The notes beneath the pieces were generated by a model. It was not told the origin of the DNA. It searched no databases and was given only the letters and a program-made list of their open reading frames with translations. A DNA stretch of 62,898 nucleotides, counting the filler, from Parasitella parasitica NRRL 2501 (lineage: Eukaryota > Fungi > Mucoromycota): the NCBI GenBank assembly GCA_025201805.1. It is 4 parts of 4 records of this genome, joined end to end, with 100 filler letters (N's around TTAATTAATTAA, not from the genome) between each part and the next. Parts side by side here need not be neighbours in the genome. Positions count along the whole stretch, not along the records: positions 25,134 to 56,804 come from MU619265.1; 3 more parts are not named here. One strand, 5' to 3'. Of the stretch, positions 1-62,898 are shown in pieces (positions within the stretch are counted from its first letter, which is position 1; each line of letters begins with the position of its first letter). Both the position numbers and the translations under genes were made by a program.

Positions 1-383
1 TTCAACGGGAGATATGTACTAAAAAATAGTTGCGATTTACTTTTTGATGGAATGAGAAGTTAAGAGTATTAAATCTTATGTTAAAGAAACTAATTAAAAC
101 TTCCATTATAATTATTTTTCAGATACTATTTATCTATAGAACTAGTTACTGGTTCCTGAAATATTTAACTCGACTCCAAAAGGAGTGGCCCTCTGCCAAA
201 CGAGAGTTATGCAATTTATACAAAAAAATAGTTTAGTATCATAGTGTATAATACCCTGACAGAGGTATTGAAGAGGAATACAGTAATAAAAGAGCATTGA
301 ATATCTGATTAGCACTTATCAAAAGATTGAGCTCCCGGTAGGGCGACGATGGCCGTCGTGAGCGAAGCGAGCAGGTCAGCTAG
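1..383 (+). mobile_element. Helitron-like 3' terminus (element probably extends beyond the window start)
   Basis: GC-rich hairpin-forming sequence (acgatggccgtcgt; gcgaagc) in AT-rich DNA, followed shortly by CTAG (380-383) and then T. This is the canonical Helitron 3' end. The 5' boundary is not visible. Confidence 0.55.
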
Positions 384-638
384 TAATAAATAAAGATGTT
401 TGTATTTGTTACAACAGAAAACCTTTTTTTAACTCCAGTATCGAAATAACAAATATTTGCTACATGTAAATCCATTTATGCCTACTTGGTCTACAAGTAA
501 ACATGTATGTTTTAATTAAATAACTTTGAAATATTCCAAGTATAAAGCGCATATAGTAGACTATGTTATTTTAATAAAAAAACTAGCGATAGATATGCCC
601 TAATTATCTAACTACTGTTATCTGGTCTCATTGGTGAG

Positions 639-2699
639 CTATTGATTTGCAAATGCCTTGATTTTTTGATGTAAATCTGTGGCAATTTGATTAAGGTGTT
701 TAATTTGAAGTTGCCACACAAACTTGTTACTTTTTCGTGCCCCTCCAACTTCCTAGCCTTTTTCTTCATATTATCAATGTGCGATCCTTGTAGCTCATCG
801 ATGGCTTGATATGATTCGTTGATTAGTTGCTAACAAAAGGTATTAATAATAAATAAAATGTCAAAATATGGATCAAGTATATCTTACTTTTAAGAACCAA
901 AATAGATCAATCAACTTTCTCAATTTTTCCTCTGACGTTTTTGATTCTGTTGGCACTTCGACTGAACCAATACAATTGATCACATAAACCTTGCTTGCTG
1001 GCATAAATGCTCTCCAAATCCTAATCTTTGTTGCTGAAAAACACCAGAAAATAAAACGTTAGCGGATATGACTTTTAAAGAAAAGAGAAACTACAAACGT
1101 GTCGCCTGAACAAAAAAAGAGCCAATTTTTTTGAAAATTTCAAAATCACCATAGTGGAACTTTCGCCCGATAACATGCAGCATGGCGACAAGGCCGTATC
1201 CAGCCTTGATATAATCTTGAGTTTCTTTTGGGTCATTTTGTTGAAGTAGGGGGCCTGTTGTTTCCAAGATTGCTATTTCGATCTCACTTTCTACATTTGA
1301 AATGATACCATCAGCATTATAGAAATGCCGATTGTCATTATGGATCAACTTTAGCTCCTGGGATACAGCTTCTAATCTCCTTTCACCCAATGAAAACTTA
1401 GTCTTCTGAATTGATTTTGATAACGAGTTTAGAATTGGCCATAGAATATAGTAGTTATAACTTATTTCGTTGTTGTAAACATCACTATCGTCAATAAACA
1501 ACCCGCTGACGCTATAATTAGGAAAGTTAGATAGACGCTACAGAACCTGAATGATCGATTAAAGACTTACAATGACTGCAGAACGGTATGAAAAAATTTC
1601 ATGAATGGATTGTTTGACTTAAATGCAAGCGAGGCCGCTTCGACCAGTACTTCATTTGAGGAAAACTCATCCGACAGAGCCTACCAAACACTTGAAGCGT
1701 TAATGGATATCACTATTTTACAATGTTAATTGATATTTCTACTCACAATAGTATCAAATATGTTATTGTAGAATTCATTATCTTGAACGAATGAGCAAGG
1801 TATCTCTTCAAGTGTAAGTCCAGTTTTTTTGATTAAATTTTTGGGGTAATATTCTCGTGTTATCTTGGAACCAAGCTTGTTTCCAAGTTGAACAATGTTT
1901 AAATGTTCCAAGCTATAATAAAACGATATATTCAATATAGATGTCGAGCTAAATTAATTTCATGCATACCTATACTTATCGATATCACCATCTTTCTGCA
2001 TAGTGTCAAGGATTTTCTTCCATATATCCCAGACATTCATTTCGATATCTTCTTCTACTACTATTTTTTCTTCACTCTCATATCAGCGGTGAAAAATAAT
2101 AGAAATTAGATACGGATTCTTTTCTTTGAAAGCCATTGTATACTTACTGTTTCTTCCCACGAATCATAAAGTGACGGACCGTAACGTTCTGGCGATAAAG
2201 ATAGCCCAGAATGTGTTGTTGGTGATACTTCCGATTGTGCCTCTGTTAAAGATGTCTGTGGATCCTCAGCAATTTTTCTTTTCTTGTTGTTTTGTTCAAC
2301 TGTTACTGCGCCATGTGCTTCCATTACGGTAGTAGTTCCGTAGTTGACATTATGGAAGTTGTTGACGGTAGTTTTTGATAGGTCTTCAATGAACTATTTT
2401 GAACAACATTAGTATCTTACATACTACAAAGAAAAGACAATTAACATTACTTTATCACTGATCTCTTCTGATAAATTTTCGACATAACTTTTCATGGCGT
2501 CATCTTGTACACATTGCTTTATGTTGTTGAGACATAGTTTATACTGGTGAACTACTTTATCATTTTTTAAGGGAATGCGATTTTTAAGTAGACAATGTTG
2601 CATAAAATCTTTGAAATTCCAGTCAGACACGTTGTTTTGTTTAAAGAATTCGAGCTCTTTTTTGTTTGGCAAAACAACTTTATTATTGAGGTCGAGCAT
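639..2699 (-). CDS. Multi-exon hypothetical protein with a C-terminal PD-(D/E)xK-like (restriction-endonuclease fold) motif; possibly degenerate
   Basis: ORFs 2424-2699, 2106-2324, 1726-1935 and 1091-1501 are colinear and separated by GT..AG intron-like gaps. Motif YNADGII...EIEIAILETTG...D.IK. The 3' end frame is uncertain. Confidence 0.5.
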
Positions 2700-2778
2700 T
2701 TTATTAAAGGGAAAAAAGTTGCTTTAGAAGCGATGCATTTTTTTTGTTTATTAGATGACGATATTATCAAGTCACGGG

Positions 2779-3018
2779 TTATTCATCAGCACTGTAATAT
2801 TTATGGCTTACGGTTTCCTCGTAGTATTTCCACCAACGCATGGCAGTACGAGGGTTTATCCCGAAATCCTTTGCATGCAAAGTTAATTTTCCTCTTTCCA
2901 TAGCACTTTCGATCATTCGGTCGATGAATACCTCATTGTAGTCAAAAATTTGGGATTGTCGATTTTCATCTACCAATTTCGTACGCACGGGCGTCCTGTT
3001 GTTCAGCAATCGAAGCAA
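2779..3018 (-). pseudogene. Tc1/mariner transposase N-terminal HTH fragment
   Basis: HAKDFGINPRTAMRWWK resembles AAERAAINPRTAQGWVK of the intact transposase at 12995-14320. No DDE domain follows. Confidence 0.6.
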
Positions 3019-3019
3019 T

Positions 3020-3500
3020 TCCTTTCCCGAAAAGACCCTTCTCTCTCCAAAATGTCGTTAGCTCTGTGCCCTTGAGCTTGATAGCAAGTCCTTGAGCATT
3101 GCAATATATACACCCGATCGCCATCATACTTCTAGCTCCGAGCTCCAGACAATGCGAGGCATAGCGTGCTACCCTGCCCAGAACAGCCTTGCCCTAACGC
3201 ATGTAGCCCAATCCGAGTGTGGAATGGAGTGCTTTGATCCAAACGGTCGAATGGCAAGAAGATGCAAACAGATGTGGATCTGATGGAAAGCAGGACCACA
3301 TCCCCCCGATACTTTAAAGATTACCGTTTATCAAAGTTATGCAGCTTCTGTTTGTCCAAGAGCTTGTGACAGCACGTTTTCAAAGGAGTTTGGTGTTCTG
3401 TCTTGCGAAGGCTGCCACAAGGTCTGGCAAAGAGACGTTCATGCAGCTCGAATCATGATGGCCATACCCTAATCGATCTGGTGTGGACAAAAGTGATATC
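3020..3500 (+). pseudogene. Fanzor/TnpB-like RNA-guided nuclease relic (C-terminal Zn finger and RuvC-III)
   Basis: From 3316: KDYRLSKLCSFC. After a frameshift, from 3383: KEFGVLSCEGCHKVWQRDVHAARIMMAIP*SIWCG. Together these give the TnpB/Fanzor pattern SKxCxxC...CxxC..W.RD..AA. Contains stops and frameshifts; the 5' limit is approximate. Confidence 0.7.
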
Positions 3501-3693
3501 ACCGTAGCAACCACGGATACCCCCCCCGAGAGCGTTCAGGATATCTTACAGGTAATAATAATGCAACAATAAAGTGGTATACAGGATCAAGAAATAAACA
3601 AAACGCATACCCACGAACATGCATACATGACAATAAAATTTTATTTTATTATAGACAGATACATAAACGATATTGCATAATCTCAATATTGTT

Positions 3694-3997
3694 TTACTGA
3701 GGAATGGCACCGTAAGCTTGGCCCTGATTAGTGGTTGTATACACAGGCTGGTTACGTAGTTGCTCCTCCTCTCTCTTCTTGACCAAGACGTAGAAAGCGT
3801 GTACGTGGCCAGGTAAATAGCCAAGCAGTGTGAGACAGCTGCAAATGATTGTTAGCCTTTGTAATTCCCCTTGACTAATTTACAGCATTGCACACTTACA
3901 GGTTGATCCAAAAGTCAGCTCCACATCCCTTCATAAAGAACACGCCTAGTGGGGGCAGGAGAATGATTATTATGATTAAACAGCATGTACCGATCAT
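3694..3997 (-). CDS. PMP3: PMP3/UPF0057 plasma-membrane proteolipid (80 aa, 2 exons; absent from the ORF track)
   Basis: Exons 3997-3900 and 3838-3694, intron GTAAGT..GCAG. Translation MIGTCCLIIIIILLPPLGVFFMKGCGADFWINLCLTLLGYLPGHVHAFYV... carries the LPPLGV...GC..DF.IN..LT.LG..PG family signature. Confidence 0.9.
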
Positions 3998-4133
3998 TTT
4001 TATTTTAGAGGCGAAACAAAAGAGGGAGCAGGATGGACAGACACCGGTTTATATTCGACGATTGTGGGTGTAGTTAGGGGCTGGTGATCTTGGACAAATT
4101 GATTTTACAAAAAGCATCCTGTATACGCAGATG

Positions 4134-4609
4134 TCATATGGGTGGAAAGAAAACTTCCCGCAGGTTACTCAAAAAGCCCTTATCGTATATATTTTCAATC
4201 TCTTCAAAGCTTTGGACCCTTTGCTCTTGCTTCATTTCGACAGACCCATTCTTTCTGTTGCATTTTTTAGAATGATCTTCAACCGAAGTTGATGTGCCTG
4301 ACGCATCGCTGTCTTTTACAGCAACTTTTTTATACAATTCTCCTCTGTCTATTGATTCTTCTACCATTTCCCATTTGAATGCTTCATTTGTAGTAATTCC
4401 TCTGCTAGCTAAATAAAGCCTTTGGCGTAGGTCAGAGTGTGATATTTCTCATAAGGAAGAGGTATTATGCTTACTGATAAATCAAGAAAATCAGCACCAC
4501 TGCAGAAACTACGGAAGCTAAGATGCCTATTGCACCTATGATTCTATCATGATGAAGTACATACTAGGTTTTGCACGGAATCAGATTAGTGTCACTATAC
4601 GGTAGTAAA

Positions 4610-4651
<42 letters not shown>

Positions 4652-4921
4652 TAAAAATGCTCGATGGAATGTAATAATAGATTGCTGTCCAGTTCGAGAA
4701 TCTTGTACCAATGCTCTATCCAGTCCCCATTCGATAATCATGCCACGGTACACCTGAAAACAGAGGTAAGCGCCATACGCACAGAATTCAACCAACACGT
4801 ATAGAAATAAAAAGAAATAACGCTGATTATTTTCTCCAACACACTGGTTGATCCAAGCGCAATGATGGTCTGATCTACCCACACATGCTTTACACATGGA
4901 GCAATGTTTTGAGCGGGCAGG
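4134..4921 (-). CDS. DHHC palmitoyltransferase (SWF1-like); 5' part lost in the assembly gap 4977-5586
   Basis: [30 protein letters not shown] is the DHHC-CRD motif; TTNE motif; C-terminal [17 protein letters not shown]. Confidence 0.9.
4611..4648. repeat. (CA)n microsatellite in an intron
   Basis: About 19 CA units immediately after a splice donor on the minus strand. Confidence 0.95.
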
Positions 4922-6043
4922 TCTAGGAGTTCTATATCAATACGGCTGGATCCACACAGTATATATATATACATATNNNNNNNNNNNNNNNNNNNNNNNN
5001 NNNNNNNNNNNNNNNNNNNNNNNNNNNNNNNNNNNNNNNNNNNNNNNNNNNNNNNNNNNNNNNNNNNNNNNNNNNNNNNNNNNNNNNNNNNNNNNNNNNN
5101 NNNNNNNNNNNNNNNNNNNNNNNNNNNNNNNNNNNNNNNNNNNNNNNNNNNNNNNNNNNNNNNNNNNNNNNNNNNNNNNNNNNNNNNNNNNNNNNNNNNN
5201 NNNNNNNNNNNNNNNNNNNNNNNNNNNNNNNNNNNNNNNNNNNNNNNNNNNNNNNNNNNNNNNNNNNNNNNNNNNNNNNNNNNNNNNNNNNNNNNNNNNN
5301 NNNNNNNNNNNNNNNNNNNNNNNNNNNNNNNNNNNNNNNNNNNNNNNNNNNNNNNNNNNNNNNNNNNNNNNNNNNNNNNNNNNNNNNNNNNNNNNNNNNN
5401 NNNNNNNNNNNNNNNNNNNNNNNNNNNNNNNNNNNNNNNNNNNNNNNNNNNNNNNNNNNNNNNNNNNNNNNNNNNNNNNNNNNNNNNNNNNNNNNNNNNN
5501 NNNNNNNNNNNNNNNNNNNNNNNNNNNNNNNNNNNNNNNNNNNNNNNNNNNNNNNNNNNNNNNNNNNNNNNNNNNNNNNNNNNNNNAAAAAAAAAAAAAA
5601 AAAAAATCTCGGTCAAAAATGGCATTTATTTGGATCAAAACTACAGCCGACGTACCTCAATGAAGGCGATTCACCAAAAAGTAAGGTGAATACGACGAAT
5701 CCAAAAACTGTTAGGGATAGAACAAGGTAGGCCACTAGCTCCTAAATCTTGTATGTTAGTCTCCTCTTTACCAGAGCAAAATCCCGAGAATTATTAACCA
5801 TTCTGTATAGCCGAGGCAAGATTTGCAGTTGTTATATAATAATAATATATGAATATAAAAAAGGGACTCTTTGGAGCACGTTTTGCGTCAAGTTAATAAT
5901 TGCATGTGCCACCTTAATTTCCTTATGAGCTCAGAAGCAGTCAGTCTTTGTACAGTACATGCCTTTTGTTAATGCACAAGCAATGAGTTTGAACGATAGC
6001 AACGTGGAAACGTTTCACTTGATACATAGAGCAAAAGTCTCGT

Positions 6044-8221
6044 TTATTGTAAAGTAAAAAAATGACTAGCATCATGCATCATTGCAAACCACGGGTGAGG
6101 AAACTGATCATAATAACCTACATCAAATTTACCATTTCTTACTTTAAACCTATCGGCCGCTGTTGCAAAGAACGTTGAATCTAAATGTGGTAATTGATGG
6201 CCCTGAGTAGATATAATCACATCTAGCTCTTCCAAGCAAGATTTCATCATTAATCCAGCTTCTTTTGAAATTTGTTTGTTGCGTGATACGGCCAACAATA
6301 TAAGTACATCCAGAGCATGAAAAAAGTGTTTGCTAGCCGATAAAATATAGTTGCCTGCATACAATAACGTGAAAATCAATATCTTTTTACATGTCACTTG
6401 CTTAAAAAAAAAGGGGGTGGGGGGGCACTAAATAGACTTACAAGATTTCGTATCAGCTATAGCTAGTTGGTGGGTTGCATGTATCAGTAGCTGAGCGCTC
6501 TTCAATGATTCACTCAGCGAATGCTGCTGCACCAGGGACAACAGCTGATGTCCCTGATCAGATAATGCTTTCGGCTGCAAGAAGCTAGAATAGATGCTGA
6601 TATTGAGAAAATGATATTGTATGAAATTCACGAGTAGCACAGAATCCGTTGTTTGCTCAATGGCATCATTGCACTTTTTTGCGTCATTCAAGTCATCGCA
6701 AAGCCGTAGTTCTGCTGGTACAGCTGCCGTGTATTCTTTCATTACCTGCTCCATCCTTACGATTGACTCGAAGCTAAACGAGGACGCTTTACCCAATTGG
6801 ATGCGATGAATGTTTGCCTATTATGTATATTTATGCTGTTTAAGCAGCTATATTGTACAATCATGCGCGCTTACACCGTACCAGAAATTTTTTGACAAAG
6901 CTCTGGTTGTGCAGATTGATGATCCAATTCTGTGATTTAACGAATCTCTTTGTTTCGTCGGGTTCATCTGCCGTATACTTCCAAATAGGAAAATGAAACC
7001 CGCTTTTTTCCGTTGAATCGTTTGCAATATAGTCCAGTAATCGACTCATGAGGGCGGATGCTGTCATATGTCGAGTAAACAGCATTTTGTCAATGTCAGT
7101 GATTGGATCTTGGTGTATGCTAAGGGTATAATCGAGAGCAGCATCTTGTTGCTCGGCTGAGCCAGGGACTCGGTATTCAGGGTAATCATTTCTCAAGTCA
7201 ACCAAGATCTGATAAGCCATAGATACCAACTGACGACTTTCTGCAAATCGAAGTGTGATTTGCAGGTATTGCATCAATAAATTGACGGCCATTGCATTTT
7301 CTAATCTTTTCTCGGGCTGATCAAACTGGTCCAGAATGATATTCTTTGCTTTGGCGTAAAAATAGTCGCCCATGTTTCGTCGTTCTCGAGGTGAAAATAG
7401 CAAATGTTGACATGGAGTCGAGCAGACGTATGAACATATAGAAAGCGTAATGAGGTCTGTCAATGGGTCCTGGATGGGCTTCAATTGATCTCGGTAGGAA
7501 TTTTCGTGCACCAGTGGATTGTACACATTGTGGCATCGAAAGTAAATGTCTACCAACTGATCTACAAGTGATTTTGGGTCCAATAGTAGCAAAGAGGGTA
7601 TCAGTAAAGACATGGGCAGTCCATTGGTTTTATCCGTCAGATTCCCTGCCAAGACCTTGAGCGTGAAGGGAATCAGACTGCCAGAGCTTTCTTTTTCAAA
7701 GCTCAAGAGTATCTCGCCATTGCTGTCAGACGATCTGCAGCCGCCGTAATTTATCGGTGACAGATAAGTTACATTTAGATTGAATTGCATTAATTCACTG
7801 ATATTACGGATGCCTGTTTCTATTTGAAAGCTGCCGTTTTGAATTCTAAAACTCCAGTCATGAAACAGACTTTGAATCATCGTGTTTGCTATTTCAGGCA
7901 GGCTATTCTTCAAACGACACCTGTTCAATTGCTCTTGCATGTGGGAAATTGCTTCTTCTAGCTGCTTCACTTGGTTTTGCAACACATAAACGTCTTTATA
8001 CTGGTAAAGTTGATTTGGCTCTGCTTTCTCGTCTTGCCTGCTGGTCGCCTGCTGTTGGCATGGCTTACCAAACTTTTTGCATCGAACACACTCATGATTT
8101 GGGTTGGGACGCACGCATTTTCGGCGCTGCTTACGACATTCTATTGCATATGAATTTTCGAGATACAAAATGCAAACATGAGCAATGATTTACCTGTGCA
8201 AGGGGTATTTCGACCTTTCAT
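6044..8221 (-). CDS. Zn(II)2Cys6 fungal transcription factor with a middle homology region
   Basis: Spliced N-terminus MKGRNTPCT|ECRKQRRKCVRPNPNHECVRCKKFGKPC, followed by LVDIYFRCHNVYNPLVHE. Downstream exons 6428-6796 and 6044-6397. Confidence 0.88.
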
Positions 8222-8435
8222 TTGGGCACCTAGAGCAGTGGACCAAATTTAAAAGGGCCAAACCAGACAAGAGTAGAAAAAAGTGAGTCGACCGAGAACG
8301 ACTTGCGTTTATAAGAATCCCTTTTTCAAACGAAACGTCAGGAATGATTGGCCAAGTTTCAGTGTAATTTCATGGTGTCCGAATCTTTAAATTCACCTCG
8401 AAATTGGATATATATTTTATTAAAGAGAACGTCGT

Positions 8436-11228
8436 TTAACACATCACTTCTAGTTGAGCAGGTCTAACCTGTAACGATGCTGGGTTTCTAACAAGAACAA
8501 TCGACTTTAAGGAGCGGTTTTGCCTACTTGTAGTATGAGCAAGGGTGTTGTAATGATACATTGTGTGGAACTTACGTTGCGTCGATGGCATTCATCTCTT
8601 TTAAACCTCCTACAGTGCATGCGCCAATGCCAAATCCATAGCCAAGAGATAATGAAAAATCACCGTTTGTAATGTAACCTATTTGCTCAGATTTGGGGGG
8701 TATTTCGCACGCGGCCTGTAATGATGAAAAGGTCAGAATAGCTCTATCTATGACACTATCAAATCTGTACATTTTGGTCTTTTCCCCTGATTTCCATGAG
8801 CTCTTTCAGCTTTCTCTTGCTTTTGATCAAAGGCGATTGATGCCGCATATGAAAAGTACACTTGTCATAATCTTGTTGATCTTTGAGAATATATACCATG
8901 GCATGTGCAGCAGGCTTTCCTCTATCTATGTATTTGATTCTTATTTTAACCAGTGTCTGATTTAGATCAAGGTCGTCTACTGCAATGCCAAGCTTTGACA
9001 GGAATGCATCCGACTTTGGTGAAGGTGCCAAGAAACCAGACACGAACCTGTCTCCGCAGATCAAAGAATACAAAGGTCGCACTGCCAAGTTGTGCTGTGG
9101 TTCCGTTTGCATATGGTCTGCCGTTGTTAAACTCTCAAAAGCAGATTCAAACGGATGCTCAATACCACGCTTTGCAAAGTTAACTCGTTTTGCAGGAGGT
9201 CGTTTACTCCAGATTTCCTGGGCGGCCTTTTTGGTTAATTGGCGTTGCACTTCAAATGCTCTTGTGCCGGGATAGTCCTGAGGAAAGCAAGGCATGCCGC
9301 TCTCAAAGTGCATGGCTCGAATATCATCGTATCCTGCAACTCGCGCGCCAGCAAAAACGAGTGATTTCCAGAACGCAAGGCCGAATCCACGGGGGATAAT
9401 TATAGACCACCCTTCAATCAGCTCGTGCGACGATAGCGGCTTCTGGGTAACATCAGGCCTATTAAAGCTTGGCCCGCCACGTTGAATGAGAAGAATAGGG
9501 ATCTGAGCGTCTTGCGCTGTCGGCTTCAACTGACTGCCTGGAATAAGGTTTTCTTCTCGACGCAAATTCAAGCCGTACTCAGGGACCTTGTTGTCAAAAA
9601 TCGATTTACGTATGTCCTTGTCCCATAGGGTTGTATTTGCTGCATCTGATGGCCATTGAGTCAAGGTACTTTGAATTTTTCGCTGATCTTCCGCAGAAAT
9701 GACACTGCTGCGAGGGGGAACTTTTTGGGGAAATCTACACAGATGTGAGATACATTAGACTCAAGTTACACACGTACACTTTTACCTCAAACGAGGATCT
9801 TGGACAAGTAGGCCAAGAACACTGCCGGGAGACAAGGAACAAGATGAACGGAGTTGGCCAAGGTCTTTCCAAACAGCGTTTCCACGAATAGTCTCATCCG
9901 GCACAGGGTCAAGAATGGCTTGCAGAAGAGCAGTTGATCGAGGGCCAGTCAATTCAAATCTCAAAACGTCATTGCGTAGATCATTCAATTCCACATGTGT
10001 CGCTTCTGTTTCCTTTATGGCGAGTTTGATAAACACCAATGCTTCGTTAATGGCAGAAGGATGGATCCACAGCCAAATGGTGTCCCTTGTCATTGGTTTC
10101 CATAGAAATGAGATGGGACAAATCAGCTTGGTGGGATATCCCAAGTATTCGTACAGACAAGTCGTCCCAACGCGGTTTCCCTTGATGAATCTAGCCATAG
10201 AAAAAAAAAAGGTCTGAGTGCCGTGCGCTGATTTCGTCATACACACGGCGGATACTTACCTCTCGCTGCCAACTGATGGAGATCCCTTATCCGTGAGCGA
10301 ATCCAGGATGTTGATGATCCCGGCCTGATCGCCTTTTAATTCTATGCATGCCATGTAAGATGCATCGTGAACAATCGAAAGGCGTGTGAATGATCGATAT
10401 GTGATGCGCACTGATTTTGTATTTGGACGAGACGCAATTCTATAACCCCAAATGTCCTTCATTTTCATTCGTTTAGCATGCCAAATGTGTGTTTCTAGCC
10501 ATTTTTTCGATTCTATTTGCAAATTGTTTTTAGCTGGCGATAATCTTTACATGCAGCGAGTGTGTTTTTACTTTGACGTCGAAGGAATTCTTGCACAGTA
10601 ATTCTAGGTGTTTTGATCTTTTTCACTTTCTTGCGGACAAGCGGACTGTTGGGAGCAGAACTGTAGGCCTAGTTTTTGGGCAGAATGTCAGTGAGGAATT
10701 CAATATCTGACTTTATGGCTGCAATGTTCCATACTTCTCTGGCTGCTTTTTCCCTCAATCTAGCAGGGAGTCTGTTTATATTATGGCTTGCTGCACGACG
10801 ACGAAGCCCGCGAGGTAATGATTGAAATGCGAGTTCGGTCAAGGCATAACTAGTGATACCTGGGTCAGATGTCAAGCTAATGAAAGGGCGGTTCTCATTA
10901 CTTGCCTTGCTTTTTTGATCGCCTGTTGCATATCGTTGATCTCCATAATCCGAGCAAGAGCGTATCGATCTGCCTCAATGGGCCCGCTTACTTTTGGTAT
11001 CTCATCAGCTGGATGAACAAAGTGTCAACGTCATGCACTCGCAATATTCTTTTGAAATCCATTACCAAGTGTGTTGTCTGTCTTGTTGTGTGTACCGATA
11101 TGACGGGCCGACTTGTTTCTCTCTAGGTTCGATCAGCCCCATCAACATGTATCTCTCACATTAACTTTTTGCTTGGACATACCTCGTCGTTTCTGCTTTC
11201 CAGACGGGCTATCTTTTCCCAATGACAT
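8436..11228 (-). CDS. POP1: RNase P/MRP subunit POP1
   Basis: FQSLPRGLRRRAASHN, WLETHIWHAKRMKM, GWSIIIPRG...FPQDYP, KRPPAKRVNF and IGYITNGDFSLSLG motifs across multiple exons. Confidence 0.95.
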
Positions 11229-11542
11229 GGTCAAATGCTGATGTTGTATGTCCAAAAGAAAAAGAGAATAATTATAAAAAAAAAAAAAAAAAAAAAAGTA
11301 GGTAAAGCAGTGACAACAAGAGCAACCTCGGCATGGAGAGTCCAAGAAGCACAAGGGCAGCCACCAAGAAGCGAGCGCCTTGGCCGCATTCATTGGCTCA
11401 AACTTGATTAAAGCGAGGTGTTGCACCTTTCATGAAACTATTGGTTGAAACAAACAAATTACTATAAATATAAAAATGAACGAGGCATAGGGTTCATTCT
11501 ACTCTTCTTCCTTTTTGTTTGTTTTCCCCCTCCAAAGCAGAA

Positions 11543-12681
11543 ATGCCATTGATTCAATTCCTATCTGTTATAGCCACCACAGCAGTTGCCTTGGTAAAAT
11601 GCGTGGATATTCTGTATGCGATTAAAGCCGAGAAATTAACTAATCCATGCATATAGCTCATCGGATTCTTGTTATTCTGCTCTCCAAAACCAAGAGAGAG
11701 GACAGAGAATGAAAAATACTACAAAGACGCCAAATCCAAAGAAAAGAAGCTGCTACCCAGTATATTCGATGCGCCTAGCTTAAAGCTGTCATGTATCGTG
11801 CCTGCATTTGACGAAGCCAAAAGATTGCCGTCCATGTTGAAGGAAACTGTCGACTATTTGGAAGAGCAAAAGGACAAAGATCCCAGCTACAGCTACGAGA
11901 TTATCATTGTCGATGATGGCAGTAGAGACAACACTATTCAAGTTGCTATGGATTTCGCTGAAACGGTATCTTTTGCTGACATTCGTGTTCTGGCATTGGA
12001 TGAAAATAGAGGCAAAGGCGGTGCTGTTACTCAGGTAAGGGTCGTCTAGTAGATGTGAGGGGAATATGGGCTGGTTGTTAATGCGGGAAATGAAGGGGAT
12101 GCTATCGGCTCGTGGCGAATTGTGCTTGATGGTGGATGCAGATGGTGCAACACAATTCTCAGATCTCGGCAAACTTGTCGAGGATATGAAGCGAATCAAG
12201 AAAGATGGACAAGGCGTGGTTGTTGGGTCAAGGTCTCATTTAGTCACTACAGAGGCTGTTGTCAAGGTAAAGAAGCATTTCTTCGAGTGACTCAATAGAC
12301 TGACGCCTTGATTTTTTTTTTTTTTTTTTTCAGCGATCATTCATTAGAAACTTTTTAATGCGAGGTTTTCATTTGTTGGTCTACGTTCTCGGCATCAGAG
12401 GGATTGAAGATACTCAATGTGGGTTCAAACTGTTTACTCGCAAATCAGCTCAAATTATATTCCCCAATATGCATGTCGAGAGATGGATTTTTGATATCGA
12501 GTGTCTTATGATTGCACAGCTGCAAAAGATGCCTATTTCAGAGGTCCAAGTTACGTGGCATGAGATTGATGGGTCCAAGGTCAACTTGATGATGGATTCT
12601 ATGAAAATGGCTGTTGATTTACTACTTATTAGACTTAATTATATTTTTGGCTTTTGGTCTGTCAAAAACGACTCGAATTAA
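11543..12681 (+). CDS. ALG5: Dolichyl-phosphate beta-glucosyltransferase
   Basis: GT2 motifs [49 protein letters not shown] and WHEIDGSK; N-terminal membrane-anchor exon. Confidence 0.93.
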
Positions 12682-12765
12682 AACGTGTAACATGTACCAA
12701 ACAATGTATAAAAAAGATCGCGCCTCAAATTTGGCCTTTTGTTGTTTGTCTTGTATCCACCTGTA

Positions 12766-14566
12766 CAGTGCCTCCGGTGCCAATTTGCGCTTTTGAAAAT
12801 CAGCTCGCGCAAATAAAAATCTCAATTGGCGTAAATCTGTAGGCCCAATTCGCGCTTCTTGGTAACCCAAATTGCGTTTTTCACTAACCCAAATCGCGCA
12901 TTTTCACATCTCAATCAGCGCTTTTACCAACCCCAAATGGCGTATTCAATAAACAAAGAAAAGAGGTGTATCTGAAAGCTGCAGCAACACTTTATTAGAT
13001 AGGCTCCATTCGAAGACATTTGTCAAACATGTTCACAGAATGCTGGCTCATATTGAGGAGGGCAGTGGCACTCACTCCATTGCTTGCCTCGGCCACTCTA
13101 ATCTTGAGATCTTCGTCGCTACTGAATTTGCTTCTCTTGACATACGATTTCATTGTAGACCAAAAGTTCTCGATAGGATTCAGCTCTGGCGAGTACGGAG
13201 GGAGGTAAATGCTTTTGTATCCTCTTTTTGTAACCATCTGATCTATGTCATCGGCAGTGTGTATTGGGGCATTATCCATGACAATGTAGAAACCCTTCAT
13301 TTCGGGAAATTGGTCCATGAAATTCATTGTATTCTGCAGAAATAACATGTAGTGGCCGGTGACAGTGCCCTTCGACGTGGCCTTCTTGGGCTGCGGTTGT
13401 TTTCTCTTGCGAGCTCCATCAACTTTGATCCTCTTTGGCTTTTGATTAGGCAGTCTAATCTCGATATTCACTACGCCCATAGCAGAGACGGCCCCTGGAA
13501 TGGTATGGCTGACTGCACGAGTTGATGGTGTTGCGACAACCGCTGGCGTACCTTTTTCTGATCTTGCTGTTGATGGCCTCATATTGATATCAAATGCAGA
13601 CTCATCCACAAAAACGCAATTGCTCAGGTAGTCCATGTCTGTTTGCGACCATTTTTCGACCCACACCTTTCTTTTGAGAAGCGTATCAGGAGAGTTTCTA
13701 GCCTTGGGATGACGAGTGATGCGCTTCACGGTCAAGTTACATTCGTTTCTGATGAATGTACCCACCTGGGATTCCTTTAGATTGAAACCCTCAAATTCTG
13801 CGGTCAGAGCATCAACAGCATCCTTCCTAGTTGCTTGAGGTTCTTCATCGAAAAGGTTGACCAAAAAGTGCTTGTGCTCATCCTGTAGCTGAGATCCAGC
13901 ACGATTAACTTTATTTGTAAGCTTGCCGTAGATATTCCACTCTGGATCTTCGTTCATGCGCTTCACCCATCCCTGAGCTGTTCTAGGGTTGATTGCAGCC
14001 CGCTCAGCAGCAGGCTTTACCTTCAGAAACTTGAACCTGAGCAGGTATAGGAAGAGCGCCTTTTGCTCGTCAGTGTATATGTTGTAGGTTTTACTTGAAC
14101 ATGCGATATCAGCTTCCAACTCTGCCATGACAACGTCTACTCTTGCTTGATCACAGGCCTTTGGTTCCAAGGCTGTTTGATGCATTCGCCATTGCTTCAG
14201 GGAGGTAAGTGTTTGCGTCCTGTATGGATTATCAACCTCTTCATCCCAATCCATCGCTTCGCTACCATCTTCGTTGAAAACGCCTCCAAGACCATCTTCT
14301 ACAAAGTACTTCAAGCTCATGACGCAGTAAGAAGTAAAGAAAAAGTAACAAGCGCTTCTTTTTGGATGCTACTTCATATTTATTAAGTGCGTCATTTGGG
14401 GTTGGTAAAAGCGCTGATTGAGATGTGAAAATGCGCGATTTGGGTTAGTGAAAAACGCAATTTGGGTTACCAAGAAGCGCGAATTGGGCCTACAGATTTA
14501 CGCCAATTGAGATTTTTATTTGCGCGAGCTAATTTTCAAAAGCGCAAATTGGCACCGGAGGCACTG
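12766..14566 (-). mobile_element. Intact Tc1/mariner DNA transposon (1801 bp) with ~185-bp TIRs and TA target duplication
   Basis: TA|CAGTGCCTCCGG... at 12764-12766 and ...CCGGAGGCACTG|TA at 14566-14568. TIRs at 12766-~12953 and ~14379-14566 are nearly identical. Confidence 0.97.
12995..14320 (-). CDS. Tc1/mariner DD34E transposase (441 aa)
   Basis: FVDES, VMDNA and LPPYSPELNPIE, with 34 residues between the second D and E; N-terminal HTH. Confidence 0.97.
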   Translation of the reverse strand: MSLKYFVEDGLGGVFNEDGSEAMDWDEEVDNPYRTQTLTSLKQWRMHQTALEPKACDQARVDVVMAELEADIACSSKTYNIYTDEQKALFLYLLRFKFLKVKPAAERAAINPRTAQGWVKRMNEDPEWNIYGKLTNKVNRAGSQLQDEHKHFLVNLFDEEPQATRKDAVDALTAEFEGFNLKESQVGTFIRNECNLTVKRITRHPKARNSPDTLLKRKVWVEKWSQTDMDYLSNCVFVDESAFDINMRPSTARSEKGTPAVVATPSTRAVSHTIPGAVSAMGVVNIEIRLPNQKPKRIKVDGARKRKQPQPKKATSKGTVTGHYMLFLQNTMNFMDQFPEMKGFYIVMDNAPIHTADDIDQMVTKRGYKSIYLPPYSPELNPIENFWSTMKSYVKRSKFSSDEDLKIRVAEASNGVSATALLNMSQHSVNMFDKCLRMEPI

Positions 14567-14589
14567 TATATTATATATTTTTTTTTTAC

Positions 14590-17336
14590 ATGTCCAAAAT
14601 GAGTGTCATCAGCGCTATTGACAAGTATTCGGTTCATAAGATATGCTCAGGCCAGGTTGTGCTTGATTTGGCCACTGCCGTCAAAGAATTGGTCGAGAAC
14701 AGCCTTGATGCTGGAGCTACTTCTGTTGGTAAATACCCACTCAAGTACCCTATATTTTTTGTATTTATCCACTACTCTTTGTAGATGTAAACTTTATCGA
14801 AAATGGAATAGGCGGTATTGAAGTGGTGGACAATGGATGTGGCATTGATCCTTTAGACTATGAGTCTCTTGGTAAAACAACAAAGATGGAGGCTGCGCAA
14901 AAGAAAAAAAAACACTAATTAAACATGCAAATAGCACTCAAACACTATACATCCAAAATCAGTAATTTCGAAGACCTAGAAAAGGTGCTGACATTTGGAT
15001 TCCGGGGAGAAGCATTGAGCTCTCTTTGTGCCCTCTCTCACTTGACAGTAACCACAGCAACAAAGACACAGGCACCCATGGGCGTCAAACTAGTGTATGA
15101 CAGCAATGGCATTTTGACATCAAAAACGCCTATTTCGCGAACTGCGGGAACTACGCTTCAACTGGCAGACATTTTCCACTCGTTGCCAGTTCGTCGACAA
15201 GAGTTCAGGCGAAATATCAAGCGAGAATACGGGAAAGCCCTGGTGATTTTACAAGCGTATTCAATCATATCAACAAATGTCAAAATAACAGTTTCAAATC
15301 AAGCTGGGAAGAAGCCCAACGTCAAAGTCTTGTCAACAAGCAAAAACAAGCAAGTCAGCGCTAATATCACCAACATATTTGGGTCCAAATTAGCGTCGCA
15401 GATTATCCCCTTCAATGTTGATTTGGGATCAGTAATTGAAAATGGATCCGTCGAGGGATACATATCAAAACCTGAGTGGGGGCTGGGAAGAAGCAGTTCT
15501 GATCGACAGTACATTTATGTCAACGGCAGACCTTGTATACTTCCAAAGGTAAATACGTTAAATGCACGGTCGACCCTATATTGACTCCAATATTACAAGA
15601 TTGCAAAGACATTGAACGAAGTCTATCGAACGTTCATCACAAATCAATATCCTGTTATCATAGTAAATATGAAATTGCCTACAGCTACATATGATGTCAA
15701 TGTAAGCCCTGATAAAAGAACTATATTCCTCCACCAAGAAGACAGGATTGTCGATGTACTGCAGGAACAGTTGAAGGAGCAAATGGAGCCAAGCAGATCT
15801 ACATTCAATGTGAATTCAGTCATGCCATCCAAGATCGTAGAAGCACCAATCCCGCCACAAATTAATTCGCCTGTTGCTAGATCTTCATCACCTACAGACA
15901 CTAATACTGCGACGACAACGACAACGACAACGACAACGGCTTCTTCTTCTGCAACATCACCTACCAGAAAGATCGTTTCTTTGAAATCATTTGCCATGTC
16001 CAAGACAAAGACTCCTCAATCAAGCGGCAAACGATCATTTTCAGAATCCAGTTCGAGCTCATTATTAAACTACGTCAGTAAAAGACCTAAAGCTCAAGAA
16101 GAGACAGACAGCAGTGTGAATACCAGCTATTCAGCGACTGATGCATTGGAGACGATGGAAACAGACGAGTTGGACGAAACGACTGAAGAGACGATTCCAG
16201 ATCCTGGAAGTGAGACCTATCAGTTAGACGTAACTACCAAAGAGTTGGTTCAAGACAATGACTCTCGAGAATATGTTGAAGCTAGTAGCGATATGCTATC
16301 TTTTGGTGGTTTATGGAGAACAGTAGGACGAACAAAGACTGTGAAATCAATTGATGCTTCCTCTTTACGACGATCACCGCCAGTGCCAACCTTGATCGAG
16401 TCACCGCCGAATTTGGCTGTATCAGATCATATTTTTGCAAATGCAAGCGTCAAGAACACGGACGATAACGAAAAGGCAACAAAAGCATTGAGCCGTGTCA
16501 TTAGTAAACCGGATTTTGCGAGAATGGAAGTATTGGGCCAATTCAACCTAGGTTTTATAATTACGTCGTTAGACGATCGAGACCTCTACATCATTGACCA
16601 GCACGCTTCAGATGAAAAGTACAACTTTGAGACATTACAGAAAACTACTCTGATTAAAGGCCAACGATTATTAAGGTATAGAATATAGCATCCTGCATTG
16701 ATACAAGTCAGCAACTAATGTCAAGTCTTGGTTAGCTCTCCTGTCTTGGATTTGACAGCAGCAGAAGAACACATTGTGATGGACAATGTGGATGTTTTCA
16801 AGGCAAATGGATTTGATATTGAGATGCTTGCTGACAATGAGCCAACAAAGCGGATTCGTGTCATTTCGCAGCCTGTCAGCAAAAATACCATTTTTGATAA
16901 ACGAGATTTTAGTGAACTGATTCATTTGATCACTGAACATCCGGATGAAATGGTTCGGTGTAGTCGTACTAGAGCCATGTTTGCATCAAGAGCTTGTCAT
17001 AAAGCAACCCGCATAGGTGATAGTTTAAATAAACGCCAAATGGAAAAGGTAGCTATTCACACTGGGGAATGGAATGGTGTTCATGCAATACTAAATCGTA
17101 TCACTTTCCTTACAGATTGTACAGCATATGGGAGAAATTGATCAACCTTGGGTAAGTAATTTAGTCGTTCCTGAATCCTTAACAACAGCCCCTCTATCTC
17201 ACACTGTTTGTAGAATTGCCCTCATGGTCGTCCTACCATGCGCCATCTGTTTAATCTTTTTGAGTTTAAACAAAATTACTCTACCAATACCCCGAAGCGA
17301 TCATTGACATTTTCAGGAACGCTTTTTAGCAAATAA
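14590..17336 (+). CDS. PMS1: MutL-alpha endonuclease subunit (yeast PMS1 / human PMS2)
   Basis: [32 protein letters not shown], endonuclease motif [17 protein letters not shown] and CPHGRP. Confidence 0.97.
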
Positions 17337-17345
17337 AGAATGATT

Positions 17346-18714
<1,369 letters not shown>

Positions 18715-19576
18715 TTTGGTCATAGGAAAGAGAAAGAAATGGATTACCTGATGCGGAGTTGTCGAGTGTACTGTATTTATGTGCTGATTGCTGTTCTACT
18801 TTATAATAATTGTTGGGAGGTAGCTATAAGAGCACGAAATTCTTTTAACAGCAGTGTCTCTCACATTGGGTTTACAATGTATATATTCCTAATATTTAGT
18901 ATAAACATAATTTCATTAGTATTTCTAAATCTAAAGCGTTTAATTATTACGTATAGTGCGATAAAGCATGTAAGATATGAAATTTTAGATATTCAAGAAA
19001 CACGTTTGTAACTTTTTTTTTATTCTTGAATGCTTAACAATGTAAACCCAATTATAGTCATTAGCACAGAGCATTACAGTATATAAAGATATAAACTAAG
19101 AATTTGTGCACACTAACATATTTCTTCTTTTCTTTAAAACTTTTACACTGCATATATTTACTTCGATTATGAAAGTAAACCAAGCAAACACGGCATGGAT
19201 AAGCTTACTTATTTGATCAATCATAGATCTTAATTGATAGCACTATCAAATCCTAACTTGGTAGAGACATGCTAGCATCAAAGACAATGACTTTAATGAC
19301 ATATCCTTAAGATTGCTCTATGTTGATTTGAGCCTTGCTTTGGGTTGCATGAACTCTTACTTTGGCAATGCACCAGTAGTCACATATGAAATAAGGGTTT
19401 TTCATTGCTCTTCTCCTTCTTCCACAATCAACTTGAATACCATCCTTACAGATACAAGAAATAAACGTGTTATCCATTACAAGACACAACAAAGACTTTT
19501 GCGTTACCAAATACATGTCTGAATCCTATCAAATTCATCCAAAAACATTAGAGAAATCCTTGAAAATCAACCAACA

Positions 19577-19807
19577 ATGTCCTATGACAAAGAAAAAGAT
19601 CCAACTATGAATGGCGCTGGGTATCCTCCTCTTCAAGGACATTTGCAGCAACAGCAGCAGTTTTACAACACTGGCGCGTCTTCTCAAAACAACTCGGGAG
19701 CGTCCTCTCCTTCAGTTTATCACATCTTGCCGCTTTATGCCAGCAATGGATTTAGCCGCTACCCACAACAACAGCAACCTCAATCACAGCAGCAACCTCA
19801 ACAACTT

Positions 19808-19846
<39 letters not shown>

Positions 19847-21773
19847 TCAAAGCAAGTGAATACTATCATGTCTGATAGCAGCAACTCTGTCCATGTTACA
19901 CGGCAATTAACTTACGCACAAAACTCGCGTCAATCATCCTCACCTCATCACCATGCTCGTAACGCTGCTGCTATGGCTCGCTCTACACCTATTGCTTCCA
20001 CTGTGACAATTACTGATCCTAACAATCCCAACAAGATCTTCAACCGCATTGATAATATAAATACCACCAGCAGCAACTCGAATGAAAAGCAAACTTGGAC
20101 CACACTGGATATTGGCGGGATGGGACTCAAGCAACTCTCACCCACTCTTTGTTCATACAAATTTTTAACTGTGCTCTATATGAACCACAACAGTCTCACT
20201 AATCTCACTGGCGAAATCGCAAAACTTGTCAATCTCAGAACATTAGATTGTTCAGGCAACAAACTATCTACACTGCCACCTGAACTAGGCATGCTCGTTA
20301 ATTTGCGGGATCTGCTCTTGTTTGACAACAATATCGCCAACTTACCGAACGAATTGGGCATGCTGTATCAATTAGAAATGTTGGGTTTAGAAGGAAACCC
20401 GATTCAGGCAGATATCAAGAATACTTTGATGAAAGAAGGGACGCAGGCTGTCATCATGTCATTGAGAGAGAATGCACCAGGTAGATTATATCTATTATAG
20501 CAATCGACAAGGGCTTACATTATATATTTTATACAGTTGGTATGCCTCCTCCTCATCGCGAATGGATTACTTTTGAAAATGACACTGCAGAGAATGATCC
20601 AGGTAACCGTTGTGACCAAATCCATGCACAAAACTGACGTTAACATTTGTAAACTTAGATAAATTCACTGTGCTATGTTATAACATCCTTTGTCAAAAGT
20701 ATGCTACCAGCCAAGCATATGGCTACACGCCTTCATGGGCACTGAATTGGGAATACCGCAAAGAACTGATCATCTCAGAAGTACTCGGCTATAACGCCGA
20801 CATAGCATGTTTGCAGGAAATTGCCATGAAACAATACGAAGGCACCTTGGGTGATACTTTTAAAGAGCGTGGTGATTACGATGGCGTTTTCTTCCCTAAA
20901 ACCCGTGCAAAAACAATGGCTCCTAACGAAAGACGAGAAGTGGATGGCTGTGCTATCTTTTATAAAGCTTCTAAATACAACTTGATTGAGCACCACGTAT
21001 TGGAATACAACCAAAAAGCACTTCAACGTTCAGACTTCAAACAAAGCGACGATATCTACAACCGCGTCATGACAAAGGACAACATAGCTGTCATGATTGT
21101 GTTGGAAAACAAGGAAACGCTAGCTCGTATTCTTGTCGTCAATTCACACATTTTTTGGGATCCCCAGTTTGCAGATGTTAAACTGGTTCAGTTGGGTATG
21201 ATGATGGACGAGATTGAGACCTTTGCGGGTAAATATTTGACCCCTCCATCAGAGTCTGCAGGACCAACATATGAATCTACAAATATGTTACCAACCATCA
21301 TTTGTGGCGATTTTAACTCTGTTCCTGAATCTGGTGCATATGAGCTTCTTTCCAAAGGTTCTATAGCCAAGGATCATCCTGAATTTGGCAATCATTCGTA
21401 TGGGTTATTTACTTCTGAGGGTATCTCGCACAAATTGTCTCTCAAGAGCAGTTATAGTCAATTGGGTGAATTGGACGTGACGAATTATACTCCTGGATTC
21501 AAAGGTACATTGGATTATATATGGTATACCAGTAATACGCTGGATATCATGTCTTTGTTGGGCGGTGTGAGCCAAGATTATCTCGATAAAGTTGTTGGGT
21601 TTCCAAATCCTCACTTTCCTTCAGAGTAAGTTGTACTGTACAAGAGTTTATTGCATTGCAGCTAATATTGTAATAGTCATATCCCTTTGGTGGCAGAGGT
21701 TAGAATAAAGTCTCCTCGTCGCGAGAAGTTGGAAGAGCCCAATTTTGGCTTTTCATCCTCATTCAAACGATAG
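19577..21773 (+). CDS. CCR4: CCR4 deadenylase (polyQ N-terminus, LRRs, EEP nuclease)
   Basis: Leucine-rich repeats, then YNILC..YAT, CLQE, ICGDFNS, LDYIWY and GFPNPHFPSD/H. (CAG)n tract at about 19808-19845. Confidence 0.96.
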
Positions 21774-21955
21774 AAATGTTTAATTTAATTTAAAAATTCA
21801 TGCCTCTTTTTCATATTGAAGCAAAATTGTACATTTTTCTCTCCCTGTCTTTTCCTCATTCTCTTTTTCCTTTATTTCCTTTCTCTTTTCTTCTTTTTAT
21901 TTCTTTTTCATACATACATAACATTTATAAATATTAAAATCTATTATTGACAAAT

Positions 21956-23057
21956 TTATTCAGTTTTGCCCGAATCAATCCAATTTTGATGAATTCGCAC
22001 AAGCTCAGGGATGATTTCACTTTCAATCTCAATACCATTAGCCATTTGTTGCTGTGTGAGTGACAGTACCTTCTGGTTGTGTTGAGTAATAAATGTAACT
22101 GTCTGCTTGCGAGTTTTCAGCATATTTCCAATAACAACTTGATGGCCATAACGAGTGAGTGCTTGTCTTGCTTTTAGGACCAGTAAGCTACTGTCAGTCT
22201 CGAGCTTGAATGACACAATTAATCCTTTGGCTGCCCAGTTACTGACTAGTGGCTTCAAAAATTTAGGTACTTGATCTAAGGTCAATGTTAATCCACCATC
22301 ACGAGATTGAATTTTGTGTTCTGCCATTTTTTGAGATGGAATGAAGAAATCACTGACTGCAGCAGCAAGATAATACATGGCTTTTCTTTCTAAACGTGCT
22401 AAAATCTTGGAGCCAGCCTGAAGTTTGAATAAATATTCAGGCAGTGTAACAAAATCAAGCATCAAAATTCGGTTATTTTTTTTGGCTTCATTATATTTTG
22501 TCAAAAGTTCATGCATTTTGGTAGCATATTTGGATAGCACTGCATGGCAGATATTAGACAACATTTCAAGTATTCATTGTTTTATGAATACCTTGAATTG
22601 AACCATCCTCCTTTGGCTCTAAATAGTCCAAAAATCCCATATGTGAGTGTGTGTAATGACGATTATAAGGTTGGATACTGTTTTGACGATGCATGAATAC
22701 CACTGCATACCCTGCCTCTAAGAAATATTCAGCAGAAGTGGCACCGCGAGTGCCGTTACTAAAATTGTCAATGAATCGAACAGTTTGATTCTCAAGAGGC
22801 ACTGTCGTTCCACCACTCTAAAAATAGTGTTAGCTGTTGATTTTGCGAACCAAAGTAAACCTTACAGTGATAAAAACAACTTTGCTTCCTTTCTCTTTGT
22901 GAAAATCAACGAACGCGTTTAACATTGACTCAAATGCGGGCAAATCCGCAGGAGGGTCATTTATTTGGAAGTAAACATCAGGGTCAATGACACCTTGACC
23001 ATTATCGAGAATCGGTTCATTTGAATTTGTTGGGATGGGTACAGTAATTGAGGCCAT
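21956..23057 (-). CDS. CAB2: Phosphopantothenate--cysteine ligase
   Basis: [44 protein letters not shown] and VSFKLETD. Confidence 0.95.
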
Positions 23058-23431
23058 GTTAAATTGTATTGCAAGAAGAGTGCTAAGGTTAACCAACCTT
23101 GTTCAATTTCCATTTACATTCAAGATTTGTCATCTCTCCCAGTCACAGAAACTGTATCATTTTAAGCAAGCCATGTCATGGAGTAGACATCAAGTACAGA
23201 TGTGCCCTAATTGCGTAAATCAGATCATTGTTGAATGGCGTGATATTACGTTTACTTTATCATACTTATTACCATTGATTCAAAAACCAATCGAATTAAA
23301 AAGGAGAACTAAGCAGCAACCATTCTTAATGCTTCTCAATGCTTTGTCCACCGATAAACACAAATGCATTTTAATCATGCATATTATGTAAGCCATTATC
23401 AATTTGGAAAATATAAAACGCAGCTGATGGC

Positions 23432-23857
23432 TGTTATATCCATATAAAGGCTACATATGTCATATCTAACTTAGTCATAATGCACGGATCATGATATTAA
23501 TTGTTGGTAATTCTTTTACAAATAAGGAATAAGCTACAAGTTGTAATTGGACCTCTTGCAAGGTTCCAGGCTTATTCAAAGAATACATCTAGATCAGATC
23601 GCGGGATGTCGGGAAGACATCCTACCCAATCTTCTCTTTAATGTAAAATAGAAAGATAGGTCTGTCCTGGAAATGCTGTGATTTAATAAGGTTTGACACT
23701 TCTTGTCAAACATCAGATGTTATGTGGATAAACATTGATTGGGATATATTTTAGTATAAATAGAGATCATATCTTATGTCAATAAAAGTCTTCAGTTTTG
23801 TATCTGGTTTTATTCAGAAAGTCTTTATTACTTTATACAAATCTTATTTACATAACA
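23432..23857 (+). mobile_element. LTR family A (426 bp)
   Basis: TGTTAT...ATAACA termini, TATA-like and AATAAA motifs. Near-identical copies at 59293-59668 (+) and 56904-57206 (-). A PBS-like TGGCGACCGTGGCA lies at 23890. Confidence 0.8.
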
Positions 23858-24717
23858 TTACGCTGCGCCCTTTGACACTGGCACAACAATGGCGACCGTG
23901 GCAACTTATTATCATTTAGCTCGTGACAAACAAATCAAGGGTAAAAAAAAAACCAGGTAATTTGAAATGTTGCACTATCTACTATTTCTTCATCAAGTGG
24001 TTTTTATGAATGATGATCGTTGTTGACTTGCATAGTACTCTGGTATATGATATATGTACTTAATTTTTTTTGTTTTATTTTCTTTACGTACTAATTAGTA
24101 TTTTACTCCATGTAACTTTCAGTCATGAGAAATGATTGTGAAATACACTCACTATGATGATCTGCATTCCACTTCTAGATTCATCCAGTTACCTTAAATT
24201 GATATAGACTACATACGCGCACAGATAATAAGATGTACAATACAGATTTATACTACATAAGATATAGGCTAGGGATGTTACCATTAGGATGGATGACGCT
24301 GCAGACTTATACCTATATCCTGACACGAGCCTTAGAAATTTACTAGGTTTAGTATGCGCTTTATACGTGCTACGAGCTTATGCCATACAAGATCTATGCT
24401 TCAGATGCGTATTTCCAGTTTCTAGATACGCACTACAAGACATATATTTATATCCAAGATACTAGCTACAGATACAATTTTTGCTACACACTTGTACAAT
24501 ATGTAAAATGCTATAGATATGCTCATGACATGCTGCGTATACCGATATATGCTAAGATGAATACCAAGTGATATAGACTAAACAACACTTTACTAGAAAT
24601 GATATACACTTATGGATCGATATTCATAATCTTCGTACAGAAGATTAATCAGGGTAACCCGAGTAAAATCTATCAACTCACCTAGATAGATCAAAGTTTT
24701 CTGTAGTCTGCTGAGAT

Positions 24718-24928
24718 TGTTATGTCAAAAGTCTGATAAAATAAATCTGCCAAAGAATTACACCTTTATTCATAATACATCTCTCGATGTATTATATACA
24801 CATTCATTACACTAGGGTTCTACTGTCTAGCTGCATAATGTAAATCATGACTACCCATGATTTACTGTAAGACCCTGGGACTGATCTGAGATCCTGATGT
24901 GAGACCTTGCCATGTTATTGATATAACA
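24718..24928 (-). mobile_element. LTR family B (~211 bp)
   Basis: TGTTAT...ATAACA termini. 24828-24928 is the reverse complement of 59669-59769. A G-rich PPT-like tract precedes it on the minus strand. Confidence 0.7.
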
Positions 24929-25133
24929 CCACCCCACACCAACATAAGCATTATGTGACAAAAGTAGAAGTAGTTCCCGAAGTCGTAGACCGTTGTAGTA
25001 GTAGTTGTAGCTGTGTATAGTTGTAGTAGGCCGNNNNNNNNNNNNNNNNNNNNNNNNNNNNNNNNNNNNNNNNNNNNTTAATTAATTAANNNNNNNNNNN
25101 NNNNNNNNNNNNNNNNNNNNNNNNNNNNNNNNN

Positions 25134-27650
25134 ATGACCGTAGAACCGCGATCTAACTTGGAAAACTTAGCGTTGACTTGGCACTATCTGGCAACAACAC
25201 TGGCTTCCATGTTTTTATTACTAACCATAAAGTTATCAGATGACATCACAAATTTACATATCAGAATTGCATATAATCGATCATAGGCTTCGATATACAG
25301 CAAAATAAACACTGTCTTATGCGCCATAAGAACAGGCATAATCATCGCTATCTGAGCATAACTTTTTTTCCCCTGAACAATATCTCTATCAAAAGTTATC
25401 TGCAAAAACAGTTTTATTTTTCAATATTTATCATAAATATCACTTCTAAGCACCTAATCGGTCGCCCAAATTGCCAGTGGCAAAATTTTTGGAATTTCGG
25501 AGTTTTAAATTTTTAAATTCCGTTATTTTTGAGCTTGACTGTTTTGTTGTTATTGGGCTAGTTTTATTTGAGTTTGTGAAGCTTCTTTTGACACGAAACT
25601 ATACAATTACAAATTTTCGTGAGTATAGTGAACTTGGTATGTATAATATCATTGATTTATCGGAATTAGTTTTGTAAGTGGGATGCACGGTGTGATTTAG
25701 AGAACGGAATGATAGATTGTATCTATTGTCCATGTTCACTTATAAATAGGAAACACGATCCATTAGAATGATATGTTCATAAATTGTTATAGATCAGAAG
25801 TATAAACTGATCATCACTGTCATGAACCTGTCGAGCCTTCAAGCCCAAACAATTATACATCTTGATCTAAAAATATATATCACCTCGTTCTTCCCTAATC
25901 AATCCACATTGCATTCTTGCCTCTCTGATTCACACTGTCATTCTTGCCTTACTCATCCACATTATACTATTGACTTATTGATCCACGATATCCTATTTAC
26001 CTAATTGATTCACGTTATAGTAAATAGTCTAGTTCACATTTCAGTGAACTAGACAGCTCGCAAAAAGTATAAATAGAGGCCATTTTGACCAGCAAAGAAG
26101 AGTTTTCTTCGTCAGATCTCCTCATCGAATTCCCTTATTAAATATCCCTAGCAATCTTCTTATCTTTCTCCACCTTTTCCTTATTAAATCATAGCCTCCT
26201 TATTTGAAATAAACTTCTGCATATCTTCTCTTAGTACTCTGTCCCTGATTATCTAATAAGGCCGTAGATCCCTGATAATCACATAAAAAGAATAATCTCC
26301 GTAAATAGTACGAATATAATGATGTTGGGTTAAAAAAAGATAATAAAAAACCAAAATGTTAACGAGATACGAAAACTTCAAGATACTTTATTTAAGATCG
26401 AAATTGCATCTGCTATTTATACTTTTTACAACTACATAAATTAATGATGACTTATTTAAATTACTAATTGACAAGACTAATTCACAGTGACAATCTACTT
26501 GACAGGGTACGATATGAGGTTATACAGCAAGGGCTACATGTCTGTGATCTGACAGAGCCTTAACCTTTATCCTGGTGCTCAGATCTGTGTTACTTACAGG
26601 AATAACCTTCTTGATTTGAAACAGAGACTTTATTCTCCAATTTACACAAGTGTATCACATCACATCATTGGACAATCTTTTCAATCTTCAATTGAAGTAC
26701 ATAATTGCCATGATCTCCTGTGTCTATAATTATGATGGCAGATCAACTTAATCCCATGCCCCTCTCTAGCACAACAGCCTAGAAAAAATTAGTGCATTTT
26801 TTGTTCGTCTATGTATCTGAAAAGTACTTACTCAAATACATAACAAACTTGAAGTGGAATTGACTAGATTCCGATCATAAAATTTTATCTTCCTCCCAAT
26901 AATAGCAACTAGGATTACAAAAAATAAGTAAGCAGCATTGATCAGATACGACATATGTCAAAATAGCATGTTGTGCCACTGATGTGTCAATTTCCCAACC
27001 GGAAGTCAAACTCAAGTAAACTCAATCCTGAACACAATTCAGGAACATATCCCAATGGATCATGTTCCTTATTTATAACTCAACATGACATGTTCATGGA
27101 CAATAGATACAATCTATTGTTCCATTCTCTAAATCACACCATGTCTCACACTTATATCTTATCCTCCCATCAGTCCACTTAGATTCACTAGTGTATAAAC
27201 CATCATTTTTTCCATGTAATACACGAGATCTTTACCTGATTAATTCACAACTGTTTTATTTGAATAATTTCTCATTCTGATAAATCAGCCACTATTCAAC
27301 CTAAAAGGAACAATTTATGAAACTAAGAAAGCTTCCTGGTCGTAAGTATATAAACATGTTTAAAGTACCCTTCTTGATCCATTGTTAGATCAACAACGTC
27401 AATAAATAAGTCAATGTTCACATTCACGTAAGATTAGGATAGCTACGGTAGAATTATATTCTATTAGTCTGATGAATGGTCATTCCTATTCAACATAAGT
27501 AGAATGATATTATACTATTAGCCCAGAACAACCGATTAGAGATTTTTATGCCAGATACTCTTTTAAATAAACAACTATCATTCTCACATTAAATAAGATT
27601 ATTGGTTCTACATGTTTTTGATACATGCATGAAAAACTTTTTTCCCAACA
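25134..27650. repeat. Gene-free AT-rich region, probably degenerate retroelement/LTR debris
   Basis: No credible ORF; LTR-like TATA/polyA motifs; adjacent to identified LTRs. Family not identified. Confidence 0.3.
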
Positions 27651-27899
27651 TATAGTAATAGGCATAACTAATTTTTGATTATGGCATTTGCACCTTAATA
27701 TAAATATTTCTATTTATTTTTAATTTACCCTGCAATGCTACCAAAAAAAACATCATTATACATATCGCTCTGATTTTCAGTTGCATTATCTACAAGGGAA
27801 CATATCTTAAAATTTTGTGCATATTATGGATTATTTATTTACTCAATTTTTTATAAAATCAGGCTAGCCTCTATGTAATATGCTCAGTGAGAGATTTAC

Positions 27900-29222
27900 C
27901 TATGTGTTAATCCATGTCGATTGCAGTATTTGATTTATATCAAATCGTTTCTTTGGCTCATAAGCCAAGCATGCGCAAATTAGCTCCTTTAATGCATCTG
28001 ACAAAACGATATCTTCTGGAATTTTGAAACGGTCTTCCAAAATTTTCTGCTGCAACCGAAGATCATAATCATCCATGAATGGCAGTGAACCCAGCATCAA
28101 TGCATACAATATCACACCCAAAGACCAAATATCCGTCTTAGGGCAAGCCAAAGGAATTTTTTGACGAATTTGTTCAGGAGCAGCATATGCTAATGATCCT
28201 CCAGCTACTTCATCTGCATGTGTTCTAGTCTTTTTATGGCTGTATCGGTATTGATGACGAGGAATTTGAATGGCCATGCCAAAATCGCAGATTTTGATGT
28301 GGCCATCATTGTCTAGCAAGATGTTGTCTAGTTTCAAGTCTTTGTGGCAAACACGACGCTCAATATGCAAGTAGTGAATACCCTGACAGAGCTCCTTGAA
28401 TAATCTTTTGGCTACAGTTTCCTTGATTTGTTTGCACTTGTTGAGATAATTTATCAAGTTACCACCACTGCAGAAGTCGTTGAAGAGATAAGAAACCTGT
28501 TCGTCATCTTTGTGAACTACTTTTTGCAAATGAACAATATTTGGGTGGTCTAGCGAACGCCATATAGATAACTCTCGGTCAAATCCTCTTGAGCCTGGCA
28601 CATTCATGAGTTGGTGTTGAATGATTTTGACAGCTACTATTTGGCCAGTCTTCACATGTTGCGCTTTATGAACTGTAGAGAAACCACCAAATCCGATGCA
28701 TTCGCCCAAAGCATAGTTTTCAATTACTTTTGGTTTTTCTGATTGCTGTGATGTATCAAGATTTGAGGTAGTTGTAATAGGAGACATGAAATTGGCAAGA
28801 AAAGAGGCAGCAGGAGATTTATTAGTGAATGATGAATTGGAGTCGATAGCATCGTTGTTGTTGGGAATAGCTACAGGCGTCTGCGCCAAAATAGTCGAGG
28901 AAGATGTTGTTGAAGCATTTGGTTGATTTAGTGATATAAGCGATATTTTAGTGTAAGGGAAATTGAGCTGATGGAATATTGCATTGTCTATCTTGTCATC
29001 ATGGACTGGTGGCGAGTACGAAATCCTCAAAGGATCAGTATTGATATGAAGTGTTTCACTACTATTGTCATTGTTAATAGGCGCCATTGAAGCAGAGATA
29101 GTGGCATGGCTAGACGAAAATGTACCCTGATTTTCTTTCTTCTTCAAATCATCTGGTATAGAAGGTTTAATAAAATTGAAACAAGAATTCAATTGCTGAC
29201 ATTCAGGTGGAAACTTGTCCAT
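27900..29222 (-). CDS. Ser/Thr protein kinase, CAMK/CAMKL-like (440 aa, intronless)
   Basis: IGFGGFSTV, VAVK, HKDLKLDN, DFG, GSLAYAAPE and DIWSLG. Confidence 0.95.
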   Translation of the reverse strand: MDKFPPECQQLNSCFNFIKPSIPDDLKKKENQGTFSSSHATISASMAPINNDNSSETLHINTDPLRISYSPPVHDDKIDNAIFHQLNFPYTKISLISLNQPNASTTSSSTILAQTPVAIPNNNDAIDSNSSFTNKSPAASFLANFMSPITTTSNLDTSQQSEKPKVIENYALGECIGFGGFSTVHKAQHVKTGQIVAVKIIQHQLMNVPGSRGFDRELSIWRSLDHPNIVHLQKVVHKDDEQVSYLFNDFCSGGNLINYLNKCKQIKETVAKRLFKELCQGIHYLHIERRVCHKDLKLDNILLDNDGHIKICDFGMAIQIPRHQYRYSHKKTRTHADEVAGGSLAYAAPEQIRQKIPLACPKTDIWSLGVILYALMLGSLPFMDDYDLRLQQKILEDRFKIPEDIVLSDALKELICACLAYEPKKRFDINQILQSTWINT

Positions 29223-29552
29223 AATTCAAAAACTAAACAAAAGATGAAAGTATGTTATCTGATAATCTTTCAAGTTGGTTGATTTAGCCAATACATTATT
29301 TCAATAAAAACCTCCTTCAAGTCTTTTGAAAATTGTTTTTAACATGATTTATATAGAATGCAGCTAAAAGTACATTGTTTTAATCGAGACCATAATAAAC
29401 AAGAGGCTGCCCTTCCATGTTCAAATTTGTTCCCGGACTGCAAGCATATAACGTAATTGGCTGAGCTTGGTTTGCTTGAGTGGGTGGTGCACAACTAAAC
29501 CAACGCTCAATACAGTTTGAAGTCCTTTCTCTTTCCTCACATTTAATTAGAC

Positions 29553-30372
29553 ATGGGATCCGATCGGTAAGTGCCTATCAATCATCCATCCATCCATCCA
29601 TCCATCAATCCATATATCCGTTCGTACATGCATTGGTGTAAATCAACAGAAATCAAATCACAACATGGAAATAGATTATCTATAATGGAACAAGATGGAA
29701 AAAAAAAATTAAAGAATGGATCCAAACAGTAAAAACCAAATTATGAAGAACTTTTCAAAAATTTCTAGATGTATAGAATACAGATTAAGAGATTACAGTG
29801 ATTATGATTGCAGCATGCTTTGCCATGTATATTTACACTGTAGAATCATAAAAAGCACTATTATCGCATTTAAACAATTAGAATATGGGCTATTTAGAAA
29901 ACTGCAACTGCGATGTTATACTGTTGATTTACACCACCATGTTTTTTTTAATGGATCCTTTAAATCAAGGCGCATGTTAACTAATGACAACCTACAATAG
30001 TCTTTACAGCAAGGGCCGTGTTTTGGGCTTCGAGCGTGCCAAGCGCAACCAAAACCCTAACGTTTCTCTCATCCAAGTTGAAGGTGTCCAAACCACCAAG
30101 GATGCTCAATTCTATCTTGGTAAGCGCGTTGCTTACGTTTACCGTGCTCAACGTGAAGTCAACGGTTCTAAGATCCGTGTCATCTGGGGTCGTATTGCTC
30201 GCACTCACGGTACCAACGGTGTTGTTAAGGCTCGTTTCCGCAAGAACTTACCTCCCAAGGTTTTCGGTGCTTCCGTTCGTGTTGTAAGTTTTAGATTTAA
30301 AAAGCATTTTGATTGGCATGACAACTAATTTATTTATGATTTCGACAGATGCTTTACCCTTCCAACATCTAA
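29553..30372 (+). CDS. RPL33: 60S ribosomal protein eL33 (L35a)
   Basis: Exon 1 MGSDR (29553-29566), 434-nt intron, then [17 protein letters not shown]...[18 protein letters not shown]; last exon MLYPSNI*. Confidence 0.96.
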
Positions 30373-31834
30373 ATACAATCGAATAATTAATTCTGTTTTT
30401 AAATATTAAAAAGAGAAATTGTTTTGTTACTTGTATTTGAATGTTTGATGGTAATCAAAATGAGTACAACTCAATTAGAAATGGACTCGAGTTATTTATA
30501 CCTAGTGCGCTAATATTACACTTAGTATAATATGATAGTGTAGGGAACGGAGAGGGAGAGAGCTCTTTTGATCTAGGATTTGGCTATGCTACTTTTCAGT
30601 AGTACAAGTTCCATAAGACATCAAATGTGGCATCTGAGCTTGTTTAGTGGCATTATTTTTTATGGGGAGCTGCTGTATATTATCACCTACAAAAATTGTT
30701 CAAGGTCAAATAACACAGATACGAGCTTCATTCGTTAAAAGTGTCATATCGCTATCTGCATATATACTTTCATTGGTGGCCTACAATTCTACCAAGAAGC
30801 AACGTAGCAACATTAATGGTATTTACTGGCCAAGAGCAAGATGAGATCAAGAATCTCCTCGACGCAAGTTATATTTTTTGCATCTAAGGCTTTCAGGAGC
30901 TTTCCGTCAGTTTCGCTTGATCATCTCGAATGGGAGTTAGATTATGTTATCTCTCAGTGCACAAGCAGACGTTGATTTGGCCACAAATTCCCGAATGAGA
31001 CAAGTGCAGCCAGCCAAACAATCTCACATTAACGCTTTTTACTTGCTACAGGTTTTCGAGGAAAAGCGAAATTGCAGCTTTTCCTGTGTTTACATCAGAT
31101 TGTGATAGAGAACAAGGTAAAAGCAAAGCTCTGCGTTTTTAATTATGTTAATAAAATAGTGCATCTGGCTTCGCATATTAAATTCAAGTAGTCTAATTTA
31201 TATATATCAAGACATGGCAAAGTTGGATGTAATACGCCTTAACCGAACTCGACCTTAGGGTCACGGATACTGTACAAACGAGTTTGCATTGTGATCCGCC
31301 ATACCAAAGCACCCTATTGAAACATTTACTCTGGTTTTATGCCGACTCTTTTGCGCTTCTCCTCGCATTGCACTCACTCGCTTCCGGATAATTTTTGACT
31401 TGACCCTCGTGACCTTATTGTCATGATGTTTATGCGCAATTGGGTATGACGAACTACTACAATCTCCTGGAGACCGCAGAATTTGTTTATTTTCTCACGA
31501 GGTCAATGCCACTATGCAATATTTTTTTATCATAGATGGCCACAAAGAAAATGCGCTGTATTTTATCTCCTAACCTCCTGAGCTCAGTTTTCGGCATTCA
31601 GCGTTTAAGATCCATGATCATTTAGCGAACCATCGTTTATAAGAGTGCAATTTATTTGGCAACCGTGGGAACATGTCTACATACTGCGCGAGGCATTATT
31701 ATACTCTGTGGTCTCATCCACAAATTGCTATGGCCTTTCAATCCGTATAAAAAGGGTCATTTTCACTTCTTGTTTCTTATCTCTTTTTCATTAGTTTACC
31801 TTAATCTTTTCCCCCTCTCTAATTATAAAAAAAA

Positions 31835-33244
<1,410 letters not shown>

Positions 33245-35054
33245 AAATACATACAATTACCATATATACACCCACCCTCCGCAATCTTATACATAAACTT
33301 TGAATTGATAAAATAGTAATAACAATAAAAAAAATCAATATATAAATGTTAATTGGTATAGTAGATGCGTTATTTATTTAGTTCGAGTAAGGGATTCTAT
33401 TTTGTAATGCTCTTGTATCCACATATTCAAGGTCGACCACACTAGATAGAGTTGGTTAATTATAATCACATTTTACTTTTATAGTCGTCTGTTACCCAAT
33501 TAACAAATTCTTGAATCTATTTAAATGCTCTGCCATTTGATTCACTTGTTCTTGAGGCACTGCTGTACATGCCACTTCAATGATCCAAGTATCCTCTCCA
33601 GCAATAGGTACTGCAGATTCCACTTTGATCTTCTTGCACTAAAAAAAAAATTTTTTTTTTGGTACAGATGTTGAAATATACACATATGAGGATTACCTTG
33701 TAGAGTTGAGTCACTGTAATCCTCAGTACTTTATCGTAGGCTAACAGACATCCTTTTCTTACGACATCAAATGCAAAACTAAAGACAAGATCAAGTTGAA
33801 TAACCAGTAACAAGGCGTATAAGCAATGACATTTTACCTGTAGCCCAATGATTTCATAAATCGAAATATATCGCCAGAGAGTTGGACACGAGAAATAGGA
33901 CGTACGGTAACTGTTCTTGCACGCTGAGGCTCAGGGTTGCCTTGCAGACACAAGAACCTTAAATAAAGACGTTAAATATCCAGTCGATACAATAGGATTC
34001 TGTCTAACCATTGTCTATATTTCATGCTGTATTCTTTTTCATTGTTGATTTTGGATTGAAGTCGAAGCACTACATCGTCATTGCGAGCAGGTCCTACTGG
34101 AGATTGAGCTATTGAATTGGGTAATTCAGCTTAGTATATATCCGACTTTCTAGTTAATTATGTATATATGGTTTTACTAGTAGGAATAAAAACAAGTTCG
34201 TGTTCAAACAAGTCTACAATAGAATCATTGCCACAAAGTCCAACGAGGCGTTGCATAAACTTTTCTTTTTGTTCTTTTCCGACAATGATGCCTTGCAGAC
34301 TGCATTCATAGTTTGACATGTCGTGATATAAAAGTGTTGAAGTAGGGAAAGCAATGTTGAGAAATAGATAATAAGTCAGGAAATAGTATTAAGTGTGGCT
34401 TCTTCCTCCTCATAGTTTAATCTCAGGGCCATAACTCACATTGCCACCAAGCACACAACAGAGCTGCTTTGATGAGAAAGTGATTTTTTTTTTGATTTTT
34501 TCAAGAGAACCTTTAGGTCAGGGTTATGAAACTCATGTTTTGTCTTGACTGGACCGCTTTGGTCATGGATAGTAGTGGCATAAATACACATTGTTCATTG
34601 TACAATTCACAAGATGAAGCTGTATTAGAGTATACCCTGCTGAGGAAGATCCATTTGCTTCAAAATGTGGAATAAGACTAAAATGTTTCAATAGATAATG
34701 CCTCAACAAATGATGAGGCAAGAAGCAGCCCATTTCTATCAATCAAAATATATTAAAAAAGTACATTTTAATAGTAGGCAGAAACTACTACAGAAGAGTC
34801 AGGAGTATTATGATACCACAAAATATGGCACCACCAATTTGTATATATACCGGCTACAAATGAATTTGTATTGAAATCATTAATATGCATGCACGTACAG
34901 TGGTTGCACGTTGCTATTACACTTATGTTTTTCCACAATCAGTAACCTACCCGTGCTCCTACCACAACATCGGAATCGGTCATCTAAACATCTATACCAA
35001 GGTATAAATTGGCCTTTCAATGCCCCTTGTTTTCTTTTTTTAACTACCATTATC

Positions 35055-36238
35055 ATGTTTGCATCTTTACAAAATTCAACAAAAAACAAGTTGGTAGCGA
35101 CAGCTGCGAAGACACTACCTATACAACGATCATTTACCAAGTCAATTTCACCCTCTGCATTGAATAATCATCACATATACGAATACAACAACACTGACGA
35201 CAAAACATTACCATTGTTTGACTTTTTTGCGCAAACGAAACCTCAGCAATCATATAAGCTCGGTCATGGCGCAGCTGGATTTGCTAAAAAAAGATACGGC
35301 AACGATACACCTGTCTTTATTACATCTTCAACTTGGTCTTCTGTAAGCGCTCAAGTAGGAGAAGATGCCTACTTTCGACGATCCGATGCTATTGGCGTTG
35401 CTGATGGCATTGGTGGCTGGCAAAAAACTGCAGGTAAAATAATGATAGAAAATTTTTTCACTGTTACATATCTGCGGAGATCAACGGTAACTAACGGATC
35501 AGAATCGACATGTTTACAGGTTCAAACTCGGCCTTGTATTCCAGCCAACTGATGCATTACGCTAATCTTGAAATGGACAGGTTTGAGGACACCGAGGACC
35601 CAATGTTCTTTGAATACAGCCAAACCAACCCTGTCGATATTTTGCAGCGCAGCTATGAGCAGAGTTTAGTAGAAGCTAAAAAAAGCAATGTACTTGGCTC
35701 GACTACTGCTTGTATTGCTGTTTTGCGCCACGACGAACTACGAGTAGCCAATATTGGCGATTGTGGTATTTCTATTATCCGCAACAACCATTATGTATTC
35801 CGCAGCGAGGAGCAACAACATGCCTTTAATTTCCCCTATCAACTGGGCATTCAATCCCGCGATCAGCCTCAACATGCCCAGTCTTTTAATATCAAGGTCA
35901 AGAAGGGAGATATTATCATTATGGGATCTGACGGCCTTTTCGACAACTTGTTTGACAAGGATATCTTGGGTTTGGTTCGAAAGCATGTACATGCGCATAC
36001 GATTCCTGGCAATGCCCAAAGACCTCCTCGTGTAAGAAACCTCCAACCTCAAATCTTGTCAGACATCTTGGCGAATGCAGCAAAGGAAGTAAGCGAGACT
36101 AAACGTAATATGGATACTCCTTTTCAAAGACGGGCCATGGAGGAAGGTCTTTTAGTAGAAGGTGGTAAAGCGGATGACATTAGTGTCATCGTTGCGGTTG
36201 TTCGAGACTGTGAGGACTCTCCTGATCGTCGCCTTTAA
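35055..36238 (+). CDS. PTC7: PP2C-family phosphatase PTC7
   Basis: GEDAYF, GVADGIGGW, GSTTAC, ANIGDCG, QQHAFNFPYQL, GSDGLFDNL and GGKADDIS. Confidence 0.93.
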
Positions 36239-36665
36239 GATTTGCCCTATTTCATATAATTTATACCCTCTCCTCATCACTATTTATTCAAAATTACCAG
36301 ACTTATATTTAATCTCCTTTTCAGGAGTTTTCATGAACTTTTTGCATTATCAAATCCTGGCGACCAAGACGACATTCAATGTATTTCCCGCTTCATATAT
36401 TGCTAAACAATATTCAATAAATCTTGCATTTGGAATCTGTTGTTTGAATAGTCAAAAAATAATAACTGTAAAACAGAACACTTTGACCTACAGGGCATCG
36501 TTTATCAAAAAATGCTTTGAAAAGTTTAGATAATGCACGATAGTTTTGAAATGTTGCCATAGCATCAGTTGCAATACCGAAGATCTCTGGGTGTAACAGC
36601 CACTTGAGACATAATTTTAAAGTTAATTAACTCATATTTTTAGTAATAATAGAACNNNNNNNNNN

Positions 36666-36753
<88 letters not shown>

Positions 36754-37272
36754 AAAAGCTATAGATAATCATGGCAAGTCATGGCTACAAAACATCAATA
36801 TACACATATGTTGAATGCATACAATCTAAGATGATAACCTCCTGGAACAAGCAACATCGATGGTCTGTGCTAACGAATGAAAACGCAGCTTCTTTTGTTA
36901 CACTGTAAAGAACCTATAGAAATTCTATGAATCGTCATTTCGTTCATAAAAATCAGGACTTTGACTCGATTTAATAAAAGGTGAAGTCATCCATTTGTCT
37001 AGTTTCTTCGAATTGAACTAAGGTACGACGATTAGCGTCAAATACAATTGGTTACACCAGAAACGTGTTGTCAAAAATCTTATATAAAATATAAATGATA
37101 TATATTCTGTATGATAAAATTTATTCATTTTTCGGCGAAAAAGATTATACGTATGGAGAAGGAAAATGCACATAATAAAATGGGATAAACAAAACAAAAA
37201 AAAAAGGGACACGAGAAAGGGGGTCAATTTCATGGATCAACCCATAAAAAAACATGAGGGAATTTGTATAAA

Positions 37273-38898
37273 TTAAGCGGTACCAGCAAGCTCGTTCTTA
37301 CCGATAATATGAATCTTGAAACCAATCTTGCGAAGTTCAGCAGCATCCAACAACAAACGACCATCAAACAAGAAAGCGGGCTTGTGCATATTGTCATAAA
37401 TTCTTTGGTAGTCAAGAGCATCAGATTTAAATTCGTCCCATTCAGTGACAATAACAACAGCATCGGCAGCCTCAGCAGCCTCATAGGCGCTAGAACAAAT
37501 GGTGATACTCTTTTCAACTTGCTTACGGCTGTCGAGAACGGAAGGGTCAATGAGATCCATGTAAATTTGTTCGTGTTCGACTTTGGGATCAAAGATAGCG
37601 ACATGAGCGTTTTCTTGAATAAAGTCCTTGATCAAAGTAATGGCAGCAGACTCACGAGTGTCGCCAGTATCCTTCTTGAAAGCAAAACCGAGAACGGCAA
37701 TACGCTTGTTGGTGATGGTGTTGAACAATGTCGAGATGATTTTCTTGACGAAGCGCTTCTTTTGATATTCGTTCAAGGTATATACTTGCTTCCAATATTC
37801 AGCGACTTCGGGCAAGTTGAGCTGTGTAGAAAGATAAACCAAATTAAGAATATCCTTTTGGAAACAAGAACCACCAAAGCCAACAGACGCCTTCAAGAAT
37901 TTGGAACCTAAACGGGTATCACGACCACAAGCATAAGCGACCTCGTCAACATCGGCACCAGTGGCCTCACAAATGGCAGAAAGGGCGTTGATAGACGAGA
38001 TACGTTGAGCAAGCATAGCGTTAGCAGCCTACATTATGAAAAGGGTCAACAACTCCAGCTTTATTTTCATTGTCTCAGCCCAAACTTTTGTTTTTCAACA
38101 CTTACCAGCTTTGAAAGTTCAGATGACCAAAGGTTAGTGGTGATAACGTTCTCTTCAGGAACCCAATTTTTGTAAACTTCAGCCAAAGCATTTTGAGCAG
38201 CAATACCTTGATCAGTTTGAAGCGCACCAATCAACACACGATCGGGATTGAGCAGATCCTTGATAGCGGTACCCTCTGCCAAGAATTCAGGGTTGGACAG
38301 AATATCAAAGCGGATATCTTTAGTGGCATTGGCATCAAGGATGGTACGCATGCTTTCAGCAGTGCGACAAGGGACAGTAGATTTCTCGACGACAATCTTG
38401 GAGCTGGTAGCAACTTCAGCGATACGACGAGTGGCGCTTTCGATATAGCTGTGAACGAAAAATTCAGGGCGTTAGCATCATAAAGCTATGCTATGCCAGA
38501 CTAGTACTTACGCAAGATCAGCAGCCATTCCAGCACCCAGACCAGTCTTCTTGGTAGGTGTGTTGACAGAGACAAAGATCAAATCAGCCTCCACCATAGC
38601 CTCGTCAACCTCCGTGGTGAAGAACAGATTCTTACCGCGACATTTAAATACGATCTCTTCTAACCCAGGCTCATAAATAGGAAGCTTGTCAGAGTTCCAA
38701 GCATCGATACGTTGTTGGTTCAAATCAACAATAGTAACCTTGATATGGGGGCATTTGTAGGCAATGACAGCACAAGTAGGGCCACCTTTTTTTTTAAGGT
38801 TGTTTGAGTACCGTTTACACTGCCTTTTCTCTACCTTGTGCGTTTCACTTACCAACATAACCAGCACCAACACAGCAAATCTTCTTGACAGCAACCAT
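37273..38898 (-). CDS. UGD1: UDP-glucose 6-dehydrogenase
   Basis: [34 protein letters not shown] and [10 protein letters not shown]. Confidence 0.97.
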
Positions 38899-39403
38899 AT
38901 TTCGTGAATTTAATAAATACTTGTTTTTTAAAAAAGAAATAAAAAAGAAAGGAAAGAGAGCAAAACCGACAAGAGAATCAAGTTTCACCATTTATATACC
39001 AAATAAATGGGCCTAGTAACATTCGAATATCAATTTCGAATTAAAAATACCATGTCTCCGATTCAAAGCTGCAAAAATAAAGACCGTGAATAGCAGATTG
39101 CAGCAAGCAGTGGTCCCAACAGAAAAAGAAAATCCAGGTGACGATCCCTCTATAACCTTAAACAGAGAACACCCTCCCCCCCTATTCTGTGTATTTTACA
39201 CGTGTTTAAATATATATTCCAATAAAGCAGCTACATTATATGCTCGTGTGCGCTTATTGATGGTGAATGCCCCCTTTTTACTGATAGATGTATGTATATT
39301 TGCTGCTTGACATCGTCTACATTTGATAAGAACAAGGAACAAACACAAGAGTACTTGTGCATCATCCTTGCTAATTCACTTCTTTATTGTTTTATGCAAT
39401 GTG

Positions 39404-40553
39404 TTACAATTGGTGGGATACGCCCAGGCACCTTCCGCAGCCAGGACAAAAGTGAGCTACATCTATATATAAATCGTTATATGAAACTGCCAATGTATTA
39501 CTTGATGTTGAGTTTGTATAGTAACCTTTGAAATATTTCACGTAAAATGGAACCCAAAACAACACCACGGTGCACAGCAATCTAAGAAACACTTGAAGCG
39601 TTAGTGTGCGTACTACGCCAACAGCCGCTTTTTGCTTACAGGATGAACGACACGAGCCAAACCATCGGTCCATTTCGATATCGAAGTCGTGTATGGATGT
39701 ACTTTTCGCACCCTTCGCAAAACGCTTGTGTCTCAAAATCAGGCAACTCTTGTTGCTTCAAGATATTGAGTCTTTTTTGACTCCAAGATCGTACCGTCTG
39801 GCGCCCTGTGCTAATTGCACTCTGGATACTGGCGCCGCTCATGCTTTGCCGTTGGTTGCCATTTGCTTGCAGGAACATGTCTTTTTTCCTGTGCAAGAAA
39901 GGTGCAGTTGCAGACGGCAAAGGCTGAGGAGTAGTTGTAGCAGTCGTTGTAGGCGTTTGCCAGGGTGGCGTGTTAGATTCAGCACCATAGTAGCCTGCAG
40001 ACGCGTGGTACTGATATGGTTGTTGTTTTTGTAGTGGAAGCGGGGTGCCAAAGTGAAATGTTTGGTTCTGTGTAGAGTTTTGCGATGATCTTCGACTCAA
40101 GTACTCTGCTTGCTGTTGCTGTGCCGCCGTAATTGAAAGAGCCGAGCACAACGACCGATTATCGTCTGTTCTTTGCTGTTGATTTTTATTTCTGGCGCTA
40201 TTTTCCAACGATGAAGAAGATGTGGATGTAGACGAGCGAATTGAACAACTGGAAAATAAGATCGGTGTGGATCGGGCCTCTGCAAAGCGTCGATGAGCGT
40301 CAGCTGATAGATCAGGATCTATTTCGGCTGGTTCAGTTGTTGGGTCCTGCTGTTGCTGCTGGTGCTGCTGTTGCTGCTCGACACCACCGCCAGTCTCCTG
40401 TGCCTCTGATGTCTCGTCCGGTTGTTTGGCCGTGGATGACATTTTGTGCTGATTCGATGTGGTCTTTTGCGCTTTCTTTTTTAATGTTGCTAGTTTCGTC
40501 TTCTTGACAAATTGAACAAAGGTTGCGACAGTTGATGAAGGAAAGCGATTCAT
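39404..40553 (-). CDS. LITAF-like zinc-ribbon membrane protein with a long disordered N-terminus
   Basis: QAFCEGC...hydrophobic stretch...FWVPF...KDVAHFCPGCGRCLG assembled over 3 exons. The start could alternatively be 40442. Confidence 0.85.
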
Positions 40554-41042
40554 TTTAATCCGATATTTTAGAAAAGGGAGGGTTGATTAGTGTGTAGCAG
40601 AAAGAAATAAAGATGAATGTTGAAGAAAGGTTAAAAACAGAAAAAAGGAGAAAAAGGCTCTTTTTTGTTTCCTCATAACAACAACAACAATGATTTGATC
40701 AGTAACAATAAACAATAAGATGCACTCGGGTTAACTTTCACAGGTTAAAGCAAAAAGAATAATAGTGCTACATACCCAAAATGCTTTTGCAAATCAAGAG
40801 ATCTGTGGTTCAGTGTGACTAAAGAGGCAGGCCCAAGTAAGCCCCTCCCTGCTGACAACTCCACATATCCACACTACATCACAAGACAGTCTAAAGAACA
40901 CATCATAGCAGGCTCTAAATGGGTTTGCTGCCATTGTTGTCTTGCGTTGTTTTGAATAAGCGCCAAAAACAGATTCTTGACAATACAGTGAATTGCGTTT
41001 GAAAATAGAATTTTTGGGAAATAAAAATAGAGAAAATTTTTC

Positions 41043-41105
41043 TTAAGCAATAGAAATTTTTATTAAGCAGTAGAAATTTTTATTAAGCAATAGATATTTT
41101 TTTTT
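41043..41105 (+). repeat. Subterminal 20-bp tandem repeats (mirror copy at 50503-50565)
   Basis: ttaagca(a/g)tagaaattttta repeated 3 times; possible transposase-binding sites (inference). Confidence 0.75.
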
Positions 41106-41335
41106 TAACAATAGAGTTTCTTGAGATCAATAGAAAAAAATTACTAGAAAAAAAAACCAACAGTAGAATTACTGTAAACCAGTGGGTTAATACAGAAATA
41201 AATATCTCAAGAGTTAGAATCGCATACATTTCCTGAGAGCTTTTCCAAATCTGGCTGTGGTGTTTTCTTAATGATATAAATACTCTGCACATTCTTATAC
41301 TTTTTATAAAATTAACCTATTTATTATTACTTGCA

Positions 41336-42652
41336 ATGTACACCACAACCAGATTCTACCATTATCTACCCTCTGGCGAATTCGTTTGTGATGAAGAACC
41401 TGAATACCAGCCAAAACAAGATGGAGCGGCTATTAAGTCGTTGTACCAGATGGAAGGTATTCCAGAGAATGAGTCTTCGTCCGAGGATGAAGATGATAGT
41501 CATTTTAATACAGCAGTGGCTATGGAAGAAATTGGTTTAGAGGCAACGCCTCTACCTAATATGATTTGGACACCAACTAAGTATAAACCAAAAGATGTTG
41601 CTCAATTTATTTCTCTGTTGCAAAACAAAAATTTAAAGGTTTCTAAAGCTGCAAAGGAAGCTGGCATTGGATTAAAAGCTGCTTATAAGTTCAAAGATCA
41701 ATGGAAAAAAAATGGTGGAACAATCTTACCTGGTTACAAACCAGCCTCTGAAGTTAAACGTAAAGGAAATAACGTGAAATTGACAGAGGAACATTCACAA
41801 TATTTACATGCATTTATTGAAAAGCATCCAACTTGTATTGTGAAAGATGCTACAGAATCCCTTTGTGAGACTTTTCAAGGCTTAACAATTAACGAGTCCA
41901 CTGTATATCGTCACATTACTGAAAAGCTTGAGTTTACTTTGACTCGTACACAAGCAAGGTTTGTAAACAGAAATTCTGATGATACGCTTGAACAACGTAG
42001 ACAATTTATTGAAGATATCGATGCAATGAATGAAGAAAACTTTTACAAAAAAAGATGCATTTTCGTGGATGAAAGTGGGTTCAAGAAAAACATGGTACGT
42101 CCTGTGGCGTGGTCTAAAAAAGGTGAGCCTGTAGAAGTGGATGTAGAAGCAGAAGGAACTAATCTGAGTATCCTGGGTTGTATGTCAGCCTATGGCTTGA
42201 TTGCTCTTTCGCAACAAGTTCCAAAATCAAGCAGAAAGAAACAAAAAACTCCTCTTGGTACAAAAAGAGCCTTGCCTCATGGAACTAATTCGTCACACTT
42301 TGTGTTGTTTGTAGAAGAGATCATTTCTGTTTTGAACAAGATTGGATTAAAGGATATGTACATAGTGATGGACAACGCCTCCATTCACAAAACACCAGAA
42401 GTCCTAAAAGCAATAAGGGATAGTGGACATTATGCTTTATTTTTACTCCCCTATTCGCCAATGCTGAATCCTATTGAAGAATGCTGGGCAAAAATCAAGT
42501 TAGTAGTTCGCAAAACTCCACTTGGAAAGAACGAAATGATTGCTGATAGAATTGAAGAAGCAGCAAAAACAGTTACAGCAAAAAACTGTAGAGGTTGGAT
42601 TCGACATTCCCAAAGACAATTTCCAAAATGTCGCAACATGGAAAGGTTATAA
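41336..42652 (+). CDS. Tc1/mariner DD34E transposase, left-arm copy (438 aa)
   Basis: FVDES, VMDNA and LLPYSPMLNPIE (D34E); HTH VSKAAKEAGIGLKAAYKF. Confidence 0.96.
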   Translation: MYTTTRFYHYLPSGEFVCDEEPEYQPKQDGAAIKSLYQMEGIPENESSSEDEDDSHFNTAVAMEEIGLEATPLPNMIWTPTKYKPKDVAQFISLLQNKNLKVSKAAKEAGIGLKAAYKFKDQWKKNGGTILPGYKPASEVKRKGNNVKLTEEHSQYLHAFIEKHPTCIVKDATESLCETFQGLTINESTVYRHITEKLEFTLTRTQARFVNRNSDDTLEQRRQFIEDIDAMNEENFYKKRCIFVDESGFKKNMVRPVAWSKKGEPVEVDVEAEGTNLSILGCMSAYGLIALSQQVPKSSRKKQKTPLGTKRALPHGTNSSHFVLFVEEIISVLNKIGLKDMYIVMDNASIHKTPEVLKAIRDSGHYALFLLPYSPMLNPIEECWAKIKLVVRKTPLGKNEMIADRIEEAAKTVTAKNCRGWIRHSQRQFPKCRNMERL

Positions 42653-43364
42653 ATGTTGTATTTGGGGGTGGTCTACATTTATATAAATAATAAATGTACA
42701 CTATTAAAAGAATAAATTCAAATATTAGTATAAAATAATACAAAGAAACATAAAAGTTTCATATAACGAATTGTCTAGTATGAAATCCAATTCTATAAAC
42801 GTTGTTGCACAAGTTAAAACCGATAAATAGTAGACAATAACAAGCATAAAGCTAATTGTAACTATTTAATCCAATATAAATAAATGATACATAAAGGATG
42901 ATTATTTGATAAGAATAATTCTTACACAAGATTAGCTACCTTGTTGTAAGATTTGAACAGGTTATGATTAGAGAATAACATCACTTTATGACATTTACAC
43001 ATAAAAATATATTACTTTGACATATGGTCAAGTAATAGGTTTAATGTATGAATATGTTTTAGGATACATTATTCCAACACCAAGATTGCAATAAAGAAAC
43101 AATACTTGTAGATAAAGTTTAATCTCAGATTCAATGGCTGGATTTAACTTTATAAAACACAACTGTTCACTTTAACTTGCACATGCAGCAACAATGAATA
43201 ATATCCCAAAGGGGAACATTAATCAATATGGAATCACAAATACAAACTCCATACTATCAAGCCTAATTTCGAAATCATATAAATAGGAAAGATTTATTTT
43301 ATTCAAAAAGTTCTTTAGTCTATTTTTACTTAATAAAATCTTTTAAGTTTGATCTCGTTAATTT

Positions 43365-43931
43365 TTATCTTTTAATATTTAACTCAAGAATCGATAAATA
43401 CCACACCTCCATCAAGCTATCGACTGCATCTTGTCTTGTTGCCTGTGGACGTTCATCGAAAAACTGCACGAGATGCCTCTTATGCTCTTCTTTTAGTTGT
43501 GATGGGGCTCGATTTATTTTATTTGTCTGTTTCTCGTAAATGTCCCAGGCCGGGTCTTCTCTAAGTTTTTTGCCCATAACTGAGCAGTGCGAATATTTAT
43601 ACCTGCTTTTCGTGCAGAAGGAGCTGCTTTCAAAAGCTTGATTTTATGAAAGTAATAAAATACTGCTTTTTGCTTGTCCGAATAATTGTTGTAAGTCCCC
43701 TTTGCTACATCTTTCATGTGTACTTCTTCTACCAAATCCTCCATCTCTTGGTCGAAATTATTTGCAGTTTCCTCAAGCTGGAAAGCATGTTCGTTCACTG
43801 ACCGATACCTGCTCATATTGGTGAGTGACAATATTATATGGATCAATATAGTCTTGAAGATCCATCGCTTCGATTCCTTGCTCATTCGTGATGTTTCCAT
43901 GACCATCCTCAAAGAAAAAAGGGATATCCAT
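43365..43931 (-). pseudogene. Truncated, frameshifted N-terminus of a second Tc1 transposase family (left arm)
   Basis: MDIPFFFEDGHG...YSDKQKAVF...AGINIRTAQLW/KKLREDPAWDIY...QATRQDAVDSL aligns by eye with the N-terminus of the 12995-14320 transposase. Two frameshifts; no DDE domain. Confidence 0.85.
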
Positions 43932-44283
43932 AATGATTGTTTTCAGAGAAAAAAGATTATCGAAAAGGAAATACGTACTTTAAGATCGCAACAAGAGCAA
44001 TTTGAGCTAAACAAAAGCGTAATTTGGGCATGACAGAAACGAAAATGCGTCAGTTGACGAAGACGAGGACGAAACTGCGGTAACAAACTCCAAGAGCCGC
44101 GCTTCATTTTCTTTTTTAAAATATCTCTAACTCCAAAAGGCAGTTTTTTAAATTGTGTTGAATCAAAAGTCCCTCACTCTCACTCCAATTGTGACGAGAG
44201 TTATTAGTTAACTAAGTTCAGTTTGACTAGAGAGGTGCGCTGCATAGGCACGTCTAAAGTTGATTGCGGAATGCTGTGCAACG

Positions 44284-44836
44284 TTTATTACCTGGTCATT
44301 TTTTACGTGGTCATTTACGTGGTCATTTTTTATCTGGTCATATTTTACGTGGTCATTTACCTGGTCGTTTTTTATCTGGTCATTTTTNNNNNNNNNNNNN
44401 NNNNNNNNNNNNNNNNNNNNNNNNNNNNNNNNNNNNNNNNNNNNNNNNNNNNNNNNNNNNNNNNNNNNNNNNNNNNNNNNNNNNNNNNNNNNNNNNNNNN
44501 NNNNNNNNNNNNNNNNNNNNNNNNNNNNNNNNNNNNNNNNNNNNNNNNNNNNNNNNNNNNNNNNNNNNNNNNNNNNNNNNNNNNNNNNNNNNNNNNNNNN
44601 NNNNNNNNNNNNNNNNNNNNNNNNNNNNNNNNNNNNNNNNNNNNNNNNNNNNNNNNNNNNNNNNNNNNNNNNNNNNNNNNNNNNNNNNNNNNNNNNNNNN
44701 NNNNNNNNNNNNNNNNNNNNNNNNNNNNNNNNNNNNNNNNNNNNNNNNNNNNNNNNNNNNNNNNNNNNNNNNNNNNNNNNNNNNNNNNNNNNNNNNNNNN
44801 NNNNNNNNNNNNNNNNNNNNNNTTTTTACGTGGTCA
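44284..44836 (+). repeat. Tandem array of 12/15-bp units T(3-6)A(C/T)(G/C)TGGTCA, interior unresolved (N gap 44388-44822)
   Basis: Seven units before the gap and one after; ends about 85 bp upstream of the ATG at 44923. Confidence 0.85.
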
Positions 44837-44922
44837 TTATCGTTGCCCTTTCTTTTCACTTTTGCTTCTTTTCTCTTTTGCACTCTATTTCCTCTTCTAT
44901 TTCTATTTTTTTCCCCTTTGCT

Positions 44923-46216
44923 ATGTCGACCATTACAAGAGAACGAGCACTTTGTATGTTTTTTTACAAACCATACAATGAAGAAAATGTAATCAGTCTA
45001 GCCAAGATACTTGAGAAGGAAAACTTAGAAATATGCTACACAGACGAACCTAATGAACCCGTATTATTACATTCCTTATCAATAATCCACAATCCTTTTC
45101 GTTACCGAACTTATATCTGTAAAAGGACACTAGAACCAACAACAGCTAATGAAAAAACGTGCGCTTGTAAGCTTTTTTTTTAAAAAAAAAAAGAACTTTT
45201 TCTTATAGTTTTATTTGTTTAGTAAACTCTGCCCAAATCGTACTACTGCTAAACACAGTATATTTACCTTATGATCCTGAAAATAGCGACCTATATGAAA
45301 ACAAAATTGTGACTATGAAACAAATTTACTGCACAGCATTAAATTATTCTGATGACTTGGATACCAAAAACTTGAATTCCTTTATAAAATGGTGCTCATA
45401 TAAAAAGCTTGACTTTTTGCAAGTGGGAACAAAAAGAAAGATTGATGAAGTTGACGACAAAAAAACGACAAGGACAAGATCTCTATATGTGTTAAAAGAT
45501 GACTATCTTGGTAAGGACCCTTCAAAATACCTAAATAAGTGGCCACTAAGATATAGCTTTGTAGATGACGTTGCTTATAAGATTAACGACTATCTTCCAT
45601 CATACCAAAATTATATAAAGAAACTTAAGGAGGAGGACCATACAATTATAGGATATATTAGAAAGTCGCCTGGAAAAGAGCCTGATGATAGAAGACGCCA
45701 ACTTTTAGAAGCTATGAGCTTAAATCTCAAAGAAAGATCGTTGGTAGATGTGGTTTTTGCTTCTCCTTGTTCTCAAGCTTCTGATCCAATGGAAAGTAGA
45801 GATAAAAAACAACATGCATTATTGGATCAGATTGGTGTTGCGGGAAGCACTCAAGGTGAAGCCTATCATGTATTTACATATTTAATAAAATATTAATCCT
45901 TACTTCTTGTAGACTTAATGAAATTTATAGCTTCAAAAAACAAAGTTTGTTTGGTCACTTTGGATTATGCCGGCCTCAGCACAAACTGTTTAGACTTGAA
46001 GGAATTCTTAAGGTAAAATAAAAAACAATAAAAAAAGAAAAAGGTAGCTTCTAATAATATTCTAATAGTAAAAAGACTCAAATCAAAAAAATTATAGTTG
46101 ATCTCTTTCCTTATACAAACGAAATGACTGTGTATGATTGTAACCAGCTATTAGAAGATCCTGGACGTTTAAAGGTTTTCAATTGTAGAAAAGCTTTTTA
46201 CCGAAGATCCAAGTAG
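44923..46216 (+). CDS. Four-exon, 374-aa protein with a C-terminal serine-recombinase (resolvase/invertase)-like domain
   Basis: Exons 44923-45166, 45223-45855, 45913-46012 and 46069-46216. GT..AG introns of 56, 57 and 56 nt keep the frame open. Motifs IIGYIRKS (cf. resolvase GYxRVS) and VCLVTLDYAGLSTN. Confidence 0.72.
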
Positions 46217-46526
46217 TTTGCATGCAGTTAAATACTATAGTCAATAGTACTTCTATACAATGTGATAATATCCCATAGTTCTTGATTCCTCCTTCAGACT
46301 AATACCTACTTTAACTATTGTTTTCCACACTATTCTGTTTCATCCAGTCCTACCTCTCAATTATGTGTAAATTATAAACTAAAAAATAAACAGATTCATA
46401 AGTTAATACAGTTTTACAAAAAGACCCTGCTAGGAATATATGAATTTATTTCATTTTTCAAAAAGTAACCTCGCTTTAATGTTTTCCATTTTCTTTTCAG
46501 TGAGTACAGCTGCGAAATTCTCCGTA

Positions 46527-46775
46527 TTAAGAAACAAAATTGCTACTGTATAGATTGCTTGATTTGTTATTCAATTGGGCAGGATAAAGATGGTATTTCA
46601 AAGACTTAGACTTTATTGTAGCAAGCATACATAATACGGGTTCATTAGGTTCGTCTGTGTAGCATATTTCTAAGTTTTCCTTCTCAAGTATCTTGGCTAG
46701 ACTGATTACATTTTCTTCATTGTATGGTTTGTAAAAAAACATACAAAGTGCTCGTTCTCTTGTAATGGTCGACAT
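46527..46775 (-). CDS. 82-aa ORF sharing its first 48 codons with the recombinase-like gene, then diverging
   Basis: MSTITRERALCMFF...EPNEPVL then CMLATIKSKSLKYHLYPAQL...*. Expression unknown. Confidence 0.4.
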   Translation of the reverse strand: MSTITRERALCMFFYKPYNEENVISLAKILEKENLEICYTDEPNEPVLCMLATIKSKSLKYHLYPAQLNNKSSNLYSSNFVS

Positions 46776-46861
46776 AGCAAAGGGGAAAAAAATAGAAATA
46801 GAAGAGGAAATAGAGTGCAAAAGAGAAAAGAAGCAAAAGTGAAAAGAAAGGGCAACGATAA

Positions 46862-47324
46862 TGACCACGTAAAAANNNNNNNNNNNNNNNNNNNNNNNNN
46901 NNNNNNNNNNNNNNNNNNNNNNNNNNNNNNNNNNNNNNNNNNNNNNNNNNNNNNNNNNNNNNNNNNNNNNNNNNNNNNNNNNNNNNNNNNNNNNNNNNNN
47001 NNNNNNNNNNNNNNNNNNNNNNNNNNNNNNNNNNNNNNNNNNNNNNNNNNNNNNNNNNNNNNNNNNNNNNNNNNNNNNNNNNNNNNNNNNNNNNNNNNNN
47101 NNNNNNNNNNNNNNNNNNNNNNNNNNNNNNNNNNNNNNNNNNNNNNNNNNNNNNNNNNNNNNNNNNNNNNNNNNNNNNNNNNNNNNNNNNNNNNNNNNNN
47201 NNNNNNNNNNNNNNNNNNNNAAAAATGACCAGATAAAAAACGACCAGGTAAATGACCACGTAAAATATGACCAGATAAAAAATGACCACGTAAATGACCA
47301 CGTAAAAAATGACCAGGTAATAAA
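46862..47324 (-). repeat. Mirror copy of the 12/15-bp tandem array (N gap 46876-47220)
   Basis: Reverse complement of 44284-44836. Confidence 0.85.
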
Positions 47325-47676
47325 CGTTGCACAGCATTCCGCAATCAACTTTAGACGTGCCTATGCAGCGCACCTCTCTAGTCAAACTGAACTTAGTTAA
47401 CTAATAACTCTCGTCACAATTGGAGTGAGAGTGAGGGACTTTTGATTCAACACAATTTAAAAAACTGCCTTTTGGAGTTAGAGATATTTTAAAAAAGAAA
47501 ATGAAGCGCGGCTCTTGGAGTTTGTTACCGCAGTTTCGTCCTCGTCTTCGTCAACTGACGCATTTTCGTTTCTGTCATGCCCAAATTACGCTTTTGTTTA
47601 GCTCAAATTGCTCTTGTTGCGATCTTAAAGTACGTATTTCCTTTTCGATAATCTTTTTTCTCTGAAAACAATCATT

Positions 47677-48243
47677 ATGGATATCCCTTTTTTCTTTGAG
47701 GATGGTCATGGAAACATCACGAATGAGCAAGGAATCGAAGCGATGGATCTTCAAGACTATATTGATCCATATAATATTGTCACTCACCAATATGAGCAGG
47801 TATCGGTCAGTGAACGAACATGCTTTCCAGCTTGAGGAAACTGCAAATAATTTCGACCAAGAGATGGAGGATTTGGTAGAAGAAGTACACATGAAAGATG
47901 TAGCAAAGGGGACTTACAACAATTATTCGGACAAGCAAAAAGCAGTATTTTATTACTTTCATAAAATCAAGCTTTTGAAAGCAGCTCCTTCTGCACGAAA
48001 AGCAGGTATAAATATTCGCACTGCTCAGTTATGGGCAAAAAACTTAGAGAAGACCCGGCCTGGGACATTTACGAGAAACAGACAAATAAAATAAATCGAG
48101 CCCCATCACAACTAAAAGAAGAGCATAAGAGGCATCTCGTGCAGTTTTTCGATGAACGTCCACAGGCAACAAGACAAGATGCAGTCGATAGCTTGATGGA
48201 GGTGTGGTATTTATCGATTCTTGAGTTAAATATTAAAAGATAA
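47677..48243 (+). pseudogene. Truncated Tc1 transposase N-terminus (right-arm mirror copy)
   Basis: Same sequence as 43365-43931, including both frameshifts. Confidence 0.85.
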
Positions 48244-48955
48244 AAATTAACGAGATCAAACTTAAAAGATTTTATTAAGTAAAAATAGACTAAAGAACTT
48301 TTTGAATAAAATAAATCTTTCCTATTTATATGATTTCGAAATTAGGCTTGATAGTATGGAGTTTGTATTTGTGATTCCATATTGATTAATGTTCCCCTTT
48401 GGGATATTATTCATTGTTGCTGCATGTGCAAGTTAAAGTGAACAGTTGTGTTTTATAAAGTTAAATCCAGCCATTGAATCTGAGATTAAACTTTATCTAC
48501 AAGTATTGTTTCTTTATTGCAATCTTGGTGTTGGAATAATGTATCCTAAAACATATTCATACATTAAACCTATTACTTGACCATATGTCAAAGTAATATA
48601 TTTTTATGTGTAAATGTCATAAAGTGATGTTATTCTCTAATCATAACCTGTTCAAATCTTACAACAAGGTAGCTAATCTTGTGTAAGAATTATTCTTATC
48701 AAATAATCATCCTTTATGTATCATTTATTTATATTGGATTAAATAGTTACAATTAGCTTTATGCTTGTTATTGTCTACTATTTATCGGTTTTAACTTGTG
48801 CAACAACGTTTATAGAATTGGATTTCATACTAGACAATTCGTTATATGAAACTTTTATGTTTCTTTGTATTATTTTATACTAATATTTGAATTTATTCTT
48901 TTAATAGTGTACATTTATTATTTATATAAATGTAGACCACCCCCAAATACAACAT

Positions 48956-50272
48956 TTATAACCTTTCCATGTTGCGACATTTTGGAAATTGTCTTTGGGA
49001 ATGTCGAATCCAACCTCTACAGTTTTTTGCTGTAACTGTTTTTGCTGCTTCTTCAATTCTATCAGCAATCATTTCGTTCTTTCCAAGTGGAGTTTTGCGA
49101 ACTACTAACTTGATTTTTGCCCAGCATTCTTCAATAGGATTCAGCATTGGCGAATAGGGGAGTAAAAATAAAGCATAATGTCCACTATCCCTTATTGCTT
49201 TTAGGACTTCTGGTGTTTTGTGAATGGAGGCGTTGTCCATCACTATGTACATATCCTTTAATCCAATCTTGTTCAAAACAGAAATGATCTCTTCTACAAA
49301 CAACACAAAGTGTGACGAATTAGTTCCATGAGGCAAGGCTCTTTTTGTACCAAGAGGAGTTTTTTGTTTCTTTCTGCTTGATTTTGGAACTTGTTGCGAA
49401 AGAGCAATCAAGCCATAGGCTGACATACAACCCAGGATACTCAGATTAGTTCCTTCTGCTTCTACATCCACTTCTACAGGCTCACCTTTTTTAGACCACG
49501 CCACAGGACGTACCATGTTTTTCTTGAACCCACTTTCATCCACGAAAATGCATCTTTTTTTGTAAAAGTTTTCTTCATTCATTGCATCGATATCTTCAAT
49601 AAATTGTCTACGTTGTTCAAGCGTATCATCAGAATTTCTGTTTACAAACCTTGCTTGTGTACGAGTCAAAGTAAACTCAAGCTTTTCAGTAATGTGACGA
49701 TATACAGTGGACTCGTTAATTGTTAAGCCTTGAAAAGTCTCACAAAGGGATTCTGTAGCATCTTTCACAATACAAGTTGGATGCTTTTCAATAAATGCAT
49801 GTAAATATTGTGAATGTTCCTCTGTCAATTTCACGTTATTTCCTTTACGTTTAACTTCAGAGGCTGGTTTGTAACCAGGTAAGATTGTTCCACCATTTTT
49901 TTTCCATTGATCTTTGAACTTATAAGCAGCTTTTAATCCAATGCCAGCTTCCTTTGCAGCTTTAGAAACCTTTAAATTTTTGTTTTGCAACAGAGAAATA
50001 AATTGAGCAACATCTTTTGGTTTATACTTAGTTGGTGTCCAAATCATATTAGGTAGAGGCGTTGCCTCTAAACCAATTTCTTCCATAGCCACTGCTGTAT
50101 TAAAATGACTATCATCTTCATCCTCGGACGAAGACTCATTCTCTGGAATACCTTCCATCTGGTACAACGACTTAATAGCCGCTCCATCTTGTTTTGGCTG
50201 GTATTCAGGTTCTTCATCACAAACGAATTCGCCAGAGGGTAGATAATGGTAGAATCTGGTTGTGGTGTACAT
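48956..50272 (-). CDS. Tc1/mariner DD34E transposase, right-arm copy (438 aa)
   Basis: Protein identical to that of 41336-42652. Confidence 0.96.
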   Translation of the reverse strand: MYTTTRFYHYLPSGEFVCDEEPEYQPKQDGAAIKSLYQMEGIPENESSSEDEDDSHFNTAVAMEEIGLEATPLPNMIWTPTKYKPKDVAQFISLLQNKNLKVSKAAKEAGIGLKAAYKFKDQWKKNGGTILPGYKPASEVKRKGNNVKLTEEHSQYLHAFIEKHPTCIVKDATESLCETFQGLTINESTVYRHITEKLEFTLTRTQARFVNRNSDDTLEQRRQFIEDIDAMNEENFYKKRCIFVDESGFKKNMVRPVAWSKKGEPVEVDVEAEGTNLSILGCMSAYGLIALSQQVPKSSRKKQKTPLGTKRALPHGTNSSHFVLFVEEIISVLNKIGLKDMYIVMDNASIHKTPEVLKAIRDSGHYALFLLPYSPMLNPIEECWAKIKLVVRKTPLGKNEMIADRIEEAAKTVTAKNCRGWIRHSQRQFPKCRNMERL

Positions 50273-51687
50273 TGCAAGTAATAATAAATAGGTTAATTTT
50301 ATAAAAAGTATAAGAATGTGCAGAGTATTTATATCATTAAGAAAACACCACAGCCAGATTTGGAAAAGCTCTCAGGAAATGTATGCGATTCTAACTCTTG
50401 AGATATTTATTTCTGTATTAACCCACTGGTTTACAGTAATTCTACTGTTGGTTTTTTTTTCTAGTAATTTTTTTCTATTGATCTCAAGAAACTCTATTGT
50501 TAAAAAAAAAATATCTATTGCTTAATAAAAATTTCTACTGCTTAATAAAAATTTCTATTGCTTAAGAAAAATTTTCTCTATTTTTATTTCCCAAAAATTC
50601 TATTTTCAAACGCAATTCACTGTAAATGAATTATACGTTTGTTGTTGATGTGTACATCTATAGCACCGTTGTTTTTTCAGATGATTAAGTATGTACGATA
50701 AATGGCAGTATGCTACTAGTAAAACCATTAAACCAAAAACTGATTACTGCTATATGTGCCTAGCCAAATCATGGAAGGCAAGTATATCTGATACTGATCG
50801 CATGACATTTCCACATTTTGTTGCTTATGTTTTTGATACATGCGATACTAACGTTGATGAGGGCATGAGCTATACCACATATATATGAAAATTGGTACAT
50901 ACTAAATATGTATGCATTTGCAAAATAAAGCCCATGCATTACTGCCATCGCTTTTGAACGCGTGATATTTAAAATAATTAGAATGACTGCAACCCAATTC
51001 TGTAAAATGCTTTGTAGATGCACTTTCTAGCATTAAACCAAGATAAGGAACGCACATGTGTTTATGTATACTCGATGCACTTTAACACAGTGCTTTTCTT
51101 TGGTTTCTATTCCGGAATAAAACGATTTACAGCTTTTCGTTTTCTGGTGTTCATTGCTTTTCTTTAACAATATCTATCTTGCTGAAGAATAAAACATTAA
51201 CAGTATATTACTGTAATGGCATTGTAACAAGAGATATTGTATTTTCAAATGGGTTTATTACACTTCAGCATACTTTATTAATCTACTTGTTTAAACTTGA
51301 AGCCCTTCTTTTCTGCATCTTTGAAAGCTCTTTGTTTGTGGATCAGTAACACTTGGAAGCAAAATACCTTGCTATTATGTGTTATATCTTAGACTAATGC
51401 AGGTCCTTTTATCTCTATATAAACAGTCGCAAGGCTACAGTGCATGTCGATTGGTAGCGCTTTAATAGGTGCATCAAGTTTTGTTCCAACTATGTCGAAT
51501 AGGATATTATATTGCTGTTTGCTCTGGATAATAATTGAGCTTGACAGTCGAATTTGCCAAATTGTTTCGTTTTAAAATTCTGACAGCTTATCCACTTCTC
51601 CCCAAAACACCATGGGTTAGGTATCTGGGTACCAATACCTTGAAGAGAGAAAGGGAGAAAAAAAAACACGCTCTCTTTCAGTTAAAT

Positions 51688-53673
51688 ATGAGCGACAATG
51701 AAGAGAAAGAACAAATTGCTAAAGCAATAGCCTTATCACTCCAAGGATTAGAGGCACATCTAGACGAGGAGCATCAGGAACAACAGAATATAAAAATGGC
51801 TATTGCAGCCTCATTAGGGAAAACTGTTGACCAGCTAACAGCAAGAGACATGTTACTCGCTGACGCATCCGCACCTGTGTCTAATTTCAAGAGGCCCAGA
51901 GAGGAAGAATCCGCTCCATTTCCAGCGCATAGGATCATGAAGCGCTTTAATAACTCTGAAGCACGCTTCTGGGAAGGTACGGTCAAATTGACATACGTAA
52001 AAGGCTTCGTTGGACCTGATTACATTCGCTTTGAGGATATTGTCCAAAAGGTCAGTAGCTGACGTGTATTGTTAGCATAGTATTGAAGGGTTGTATAGAA
52101 AAGCCTAAAGAAAGCACTGGTTACAGCATTTGTTTGTAGCATGGATTATATTAACGATCACTTTCCTTTGGATGTCAATGTCTGCATAGTTACACATGGT
52201 AGACCTGTAAAATTATCTTGTCATGGCTGCCAATAACTCTATAATTAACGCTAGCAAATAGGCTACCAGGAAACAAGTTCATTCACATAGGGTCATAATC
52301 CAGCCGCCTTTACAACACAACAAATATGGTGTATTCCATCCCAAATTGATGCTTCTCTTCCACGCAACGTCCGTTCGAGTAGTTATTGGATCTGCTAATT
52401 TGGTATAACACGCTGATGGATTTACAAAAGCTATTTATTCATGGCTTCGTTTAGGAAAGATATGATTACGAGGATTTGGAAAACGTTGTGTTTATTCAAG
52501 ATTTTCCCAAAAGCGACACGCCGCATAATTCAGTCTCTTCACTGCCACTTTTTGCTAGAGATATTTGTAATCTGCTCGATCATATGCAAGTTCCGTCTTC
52601 CGTAAAAGACGAACTTTTAAATTACAACTTTGATTCTGCCAAAGTAAAATGATGAGGATACAGAATTTGAGTTAAATGAAATTTTAATGAATTTTCATTT
52701 TTTACTAGGCAAATATCATTGCTTCAATATCTGGCGTTTTTGAAGGAGAAAATGAGTACCAAAAATATGGACATGCCCGATTAGCTGAAGTTGTAAAGGA
52801 CATTGTTGGAGCTCCATGCACTCAAGGAAAGATGCCACATTTTGAAATGCAGGTAGTTGTCCTGCTGAATGCCTATAATGATGCAATATTTAGTAATGAT
52901 AATGTTGAAAATAGACATCATCTTTGGGATCATTATCGCTCTCGTATTTAAATGAACTATACAGATCATTTTGTGGAATTGCGGCATACAAAGATGGAAA
53001 AGCTACACCTATAGTAACTCAAAAGAATCAATTGCCACCTATAGATATTATCTATCCTTCGCTAGACACAGTTGAGTCTAGCAGATTGGGCCCGCCTGTA
53101 AGTTTCTTGTCTGTTATTGTTATTATTGTGGAATGCTAATTTAAGTGGGCTTTATAAGGGTGCTAGCACTATTTGCTTGAATACAAGCACATGGAGAAAA
53201 GATACGTTTCCTAGGCAAGTAATGTGTGATGCAATTAGTCAACGCCAGGGCACTCTTATGCACTCAAAGGTATGCTTTAAAATTTACAATTTACAAAAGT
53301 ATTAAGAGTTTGCTGGTTTAGTACATTGTTGCCACGTTTCCCAATGAAGCTAGTAAATCTAAAGTAACAGCAAACGCAGGCAAATTGAAGGGGTGGATGT
53401 ATTGTGGGTAAATATGCTAAATTGCAATCCAATCCATGCAGCATTATATGTAACTAAGACCAATATAACAGGAGCCATAACGCTACTATGTCTGCCTGGG
53501 GAAAGTTTACGGTAGCGCGAGATACAAAACGCCCCAAAATGAACATAAGCAACTGGGAATTGGGAGTAGTGTTACCAATATACGAAAATTCAGAATACCC
53601 TGCACCATACCTTCGCCCTGCACCCCGATATCAGCCATCTCAGCAAGCATGGACACAGGACATGGAATATTAA
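51688..53673 (+). CDS. TDP1: Tyrosyl-DNA phosphodiesterase 1
   Basis: YGVFHPKLMLL...RVVIGSANL, ENVVFIQDFP, IIASISG, SSLGSLS, LMHSK, GSHNATMSAWG and ISNWELGVV across multiple exons. Confidence 0.92.
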
Positions 53674-54359
53674 TGCTCGCTCAAACTGCATTTTTGGTCA
53701 TTGTCTCGGTTTTAACCAGCTGATAAAAATTATAAGGCTTTCGATCGAATACATATTTCTCGATCACTTTTCCAGAATAATCGAGTAAGGGATTCGTAAT
53801 GAACAATCCTACTAGCGAAAACAGAAGGTTGAATCAGAAGTATTCCTGGTAAACTGGGTATATGGCTGTATGATATCAACGAGCAATAAAAATAAAAAAA
53901 AATAAAAAACTGTATGTTACTTAATGATATTGTTTGGATACATATTCAGATTTGAAATTTTGTAAACTCTTCTGTATTAATCAATTTTGCCAGCGCACAT
54001 TTATTACTAACGTGTAGATAGTTTTGAGAAGAAGTTTATTCAATACTCAAGTCTGCGCATTATTCCCGATAGCTTGATGCTACAAAATTCTTAATATAAC
54101 GGCTATTATTAGTTAAGTATTCACATATTTTTCGATAAACGTATATTAGAGTATCAGATCAGTGTATTCGAATTTCTAATGCGACTGATTGTGTTTCGAA
54201 TATATTCTATACTCGCTTAAAGTTAATGCATGTAATTTACTGTTACCTATAAACTGCAAATCATCATGATTAATGTTAAAAATTGATTAACTTATATTTA
54301 TATAACATTGCACTCTTTTCTGCCTCTTTTTATACATTATATTGAATTGATTTTGCAAC

Positions 54360-56804
54360 ATGTTGGTTTGCAAAATATTTGCATTAGTTCATTTTCTTTT
54401 CATTGTAAATGCGTTTATCCTGAATGAAACAGATGATATTGATATTATACCAGCATCCAGTTCTACGTCTATGATTCCAGTTCATTCTATATTTCGTGTG
54501 GAATTATCAAGTAAACTTGATAAAAGGAGCTGGCACAAACATGGAAAGCATAATAAACATGATGAAGAAGACGAGAAAGACGATGAGGACGATGATGAAG
54601 GCGATGATGAAGAAAATGAAGAAAATGAAGAAAACGAAGAAAACGAAGAAAATGAAGAAAATGAAGAAAAGGGAGAAAAGGGAGAAAATGAAGACGAAGG
54701 TTGTGAAGACGATGAAGATGAGGGTAATGAGGGTGATGAGGGTGATGAGGATAATGGAGATAATGAGGATAATGAGGGTGATGAAGATGATGAAGAGGAC
54801 TATGACAACAAGGGTGATAGAGAAAAGGATGGCCAAGATGAGAACTATAGAGATGGTAAATCACAGCGAGAATCAATTGCTTACAATACAAAATTAACAA
54901 AACCATTAGACTATGAAGATTGCGAACACTGGAGACATGCAGGAAATGGCGAAAAGTGGGACCCCAAAGAAGCTTCAGGTCATTGGCATCCTCATGGTGA
55001 CAATTGGTGGCATGCTGGAAAAGACAAAAGCGATTGCGATAAAAAGCGACCATCTCATTGTGAAAATCATATATATACCAATTGGAAAACCACTACTGAT
55101 TTACGTACAACAACTGCCTGGTTCACCAAAACTAAATATCAGTGTAGCAAAACAAAAAGTATCAGCCCCTCGAAAATTATGACAACCGTATATACTGGAG
55201 TCCAGACTACTACTACCGTTACCAAAGTGAATACAATTGCATCTTTATCGCAAGCTGCTTCTTCTGTTAAAAATACCAATCTTACAACCACTGGCAAGAT
55301 CAAAACTCCAACACAATTAGCTAGAGCGACCTCGCAGACTACAAAAACGCCCATTAAAGCAACTAAAACAACCGATTCTATTAGAAATACATCAATGCCA
55401 AATAGAACAACCAGAAGTACCTCATCTACGTTTTCATTAACTTATAAATTAACATCAAAACCTTCGAAAACTATGCCATCATCAGTTGCTTCGTCAAGTA
55501 CCTCTAAACCCAAGCCATTACCGTTTAATTCTTCTGCCCCTGCTACTATCACGGCTACTACCACTAGTATTCTTGACTCACCTGAAGAAGAGATCGATGA
55601 GACTCAATCTCAACCACCAGCATTAACCGTAATCAGGTCACTAGATAGCCAATCTCAGGTTCCCTCTATCAAACCTTTTCAATCTTCAAAAAATGCCCCG
55701 CCAAGTGCCGTATCCCCTACCGCTGTTATGAGCACTCCAACACCGAGCAGCTCTTTATTGAATGTGAAATCCCTTGAGGTTGCTACTACTACTAGAAACA
55801 ATATTTCTAGCACACTAACAGCTTTAGAAACAAAATCAACGACTTCTACGAGCAGTTACAGCATAACCCTGCGTGTTTTTGGTTCCATAAGAGACGATTT
55901 ATCTTTTGGGTCCACAGCAACGGATATTAAAACTACATCGTATCAAGATGGTTTTATAAAGGTTTCTAATTCTAGGACACTATCTACTAGCAATACTGTA
56001 TCAGCATCCATTATTTTATCGAATACAATTACTGGTATGGAAAATTCAAAGTGTATGTCATGATAATAACTATAAAACTAACATGACATAGCAACCTTCC
56101 CTCGTAGCATTTCCAACGCTGCTGGATCCACTACTAGTAGCTTGCAGTCTAATCCAAGCATCTCAAGTACCTCTTCAATGACAACTTGTAGCAGTTGTTT
56201 TTCTTCTTCAGCAAAAACCTCAAAAGTATCGACGCATAGTTCCGAAAGTGGCTCTGCTCTCAATACAGCCATCAAATCTGGTTCCACATTTGATTTTTCA
56301 AGCAGCAGATCCAACACTATGTCAAGCTCTCTATCTTTTGATGAATCATATGATTCGTCTGCTTTGAATCAAGCTACCCAACCTGTATTCTCAACTGTCG
56401 CTGAAAGTAATGCAGACTACGATTCCGTCACGACCGCCTCTAATGATATGTATGAGTCGAATAGAGTGTCATCTACATCATTGGAGGATGACTCATATGA
56501 CACCGATATTCTTCATGAAGGCACTCAGCCTAAAGGTTCAACATTTGCGGAAGTTAGCAATGCTTATGACTTCACTACTATATCCTTTGCTACGTATCCT
56601 TCTTCCTCGAGTGTCGTATCGAGTGATGATTCATATGACTCCGACCTCCTCCATGAAGGCACTCAACCTAAAGCCTCAACACTTGCTAAAACTAGCAACG
56701 TCTTTAGCTCTGCTGTTACAGCTAGCGGTGCCGAATCTTTTTCCTCGAGTGATATATCAAGCGACGATTCATACAATTCTGATCTCCTTCATGAAGGCAC
56801 TCAG
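54360..56804 (+). CDS. Secreted acidic and Ser/Thr-rich mucin-like protein with C-terminal tandem repeats; 3' end lost in a gap
   Basis: Hydrophobic signal-like N-terminus, LDKR dibasic site, D/E tract and S/T-rich body. An intron at 56035-56091 joins the two ORFs in frame. Repeats of DDSYDSDLLHEGTQ. Confidence 0.75.
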
Positions 56805-56903
56805 NNNNNNNNNNNNNNNNNNNNNNNNNNNNNNNNNNNNNNNNNNNNTTAATTAATTAANNNNNNNNNNNNNNNNNNNNNNNNNNNNNNNNNNNNNNNN
56901 NNN

Positions 56904-57206
56904 NGTTTATCCACATAACATCTGATGTTTGACAAGAAGTGTCAAACCTTATTAAATCACAGTATTTCCAGGACAGACTTATCTTTCTATTTTACATCAA
57001 AGAGAAGATTGGGTAGGATGTCTTCCCGACATCCCGCGATCTGATCTAGATGTATTCTTTGAATAAGCCTGGAATCTTGCAAGAGGTCGAATTACAACTT
57101 GTAGCTTATTCCTTATTTGTAAAAGAATTACCAACAATTAATATCATGATCCGTGCATTATGACTAAGTTAGATATGACACATGTAGCCTTTTTATGGAT
57201 ACAACA
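56904..57206 (-). mobile_element. LTR family A, partial copy (cut by a gap)
   Basis: Reverse complement of the 5' part of 23432-23857 and of 59293 onward. Confidence 0.8.
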
Positions 57207-57398
57207 TTATAAATACAGGGTATTTCGAAATTATTCACGCACTTTTTGAAAAAAAATTCAAGCAATTGAAAAAATAAAGATCATCTATCTTTCATCTCTT
57301 ACTCATATTTTATATACACTTAATAAAACAGCACAAAACTAACACATCTCTGCACACGACAAAACGACTACAGACACTACATTTTTTTTGTAAAAGAT

Positions 57399-57472
57399 TA
57401 CCCAGTAGGGGGGTCGAACCCCTAACCTTCCGTTTAGAAGACGGATGCCATATCCAATTAGGCCAACCGGGC
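57399..57472 (-). tRNA. tRNA-Arg (anticodon UCU)
   Basis: GCCCGGT/ACTGGGT acceptor stem, D arm, TCCGT-CT-TCT-AA-ACGGA anticodon arm, GTTCGA T-loop and a downstream T4 terminator. Confidence 0.93.
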
Positions 57473-57715
57473 TAATATATATTGGAACTTGAAATACAAC
57501 ATTTACATTATGCGATACCACAGTAATTAAACCTGAGCTAAACAGAAAGCAAGAATTTGGTGCGTAAACCAGACTTGGAGCATTACTTCTGTCAATGTAA
57601 ATTAGAAGGAAGCTCACAATTTTGAATAAATCAAAATTTTTTATATTTGAATTCTGTCCTATATACTGTACTTAATTGCTATTTTCTTTGCTGAGATACC
57701 ATTGATATTGTTATG

Positions 57716-59244
57716 TGATGTATATTTCATCAGATATTTCAATACAATAAAAAGAGACTTGTAATAATTCACAGCTTTCATCTGTATCCGAACAATAAAA
57801 GAAGTATACCGTTTATTAAGCTATAAATACAGGGTATTTATATCTTCAATTATTTACTACAACTGAGATGGTAGCCGTAAGAACCAATAGATTAATGTGA
57901 TGATAGTAGTATGTTGTCATCACTGTTGAAGAACGAATAGAAAATACACCGTGTTATCATTATCAATTGGTTTGATATGTTTCATTGTTGAGATTAATCC
58001 AAGAATATGAGCTGATTGTGAAAATCAGAAGAAACACTAAAATAAAATACTTTTTAAGATGTTGTTTTATTTTATGTTAGGATGAGGATCTTCTCATGGC
58101 TATGAATAAACTATTGCTATTTATACTAAATGTGGAATTTAAAGATAAAGAAATATACCATGATGGTGTGATGTATGATTGACCAATAAACCTGATAGAA
58201 AGATTGAAAGTAGATGTTGATGAAGATAGAAATTGACAACTACAACATTAATTGGTGTATTGTAGATATAAAAAATTTATGGACTTGTTTATAGGCAAGA
58301 TCTTTATCAATATACCTTTAGGTAACTAAAATGTTTATTAAAGTTTATATCACGAAATTGACATTAAAGTTGTACAATTCCGCGGGTAAACCAATGTACA
58401 AATCCTGTTCTATGACACTGATGTAACATTGATATATATCACTGCTACATCTGCACTATATCAATTCCTACAAGTACTACGCTTGCTGATTTACTGCAAA
58501 TATATTATATGATTGTATCAGATACGAATCAGTATAATATCTCAACGGTCACTGGATATCGCAATGTCTCGGCTGCCATGACATCAACAAGATATATGCG
58601 GACTTGCTCAAATGTCAAGGTGCGAACAAACTATTTGATATGTTACATCTGTTATGCGCAGAGGATATATAATATGATCTGCTCAAAAAAATGTATAAAT
58701 TTATAAAAATAAAATCAGACACAAAAACTAATGACTTTATTGATAAAAAAATGCCATCTTTTTATACTAGATTATATTATCTATTGTAACACTATTTGTC
58801 ATCATGGTTAAACATTGAACTTGGTATTACATACCAAGTTTATTACAACATGTTCTACTGTACATTAATAGCTTATTCCTTGTCATTGAGTATACAAAGA
58901 ATTACCAATCTAATAATTGCTTAATCTCATGCCTTTCTGGCACAACAACATCAGCTCATACTCTTGGATCAATTTCAACAATGAAACATATCAAACCAAT
59001 TGACAATGATAACACGGTGTATTTTCTATTCGTTCATCAACAGTGACAACATACTACTATCACATTAATCTATTGGTTCTTACGGCTACCATCTCAGTTG
59101 TAGTAAATAATTGAAGATATAAATACCCTGTATTTATATCATAATAAACGGTATACTTCTTTTATTGTTCGGATACAGTTGAAAGCTGTGAATTATTACA
59201 AGTCTCTTTTTATTGTATTGAAATATCTGTAGAAATATACATCA
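57716..59244. mobile_element. Foldback-like element: ~300-bp imperfect inverted repeats around ~0.9 kb of non-coding DNA
   Basis: 57716-~58020 is the reverse complement of ~58941-59244 with small indels. No target-site duplication is evident. Confidence 0.6.
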
Positions 59245-59292
59245 AAAACTCGTTGAATGACGAGCCGCCATAATTGATATCTTTGTCATTAT

Positions 59293-59769
59293 TGTTGTAT
59301 CCATATAAAGGCTACATATGTCATATCTAACTTAGTCATAATGCACGGATCATGATATTAATTGTTGGTAATTCTTTTACAAATAAGGAATAAGCTACAA
59401 GTTGTAATTCGACCTCTTGCAAGATTCCAGGCTTATTCAAAGAATACATCAAGATCAGATTGCGGGATGTCGGGAAGACATCCTACCCAATCTTCTCTTT
59501 GATGTAAAATAGAAAGATAAGTCTGTCCTGGAAATGCTGTGATTTAATAAGGTTTGACACTTCTTGTCAAACATCAGATGTTATGTGGATAAACATTGAT
59601 TGGGATATATTCTAGTATAAATAGAGATTATATCTTATGTCAATAAAAGTCTTCAGTTTTGTATCTGGTGTTATATCAATAACATGGCAAGGTCTCACAT
59701 CAGGATCTCAGATCAGTCCCAGGGTCTTACAGTAAATCATGGGTAGTCATGATTTACATTATGCAGCTA
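59293..59769 (+). mobile_element. LTR family A (59293-59668) interrupted by LTR family B (59669-59769, cut by a gap)
   Basis: Matches 23432-~23807, then switches abruptly to TGTTATATCAATAAC, the start of LTR B. Confidence 0.8.
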
Positions 59770-59869
59770 NNNNNNNNNNNNNNNNNNNNNNNNNNNNNNN
59801 NNNNNNNNNNNNNTTAATTAATTAANNNNNNNNNNNNNNNNNNNNNNNNNNNNNNNNNNNNNNNNNNNN

Positions 59870-61326
59870 AGTGTCTCAACATCAAACAGAGCCAGGTCGG
59901 GCGGCACGTTGTAGGGCAGGTCCAATGCAGCAGATGGAGGAGGAGCAGGACGAGAAGCAGAAGTCAGAAGCGAGCCATTATACACAGAGGCGAGATGAGT
60001 GGCCATAGCCTCAACAGATGCCGTTGGGCCATCTGGATGGCTATATGTGGCAGACGACTCTTTTTGGCGCTTGATCCGCTTGATGGCAGCTGTGGCTTTG
60101 GAAAAATCCTTTTCCAAATCAGAACAAAACTGTTGCCAAGACCTTCTTTTCGCAGCTTGCACCAAAGAACGAAAACGTCGATGGTCAGCTTGGAATATAC
60201 CCCATTTCTCGATTTTAGCAGACCTACTGGCCCACCTCCATCTACTATATGAGGCATCCCGTTCACGCGCAGCATCCTCAATTTCCTGAGTCCAGTACTT
60301 TTTCCAATGACCAGGACGACCAGATTTCACACCAATTGACCCGTCAAGAGATTCATACAAACAACAATTCAGAGAATCATTGAGTGCATCAATATCAGGA
60401 CGAACTCCAGGAGGAGCAGACACCAAAGCAGACAAATCACCAACCAAAGGAGCAACAGAAGATCGAAAGGATTCACGAAGCAAGCCCAAGGGCTGCTCTT
60501 TCGTCAATTTTGAGAGCTTCCATTGCCGTCGAGGAGCAAAACCAGAATCACCAGTAGAAGCAGGATAGTCACCAGATGAGGGCACATACCCAAAGGTAAG
60601 TGACAACAGCCGATGATCAGAGCCAAGAGACAGATCAGATTCAACCACCAGTTGAGGATTTAGCACGCTACATTCACCAATATTTGTCATAAATAAATCA
60701 ATAATGCTGCCTATTTCTTGTTGCCGTCGAAACGCCGTAAATGTGGGGATACCGTGTGCCAGTGTCTCATTGAGGATCGAAAGAGACGATTCCTCAAGCC
60801 ATGGTAGAAGAGCAGTACCACGGGGATTGACATTGGTATCACCCAGTAGAGACCCAAAACGGGCGTTAAAATCACCACATATAATGGTGTCCCTGTTCAG
60901 AGGTAGAGAACGAAGAATCGAGAGCACCTTATCAGATGATAAGGGTGGAGGGAGATACACACAGTGAACCGTAAGGGTGCCAGCCTTGAGGGACAAAGTG
61001 TGCGGATTGTAAGACGGGAGTTGAGAGACAGTAAAAGGACAGGAAGGGGAGACAAAGGCTGTAATTCCACCAGAGCCACGACCAAAAGCACCAGGTACTT
61101 GTGAGCCATAGAGATGAAATTGTTGCCAATCCGAAGGAAAAGAACCAGAGAGAAGCCAGGTTTCAGTAACTAAAAGTATATTGGTATTCATAGCATGGGA
61201 GAGAACATCATGGGCTACGGATTGCCGTAGACCATTTGCGTTCCAAAGAGACATAGACATAGGAAAGGAGTGGACTGGGTTAGTGTTGGCATAAGTATAT
61301 ATTGTATTAGCTGCTAAAGAACTCAT
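59870..61326 (-). CDS. Non-LTR retrotransposon ORF2, APE endonuclease part (RT region lost in a gap)
   Basis: WNANGL, VTETW, VYLPP, ICGDFNAR, SIIDLF, LGSDH and KKYWT..I...R are APE/LINE motifs. Confidence 0.92.
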
Positions 61327-62291
61327 TAAAGTTCCATAGCAGAGCTATTGTTGTCAGCGGCTGTTTTTCTGCGCTTGAACAGAAAGGTAGCTTTCTTGGG
61401 CTCCTTTTCAGCGAAGCGCCCCATTGCAGCAGACACAGCGGAATCGAGTTCCTCTTGCGAGATCCAACCAGCAGAGACAAAGTATTTGCCAACGCCACTA
61501 ACGTTAAGTGGACGAAGGAAGGAAAGGGTTTGCAGGGCACGAGTATTAGTGAATTCATAGATCAATGATTCATGTTCCTCGCTGTCCAGAGAGTCATATT
61601 GAGGGTCTGCAATATGTTTCGGATCTAAAGGTTCAAATTGCTCAATGGTCTCAGCTTCGCATTTCTTCATACAAGCAAGGAAAGTGTCCACATATTGAAC
61701 GTGCAGAAGAATGCCAATGACGCCAGAGGCAGGGAAACAGATATCAAGGACACGGCCAGTATCTACAACAACCTTGCGGAAGGCAGAGCGAATTTCAGAT
61801 CTTTGGATCTTACCAGATCGACCAATATAAACATATTGGTAACCTTGGGGACCCTTGGCCTCGGGAGACTTAAAGAGACGACCCGCAGCAAGACGTCGCT
61901 TGGCAGTAAGGTTAGGGTCATATCGTTTAGCACCTAATTTGGCAGCGTTCAGATACGTATTGCTCGTGGCAATAGCTGGTTGTTTGGGATGAGGCTCGAT
62001 TTGGTAATCCGGAACCTTGCTGGAGGTTTCCTGATCCGCTTCAGGAGATGAATTACGTGCATTGCCACGTGCTAACTGACCTTGTTATTCTTGAATGACA
62101 AGGTCCTTTGTTAAGAGATCATTCTTTAAGGCCTGATTCTCCTGTTCCAACTTATCCAGACGCTCCAAAAGATTATCATGCTCTTGGACCTTCTTTTGGA
62201 CTGTATCAAGTTGTGCTTGAATATGCCCGAGTAACTGAGGGAGCTGGTTGATATCAAAGTTCCTGAGAGCTTTGATGTTAGCTGTTGACAT
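61326..62291 (-). pseudogene. LINE ORF1 (coiled coil plus RRM-like region) with one premature stop
   Basis: ORFs 62085-62291 and 61326-61691 share a frame, which is open between them except for TAA at 62087-62085. Its final stop overlaps the ORF2 ATG (TAATG). Confidence 0.8.
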
Positions 62292-62814
62292 TCTAGTTTA
62301 CAGTTGCAAAGATTTTTGAAGAAAAGAGCTGGCAGTTTGATCAAAAAAATAGAGACTTATAGCAATAAACTAAGGTTAATAAACACAAGTCTAGTGATAT
62401 AATTTGTATTGCTCTGGAAAAGTATTTGTTAACAATAAAATGTTTTTATAAAGATATGAGAGAACTGTTACTACCAAAAAGCAAAGGTAGCAAAAAGTGA
62501 TGAAAAACGGAAAGAGATGGAAAAAAGGCTCACTTAGCTCAGTTTAAAGATTGTTTTTTATTTAAAGAATTTAGTGGGCACTCGATATGAGCATAGCCTA
62601 ATTCCAAGTACTAATGTTGAGGACTAAAAAACCCCTGCAGAGCACTATCAGCAAAGAGGAAAAATGGAGTGACAAGTGGATGCAGCACAGTGGGACTAGT
62701 GGTGCTACCATTGAGGATCTCGAGGGTCAACCAACGGATGGGAACTTTGATTTGACTTACCACCGTGGAGCCGCACGTAGAAAGCAACAATGGAGCATGT
62801 TCATCTCTGTCAGA

Positions 62815-62898
62815 TCAACCAGGACGGTACCAAAGAGACGCTGGATCTGGATCCGGAGCGATAATAGCCAGAGGATGCACAAGGCAATCAATGGCGTA
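62815..62898 (-). mobile_element. Probable C-terminal end of ORF2 of a second, upstream LINE copy
   Basis: Frame open from the window edge: YAIDCLVHPLAIIAPDPDPASLWYRPG*, in LINE-like GC-richer composition and the same orientation. Identification is from recall and is tentative. Confidence 0.4.

Follow-up and report, generated by a model that had tools for sequence, protein, structure and literature searches.

A 9.6-kb palindromic Tc1-type composite in Parasitella parasitica with a serine-recombinase-fold gene at its centre

Results

Structure of the palindrome

The stretch of DNA analysed here (the window; 62,898 nucleotides, filler included) comes from Parasitella parasitica NRRL 2501, and its part taken from MU619265.1 holds a 9.6-kb palindrome at 40984-50624, the arms of which (40984-45067 and 46631-50624) are inverted copies with 100% identity (Table 1). 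With the N runs excluded, the matching letters amount to 3404 nt (40984-44387 versus 47221-50624) and 245 nt (44823-45067 versus 46631-46875), both 100% complementary. Sequence inspection shows CAGTG termini with TA outside them on both sides, as ...gacaa TA CAGTGAATTGCG at the left and CGCAATTCACTG TA aatga at the right. The 23-nt terminus occurs twice in the window against 0 occurrences expected by chance, and a word-7 BLAST of the window with the first 352 nt of the arm as the query detected no inner copy of this Tc1 end. The mirror-image arms, TA flanks and CAGTG ends that an earlier note had read from this DNA were confirmed, as were the 20-bp subterminal repeats, the 12/15-bp array and the 48 codons of the central gene that it placed in each arm.

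Table 1 Features of the palindrome and its flanks (positions of the window)
Feature	Position	Strand	Basis or remark
Left flanking TA	40984..40985	.	Directly outside CAGTG; the inverted repeat stops here
Left end of Tc1-A with CAGTG terminus, 5' leader and, at 41034-41115, four 20-bp subterminal repeats	40986..41335	+	Sequence
Tc1-A transposase, open 438-aa ORF, DD34E	41336..42652	+	Pfam DDE_3 (PF13358), E 2e-21
Spacer foreign to canonical Tc1-A	42654..43513	.	42654-43015 resembles a repeat on C178
Family-B Tc1-like transposase, N-terminal (HTH) fragment, 132-aa ORF, reads outward	43514..43912	-	tblastn with the 477-aa L028 transposase
34-nt family-B subterminal motif	44013..44046	.	94% match to L032 8420-8453
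Recombinase unit, left inverted repeat with 86 conserved nt, 12/15-bp array (from 44284, gap 44388-44822), promoter, codons 1-48	44205..45067	+	R. stolonifer match
Serine-recombinase-fold gene, 356 aa	44923..46216	+	Exons 44923-45166, 45223-45510, 45565-45855, 45913-46012, 46069-46216
Unique core, 1563 bp: codons 49-356, 3' UTR, tail	45068..46630	+	Single copy in the genome
Right-arm promoter and exon 1 copy, antisense into the core, 82-aa ORF (48 recombinase residues and 34 others)	46527..46775	-	ORF scan
Right arm, mirror of 40986-45067	46631..50622	-	Transposase 48956-50272, family-B fragment 47696-48094, gap 46876-47220
Right flanking TA	50623..50624	.	Sequence inspection

In the DNA run X3, the k-mer depth of the arms was 83.8 (41549-44317) and 75.9 (44823-45067) against 39.6 for the flank contig and 42.7 for the core contig, i.e., approximately twofold. 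X3 may be the read set behind the assembly, and k-mer depth is independent of the scaffolder. The flank contig of this run enters the arm by 29 nt and stops at 41012, and the core contig (45038-46660) carries 30 nt of the arm at either side; all junctions fall within contigs. Because the arms have twice the depth of flank and core, the palindrome is real and two-armed and not a scaffolding artefact.

Both assembly gaps (44388-44822 and 46876-47220) lie within the non-coding tandem array, with array units on either side; no true reading frame crosses them, and the X-filled ORFs found there are artefacts. No contig spanning the array gap was present among the contigs of the runs examined. Since array k-mers are about fivefold over-represented (depth 440), each gap is probably a collapsed array. 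The true length of the array is hidden by the gaps in both arms. The gap-free homologue from Rhizopus stolonifer (L032, 8898-9451) has the flank, a 166-nt array of 12-nt units and the promoter in the same order as Parasitella, and from it we infer that the arms continue over the gaps.

The 9.6-kb composite is single-copy in the P. parasitica genome. At the corresponding loci of Mucor circinelloides and M. velutinosus, where PP2C-UGDH-LITAF is kept, nothing matched the right flank of the window, and synteny with Mucor ends at the element; a 26-nt empty-site word had no match in a metagenome scan, and a second insertion was likewise not found. The two empty-site results are neutral as to insertion as a unit. 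Run X24, considered as a possible strain without the element, was rejected as uninformative on its presence: its differences are nearly all C>T or G>A, which suggests a library of the bisulfite type.

The outer part of the arms

The left end of the Tc1 element that bounds the palindrome (Tc1-A) shares 98% identity with that of an element of Thamnidium elegans (L080 5582-5629), and the two ends of a MITE found on C13 match it as well. The transposase is intact, as had been claimed, with the catalytic residues D245, D346 and E381, the 34-residue spacing of which makes it DD34E; an exact database look-up of the 438-aa protein returned no record. Tc1-A DNA is 97% identical to L080 5669-7320 of T. 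elegans, with the homology ending at 42654, the transposase stop codon, and the window diverges from organism C and from T. elegans at exactly this base in both comparisons. A canonical two-ended Tc1-A of 4.35 kb with both TIRs is present in T. elegans (L080 5582-9933). The Tc1-A region is transcribed, giving sense and antisense spliced contigs in the RNA run X7.

No right Tc1 end follows either transposase, so one transposase between two short TIRs is not the layout here; arm identity extends 2.4 kb past the transposase. In the spacer behind it, the stretch 42654-43015 is 75-84% identical to L028 5760-5431. The next ORF had been described as an HTH-only pseudogene; the HTH ORF stands, and its identity was revised to an N-terminal fragment of a second Tc1-like family (family B), a full transposase copy of which (477 aa) lies in L028. 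A homologous exon was found within the 807-bp TIRs of an element on C49, and the fragment is transcribed (X7 contig 43373-44332). The counterpart of the 34-nt motif in L032 stands 117-150 nt from a TA/CAGTGCC terminus, and by the orientation of the motif the family-B end faces the recombinase unit; at ~44160-44204, no family-B terminus was recognisable and the subterminal motif was found alone. Judged by these sequence comparisons, each arm has as its outer 3.2 kb a 3'-truncated DD34E Tc1 together with a piece of another Tc1 family.

The inner recombinase unit

The core and the inner ~0.86 kb of each arm (~44205-47403) are, on comparative sequence grounds, an independent multi-copy mobile unit that occurs across Mucorales and belongs to a family specific to this order. 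The unit was found without the Tc1-A transposase in R. stolonifer, Pilaira, Mucor mucedo, Hesseltinella and at least 10 other Parasitella loci. Exon 1 is present twice, facing inward, at at least 10 Parasitella loci and also in Hesseltinella and on L055, and a short tandem array is always part of the inverted repeats of the unit, as are the promoter and the first ~50-65 codons. All full copies examined have long inverted arms; among the copies, these arms, which contain internal tandem arrays, vary from 0.2 to 4.1 kb in length with 94-100% identity. The R. stolonifer unit is gap-free, has ~1-kb arms and shares with Parasitella an identical inner repeat boundary; both of its arms (8898-9376 and 11408-10942 of L032) are 90-94% identical to the left inverted repeat of the window. 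The outer arm DNA of R. stolonifer differs and consists of a family-B transposase 3' fragment and a TA/CAGTGCC end. At 44205, the unit boundary has no recognisable terminus of its own, either in the window or in L032.

Other copies combine the unit with other Tc1 sequences, and the partner family varies from copy to copy. The unit on C14 ends in TA/CAGCGG and has transposase C-terminal fragments in its arms; that on C15 ends in TA/CAGTCG, a terminus common to transposase-bearing elements (C102, C166) and MITEs. Four independent subfamilies of the recombinase (window, L032, C14 and C15) are associated with Tc1-type ends or pieces of a transposase, and the recombinase gene adjoins DDE_3 genes on C71 and C56. 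The joint occurrence of DDE-Tc1 sequences and the recombinase family recurs with other Tc1 families; linkage of the Tc1-A transposase to the recombinase gene was not found at the other loci examined. The single undescribed element family that the earlier note proposed was not upheld, as the inner unit is multi-copy without this transposase and the Tc1 part is canonical and two-ended in T. elegans. Inverted, equal-scoring DDE_3 pairs, compared at the level of protein hits, occur on C46, C128, C25, C66 and C30 without a recombinase match; because inverted identical Tc1 transposase hits recur in this way, the recombinase is probably not needed for the formation of such palindromes.

Between Parasitella, Pilaira, R. 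stolonifer and M. mucedo, the unit is 94.7-98% identical, introns included, whereas host genes among these species are ~70% identical; this difference points to a recent horizontal spread of the unit.

The central gene and its protein

Each of the five exon translations of the central gene is an exact substring of the P. parasitica protein KAI8643775.1 (P0153); the spliced protein was taken from this database record, and the scripts were run exon by exon. The gene is expressed and spliced: the X7 RNA contig joins exons at GT..AG across two introns and breaks off on either side of the others, and the mRNA ends near 46395. The arm carries exactly 48 codons of the gene with its upstream region. 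RNA depth in X7 was 1036 at 44852-45067 and 313 at 46501-46700, the latter past the mRNA end. Between species copies, pN/pS of 0.19-0.43 indicates purifying selection.

In the predicted model of the protein (pLDDT 89.6), a small N-terminal domain is followed by a winged helix (residues 83-172; RFX DBD, a weak match with Z 6.0; the MerR type was not seen) and a C-terminal catalytic fold. For residues 203-350, serine recombinases made up all of the top 23 VIA matches, with Z 7.3-10.3 over 94-138 aligned residues at rmsd 2.2-4.2, and the next, unrelated match had Z 5.9; Foldseek gave a probability of 1.00 for the serine-recombinase fold, and the nearest named shapes in the Atlas were PF00239. In the model, these residues thus adopt the fold of a serine-recombinase catalytic domain. 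Model residue 203/204 aligns with chain residue 1 of Sin and gamma-delta resolvase, which puts S212 at the position of the nucleophile, with TIIGYIRKS in register with M-I-I-G-Y-A-R-V-S and the Y-x-R-x-S motif present. G207, Y208 and R210 do not vary among 26 sequences, in which K211 and S212 show at least 90% conservation.

The D-R-x-x-R site (R68 and R71 of gamma-delta resolvase) reads LD[YFH][AS]G[LIF] in this family, without the arginines, in a register judged by eye within the structural alignment. Because this motif is absent, catalysis by the modelled protein is uncertain. The serine-recombinase assignment made earlier accordingly stands at the level of the fold (VIA, Foldseek) and fails at that of the Pfam profile and of the DRxxR arginines: Pfam Resolvase (PF00239) gave no match at E <= 1 with the exon or with six full-length homologues, nor any across the genome, and a PDB profile search with the protein had none. 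An hhalign comparison with E. coli PinE aligned 14 columns with a probability of 2%, and a homodimer prediction for residues 174-356 scored 0.01, which counts neither for nor against the assignment. The protein family comprises 384 clusters at 50% identity, has no Pfam domain and is unannotated.

Discussion

The composition of the locus is best read, in our opinion and with somewhat better than even confidence, as a nested element, in which a Tc1 derivative and the Mucorales unit were joined and the arms were extended outward from the inner unit. The outer 3.2 kb would have been host-foreign DNA on one side of the unit, that is, a Tc1 missing everything after its stop codon and a 5' piece from another Tc1 family. 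Reverse copying of this flank onto the other side may then have extended the inverted repeat of the unit, through repair synthesis primed within the repeat, fold-back or template switching after a transposase-made break. Copying up to the Tc1 terminus would yield two identical Tc1 left ends, each by a TA, and two intact transposase genes. This outward-copying mechanism we infer from the anatomy of the element only. The whole 9.6 kb has what a Tc1 transposase requires for cut and paste, its movement being putative; TA stands on both sides and may be a target-site duplication. Transposition of the composite as a unit is unproven, and an origin in place and an arrival by transposition are indistinguishable here.

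One alternative would be a collapsed repeat contig placed twice by the scaffolder, for which the perfect identity of the arms, the gaps at the same place in both of them and the draft state of the assembly (450 contigs) might speak. The doubled k-mer depth of the arms, the core contig that reaches the arm at both ends, the flank contig that enters it and the identical inner junctions in gap-free R. stolonifer and organism C largely refute such a single-arm collapse and leave it very improbable. A composite of the Tn10 style, with two independent Tc1-A insertions flanking cargo, would also place two inverted transposase genes around other DNA; however, the inner end is missing from both copies, both are truncated at the same base and the same 2.4 kb stands behind both at 100% identity, so that this reading is refuted by the sequence and hardly to be credited. 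The view of the earlier note that one end was duplicated, rather than two Tc1 copies brought together, agrees with this.

Two further readings give the recombinase-like protein a larger part. If this were one autonomous element type that required both enzymes, the DDE transposase would move it between TA sites and the recombinase would create, invert or homogenise the arms; the TA flanks, the two identical left ends with intact transposase ORFs, the transcription of both genes and the repeated association of the recombinase family with Tc1 ends, pieces or DDE_3 genes all fit. We nevertheless consider it unlikely, as there is one copy, the Tc1-A transposase is unlinked to the gene at the other loci examined, the Tc1 partner varies, equal DDE_3 pairs exist without a recombinase and the canonical arginines are absent from the protein. 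The role in resolving, inverting or homogenising the arms that had been ascribed to the recombinase is likewise a conjecture about function, and palindromes seem to form without the gene as well. Serine recombinases cut at a central dinucleotide, which ends on both sides of the element. The recombinase-like protein might, then, be the true transposase of the inner unit, with TA as its crossover site and the Tc1 pieces reflecting an insertion preference; its gene is conserved, expressed and under purifying selection, and its domain order resembles that of IS607 TnpA. This we regard as improbable: the ends on C14 and C15 are typical Tc1 termini common to DDE-encoding elements and MITEs, the boundary at 44205 lacks a terminus of its own in both the window and L032, and serine-recombinase transposons excise by directly oriented ends without TIRs (IS607-like; PMC3627910).

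Under the nested-element reading, we suggest with low confidence that the recombinase-like gene serves Tc1-type elements as an accessory or is carried by them as cargo, and does not act as the transposase. With equally low confidence, the modelled protein could bind the array repeats of both arms through its winged helix, synapse or recombine them and invert the core. The boldest form of the argument would be an undescribed class of TA-inserting, long-TIR elements that combine a very divergent eukaryotic serine recombinase with Tc1-type DDE transposases, in which the recombinase binds the arrays, drives the synapsis, inversion or copying that makes and keeps the arms, and the elements pass between genera, plausibly via the fusion parasite Parasitella; we think this rather doubtful. 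As a mycoparasite, Parasitella is known to transfer nuclei into the hosts it infects (PMC4807231).

Serine recombinases in eukaryotic mobile DNA are known so far only from IS607-like elements without TIRs (PMC3627910). An unannotated Mucorales protein family with the predicted serine-recombinase fold and serine motif, encoded by expressed genes inside Tc1-bounded long-TIR elements, would accordingly represent a rare enzyme type and, if active, possibly a new small eukaryotic site-specific recombinase tool. The palindrome and the other Tc1 derivatives with one end duplicated in this genome also offer a tractable case for the origin of kilobase-long perfect TIRs and the uptake of cargo.

Comparison with known systems

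The Tc1-MP1 group (PMC9977792) comprises Tc1/mariner DD34E elements described from Mucoraceae and Rhizopodaceae. The outer arm resembles the DD34E elements in its TA flanks, CAGTG termini, 20-bp subterminal repeats and DDE_3 domain, with 97% DNA identity to the T. elegans element (L080) up to the stop codon. Canonical elements, however, have two TIRs of ~80-170 bp and one transposase, whereas here two copies of the left 4.08 kb form a perfect inverted repeat and everything after the stop codon is replaced, with no right end. A Tn10-style composite would consist of two complete insertion elements with both ends, in contrast to the absence of inner ends here.

Tn3-family transposons likewise unite a DDE transposase and a serine-recombinase-fold protein in one TIR-bounded element; here, the transposase is of the Tc1 type, the putative binding arrays are inverted rather than a single res site, no replicative cointegrate is indicated and the host is a eukaryote. 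In IS607 TnpA, the DNA-binding domain is N-terminal to the catalytic domain, as in the central protein (6dgc, Z 9.7, rmsd 2.2), and the IS607-like elements of eukaryotes and giant viruses share the eukaryotic mobile setting of the gene. Those elements have no TIRs and no TSDs (PMC3627910), unlike the long TIRs and TA flanks of the palindrome and the TA/CAG ends on C14 and C15; the central gene further differs from IS607 in its introns and in lacking a Pfam Resolvase match and the DRxxR arginines, and no TnpB/Fanzor partner was seen beside it.

The small serine invertases (Hin, Gin and Pin) resemble the present gene in its position beside or between inverted sites and in the GYxRxS motif; however, the domain order is reversed here, and inversion would leave the gene as it is, since an identical promoter and exon 1 come from either arm. 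Foldback-type transposons (Drosophila FB, Galileo) have kilobase-scale, near-perfect inverted arms with tandem sub-repeats, the length of which varies between copies. The kilobase-scale inverted arms with internal arrays described here (0.2-4.1 kb between copies) are alike in this respect; the superfamily and termini are different, and the arms also include the promoter and exon 1 of the central gene, to which this copy adds a whole transposase gene.

Structure and authenticity of the palindrome

The arms of the 9.6-kb element proved 100% complementary over all letters read, and its ends are TA/CAGTG...CACTG/TA, so that the mirror-image arms, CAGTG ends and TA flanks described in an earlier note were borne out, together with its list of the arm contents. 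The terminal 23-mer was found at the two outer ends only, and sensitive BLAST with the first 352 nt detected no inner copy of the Tc1 end, in agreement with the earlier statement that an inner TIR is absent. Both assembly gaps lie inside the non-coding 12/15-bp array, where they are crossed by no gene and bridged by no contig of the sequencing runs; we infer the continuity of the arms through them from the gap-free Rhizopus stolonifer homologue, which keeps an identical order on either side of a 166-nt array.

The possibility of an assembly artefact was addressed through the depth of Logan contigs from DNA run X3. The assembly, of 32.8 Mb in 450 contigs, was possibly built from this run, but depth is independent of scaffolding. 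The ends of the contigs coincide exactly with the breaks that a perfect inverted repeat imposes on a de Bruijn graph. At a depth of 39.6, the flank contig stops 29 nt inside the arm, the core contig 45038-46660 (depth 42.7) enters the arm by 30 nt at either end, and the arm contigs have depths of 83.8 and 75.9. Since flanks and core are thus single-copy and the arm two-copy, the sole graph path leads from one flank through the arm, the core and the inverted arm to the other flank, with the core orientation not fixed by it. The depth and junction check proposed earlier therefore confirmed a genuine palindrome, with junction-spanning contigs at the core ends and the flank. Independent support for the junctions is provided by organism C (run X8), in which a single 508-nt contig spans the right junction (46630 to inverted 45067), and by R. 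stolonifer, in which both inner junctions are present in a 4.8-Mb contig.

Host genes flank the element, namely PP2C, UDP-glucose dehydrogenase and LITAF on the left and a UIM protein on the right. The PP2C-UGDH-LITAF order is retained in Mucor circinelloides and M. velutinosus, and synteny with both species stops at the element (40553-40984 compared with Mucor loci L078 and L079); on the right side of the window, none of the genes that come next in Mucor (aldo-keto reductase, DnaJ/ZUO1, ITFG1) is present. The earlier proposal to look for further TA-flanked copies and an empty site yielded neither for the composite: it is present once in the genome searched, and no empty site was found in the Mucor loci compared or in a metagenome scan.

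Coordinates of the features (window positions unless a contig or locus is named)
Feature	Position	Strand	Remark
LITAF-like ORF	39639-40553	-	100% identical to P. parasitica LITAF-like protein
Complementary arm segments, outer	40984-44387 with 47221-50624		100%
Complementary arm segments, inner	44823-45067 with 46631-46875		100%
Recombinase-like gene exons	44923-45166, 45223-45510, 45565-45855, 45913-46012, 46069-46216		exact translation to 356-aa P0153
82-aa peptide ORF	46527-46775	-	right promoter copy
Sense introns, transposase ORF	41760-41824, 42121-42186		65 nt (frame-shifting), 66 nt
Antisense introns (CT..AC)	41661-41729, 41850-41919		transposase region
T. elegans cargo gene	L080 7522-9057	-	C2H2 zinc fingers
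C178 ORF	L028 5860-7311	-	483 aa
Inverted DDE_3 pairs	C46:167897-176145, C46:211998-216036, C128:47419-51534, C25:91988-96438, C66:63818-70229, C30:246049-250116, C38:61848-67336		identical scores and ORF lengths

Composition of the outer arm

The outer-arm element, Tc1-A, has a transposase of the Mucoraceae DD34E group (PMC9977792). From its terminus as far as 42654, it matches an element of Thamnidium elegans (L080 5582-9933) at 97% identity; past this point the T. elegans element differs, carrying a cargo gene (C2H2 and PD-(D/E)xK-like), a 21-bp minisatellite and, on the right, a regular TIR. As organism C departs from the window at 42654 too, the Tc1-A copies of the window are truncated right after the stop codon. 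Further inward, the HTH part of a second Tc1-like transposase, family B, runs from 43912 down to 43514, and a family-B subterminal motif (44013-44046) is oriented as if the family-B 5' end faced the recombinase unit.

In the T. elegans cargo gene, which is 33% identical to an ORF on Parasitella contig C178, a PD...GFGEAK motif suggests a PD-(D/E)xK nuclease; the minisatellite (about 30 units) adjoins the right TIR. Contig C13 carries a miniature form of Tc1-A, some 240 bp long (G000:C13:268869-269105; L025 about 2870-3106), its right end being 100% identical to the first 44 nt of the window element and its subterminal repeats 97%. In RNA contigs of run X7, short introns have been removed from within the open transposase ORF, both sense and antisense; the transposase region (41661-42186 and its mirror copy) is therefore transcribed from both strands. 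Nearly all differences between the window (over 41902-46143) and contigs of X24, a run labelled as this species, are C>T (67) or G>A (44), as in a bisulfite-type library.

The central gene and its product

The product of the central gene is P. parasitica KAI8643775.1; exons were compared one by one, with P0153 as the reference for the spliced product. An X7 RNA contig has GT..AG joints at 45509/45564 and 45853/45911, RNA pieces end at either side of the remaining two introns, and the mRNA ends near 46395. RNA depth was 1036 over the arm promoter and exon 1 (44852-45067) versus about 307 for the remaining mRNA, and coverage runs beyond the mRNA end (46396-46700). Transcription probably starts from both copies of the promoter; that from the right copy would converge with the gene and yield an N-terminal peptide. 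Between species copies, pN/pS was 0.19-0.43, from small counts.

The AlphaFold model of the protein, built from 26 homologues, had a pLDDT of 89.6. Residues 203-350 match the serine-recombinase catalytic domain: the best 23 VIA rows are all such enzymes (including TP901-1 integrase, Sin, gamma-delta and Tn3 resolvases, IS607-like TnpA and large serine integrases) at Z 7.3-10.3, the next unrelated row being at Z 5.9, the Foldseek probability for this fold was 1.00, and the nearest named Atlas shapes were PF00239. The alignments start by pairing chain residue 1 with model residue 203/204, so that the invariant G207-Y208-x-R210-K-S212 coincides with the nucleophile motif G-Y-A-R-V-S. Ahead of this domain lies a winged helix (residues 83-172; RFX DNA-binding domain, Z 6.0; the following approximately 20 rows are mostly winged helices). 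The relation to serine recombinases was seen by no sequence profile (PDB profile search, PF00239 over the genome, hhalign versus PinE), Pfam gave no family match, and the D-R-x-x-R position reads LD[YF]AGL in this family; the missing profile match and this reading count against full serine-recombinase membership.

The inner unit as a mobile family

The exon 2 query returned 384 clusters (E <= 0.001, 50% library). The Atlas clusters of the protein are confined to Mucoromycota, and the named relatives are all Mucorales (Parasitella, Pilaira, three Mucor species, two Rhizopus species, Hesseltinella, Halteromyces and Backusella). In the Parasitella genome, tblastn gave 65 matches, and at least 10 loci (C15, C56, C14, C22, C326, C37, C170, C178, C29 and C209, the last counted through its DNA repeats) carry the first exon twice, facing inward, as do locus L055 and Hesseltinella, where two copies at separate loci are 99.6% identical. 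A tandem array lies just outside the promoter in every copy examined, its unit varying by subfamily.

The R. stolonifer core, 94.7% identical, lies between arms (L032 8378-9376 and 10942-11928) that are 99-100% identical to one another and have the same inner boundary as the arms in the window, at codon 48. Homology with the window starts at 44205, and farther outward the R. stolonifer arms consist of other DNA, with the 3' fragment of a family-B transposase and a TA/CAGTGCC terminus. Outward-reading transposase C-terminal fragments are likewise present in the C14 arms. The C14 and C15 units end in TA/CAGCGG and TA/CAGTCG, respectively, and the C15 terminus reappears on transposase-bearing elements (C102, C166) and tiny MITEs; given these termini and fragments, such units resemble non-autonomous derivatives of Tc1 that bear cargo. 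The partner Tc1 family changes between subfamilies, and the inner unit constitutes a separate mobile family. The earlier reading of a single DDE-plus-recombinase element is consequently supported in part: for the palindrome as observed, and not for the single family, since the inner unit is nested, independent and variably partnered.

On contig C71 (G000:C71:83659-85154), the best genome-wide DDE_3 match (112 bits) lies no more than about 160 nt downstream of recombinase-family exons (residues 83-356), on the same strand. In Mucor mucedo (L033 9647-10752), a Tc1 transposase HTH region (residues about 83-202) immediately precedes the recombinase-like C-terminal half (177-356) on the same strand; this truncated or chimeric copy is annotated as a 195-aa protein.

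Discussion

The element is a long-TIR Tc1 derivative with a divergent serine-recombinase-fold cargo family. Its nesting, truncation, perfect two-copy arms, TA flanks and expression are observed; for the origin of the palindrome, we propose that the inverted repeat of the inner unit was lengthened outward, the left-hand neighbourhood having been copied to the right side as far as the Tc1 terminus. Fold-back or template-switch repair after transposase cleavage would account for the copy stopping exactly there. The earlier note had considered that the recombinase may resolve, invert or homogenise the arms. One duplicated end is not confined to this locus: the C49 element has 807-bp perfect TIRs with the first transposase exon, two right ends are seen in the C14 and R. 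stolonifer units, and at least six further inverted DDE_3 pairs of equal score, 4-8 kb apart, were found in a protein-level scan on contigs without a recombinase match, which argues that palindromes stem from Tc1 elements or host repair rather than from the recombinase. In this genome, Tc1-like elements may commonly have their transposase duplicated in mirror image. The recombinase-like protein might bind the array and promote synapsis or inversion of the arms. Although present only once, the 9.6-kb structure is potentially mobile, as both of its left ends are good and both transposase genes intact.

The C49 element (L030, G000:C49:185000-194999, 1897-7806) is a 5.9-kb family-B Tc1-like element ending in TA/CAGTGCC, with 100% identical TIRs holding the first (HTH) part of the transposase, inward-reading on both sides.

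Recombinase units of Pilaira anomala (L031), R. stolonifer and M. mucedo are 98%, 94.7% and 94.5% identical to that of the window, with only 1.5-5.4% differences in introns and 3' UTR. Host genes next to the units in those species have 67-81% identity to their Parasitella counterparts, and synteny between the loci is lacking. Judged from these comparisons, the unit has probably been transferred horizontally among Mucorales in recent times, with a fusion mycoparasite among the partners; Tc1-A, too, is 97% identical to its T. elegans copy. Parasitella is a fusion parasite and a laboratory nucleus donor to Absidia glauca (PMC4807231).

A full-text literature search found no description of this recombinase family or of Tc1 elements with serine recombinases; the known eukaryotic serine-recombinase elements are IS607-like, without TIRs and TSDs (PMC3627910). 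The P. parasitica protein shares with IS607 TnpA its domain order, in which the catalytic domain comes after the DNA-binding one, and differs in this order from the resolvases.

Follow-up and report, generated by a model that had tools for sequence, protein, structure and literature searches.

A spliced Parasitella parasitica gene with a predicted serine-recombinase fold lies in an inverted-repeat unit that looks like an undescribed eukaryotic mobile element

Serine recombinases carry out site-specific strand exchange via a 5'-phosphoserine intermediate. They are almost entirely prokaryotic and viral, and the few recorded eukaryotic cases are recognisable relatives of IS607 that are regarded as recent arrivals. 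In the fungus Parasitella parasitica NRRL 2501, a gene with spliceosomal introns appears to encode a protein of this kind, which raises the questions of whether the gene is intact, whether its product has the fold and active site of a serine recombinase, and what sort of unit surrounds it. We addressed these questions in a window of 62,898 nucleotides, filler included (four parts of four records of GenBank assembly GCA_025201805.1, joined end to end; positions 25,134 to 56,804 come from MU619265.1), and all coordinates count along that window. Our main reading, to which we give a probability of roughly 0.6, is that the locus is a selfish, probably mobile element whose main cargo is the gene with the predicted fold, here called gene A.

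Gene A is an intact, transcribed and spliced gene

44923..46216, plus strand: gene A, 356 aa (open frame, splice sites, spliced RNA contigs, intron-less paralogues)
44923-45166, 45223-45510, 45565-45855, 45913-46012 and 46069-46216, plus strand: exons of gene A
45167-45222, 45511-45564, 45856-45912 and 46013-46068, plus strand: introns of gene A

The first-pass annotation had divided this stretch into four exons (44923-45166, 45223-45855, 45913-46012 and 46069-46216), which together read through 374 codons to a stop in one open frame and leave introns of 56, 57 and 56 nt, all GT..AG. Splicing was visible in RNA-derived contigs of two sequencing runs, one 100% identical to the window (X7) and the other about 98 to 99% identical (X17). 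In X7, introns 45167-45222 and 45856-45912 are spliced out and there is a break at 46013-46068, consistent with intron removal; X17 covers only 45167-45222 among these three. A fourth in-frame intron, 45511-45564 (54 nt, GT..AG), lies inside exon 2 of the four-exon model and is spliced out in both runs. The three proposed introns were upheld in this way and the proposed length was not, because removal of the 54-nt intron leaves a mature product of 356 aa rather than 374. This intron also accounts for the split matches of paralogues to exon 2, which come as two segments, and for the absence of the 18 corresponding residues from public homologues.

Intron 45856-45912 is absent from paralogues L004 and L005, and intron 46013-46068 from paralogue L012, with continuous reading across each predicted junction. 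In the RNA-derived contigs the gene A transcript extends to about 46395 at its 3' end. The window's protein keeps all family-invariant residues, and dN/dS values of 0.28 and 0.25 show that gene A is under purifying selection (dN/dS of about 0.3).

Predicted domains and the putative active site

44923..45166, plus strand: exon 1, N-terminal domain of about 65 aa, alpha-alpha-beta-beta-alpha
45223..45644, plus strand: winged-helix domain (probably DNA-binding) and linking helix, interrupted by intron 45511-45564
45645..46216, plus strand: predicted serine-recombinase-fold catalytic domain (predicted structure, structural and profile alignments)
45645-45668, plus strand: IIGYIRKS motif, with the putative nucleophile Ser codon at 45666-45668

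Structures were predicted for public homologues, with P0006 (42% identical over exon 2) standing in for the window protein. Sequence searches used the window protein exon by exon, and full-length public homologues (P0006 and others) took the place of the spliced protein. The model of P0006 residues 1 to 190 (pLDDT 92.8) has a predicted winged helix at residues 86 to 180, N-terminal to the catalytic domain. Its best match is the RFX DNA-binding domain (Z 6.0, 73/76 residues) and the remaining matches are also winged helices, which points to a probable role in DNA binding. The predicted order of protein A is a small N-terminal domain, the winged helix and the serine-recombinase-fold domain, in keeping with the IS607-like layout, DNA-binding before catalytic, that had been proposed.

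For the C-terminal domain of a full-length homologue, AlphaFold2 returned a model with pLDDT 94.3 and pTM 0.89, in which the fold elements of the superfamily are present: strand 1, helix A, strand 2, helix B, strand 3, helix D and strand 4. Beyond strand 4 the model has short helices, one strand and no long helix E, and the last 10 residues have a pLDDT of about 66. The long helix E of serine recombinases is their dimer/tetramer interface. The best Foldseek matches in the PDB were all serine recombinases (probability 0.97 to 1.00). In an exhaustive VIA-align search of 48,161 PDB chains, serine recombinases took ranks 1 to 14 (Z 9.8 to 5.7), and the next rows were unrelated folds with Z of 5.5 or less. 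Individual Z scores were 9.8 for TP901-1 integrase, 9.1 for gamma-delta resolvase, 9.0 for Tn3 resolvase, and 8.6 and 7.0 for the IS607-like TnpA structures 3lhk and 6dgb; gamma-delta resolvase superposed with an rmsd of 2.7 Å over 102 residues (model 22..166 on chain 1..114). An ESM Atlas shape search led to PF00239 clusters, as did the Atlas's own independent model of the same homologue protein, and the top matches in a viral structure library were giant-virus and phage serine recombinases. TM-scores were moderate, 0.5 to 0.59, in the Foldseek PDB and ESM Atlas comparisons. The AlphaFold and Foldseek comparison proposed in the first-pass annotation, run here on the homologue, thus placed serine-recombinase catalytic domains on top, and the suggested fold came out best in every structure library tried (PDB, ESM Atlas and viral). 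We regard a serine-recombinase catalytic fold as confidently predicted for the C-terminal domain on the basis of the homologue.

The sequence searches gave a different picture. The profile comparison with PF00239 that had been suggested returned no match at E ≤10 in the four exon translations or in eight full-length homologues, for which Pfam as a whole gave only sub-threshold noise, and no match at E ≤1 in the six-frame translated Parasitella parasitica genome. An exon-2 family profile found no recombinase among its matches to PDB sequences. A family profile of the C-terminal domain, used in hmmsearch against PDB sequences, reached Tn3 and gamma-delta resolvase weakly (E 0.16 and 0.2, respectively). 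By hhalign, the family aligned to a set of 17 bacterial and phage catalytic domains with E 6.6e-4 and a probability of 27%; against single sequences it gave 24 columns with Gin (4.7% probability) and no alignment with TP901-1. Membership in the serine recombinases is therefore a matter of structure prediction, and the sequence profiles are not significant.

Within this predicted fold, G-Y-x-R-K-S lies in register with Y6/R8/S10 by structural ranges, hmmsearch and hhalign, which bears out the Y-x-R-x-S motif read earlier from the window. The hmmsearch alignment sets the family's GYaRkS on GYARVS of Tn3/gamma-delta resolvase. Among 150 family representatives the motif is conserved at G (137/142), Y (141/143), R (140/144), K (139/144) and S (132/143), and further Arg, Ser and Asp positions around the pocket are conserved as well. 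Other family-conserved motifs of gene A are VDVVFAS, VCLVTLDYAGLSTN and a C-terminal FNCR...RSK. In the hhalign comparison with the 17 recombinases, Y/R/S align, S..S..R-D falls on D36..S39..R45, and LDfaGlTT falls on LDRLgRdt. The family's motif B reads S-x-x-S-x-A...R-D, with R (115/127) at R45, a Ser near S39 and a conserved Ser (118/133) at the D36 position, all in this 27%-probability profile alignment. Motif C, L-D-[FYH]-A-G-[LI]-[ST]-T on L-D-R-L-G-R-D-T, keeps D67, G70 and T73; across the family R68 is replaced by Phe/Tyr/His and R71 by Leu/Ile, and the window protein has the scaffold as LDYAGLST, without arginines.

The atypical active site noted earlier, with the DRLxR arginines gone, is thus a property of the family. 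In the homologue alignment that had been suggested, the motif Ser and the Arg of Y-x-R are conserved and the R68/R71 arginines are replaced. Tn3 resolvase has six crucial residues, D36, R68 and R71 among them, and their mutation nearly abolishes activity (PMC2794168); of the six, the mucoralean family keeps Y6, R8 and S10, and D36, R68 and R71 are replaced. Judged from the aligned sequences, the active site is non-canonical, and any chemistry would need other basic residues, such as the conserved Lys beside the Ser, the Arg at the position of Q19, the Arg at the position of R45 or the Arg residues of the C-terminus.

We asked whether this likeness could be generic, in that an unrelated three-layer alpha/beta domain with another phosphate or nucleotide function might have acquired YxRxS by chance. 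The weak sequence scores, the moderate TM-scores and the fact that VIA-align Z values of 7 to 10 are possible for common arrangements would fit such convergence. However, serine recombinases occupy all of the 14 top ranks, and unrelated folds follow only after a clear gap; several searches that started from two different structure predictors concur; the order and register of motifs A, B and C are the same whether the alignment is structural, HMM or profile-profile; and the domain sits beside a winged helix and between inverted repeats, as with recombinases. Given this agreement, we consider convergence very improbable.

Inverted arms, repeat arrays and gene B

45068..46630, no strand assigned: unique core, 1563 bp, single-copy in the Parasitella parasitica genome
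40984..45067, plus strand: left arm, perfect inverted repeat, 4084 nt including an N run
46631..50624, minus strand: right arm, mirror of the left, with the gene B promoter, codons 1-48 and a Tc1-like ORF at 48956-50272
44284..44838, plus strand: left array of 12/15-nt repeats, unit ACGTGGTCATTT, with variable T runs and an N run inside (44388-44822)
46860..47331, minus strand: right array, inverted copy of the left, with an N run inside (46876-47220)
46527..46775, minus strand: gene B, 82-aa ORF (spliced minus-strand contig in X17, conservation, dN/dS)

Gene A lies in a unit of about 2 kb made up of an array, gene A, the convergent gene B and a second, inverted array. In the left arm are a Tc1/mariner-like ORF (41336-42652), the short-repeat array and, for gene A, the promoter, the 5' UTR and codons 1-48. 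About 85 nt separate the end of this array from the gene A ATG, and about 15 nt separate it from the first transcribed base in the RNA contigs (contig start 44852). The palindrome in the window ends in Tc1/mariner-type termini, TA|CAGTG. Paralogues and units of other genera have the same layout, each with a repeat unit of its own; the arrays consist of tandem repeats of 10-22 nt that are specific to the element and lie less than about 130 nt upstream of both start codons, and the arms range from 200 bp up to 4 kb across copies. Within a unit the arms are 93 to 100% identical, and between units exon 1 is 30 to 47% identical; the repeat arms evolve in concert.

Gene B starts in the right arm, and its product consists of the N-terminal domain alone. 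Over the first 48 codons it is identical to gene A, after which comes a conserved tail of its own, C..L..IKS....YHLYP. The transcript has a 91-nt intron in its 3' UTR (46379-46469) and runs antisense to exon 4 of gene A, as numbered in the four-exon model, and to the gene A 3' UTR, reaching at least 46085. Gene B is conserved in paralogues, in L038 and in Hesseltinella, and with a dN/dS of 0.32 it is under purifying selection.

We considered whether the abrupt inner end of the repeat at codon 48 might be a crossover site and set this idea aside. The Hesseltinella repeat does not reach the ATG, and gene B there still keeps its own conserved tail, so the edge is better explained by gene conversion limited by the divergence of A and B. 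Two identical Hesseltinella copies sit inside a larger duplicated, repeat-rich block. A 1154-aa fusion frame on contig C37 was rejected because an N run had been read as X.

It is also conceivable that the palindrome is an artefact of assembly, the gene a dead remnant and the architecture without meaning. The two 4-kb arms of the window are 100% identical with N runs of unequal length, and the contig is only 31.7 kb long, as an artefact might be. Against this, the layout of A, B and inverted arrays recurs at many loci of the genome and in gap-free independent assemblies of other genera, and genes A and B are both transcribed, spliced and under purifying selection. An artefact is, in our view, scarcely credible.

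A candidate mobile element and its relation to known systems

A search at E ≤1e-3 yielded 950 cluster representatives of the family, and the named members are all from Mucorales genera. The Parasitella parasitica genome has 33 family matches, several of them decayed. Literature searches turned up neither a serine recombinase nor a foldback element from Mucorales, and this large family has no name and has been seen in no other group. Its size, its introns and their gain or loss between paralogues agree with the long residence in eukaryotes that had been suggested from the introns of the window. A 1283-bp core with 98% identity occurs in GCA_025716855.1 with unrelated flanks, and three host genes there are 67 to 81% identical; near-identical words were found in sequencing runs under at least 10 organism labels. 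Some members in other genera are solitary, with no arrays and no gene B, and these could be domesticated or immobile. New here is a large, intron-bearing, expressed and selected family that is linked to serine recombinases by structure prediction alone and has an element architecture of its own, inverted arrays plus a partner gene.

We propose how such a unit might work. In IS607, TnpA carries its winged helix at the N-terminus and binds to multiple subterminal repeats (PMC6188088), and by analogy the winged helix of protein A would bind the repeat arrays. Such binding would bring the two inverted ends together, and the serine-recombinase domain could then break and rejoin DNA via the Ser of G-Y-x-R-K-S, with inversion, excision or integration as the outcome. 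Protein B has the N-terminal domain in common with protein A and probably modulates that protein in the manner of truncated transposase inhibitors, and binding of the arrays beside both transcription starts would probably autoregulate the unit. Array binding, catalysis, the type of reaction and mobility are what we infer from these parallels. No target-site duplication, empty site, excised circle or alternative orientation was found at units whose arrays contain N runs and whose junction sequences are independent of orientation; inversion of the core is unreadable from contigs because both orientations give identical junctions.

Tentatively, and with slightly less than even confidence, we go further and suggest that the units form an undescribed eukaryotic DNA-transposon superfamily native to Mucorales. 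Its serine-recombinase site would be rewired, with other basic residues near the Ser replacing the motif C arginines; it would be guided to arrays through winged-helix sites, controlled by a truncated partner with the N-terminal domain, and passed horizontally between species.

A different account takes protein A to be catalytically dead, its fold serving as an oligomerisation or DNA-binding scaffold. A and B would then be array-binding regulators or silencing or partition-like factors in a unit spread by gene conversion, host recombination or Tc1-like hitch-hiking, or the family would be domesticated. The replacement of three residues crucial in Tn3 resolvase speaks for this account. Arrays directly upstream of both transcription starts would suit operators, and the solitary genes without arrays and the Tc1/mariner-type ends of the window's palindrome fit it too. 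However, G-Y-x-R-K-S, Ser included, is kept in more than 90% of the 150 representatives together with the pocket Arg, Ser and Asp, which a mere scaffold would not be expected to conserve, and the family is multi-copy, decaying and shared horizontally, as autonomous mobile elements typically are. We therefore judge the dead derivative unlikely, although it is the alternative we take most seriously, and keep the selfish, probably mobile element as our reading.

The consequences differ between the two. If the protein is active, eukaryotic transposons would gain a class based on serine recombinases, the fold would be able to work without the canonical R68/R71 pair, and Mucorales would be a source of compact recombinases adapted to eukaryotes, with a natural range of many orthogonal site specificities, because each subfamily has its own repeat unit. 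If it is inactive, the family would clearly illustrate how a recombinase fold can become a repeat-binding protein. In either case the units, whose arrays abut N runs in the Parasitella parasitica assembly, explain recurrent assembly gaps and orphan contigs of about 2 kb in mucoralean genomes.

Of the known systems, the IS607 family (TnpA of IS607, IS1535 and ISC1926) shares the winged helix N-terminal to the catalytic domain, a structural match of the catalytic domains (3lhk and 6dgb, above) and multiple short repeats near the ends. In IS1535 these repeats nucleate a multi-dimer paired-end complex; for the mucoralean arrays, protein binding would be by analogy. Unlike IS607 relatives, the mucoralean family has no detectable sequence similarity to them and no Pfam match, is missing the R68 and R71 arginines and has an extra N-terminal domain. 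Its ends are long inverted tandem arrays, whereas IS607 is without terminal inverted repeats; there is no TnpB/Fanzor partner, the sole second gene being the 82-aa gene B; and gene A has four spliceosomal introns. The structural scores do not favour IS607 over other serine recombinases.

Small serine recombinases (gamma-delta/Tn3, Sin, Gin/Hin) and large integrases (TP901-1, phiC31, Bxb1) share the predicted fold (Z 9.8 to 7.8), Y-x-R-x-S after strand 1 in the same register, the S..R of motif B as placed by the low-probability profile alignment, and the L-D-x-x-G-x-x-T scaffold of motif C, and Hin and Gin also have a gene between inverted repeats. Their DNA-binding domain is C-terminal, whereas that of the mucoralean protein is N-terminal. 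The mucoralean family further differs from them in its replacements (D36 by Ser, R68 by an aromatic residue, R71 by Leu/Ile), in about 17 residues inserted between motif B and helix B, in having no predicted long helix E, and in its eukaryotic host and the introns of gene A.

The IS607-like recombinases of eukaryotes and giant viruses are likewise serine-recombinase genes in eukaryotes or their viruses; those of giant viruses were the best viral structural matches. Their hosts are Acanthamoeba, some Ascomycetes, Basidiomycetes, Stramenopiles, Mimiviridae and phycodnaviruses (PMC3673617, PMC3627910), and Mucorales are not among the hosts listed in these two surveys. Those recombinases can be recognised from their similarity to prokaryotic IS607 and are regarded as recent transfers, whereas the mucoralean family is not recognisable from sequence, bears introns and, at the size given above, has been observed only in Mucorales.

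Two further systems resemble the unit in its repeats. Foldback elements also have arms made largely of short tandem subrepeats, but no related protein. The yeast 2-micron plasmid (FLP/FRT, 599-bp inverted repeats) keeps a recombinase gene and long inverted repeats identical within one element, much as the gene with the recombinase fold is associated here with long inverted repeats identical within a unit. FLP, however, is a tyrosine recombinase on a plasmid, and the mucoralean units are chromosomal, on contigs with host genes.

Gene models and transcripts

The MU619265.1 part is an entire 31.7-kb contig of the 32.8-Mb genome. Besides ordinary host genes (a protein kinase, a PP2C and a UDP-glucose dehydrogenase), it has a palindrome around the serine-recombinase-like gene (gene A). 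Within every arm lie gene A codons 1-48 together with the promoter and 5' UTR, 12/15-nt repeats (unit ACGTGGTCATTT) in an array broken by an N run and, farther outward, a Tc1/mariner-like DDE_3 ORF; the 4-kb arm extent in the window derives from a gapped assembly.

Features of the locus
40984-45067, left arm, perfectly complementary to the right arm
46631-50624, right arm, perfectly complementary to the left arm
45068-46630, unique core holding gene A, 1563 bp
44923-45166, 45223-45855, 45913-46012, 46069-46216 (+), gene A exons as first annotated; GT..AG introns of 56, 57 and 56 nt
46775 to 46527 (-), convergent short gene (gene B), 82 aa; residues 1-48 are those of gene A, the tail is its own
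41336-42652, mirrored at 48956-50272, DDE_3 ORF, 438 aa, Tc1/mariner-like (regions 40984-44200 and 47400-50624)
43514-43912, mirrored at 47696-48094, helix-turn-helix-like ORF on the strand opposite to the DDE_3 ORF

The first-pass annotation had joined the four exons into one 374-codon open frame. Public RNA-derived contigs were aligned on 44823-46875; being assembled contigs, they speak to splicing, not to expression levels. A 1160-nt contig from run X7, 100% identical, aligned as 45038-45166, 45223-45509, 45564-45853, 45911-46008 and 46067-46395, and one from run X17, under another organism label, as 45037-45166, 45223-45509 and 45564-45852. The three proposed introns are spliced out in these contigs. 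A fourth, in-frame GT..AG intron of 54 nt (45511-45564) is also removed, so the open frame stands but the product is 356 aa. This intron explains why paralogues align to exon 2 as two pieces with stops in between and why annotated homologues lack 18 residues of exon 2. Intron 45856-45912 is absent from two paralogues (L004 and L005) and intron 46013-46068 from a third (L012), the genomic DNA reading straight through the predicted junction in each case. At the sequence level, these paralogues, each short of one intron, are independent genomic support for the splice junctions.

Because the right arm also holds the promoter and the 48 codons, gene B is driven from that arm. It is transcribed, since X17 contains a spliced minus-strand contig (46661-46470 and 46378-46085, 91-nt intron), in which the gene B 3' UTR runs antisense across the last exon of gene A. 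The gene A (+) and gene B (-, spliced from 46470 to 46378) transcripts overlap convergently by about 300 nt (46085-46395), and this overlap could be a source of double-stranded RNA; the Mucorales are a fungal order with active RNA interference. The gene B signature C..L..IKS....YHLYP is kept in the relative L038 and in Hesseltinella, where the repeat spans the arrays and outer flank and leaves out exon 1. This makes gene B a conserved gene rather than a repeat by-product; its dN/dS is 0.32.

Predicted fold and active site

The PF00239 check that the first-pass annotation had proposed gave nothing: Pfam had no match in the gene A exons or full-length homologues, a Resolvase profile search of the window's genome found none, and an exon-2 profile against PDB sequences returned no recombinase among its matches. 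The structures described here are all predictions on homologues. Using an alignment of 149 family members, we folded the C-terminal domain of P0006, a public full-length homologue 42% identical over exon 2 (pLDDT 94.3, pTM 0.89). Serine recombinases filled the best eleven Foldseek rows against the PDB (probability 0.97-1.00) and ranks 1-14 of an exhaustive structural alignment of 48,161 chains. In the latter, Z was 9.8 for TP901-1, 9.4 for a large serine integrase, 9.3 for Sin, 9.1 for gamma-delta resolvase (rmsd 2.7 over 102 residues), 9.0 for Tn3, and 8.6 and 7.0 for IS607-like proteins, with unrelated folds from Z 5.5 down. A shape search of the ESM Atlas and the Atlas's own independent P0006 model both returned PF00239 clusters, and giant-virus and phage serine recombinases ranked first in a viral library. 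With serine recombinases atop every structure library, the predicted fold of this homologue agrees with the likeness originally proposed.

A second model, of P0006 residues 1-190 (pLDDT 92.8), has two domains. Residues 1-65, the part common to protein B, are predicted to form a small alpha-alpha-beta-beta-alpha domain, and residues 86-180 a winged helix, matched best by the RFX DNA-binding domain (Z 6.0, 73/76 residues) and next by RFX5 and the phage P4 origin-binding domain; Foldseek gave only weak winged-helix matches. In IS607, the winged helix sits at the N-terminus of TnpA, which assembles the paired-end complex by binding multiple subterminal repeats (PMC6188088). As in IS607, a predicted DNA-binding domain precedes the catalytic domain, the layout first suggested from the sequence.

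Three comparisons agree on the motif register. In the structural ranges, model residue 22 lies opposite chain residue 1, which sets G26-Y27-x-R29-x-S31 on G5-Y6-x-R8-x-S10 (Tn3/gamma-delta resolvase numbering). In hmmsearch, the domain profile gave the same Y/R/S alignment with Tn3 (E 0.16) and gamma-delta resolvase (E 0.2). An hhalign comparison with 17 catalytic domains, drawn from five bacterial genomes, phage Mu and TP901-1 (E 6.6e-4, probability 27%), again aligned Y/R/S, and placed S..S.A....R-D on D36..S39..R45 and L-D-[FYH]-A-G-[LI]-[ST]-T on L-D-R-L-G-R-D-T. Across 150 representatives, 132/143 have the Ser, 141/143 the Y, 140/144 the YxRxS Arg and 139/144 the Lys preceding the Ser, bearing out the Ser conservation that the first-pass annotation had made a test of its claim.

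In Tn3 resolvase, mutating Y6, R8, S10, D36, R68 or R71 strongly lowers cleavage and recombination (PMC2794168). The mucoralean family retains Y6, R8 and S10, whereas D36, R68 and R71 are replaced; because these are the last three of the six crucial residues, the active site was aptly called atypical. The missing arginines make the chemistry of the gene A protein uncertain, and the principal rival to a working recombinase is a catalytically dead, array-binding derivative. Candidate substitutes include the conserved Lys, the R-D arginine, an Arg aligned with Q19, and the C-R....R-S-K of the C-terminus.

Unit architecture and signs of movement

A search of the window's genome with exon 2 gave 33 matches, some of them open and some full of stops. 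Paralogue units of about 2 kb have two oppositely oriented copies of exon 1, one on each side of the gene body, and arms of 200-330 bp. Arms are 92-100% identical inside one unit and exon 1 just 30-47% identical between units, a pattern of concerted evolution of the arms. Beyond them lie arrays of short tandem repeats, frequently adjoining N runs, whose unit sequence varies among units (for example CTTGTCCATTAC, TGGACCAACC, a 22-mer, a 41-mer, and AACTCGGGCTTC in Hesseltinella). The gap-free L038 has arms of 226 bp with 15 repeats on one side and 1 on the other. Gene A dN/dS is 0.28 for the window versus L038 and 0.25 versus L028, a locus in GCA_025716855.1.

Searching 1.84 billion cluster representatives with the exon-2 profile yielded 950 proteins (E <= 1e-3). 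All named members are 'hypothetical protein' of mucoralean genera (Hesseltinella, Halteromyces, Mucor, Rhizopus, Gongronella, Cunninghamella, Sporodiniella and Benjaminiella), and the G-Y-x-R-x-S, R-S, S, R-D, G-x-T-Q and A-G positions are invariant across 11 full-length members. Our literature search found no published description of the family. Known eukaryotic-side serine recombinases are sequence-recognisable IS607 relatives hosted by Amoebozoa, Ascomycetes, Basidiomycetes, Stramenopiles and giant viruses (PMC3673617, PMC3627910).

The gene A unit is most likely a mucoralean selfish element. Its main protein would be a divergent, winged-helix-bearing serine recombinase, arrays of putative binding sites would form its ends, and gene B would provide an N-domain-only partner. 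A 1283-bp core piece that takes in introns and 3' UTR has 98% identity to L028, where the flanks are unrelated and the arms absent.

Core-only copy
L028:9901-11183 (GCA_025716855.1), 98% identical to window 45131-46407, without arms, arrays and most of exon 1

The three host genes adjoining this copy have 67-81% identity to their window-genome counterparts, and element synonymous divergence between the window and L028 is 0.044. From these sequence comparisons, the copy looks like a recent horizontal arrival, truncated since. Runs under at least ten organism labels contain words nearly identical to those of the stretch, and Hesseltinella has two copies with 99.6% identity. In assembled contigs, where N runs interrupt the arrays and junctions are equal in both orientations, we found neither termini nor target duplications, and no empty site or alternative orientation.

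At its outer edges, the 9.6-kb palindrome reads TA followed by CAGTGAATTGCG (TA, then CAGTG...), like Tc1/mariner termini with a TA target. Because of these edges and the Tc1/mariner-like element in each arm, a Tc1-type transposase could move the entire palindrome as a composite. Just inside the palindrome ends, near the Tc1-like terminus, is a 20-nt tandem repeat (AAATTTTTATTAAGCAATAG-like) of three and a half copies (41034-41104 and 50504-50574).

Several assemblies have roughly 2-kb contigs made up of one unit that stops within its own arrays: one contig is of the window's genome (C326, L023, 2407 bp), and others carry P0050 (2026 bp) and P0008 (2088 bp). The arrays evidently disrupt short-read assemblies, and an episomal form is conceivable. 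Solitary annotated family members in Benjaminiella, Halteromyces and Mucor saturninus (L041, L042 and L043) lack gene B, inverted arms and clear arrays within 5 kb, and may be domesticated or immobilised copies. Adjoining the two 99.6%-identical units of Hesseltinella vesiculosa is a block (L039/L040:7480-9840) with its own inverted repeats (7483-7712 versus 9829-9600) and 61-nt and 22-nt tandem arrays, which suggests nested or clustered repeat elements. Compared with window 44825-44838, the array in X17 is apparently much shorter, unique upstream sequence seeming to meet the last repeats, with one additional 15-nt unit at 44830, so strains may differ in array length.
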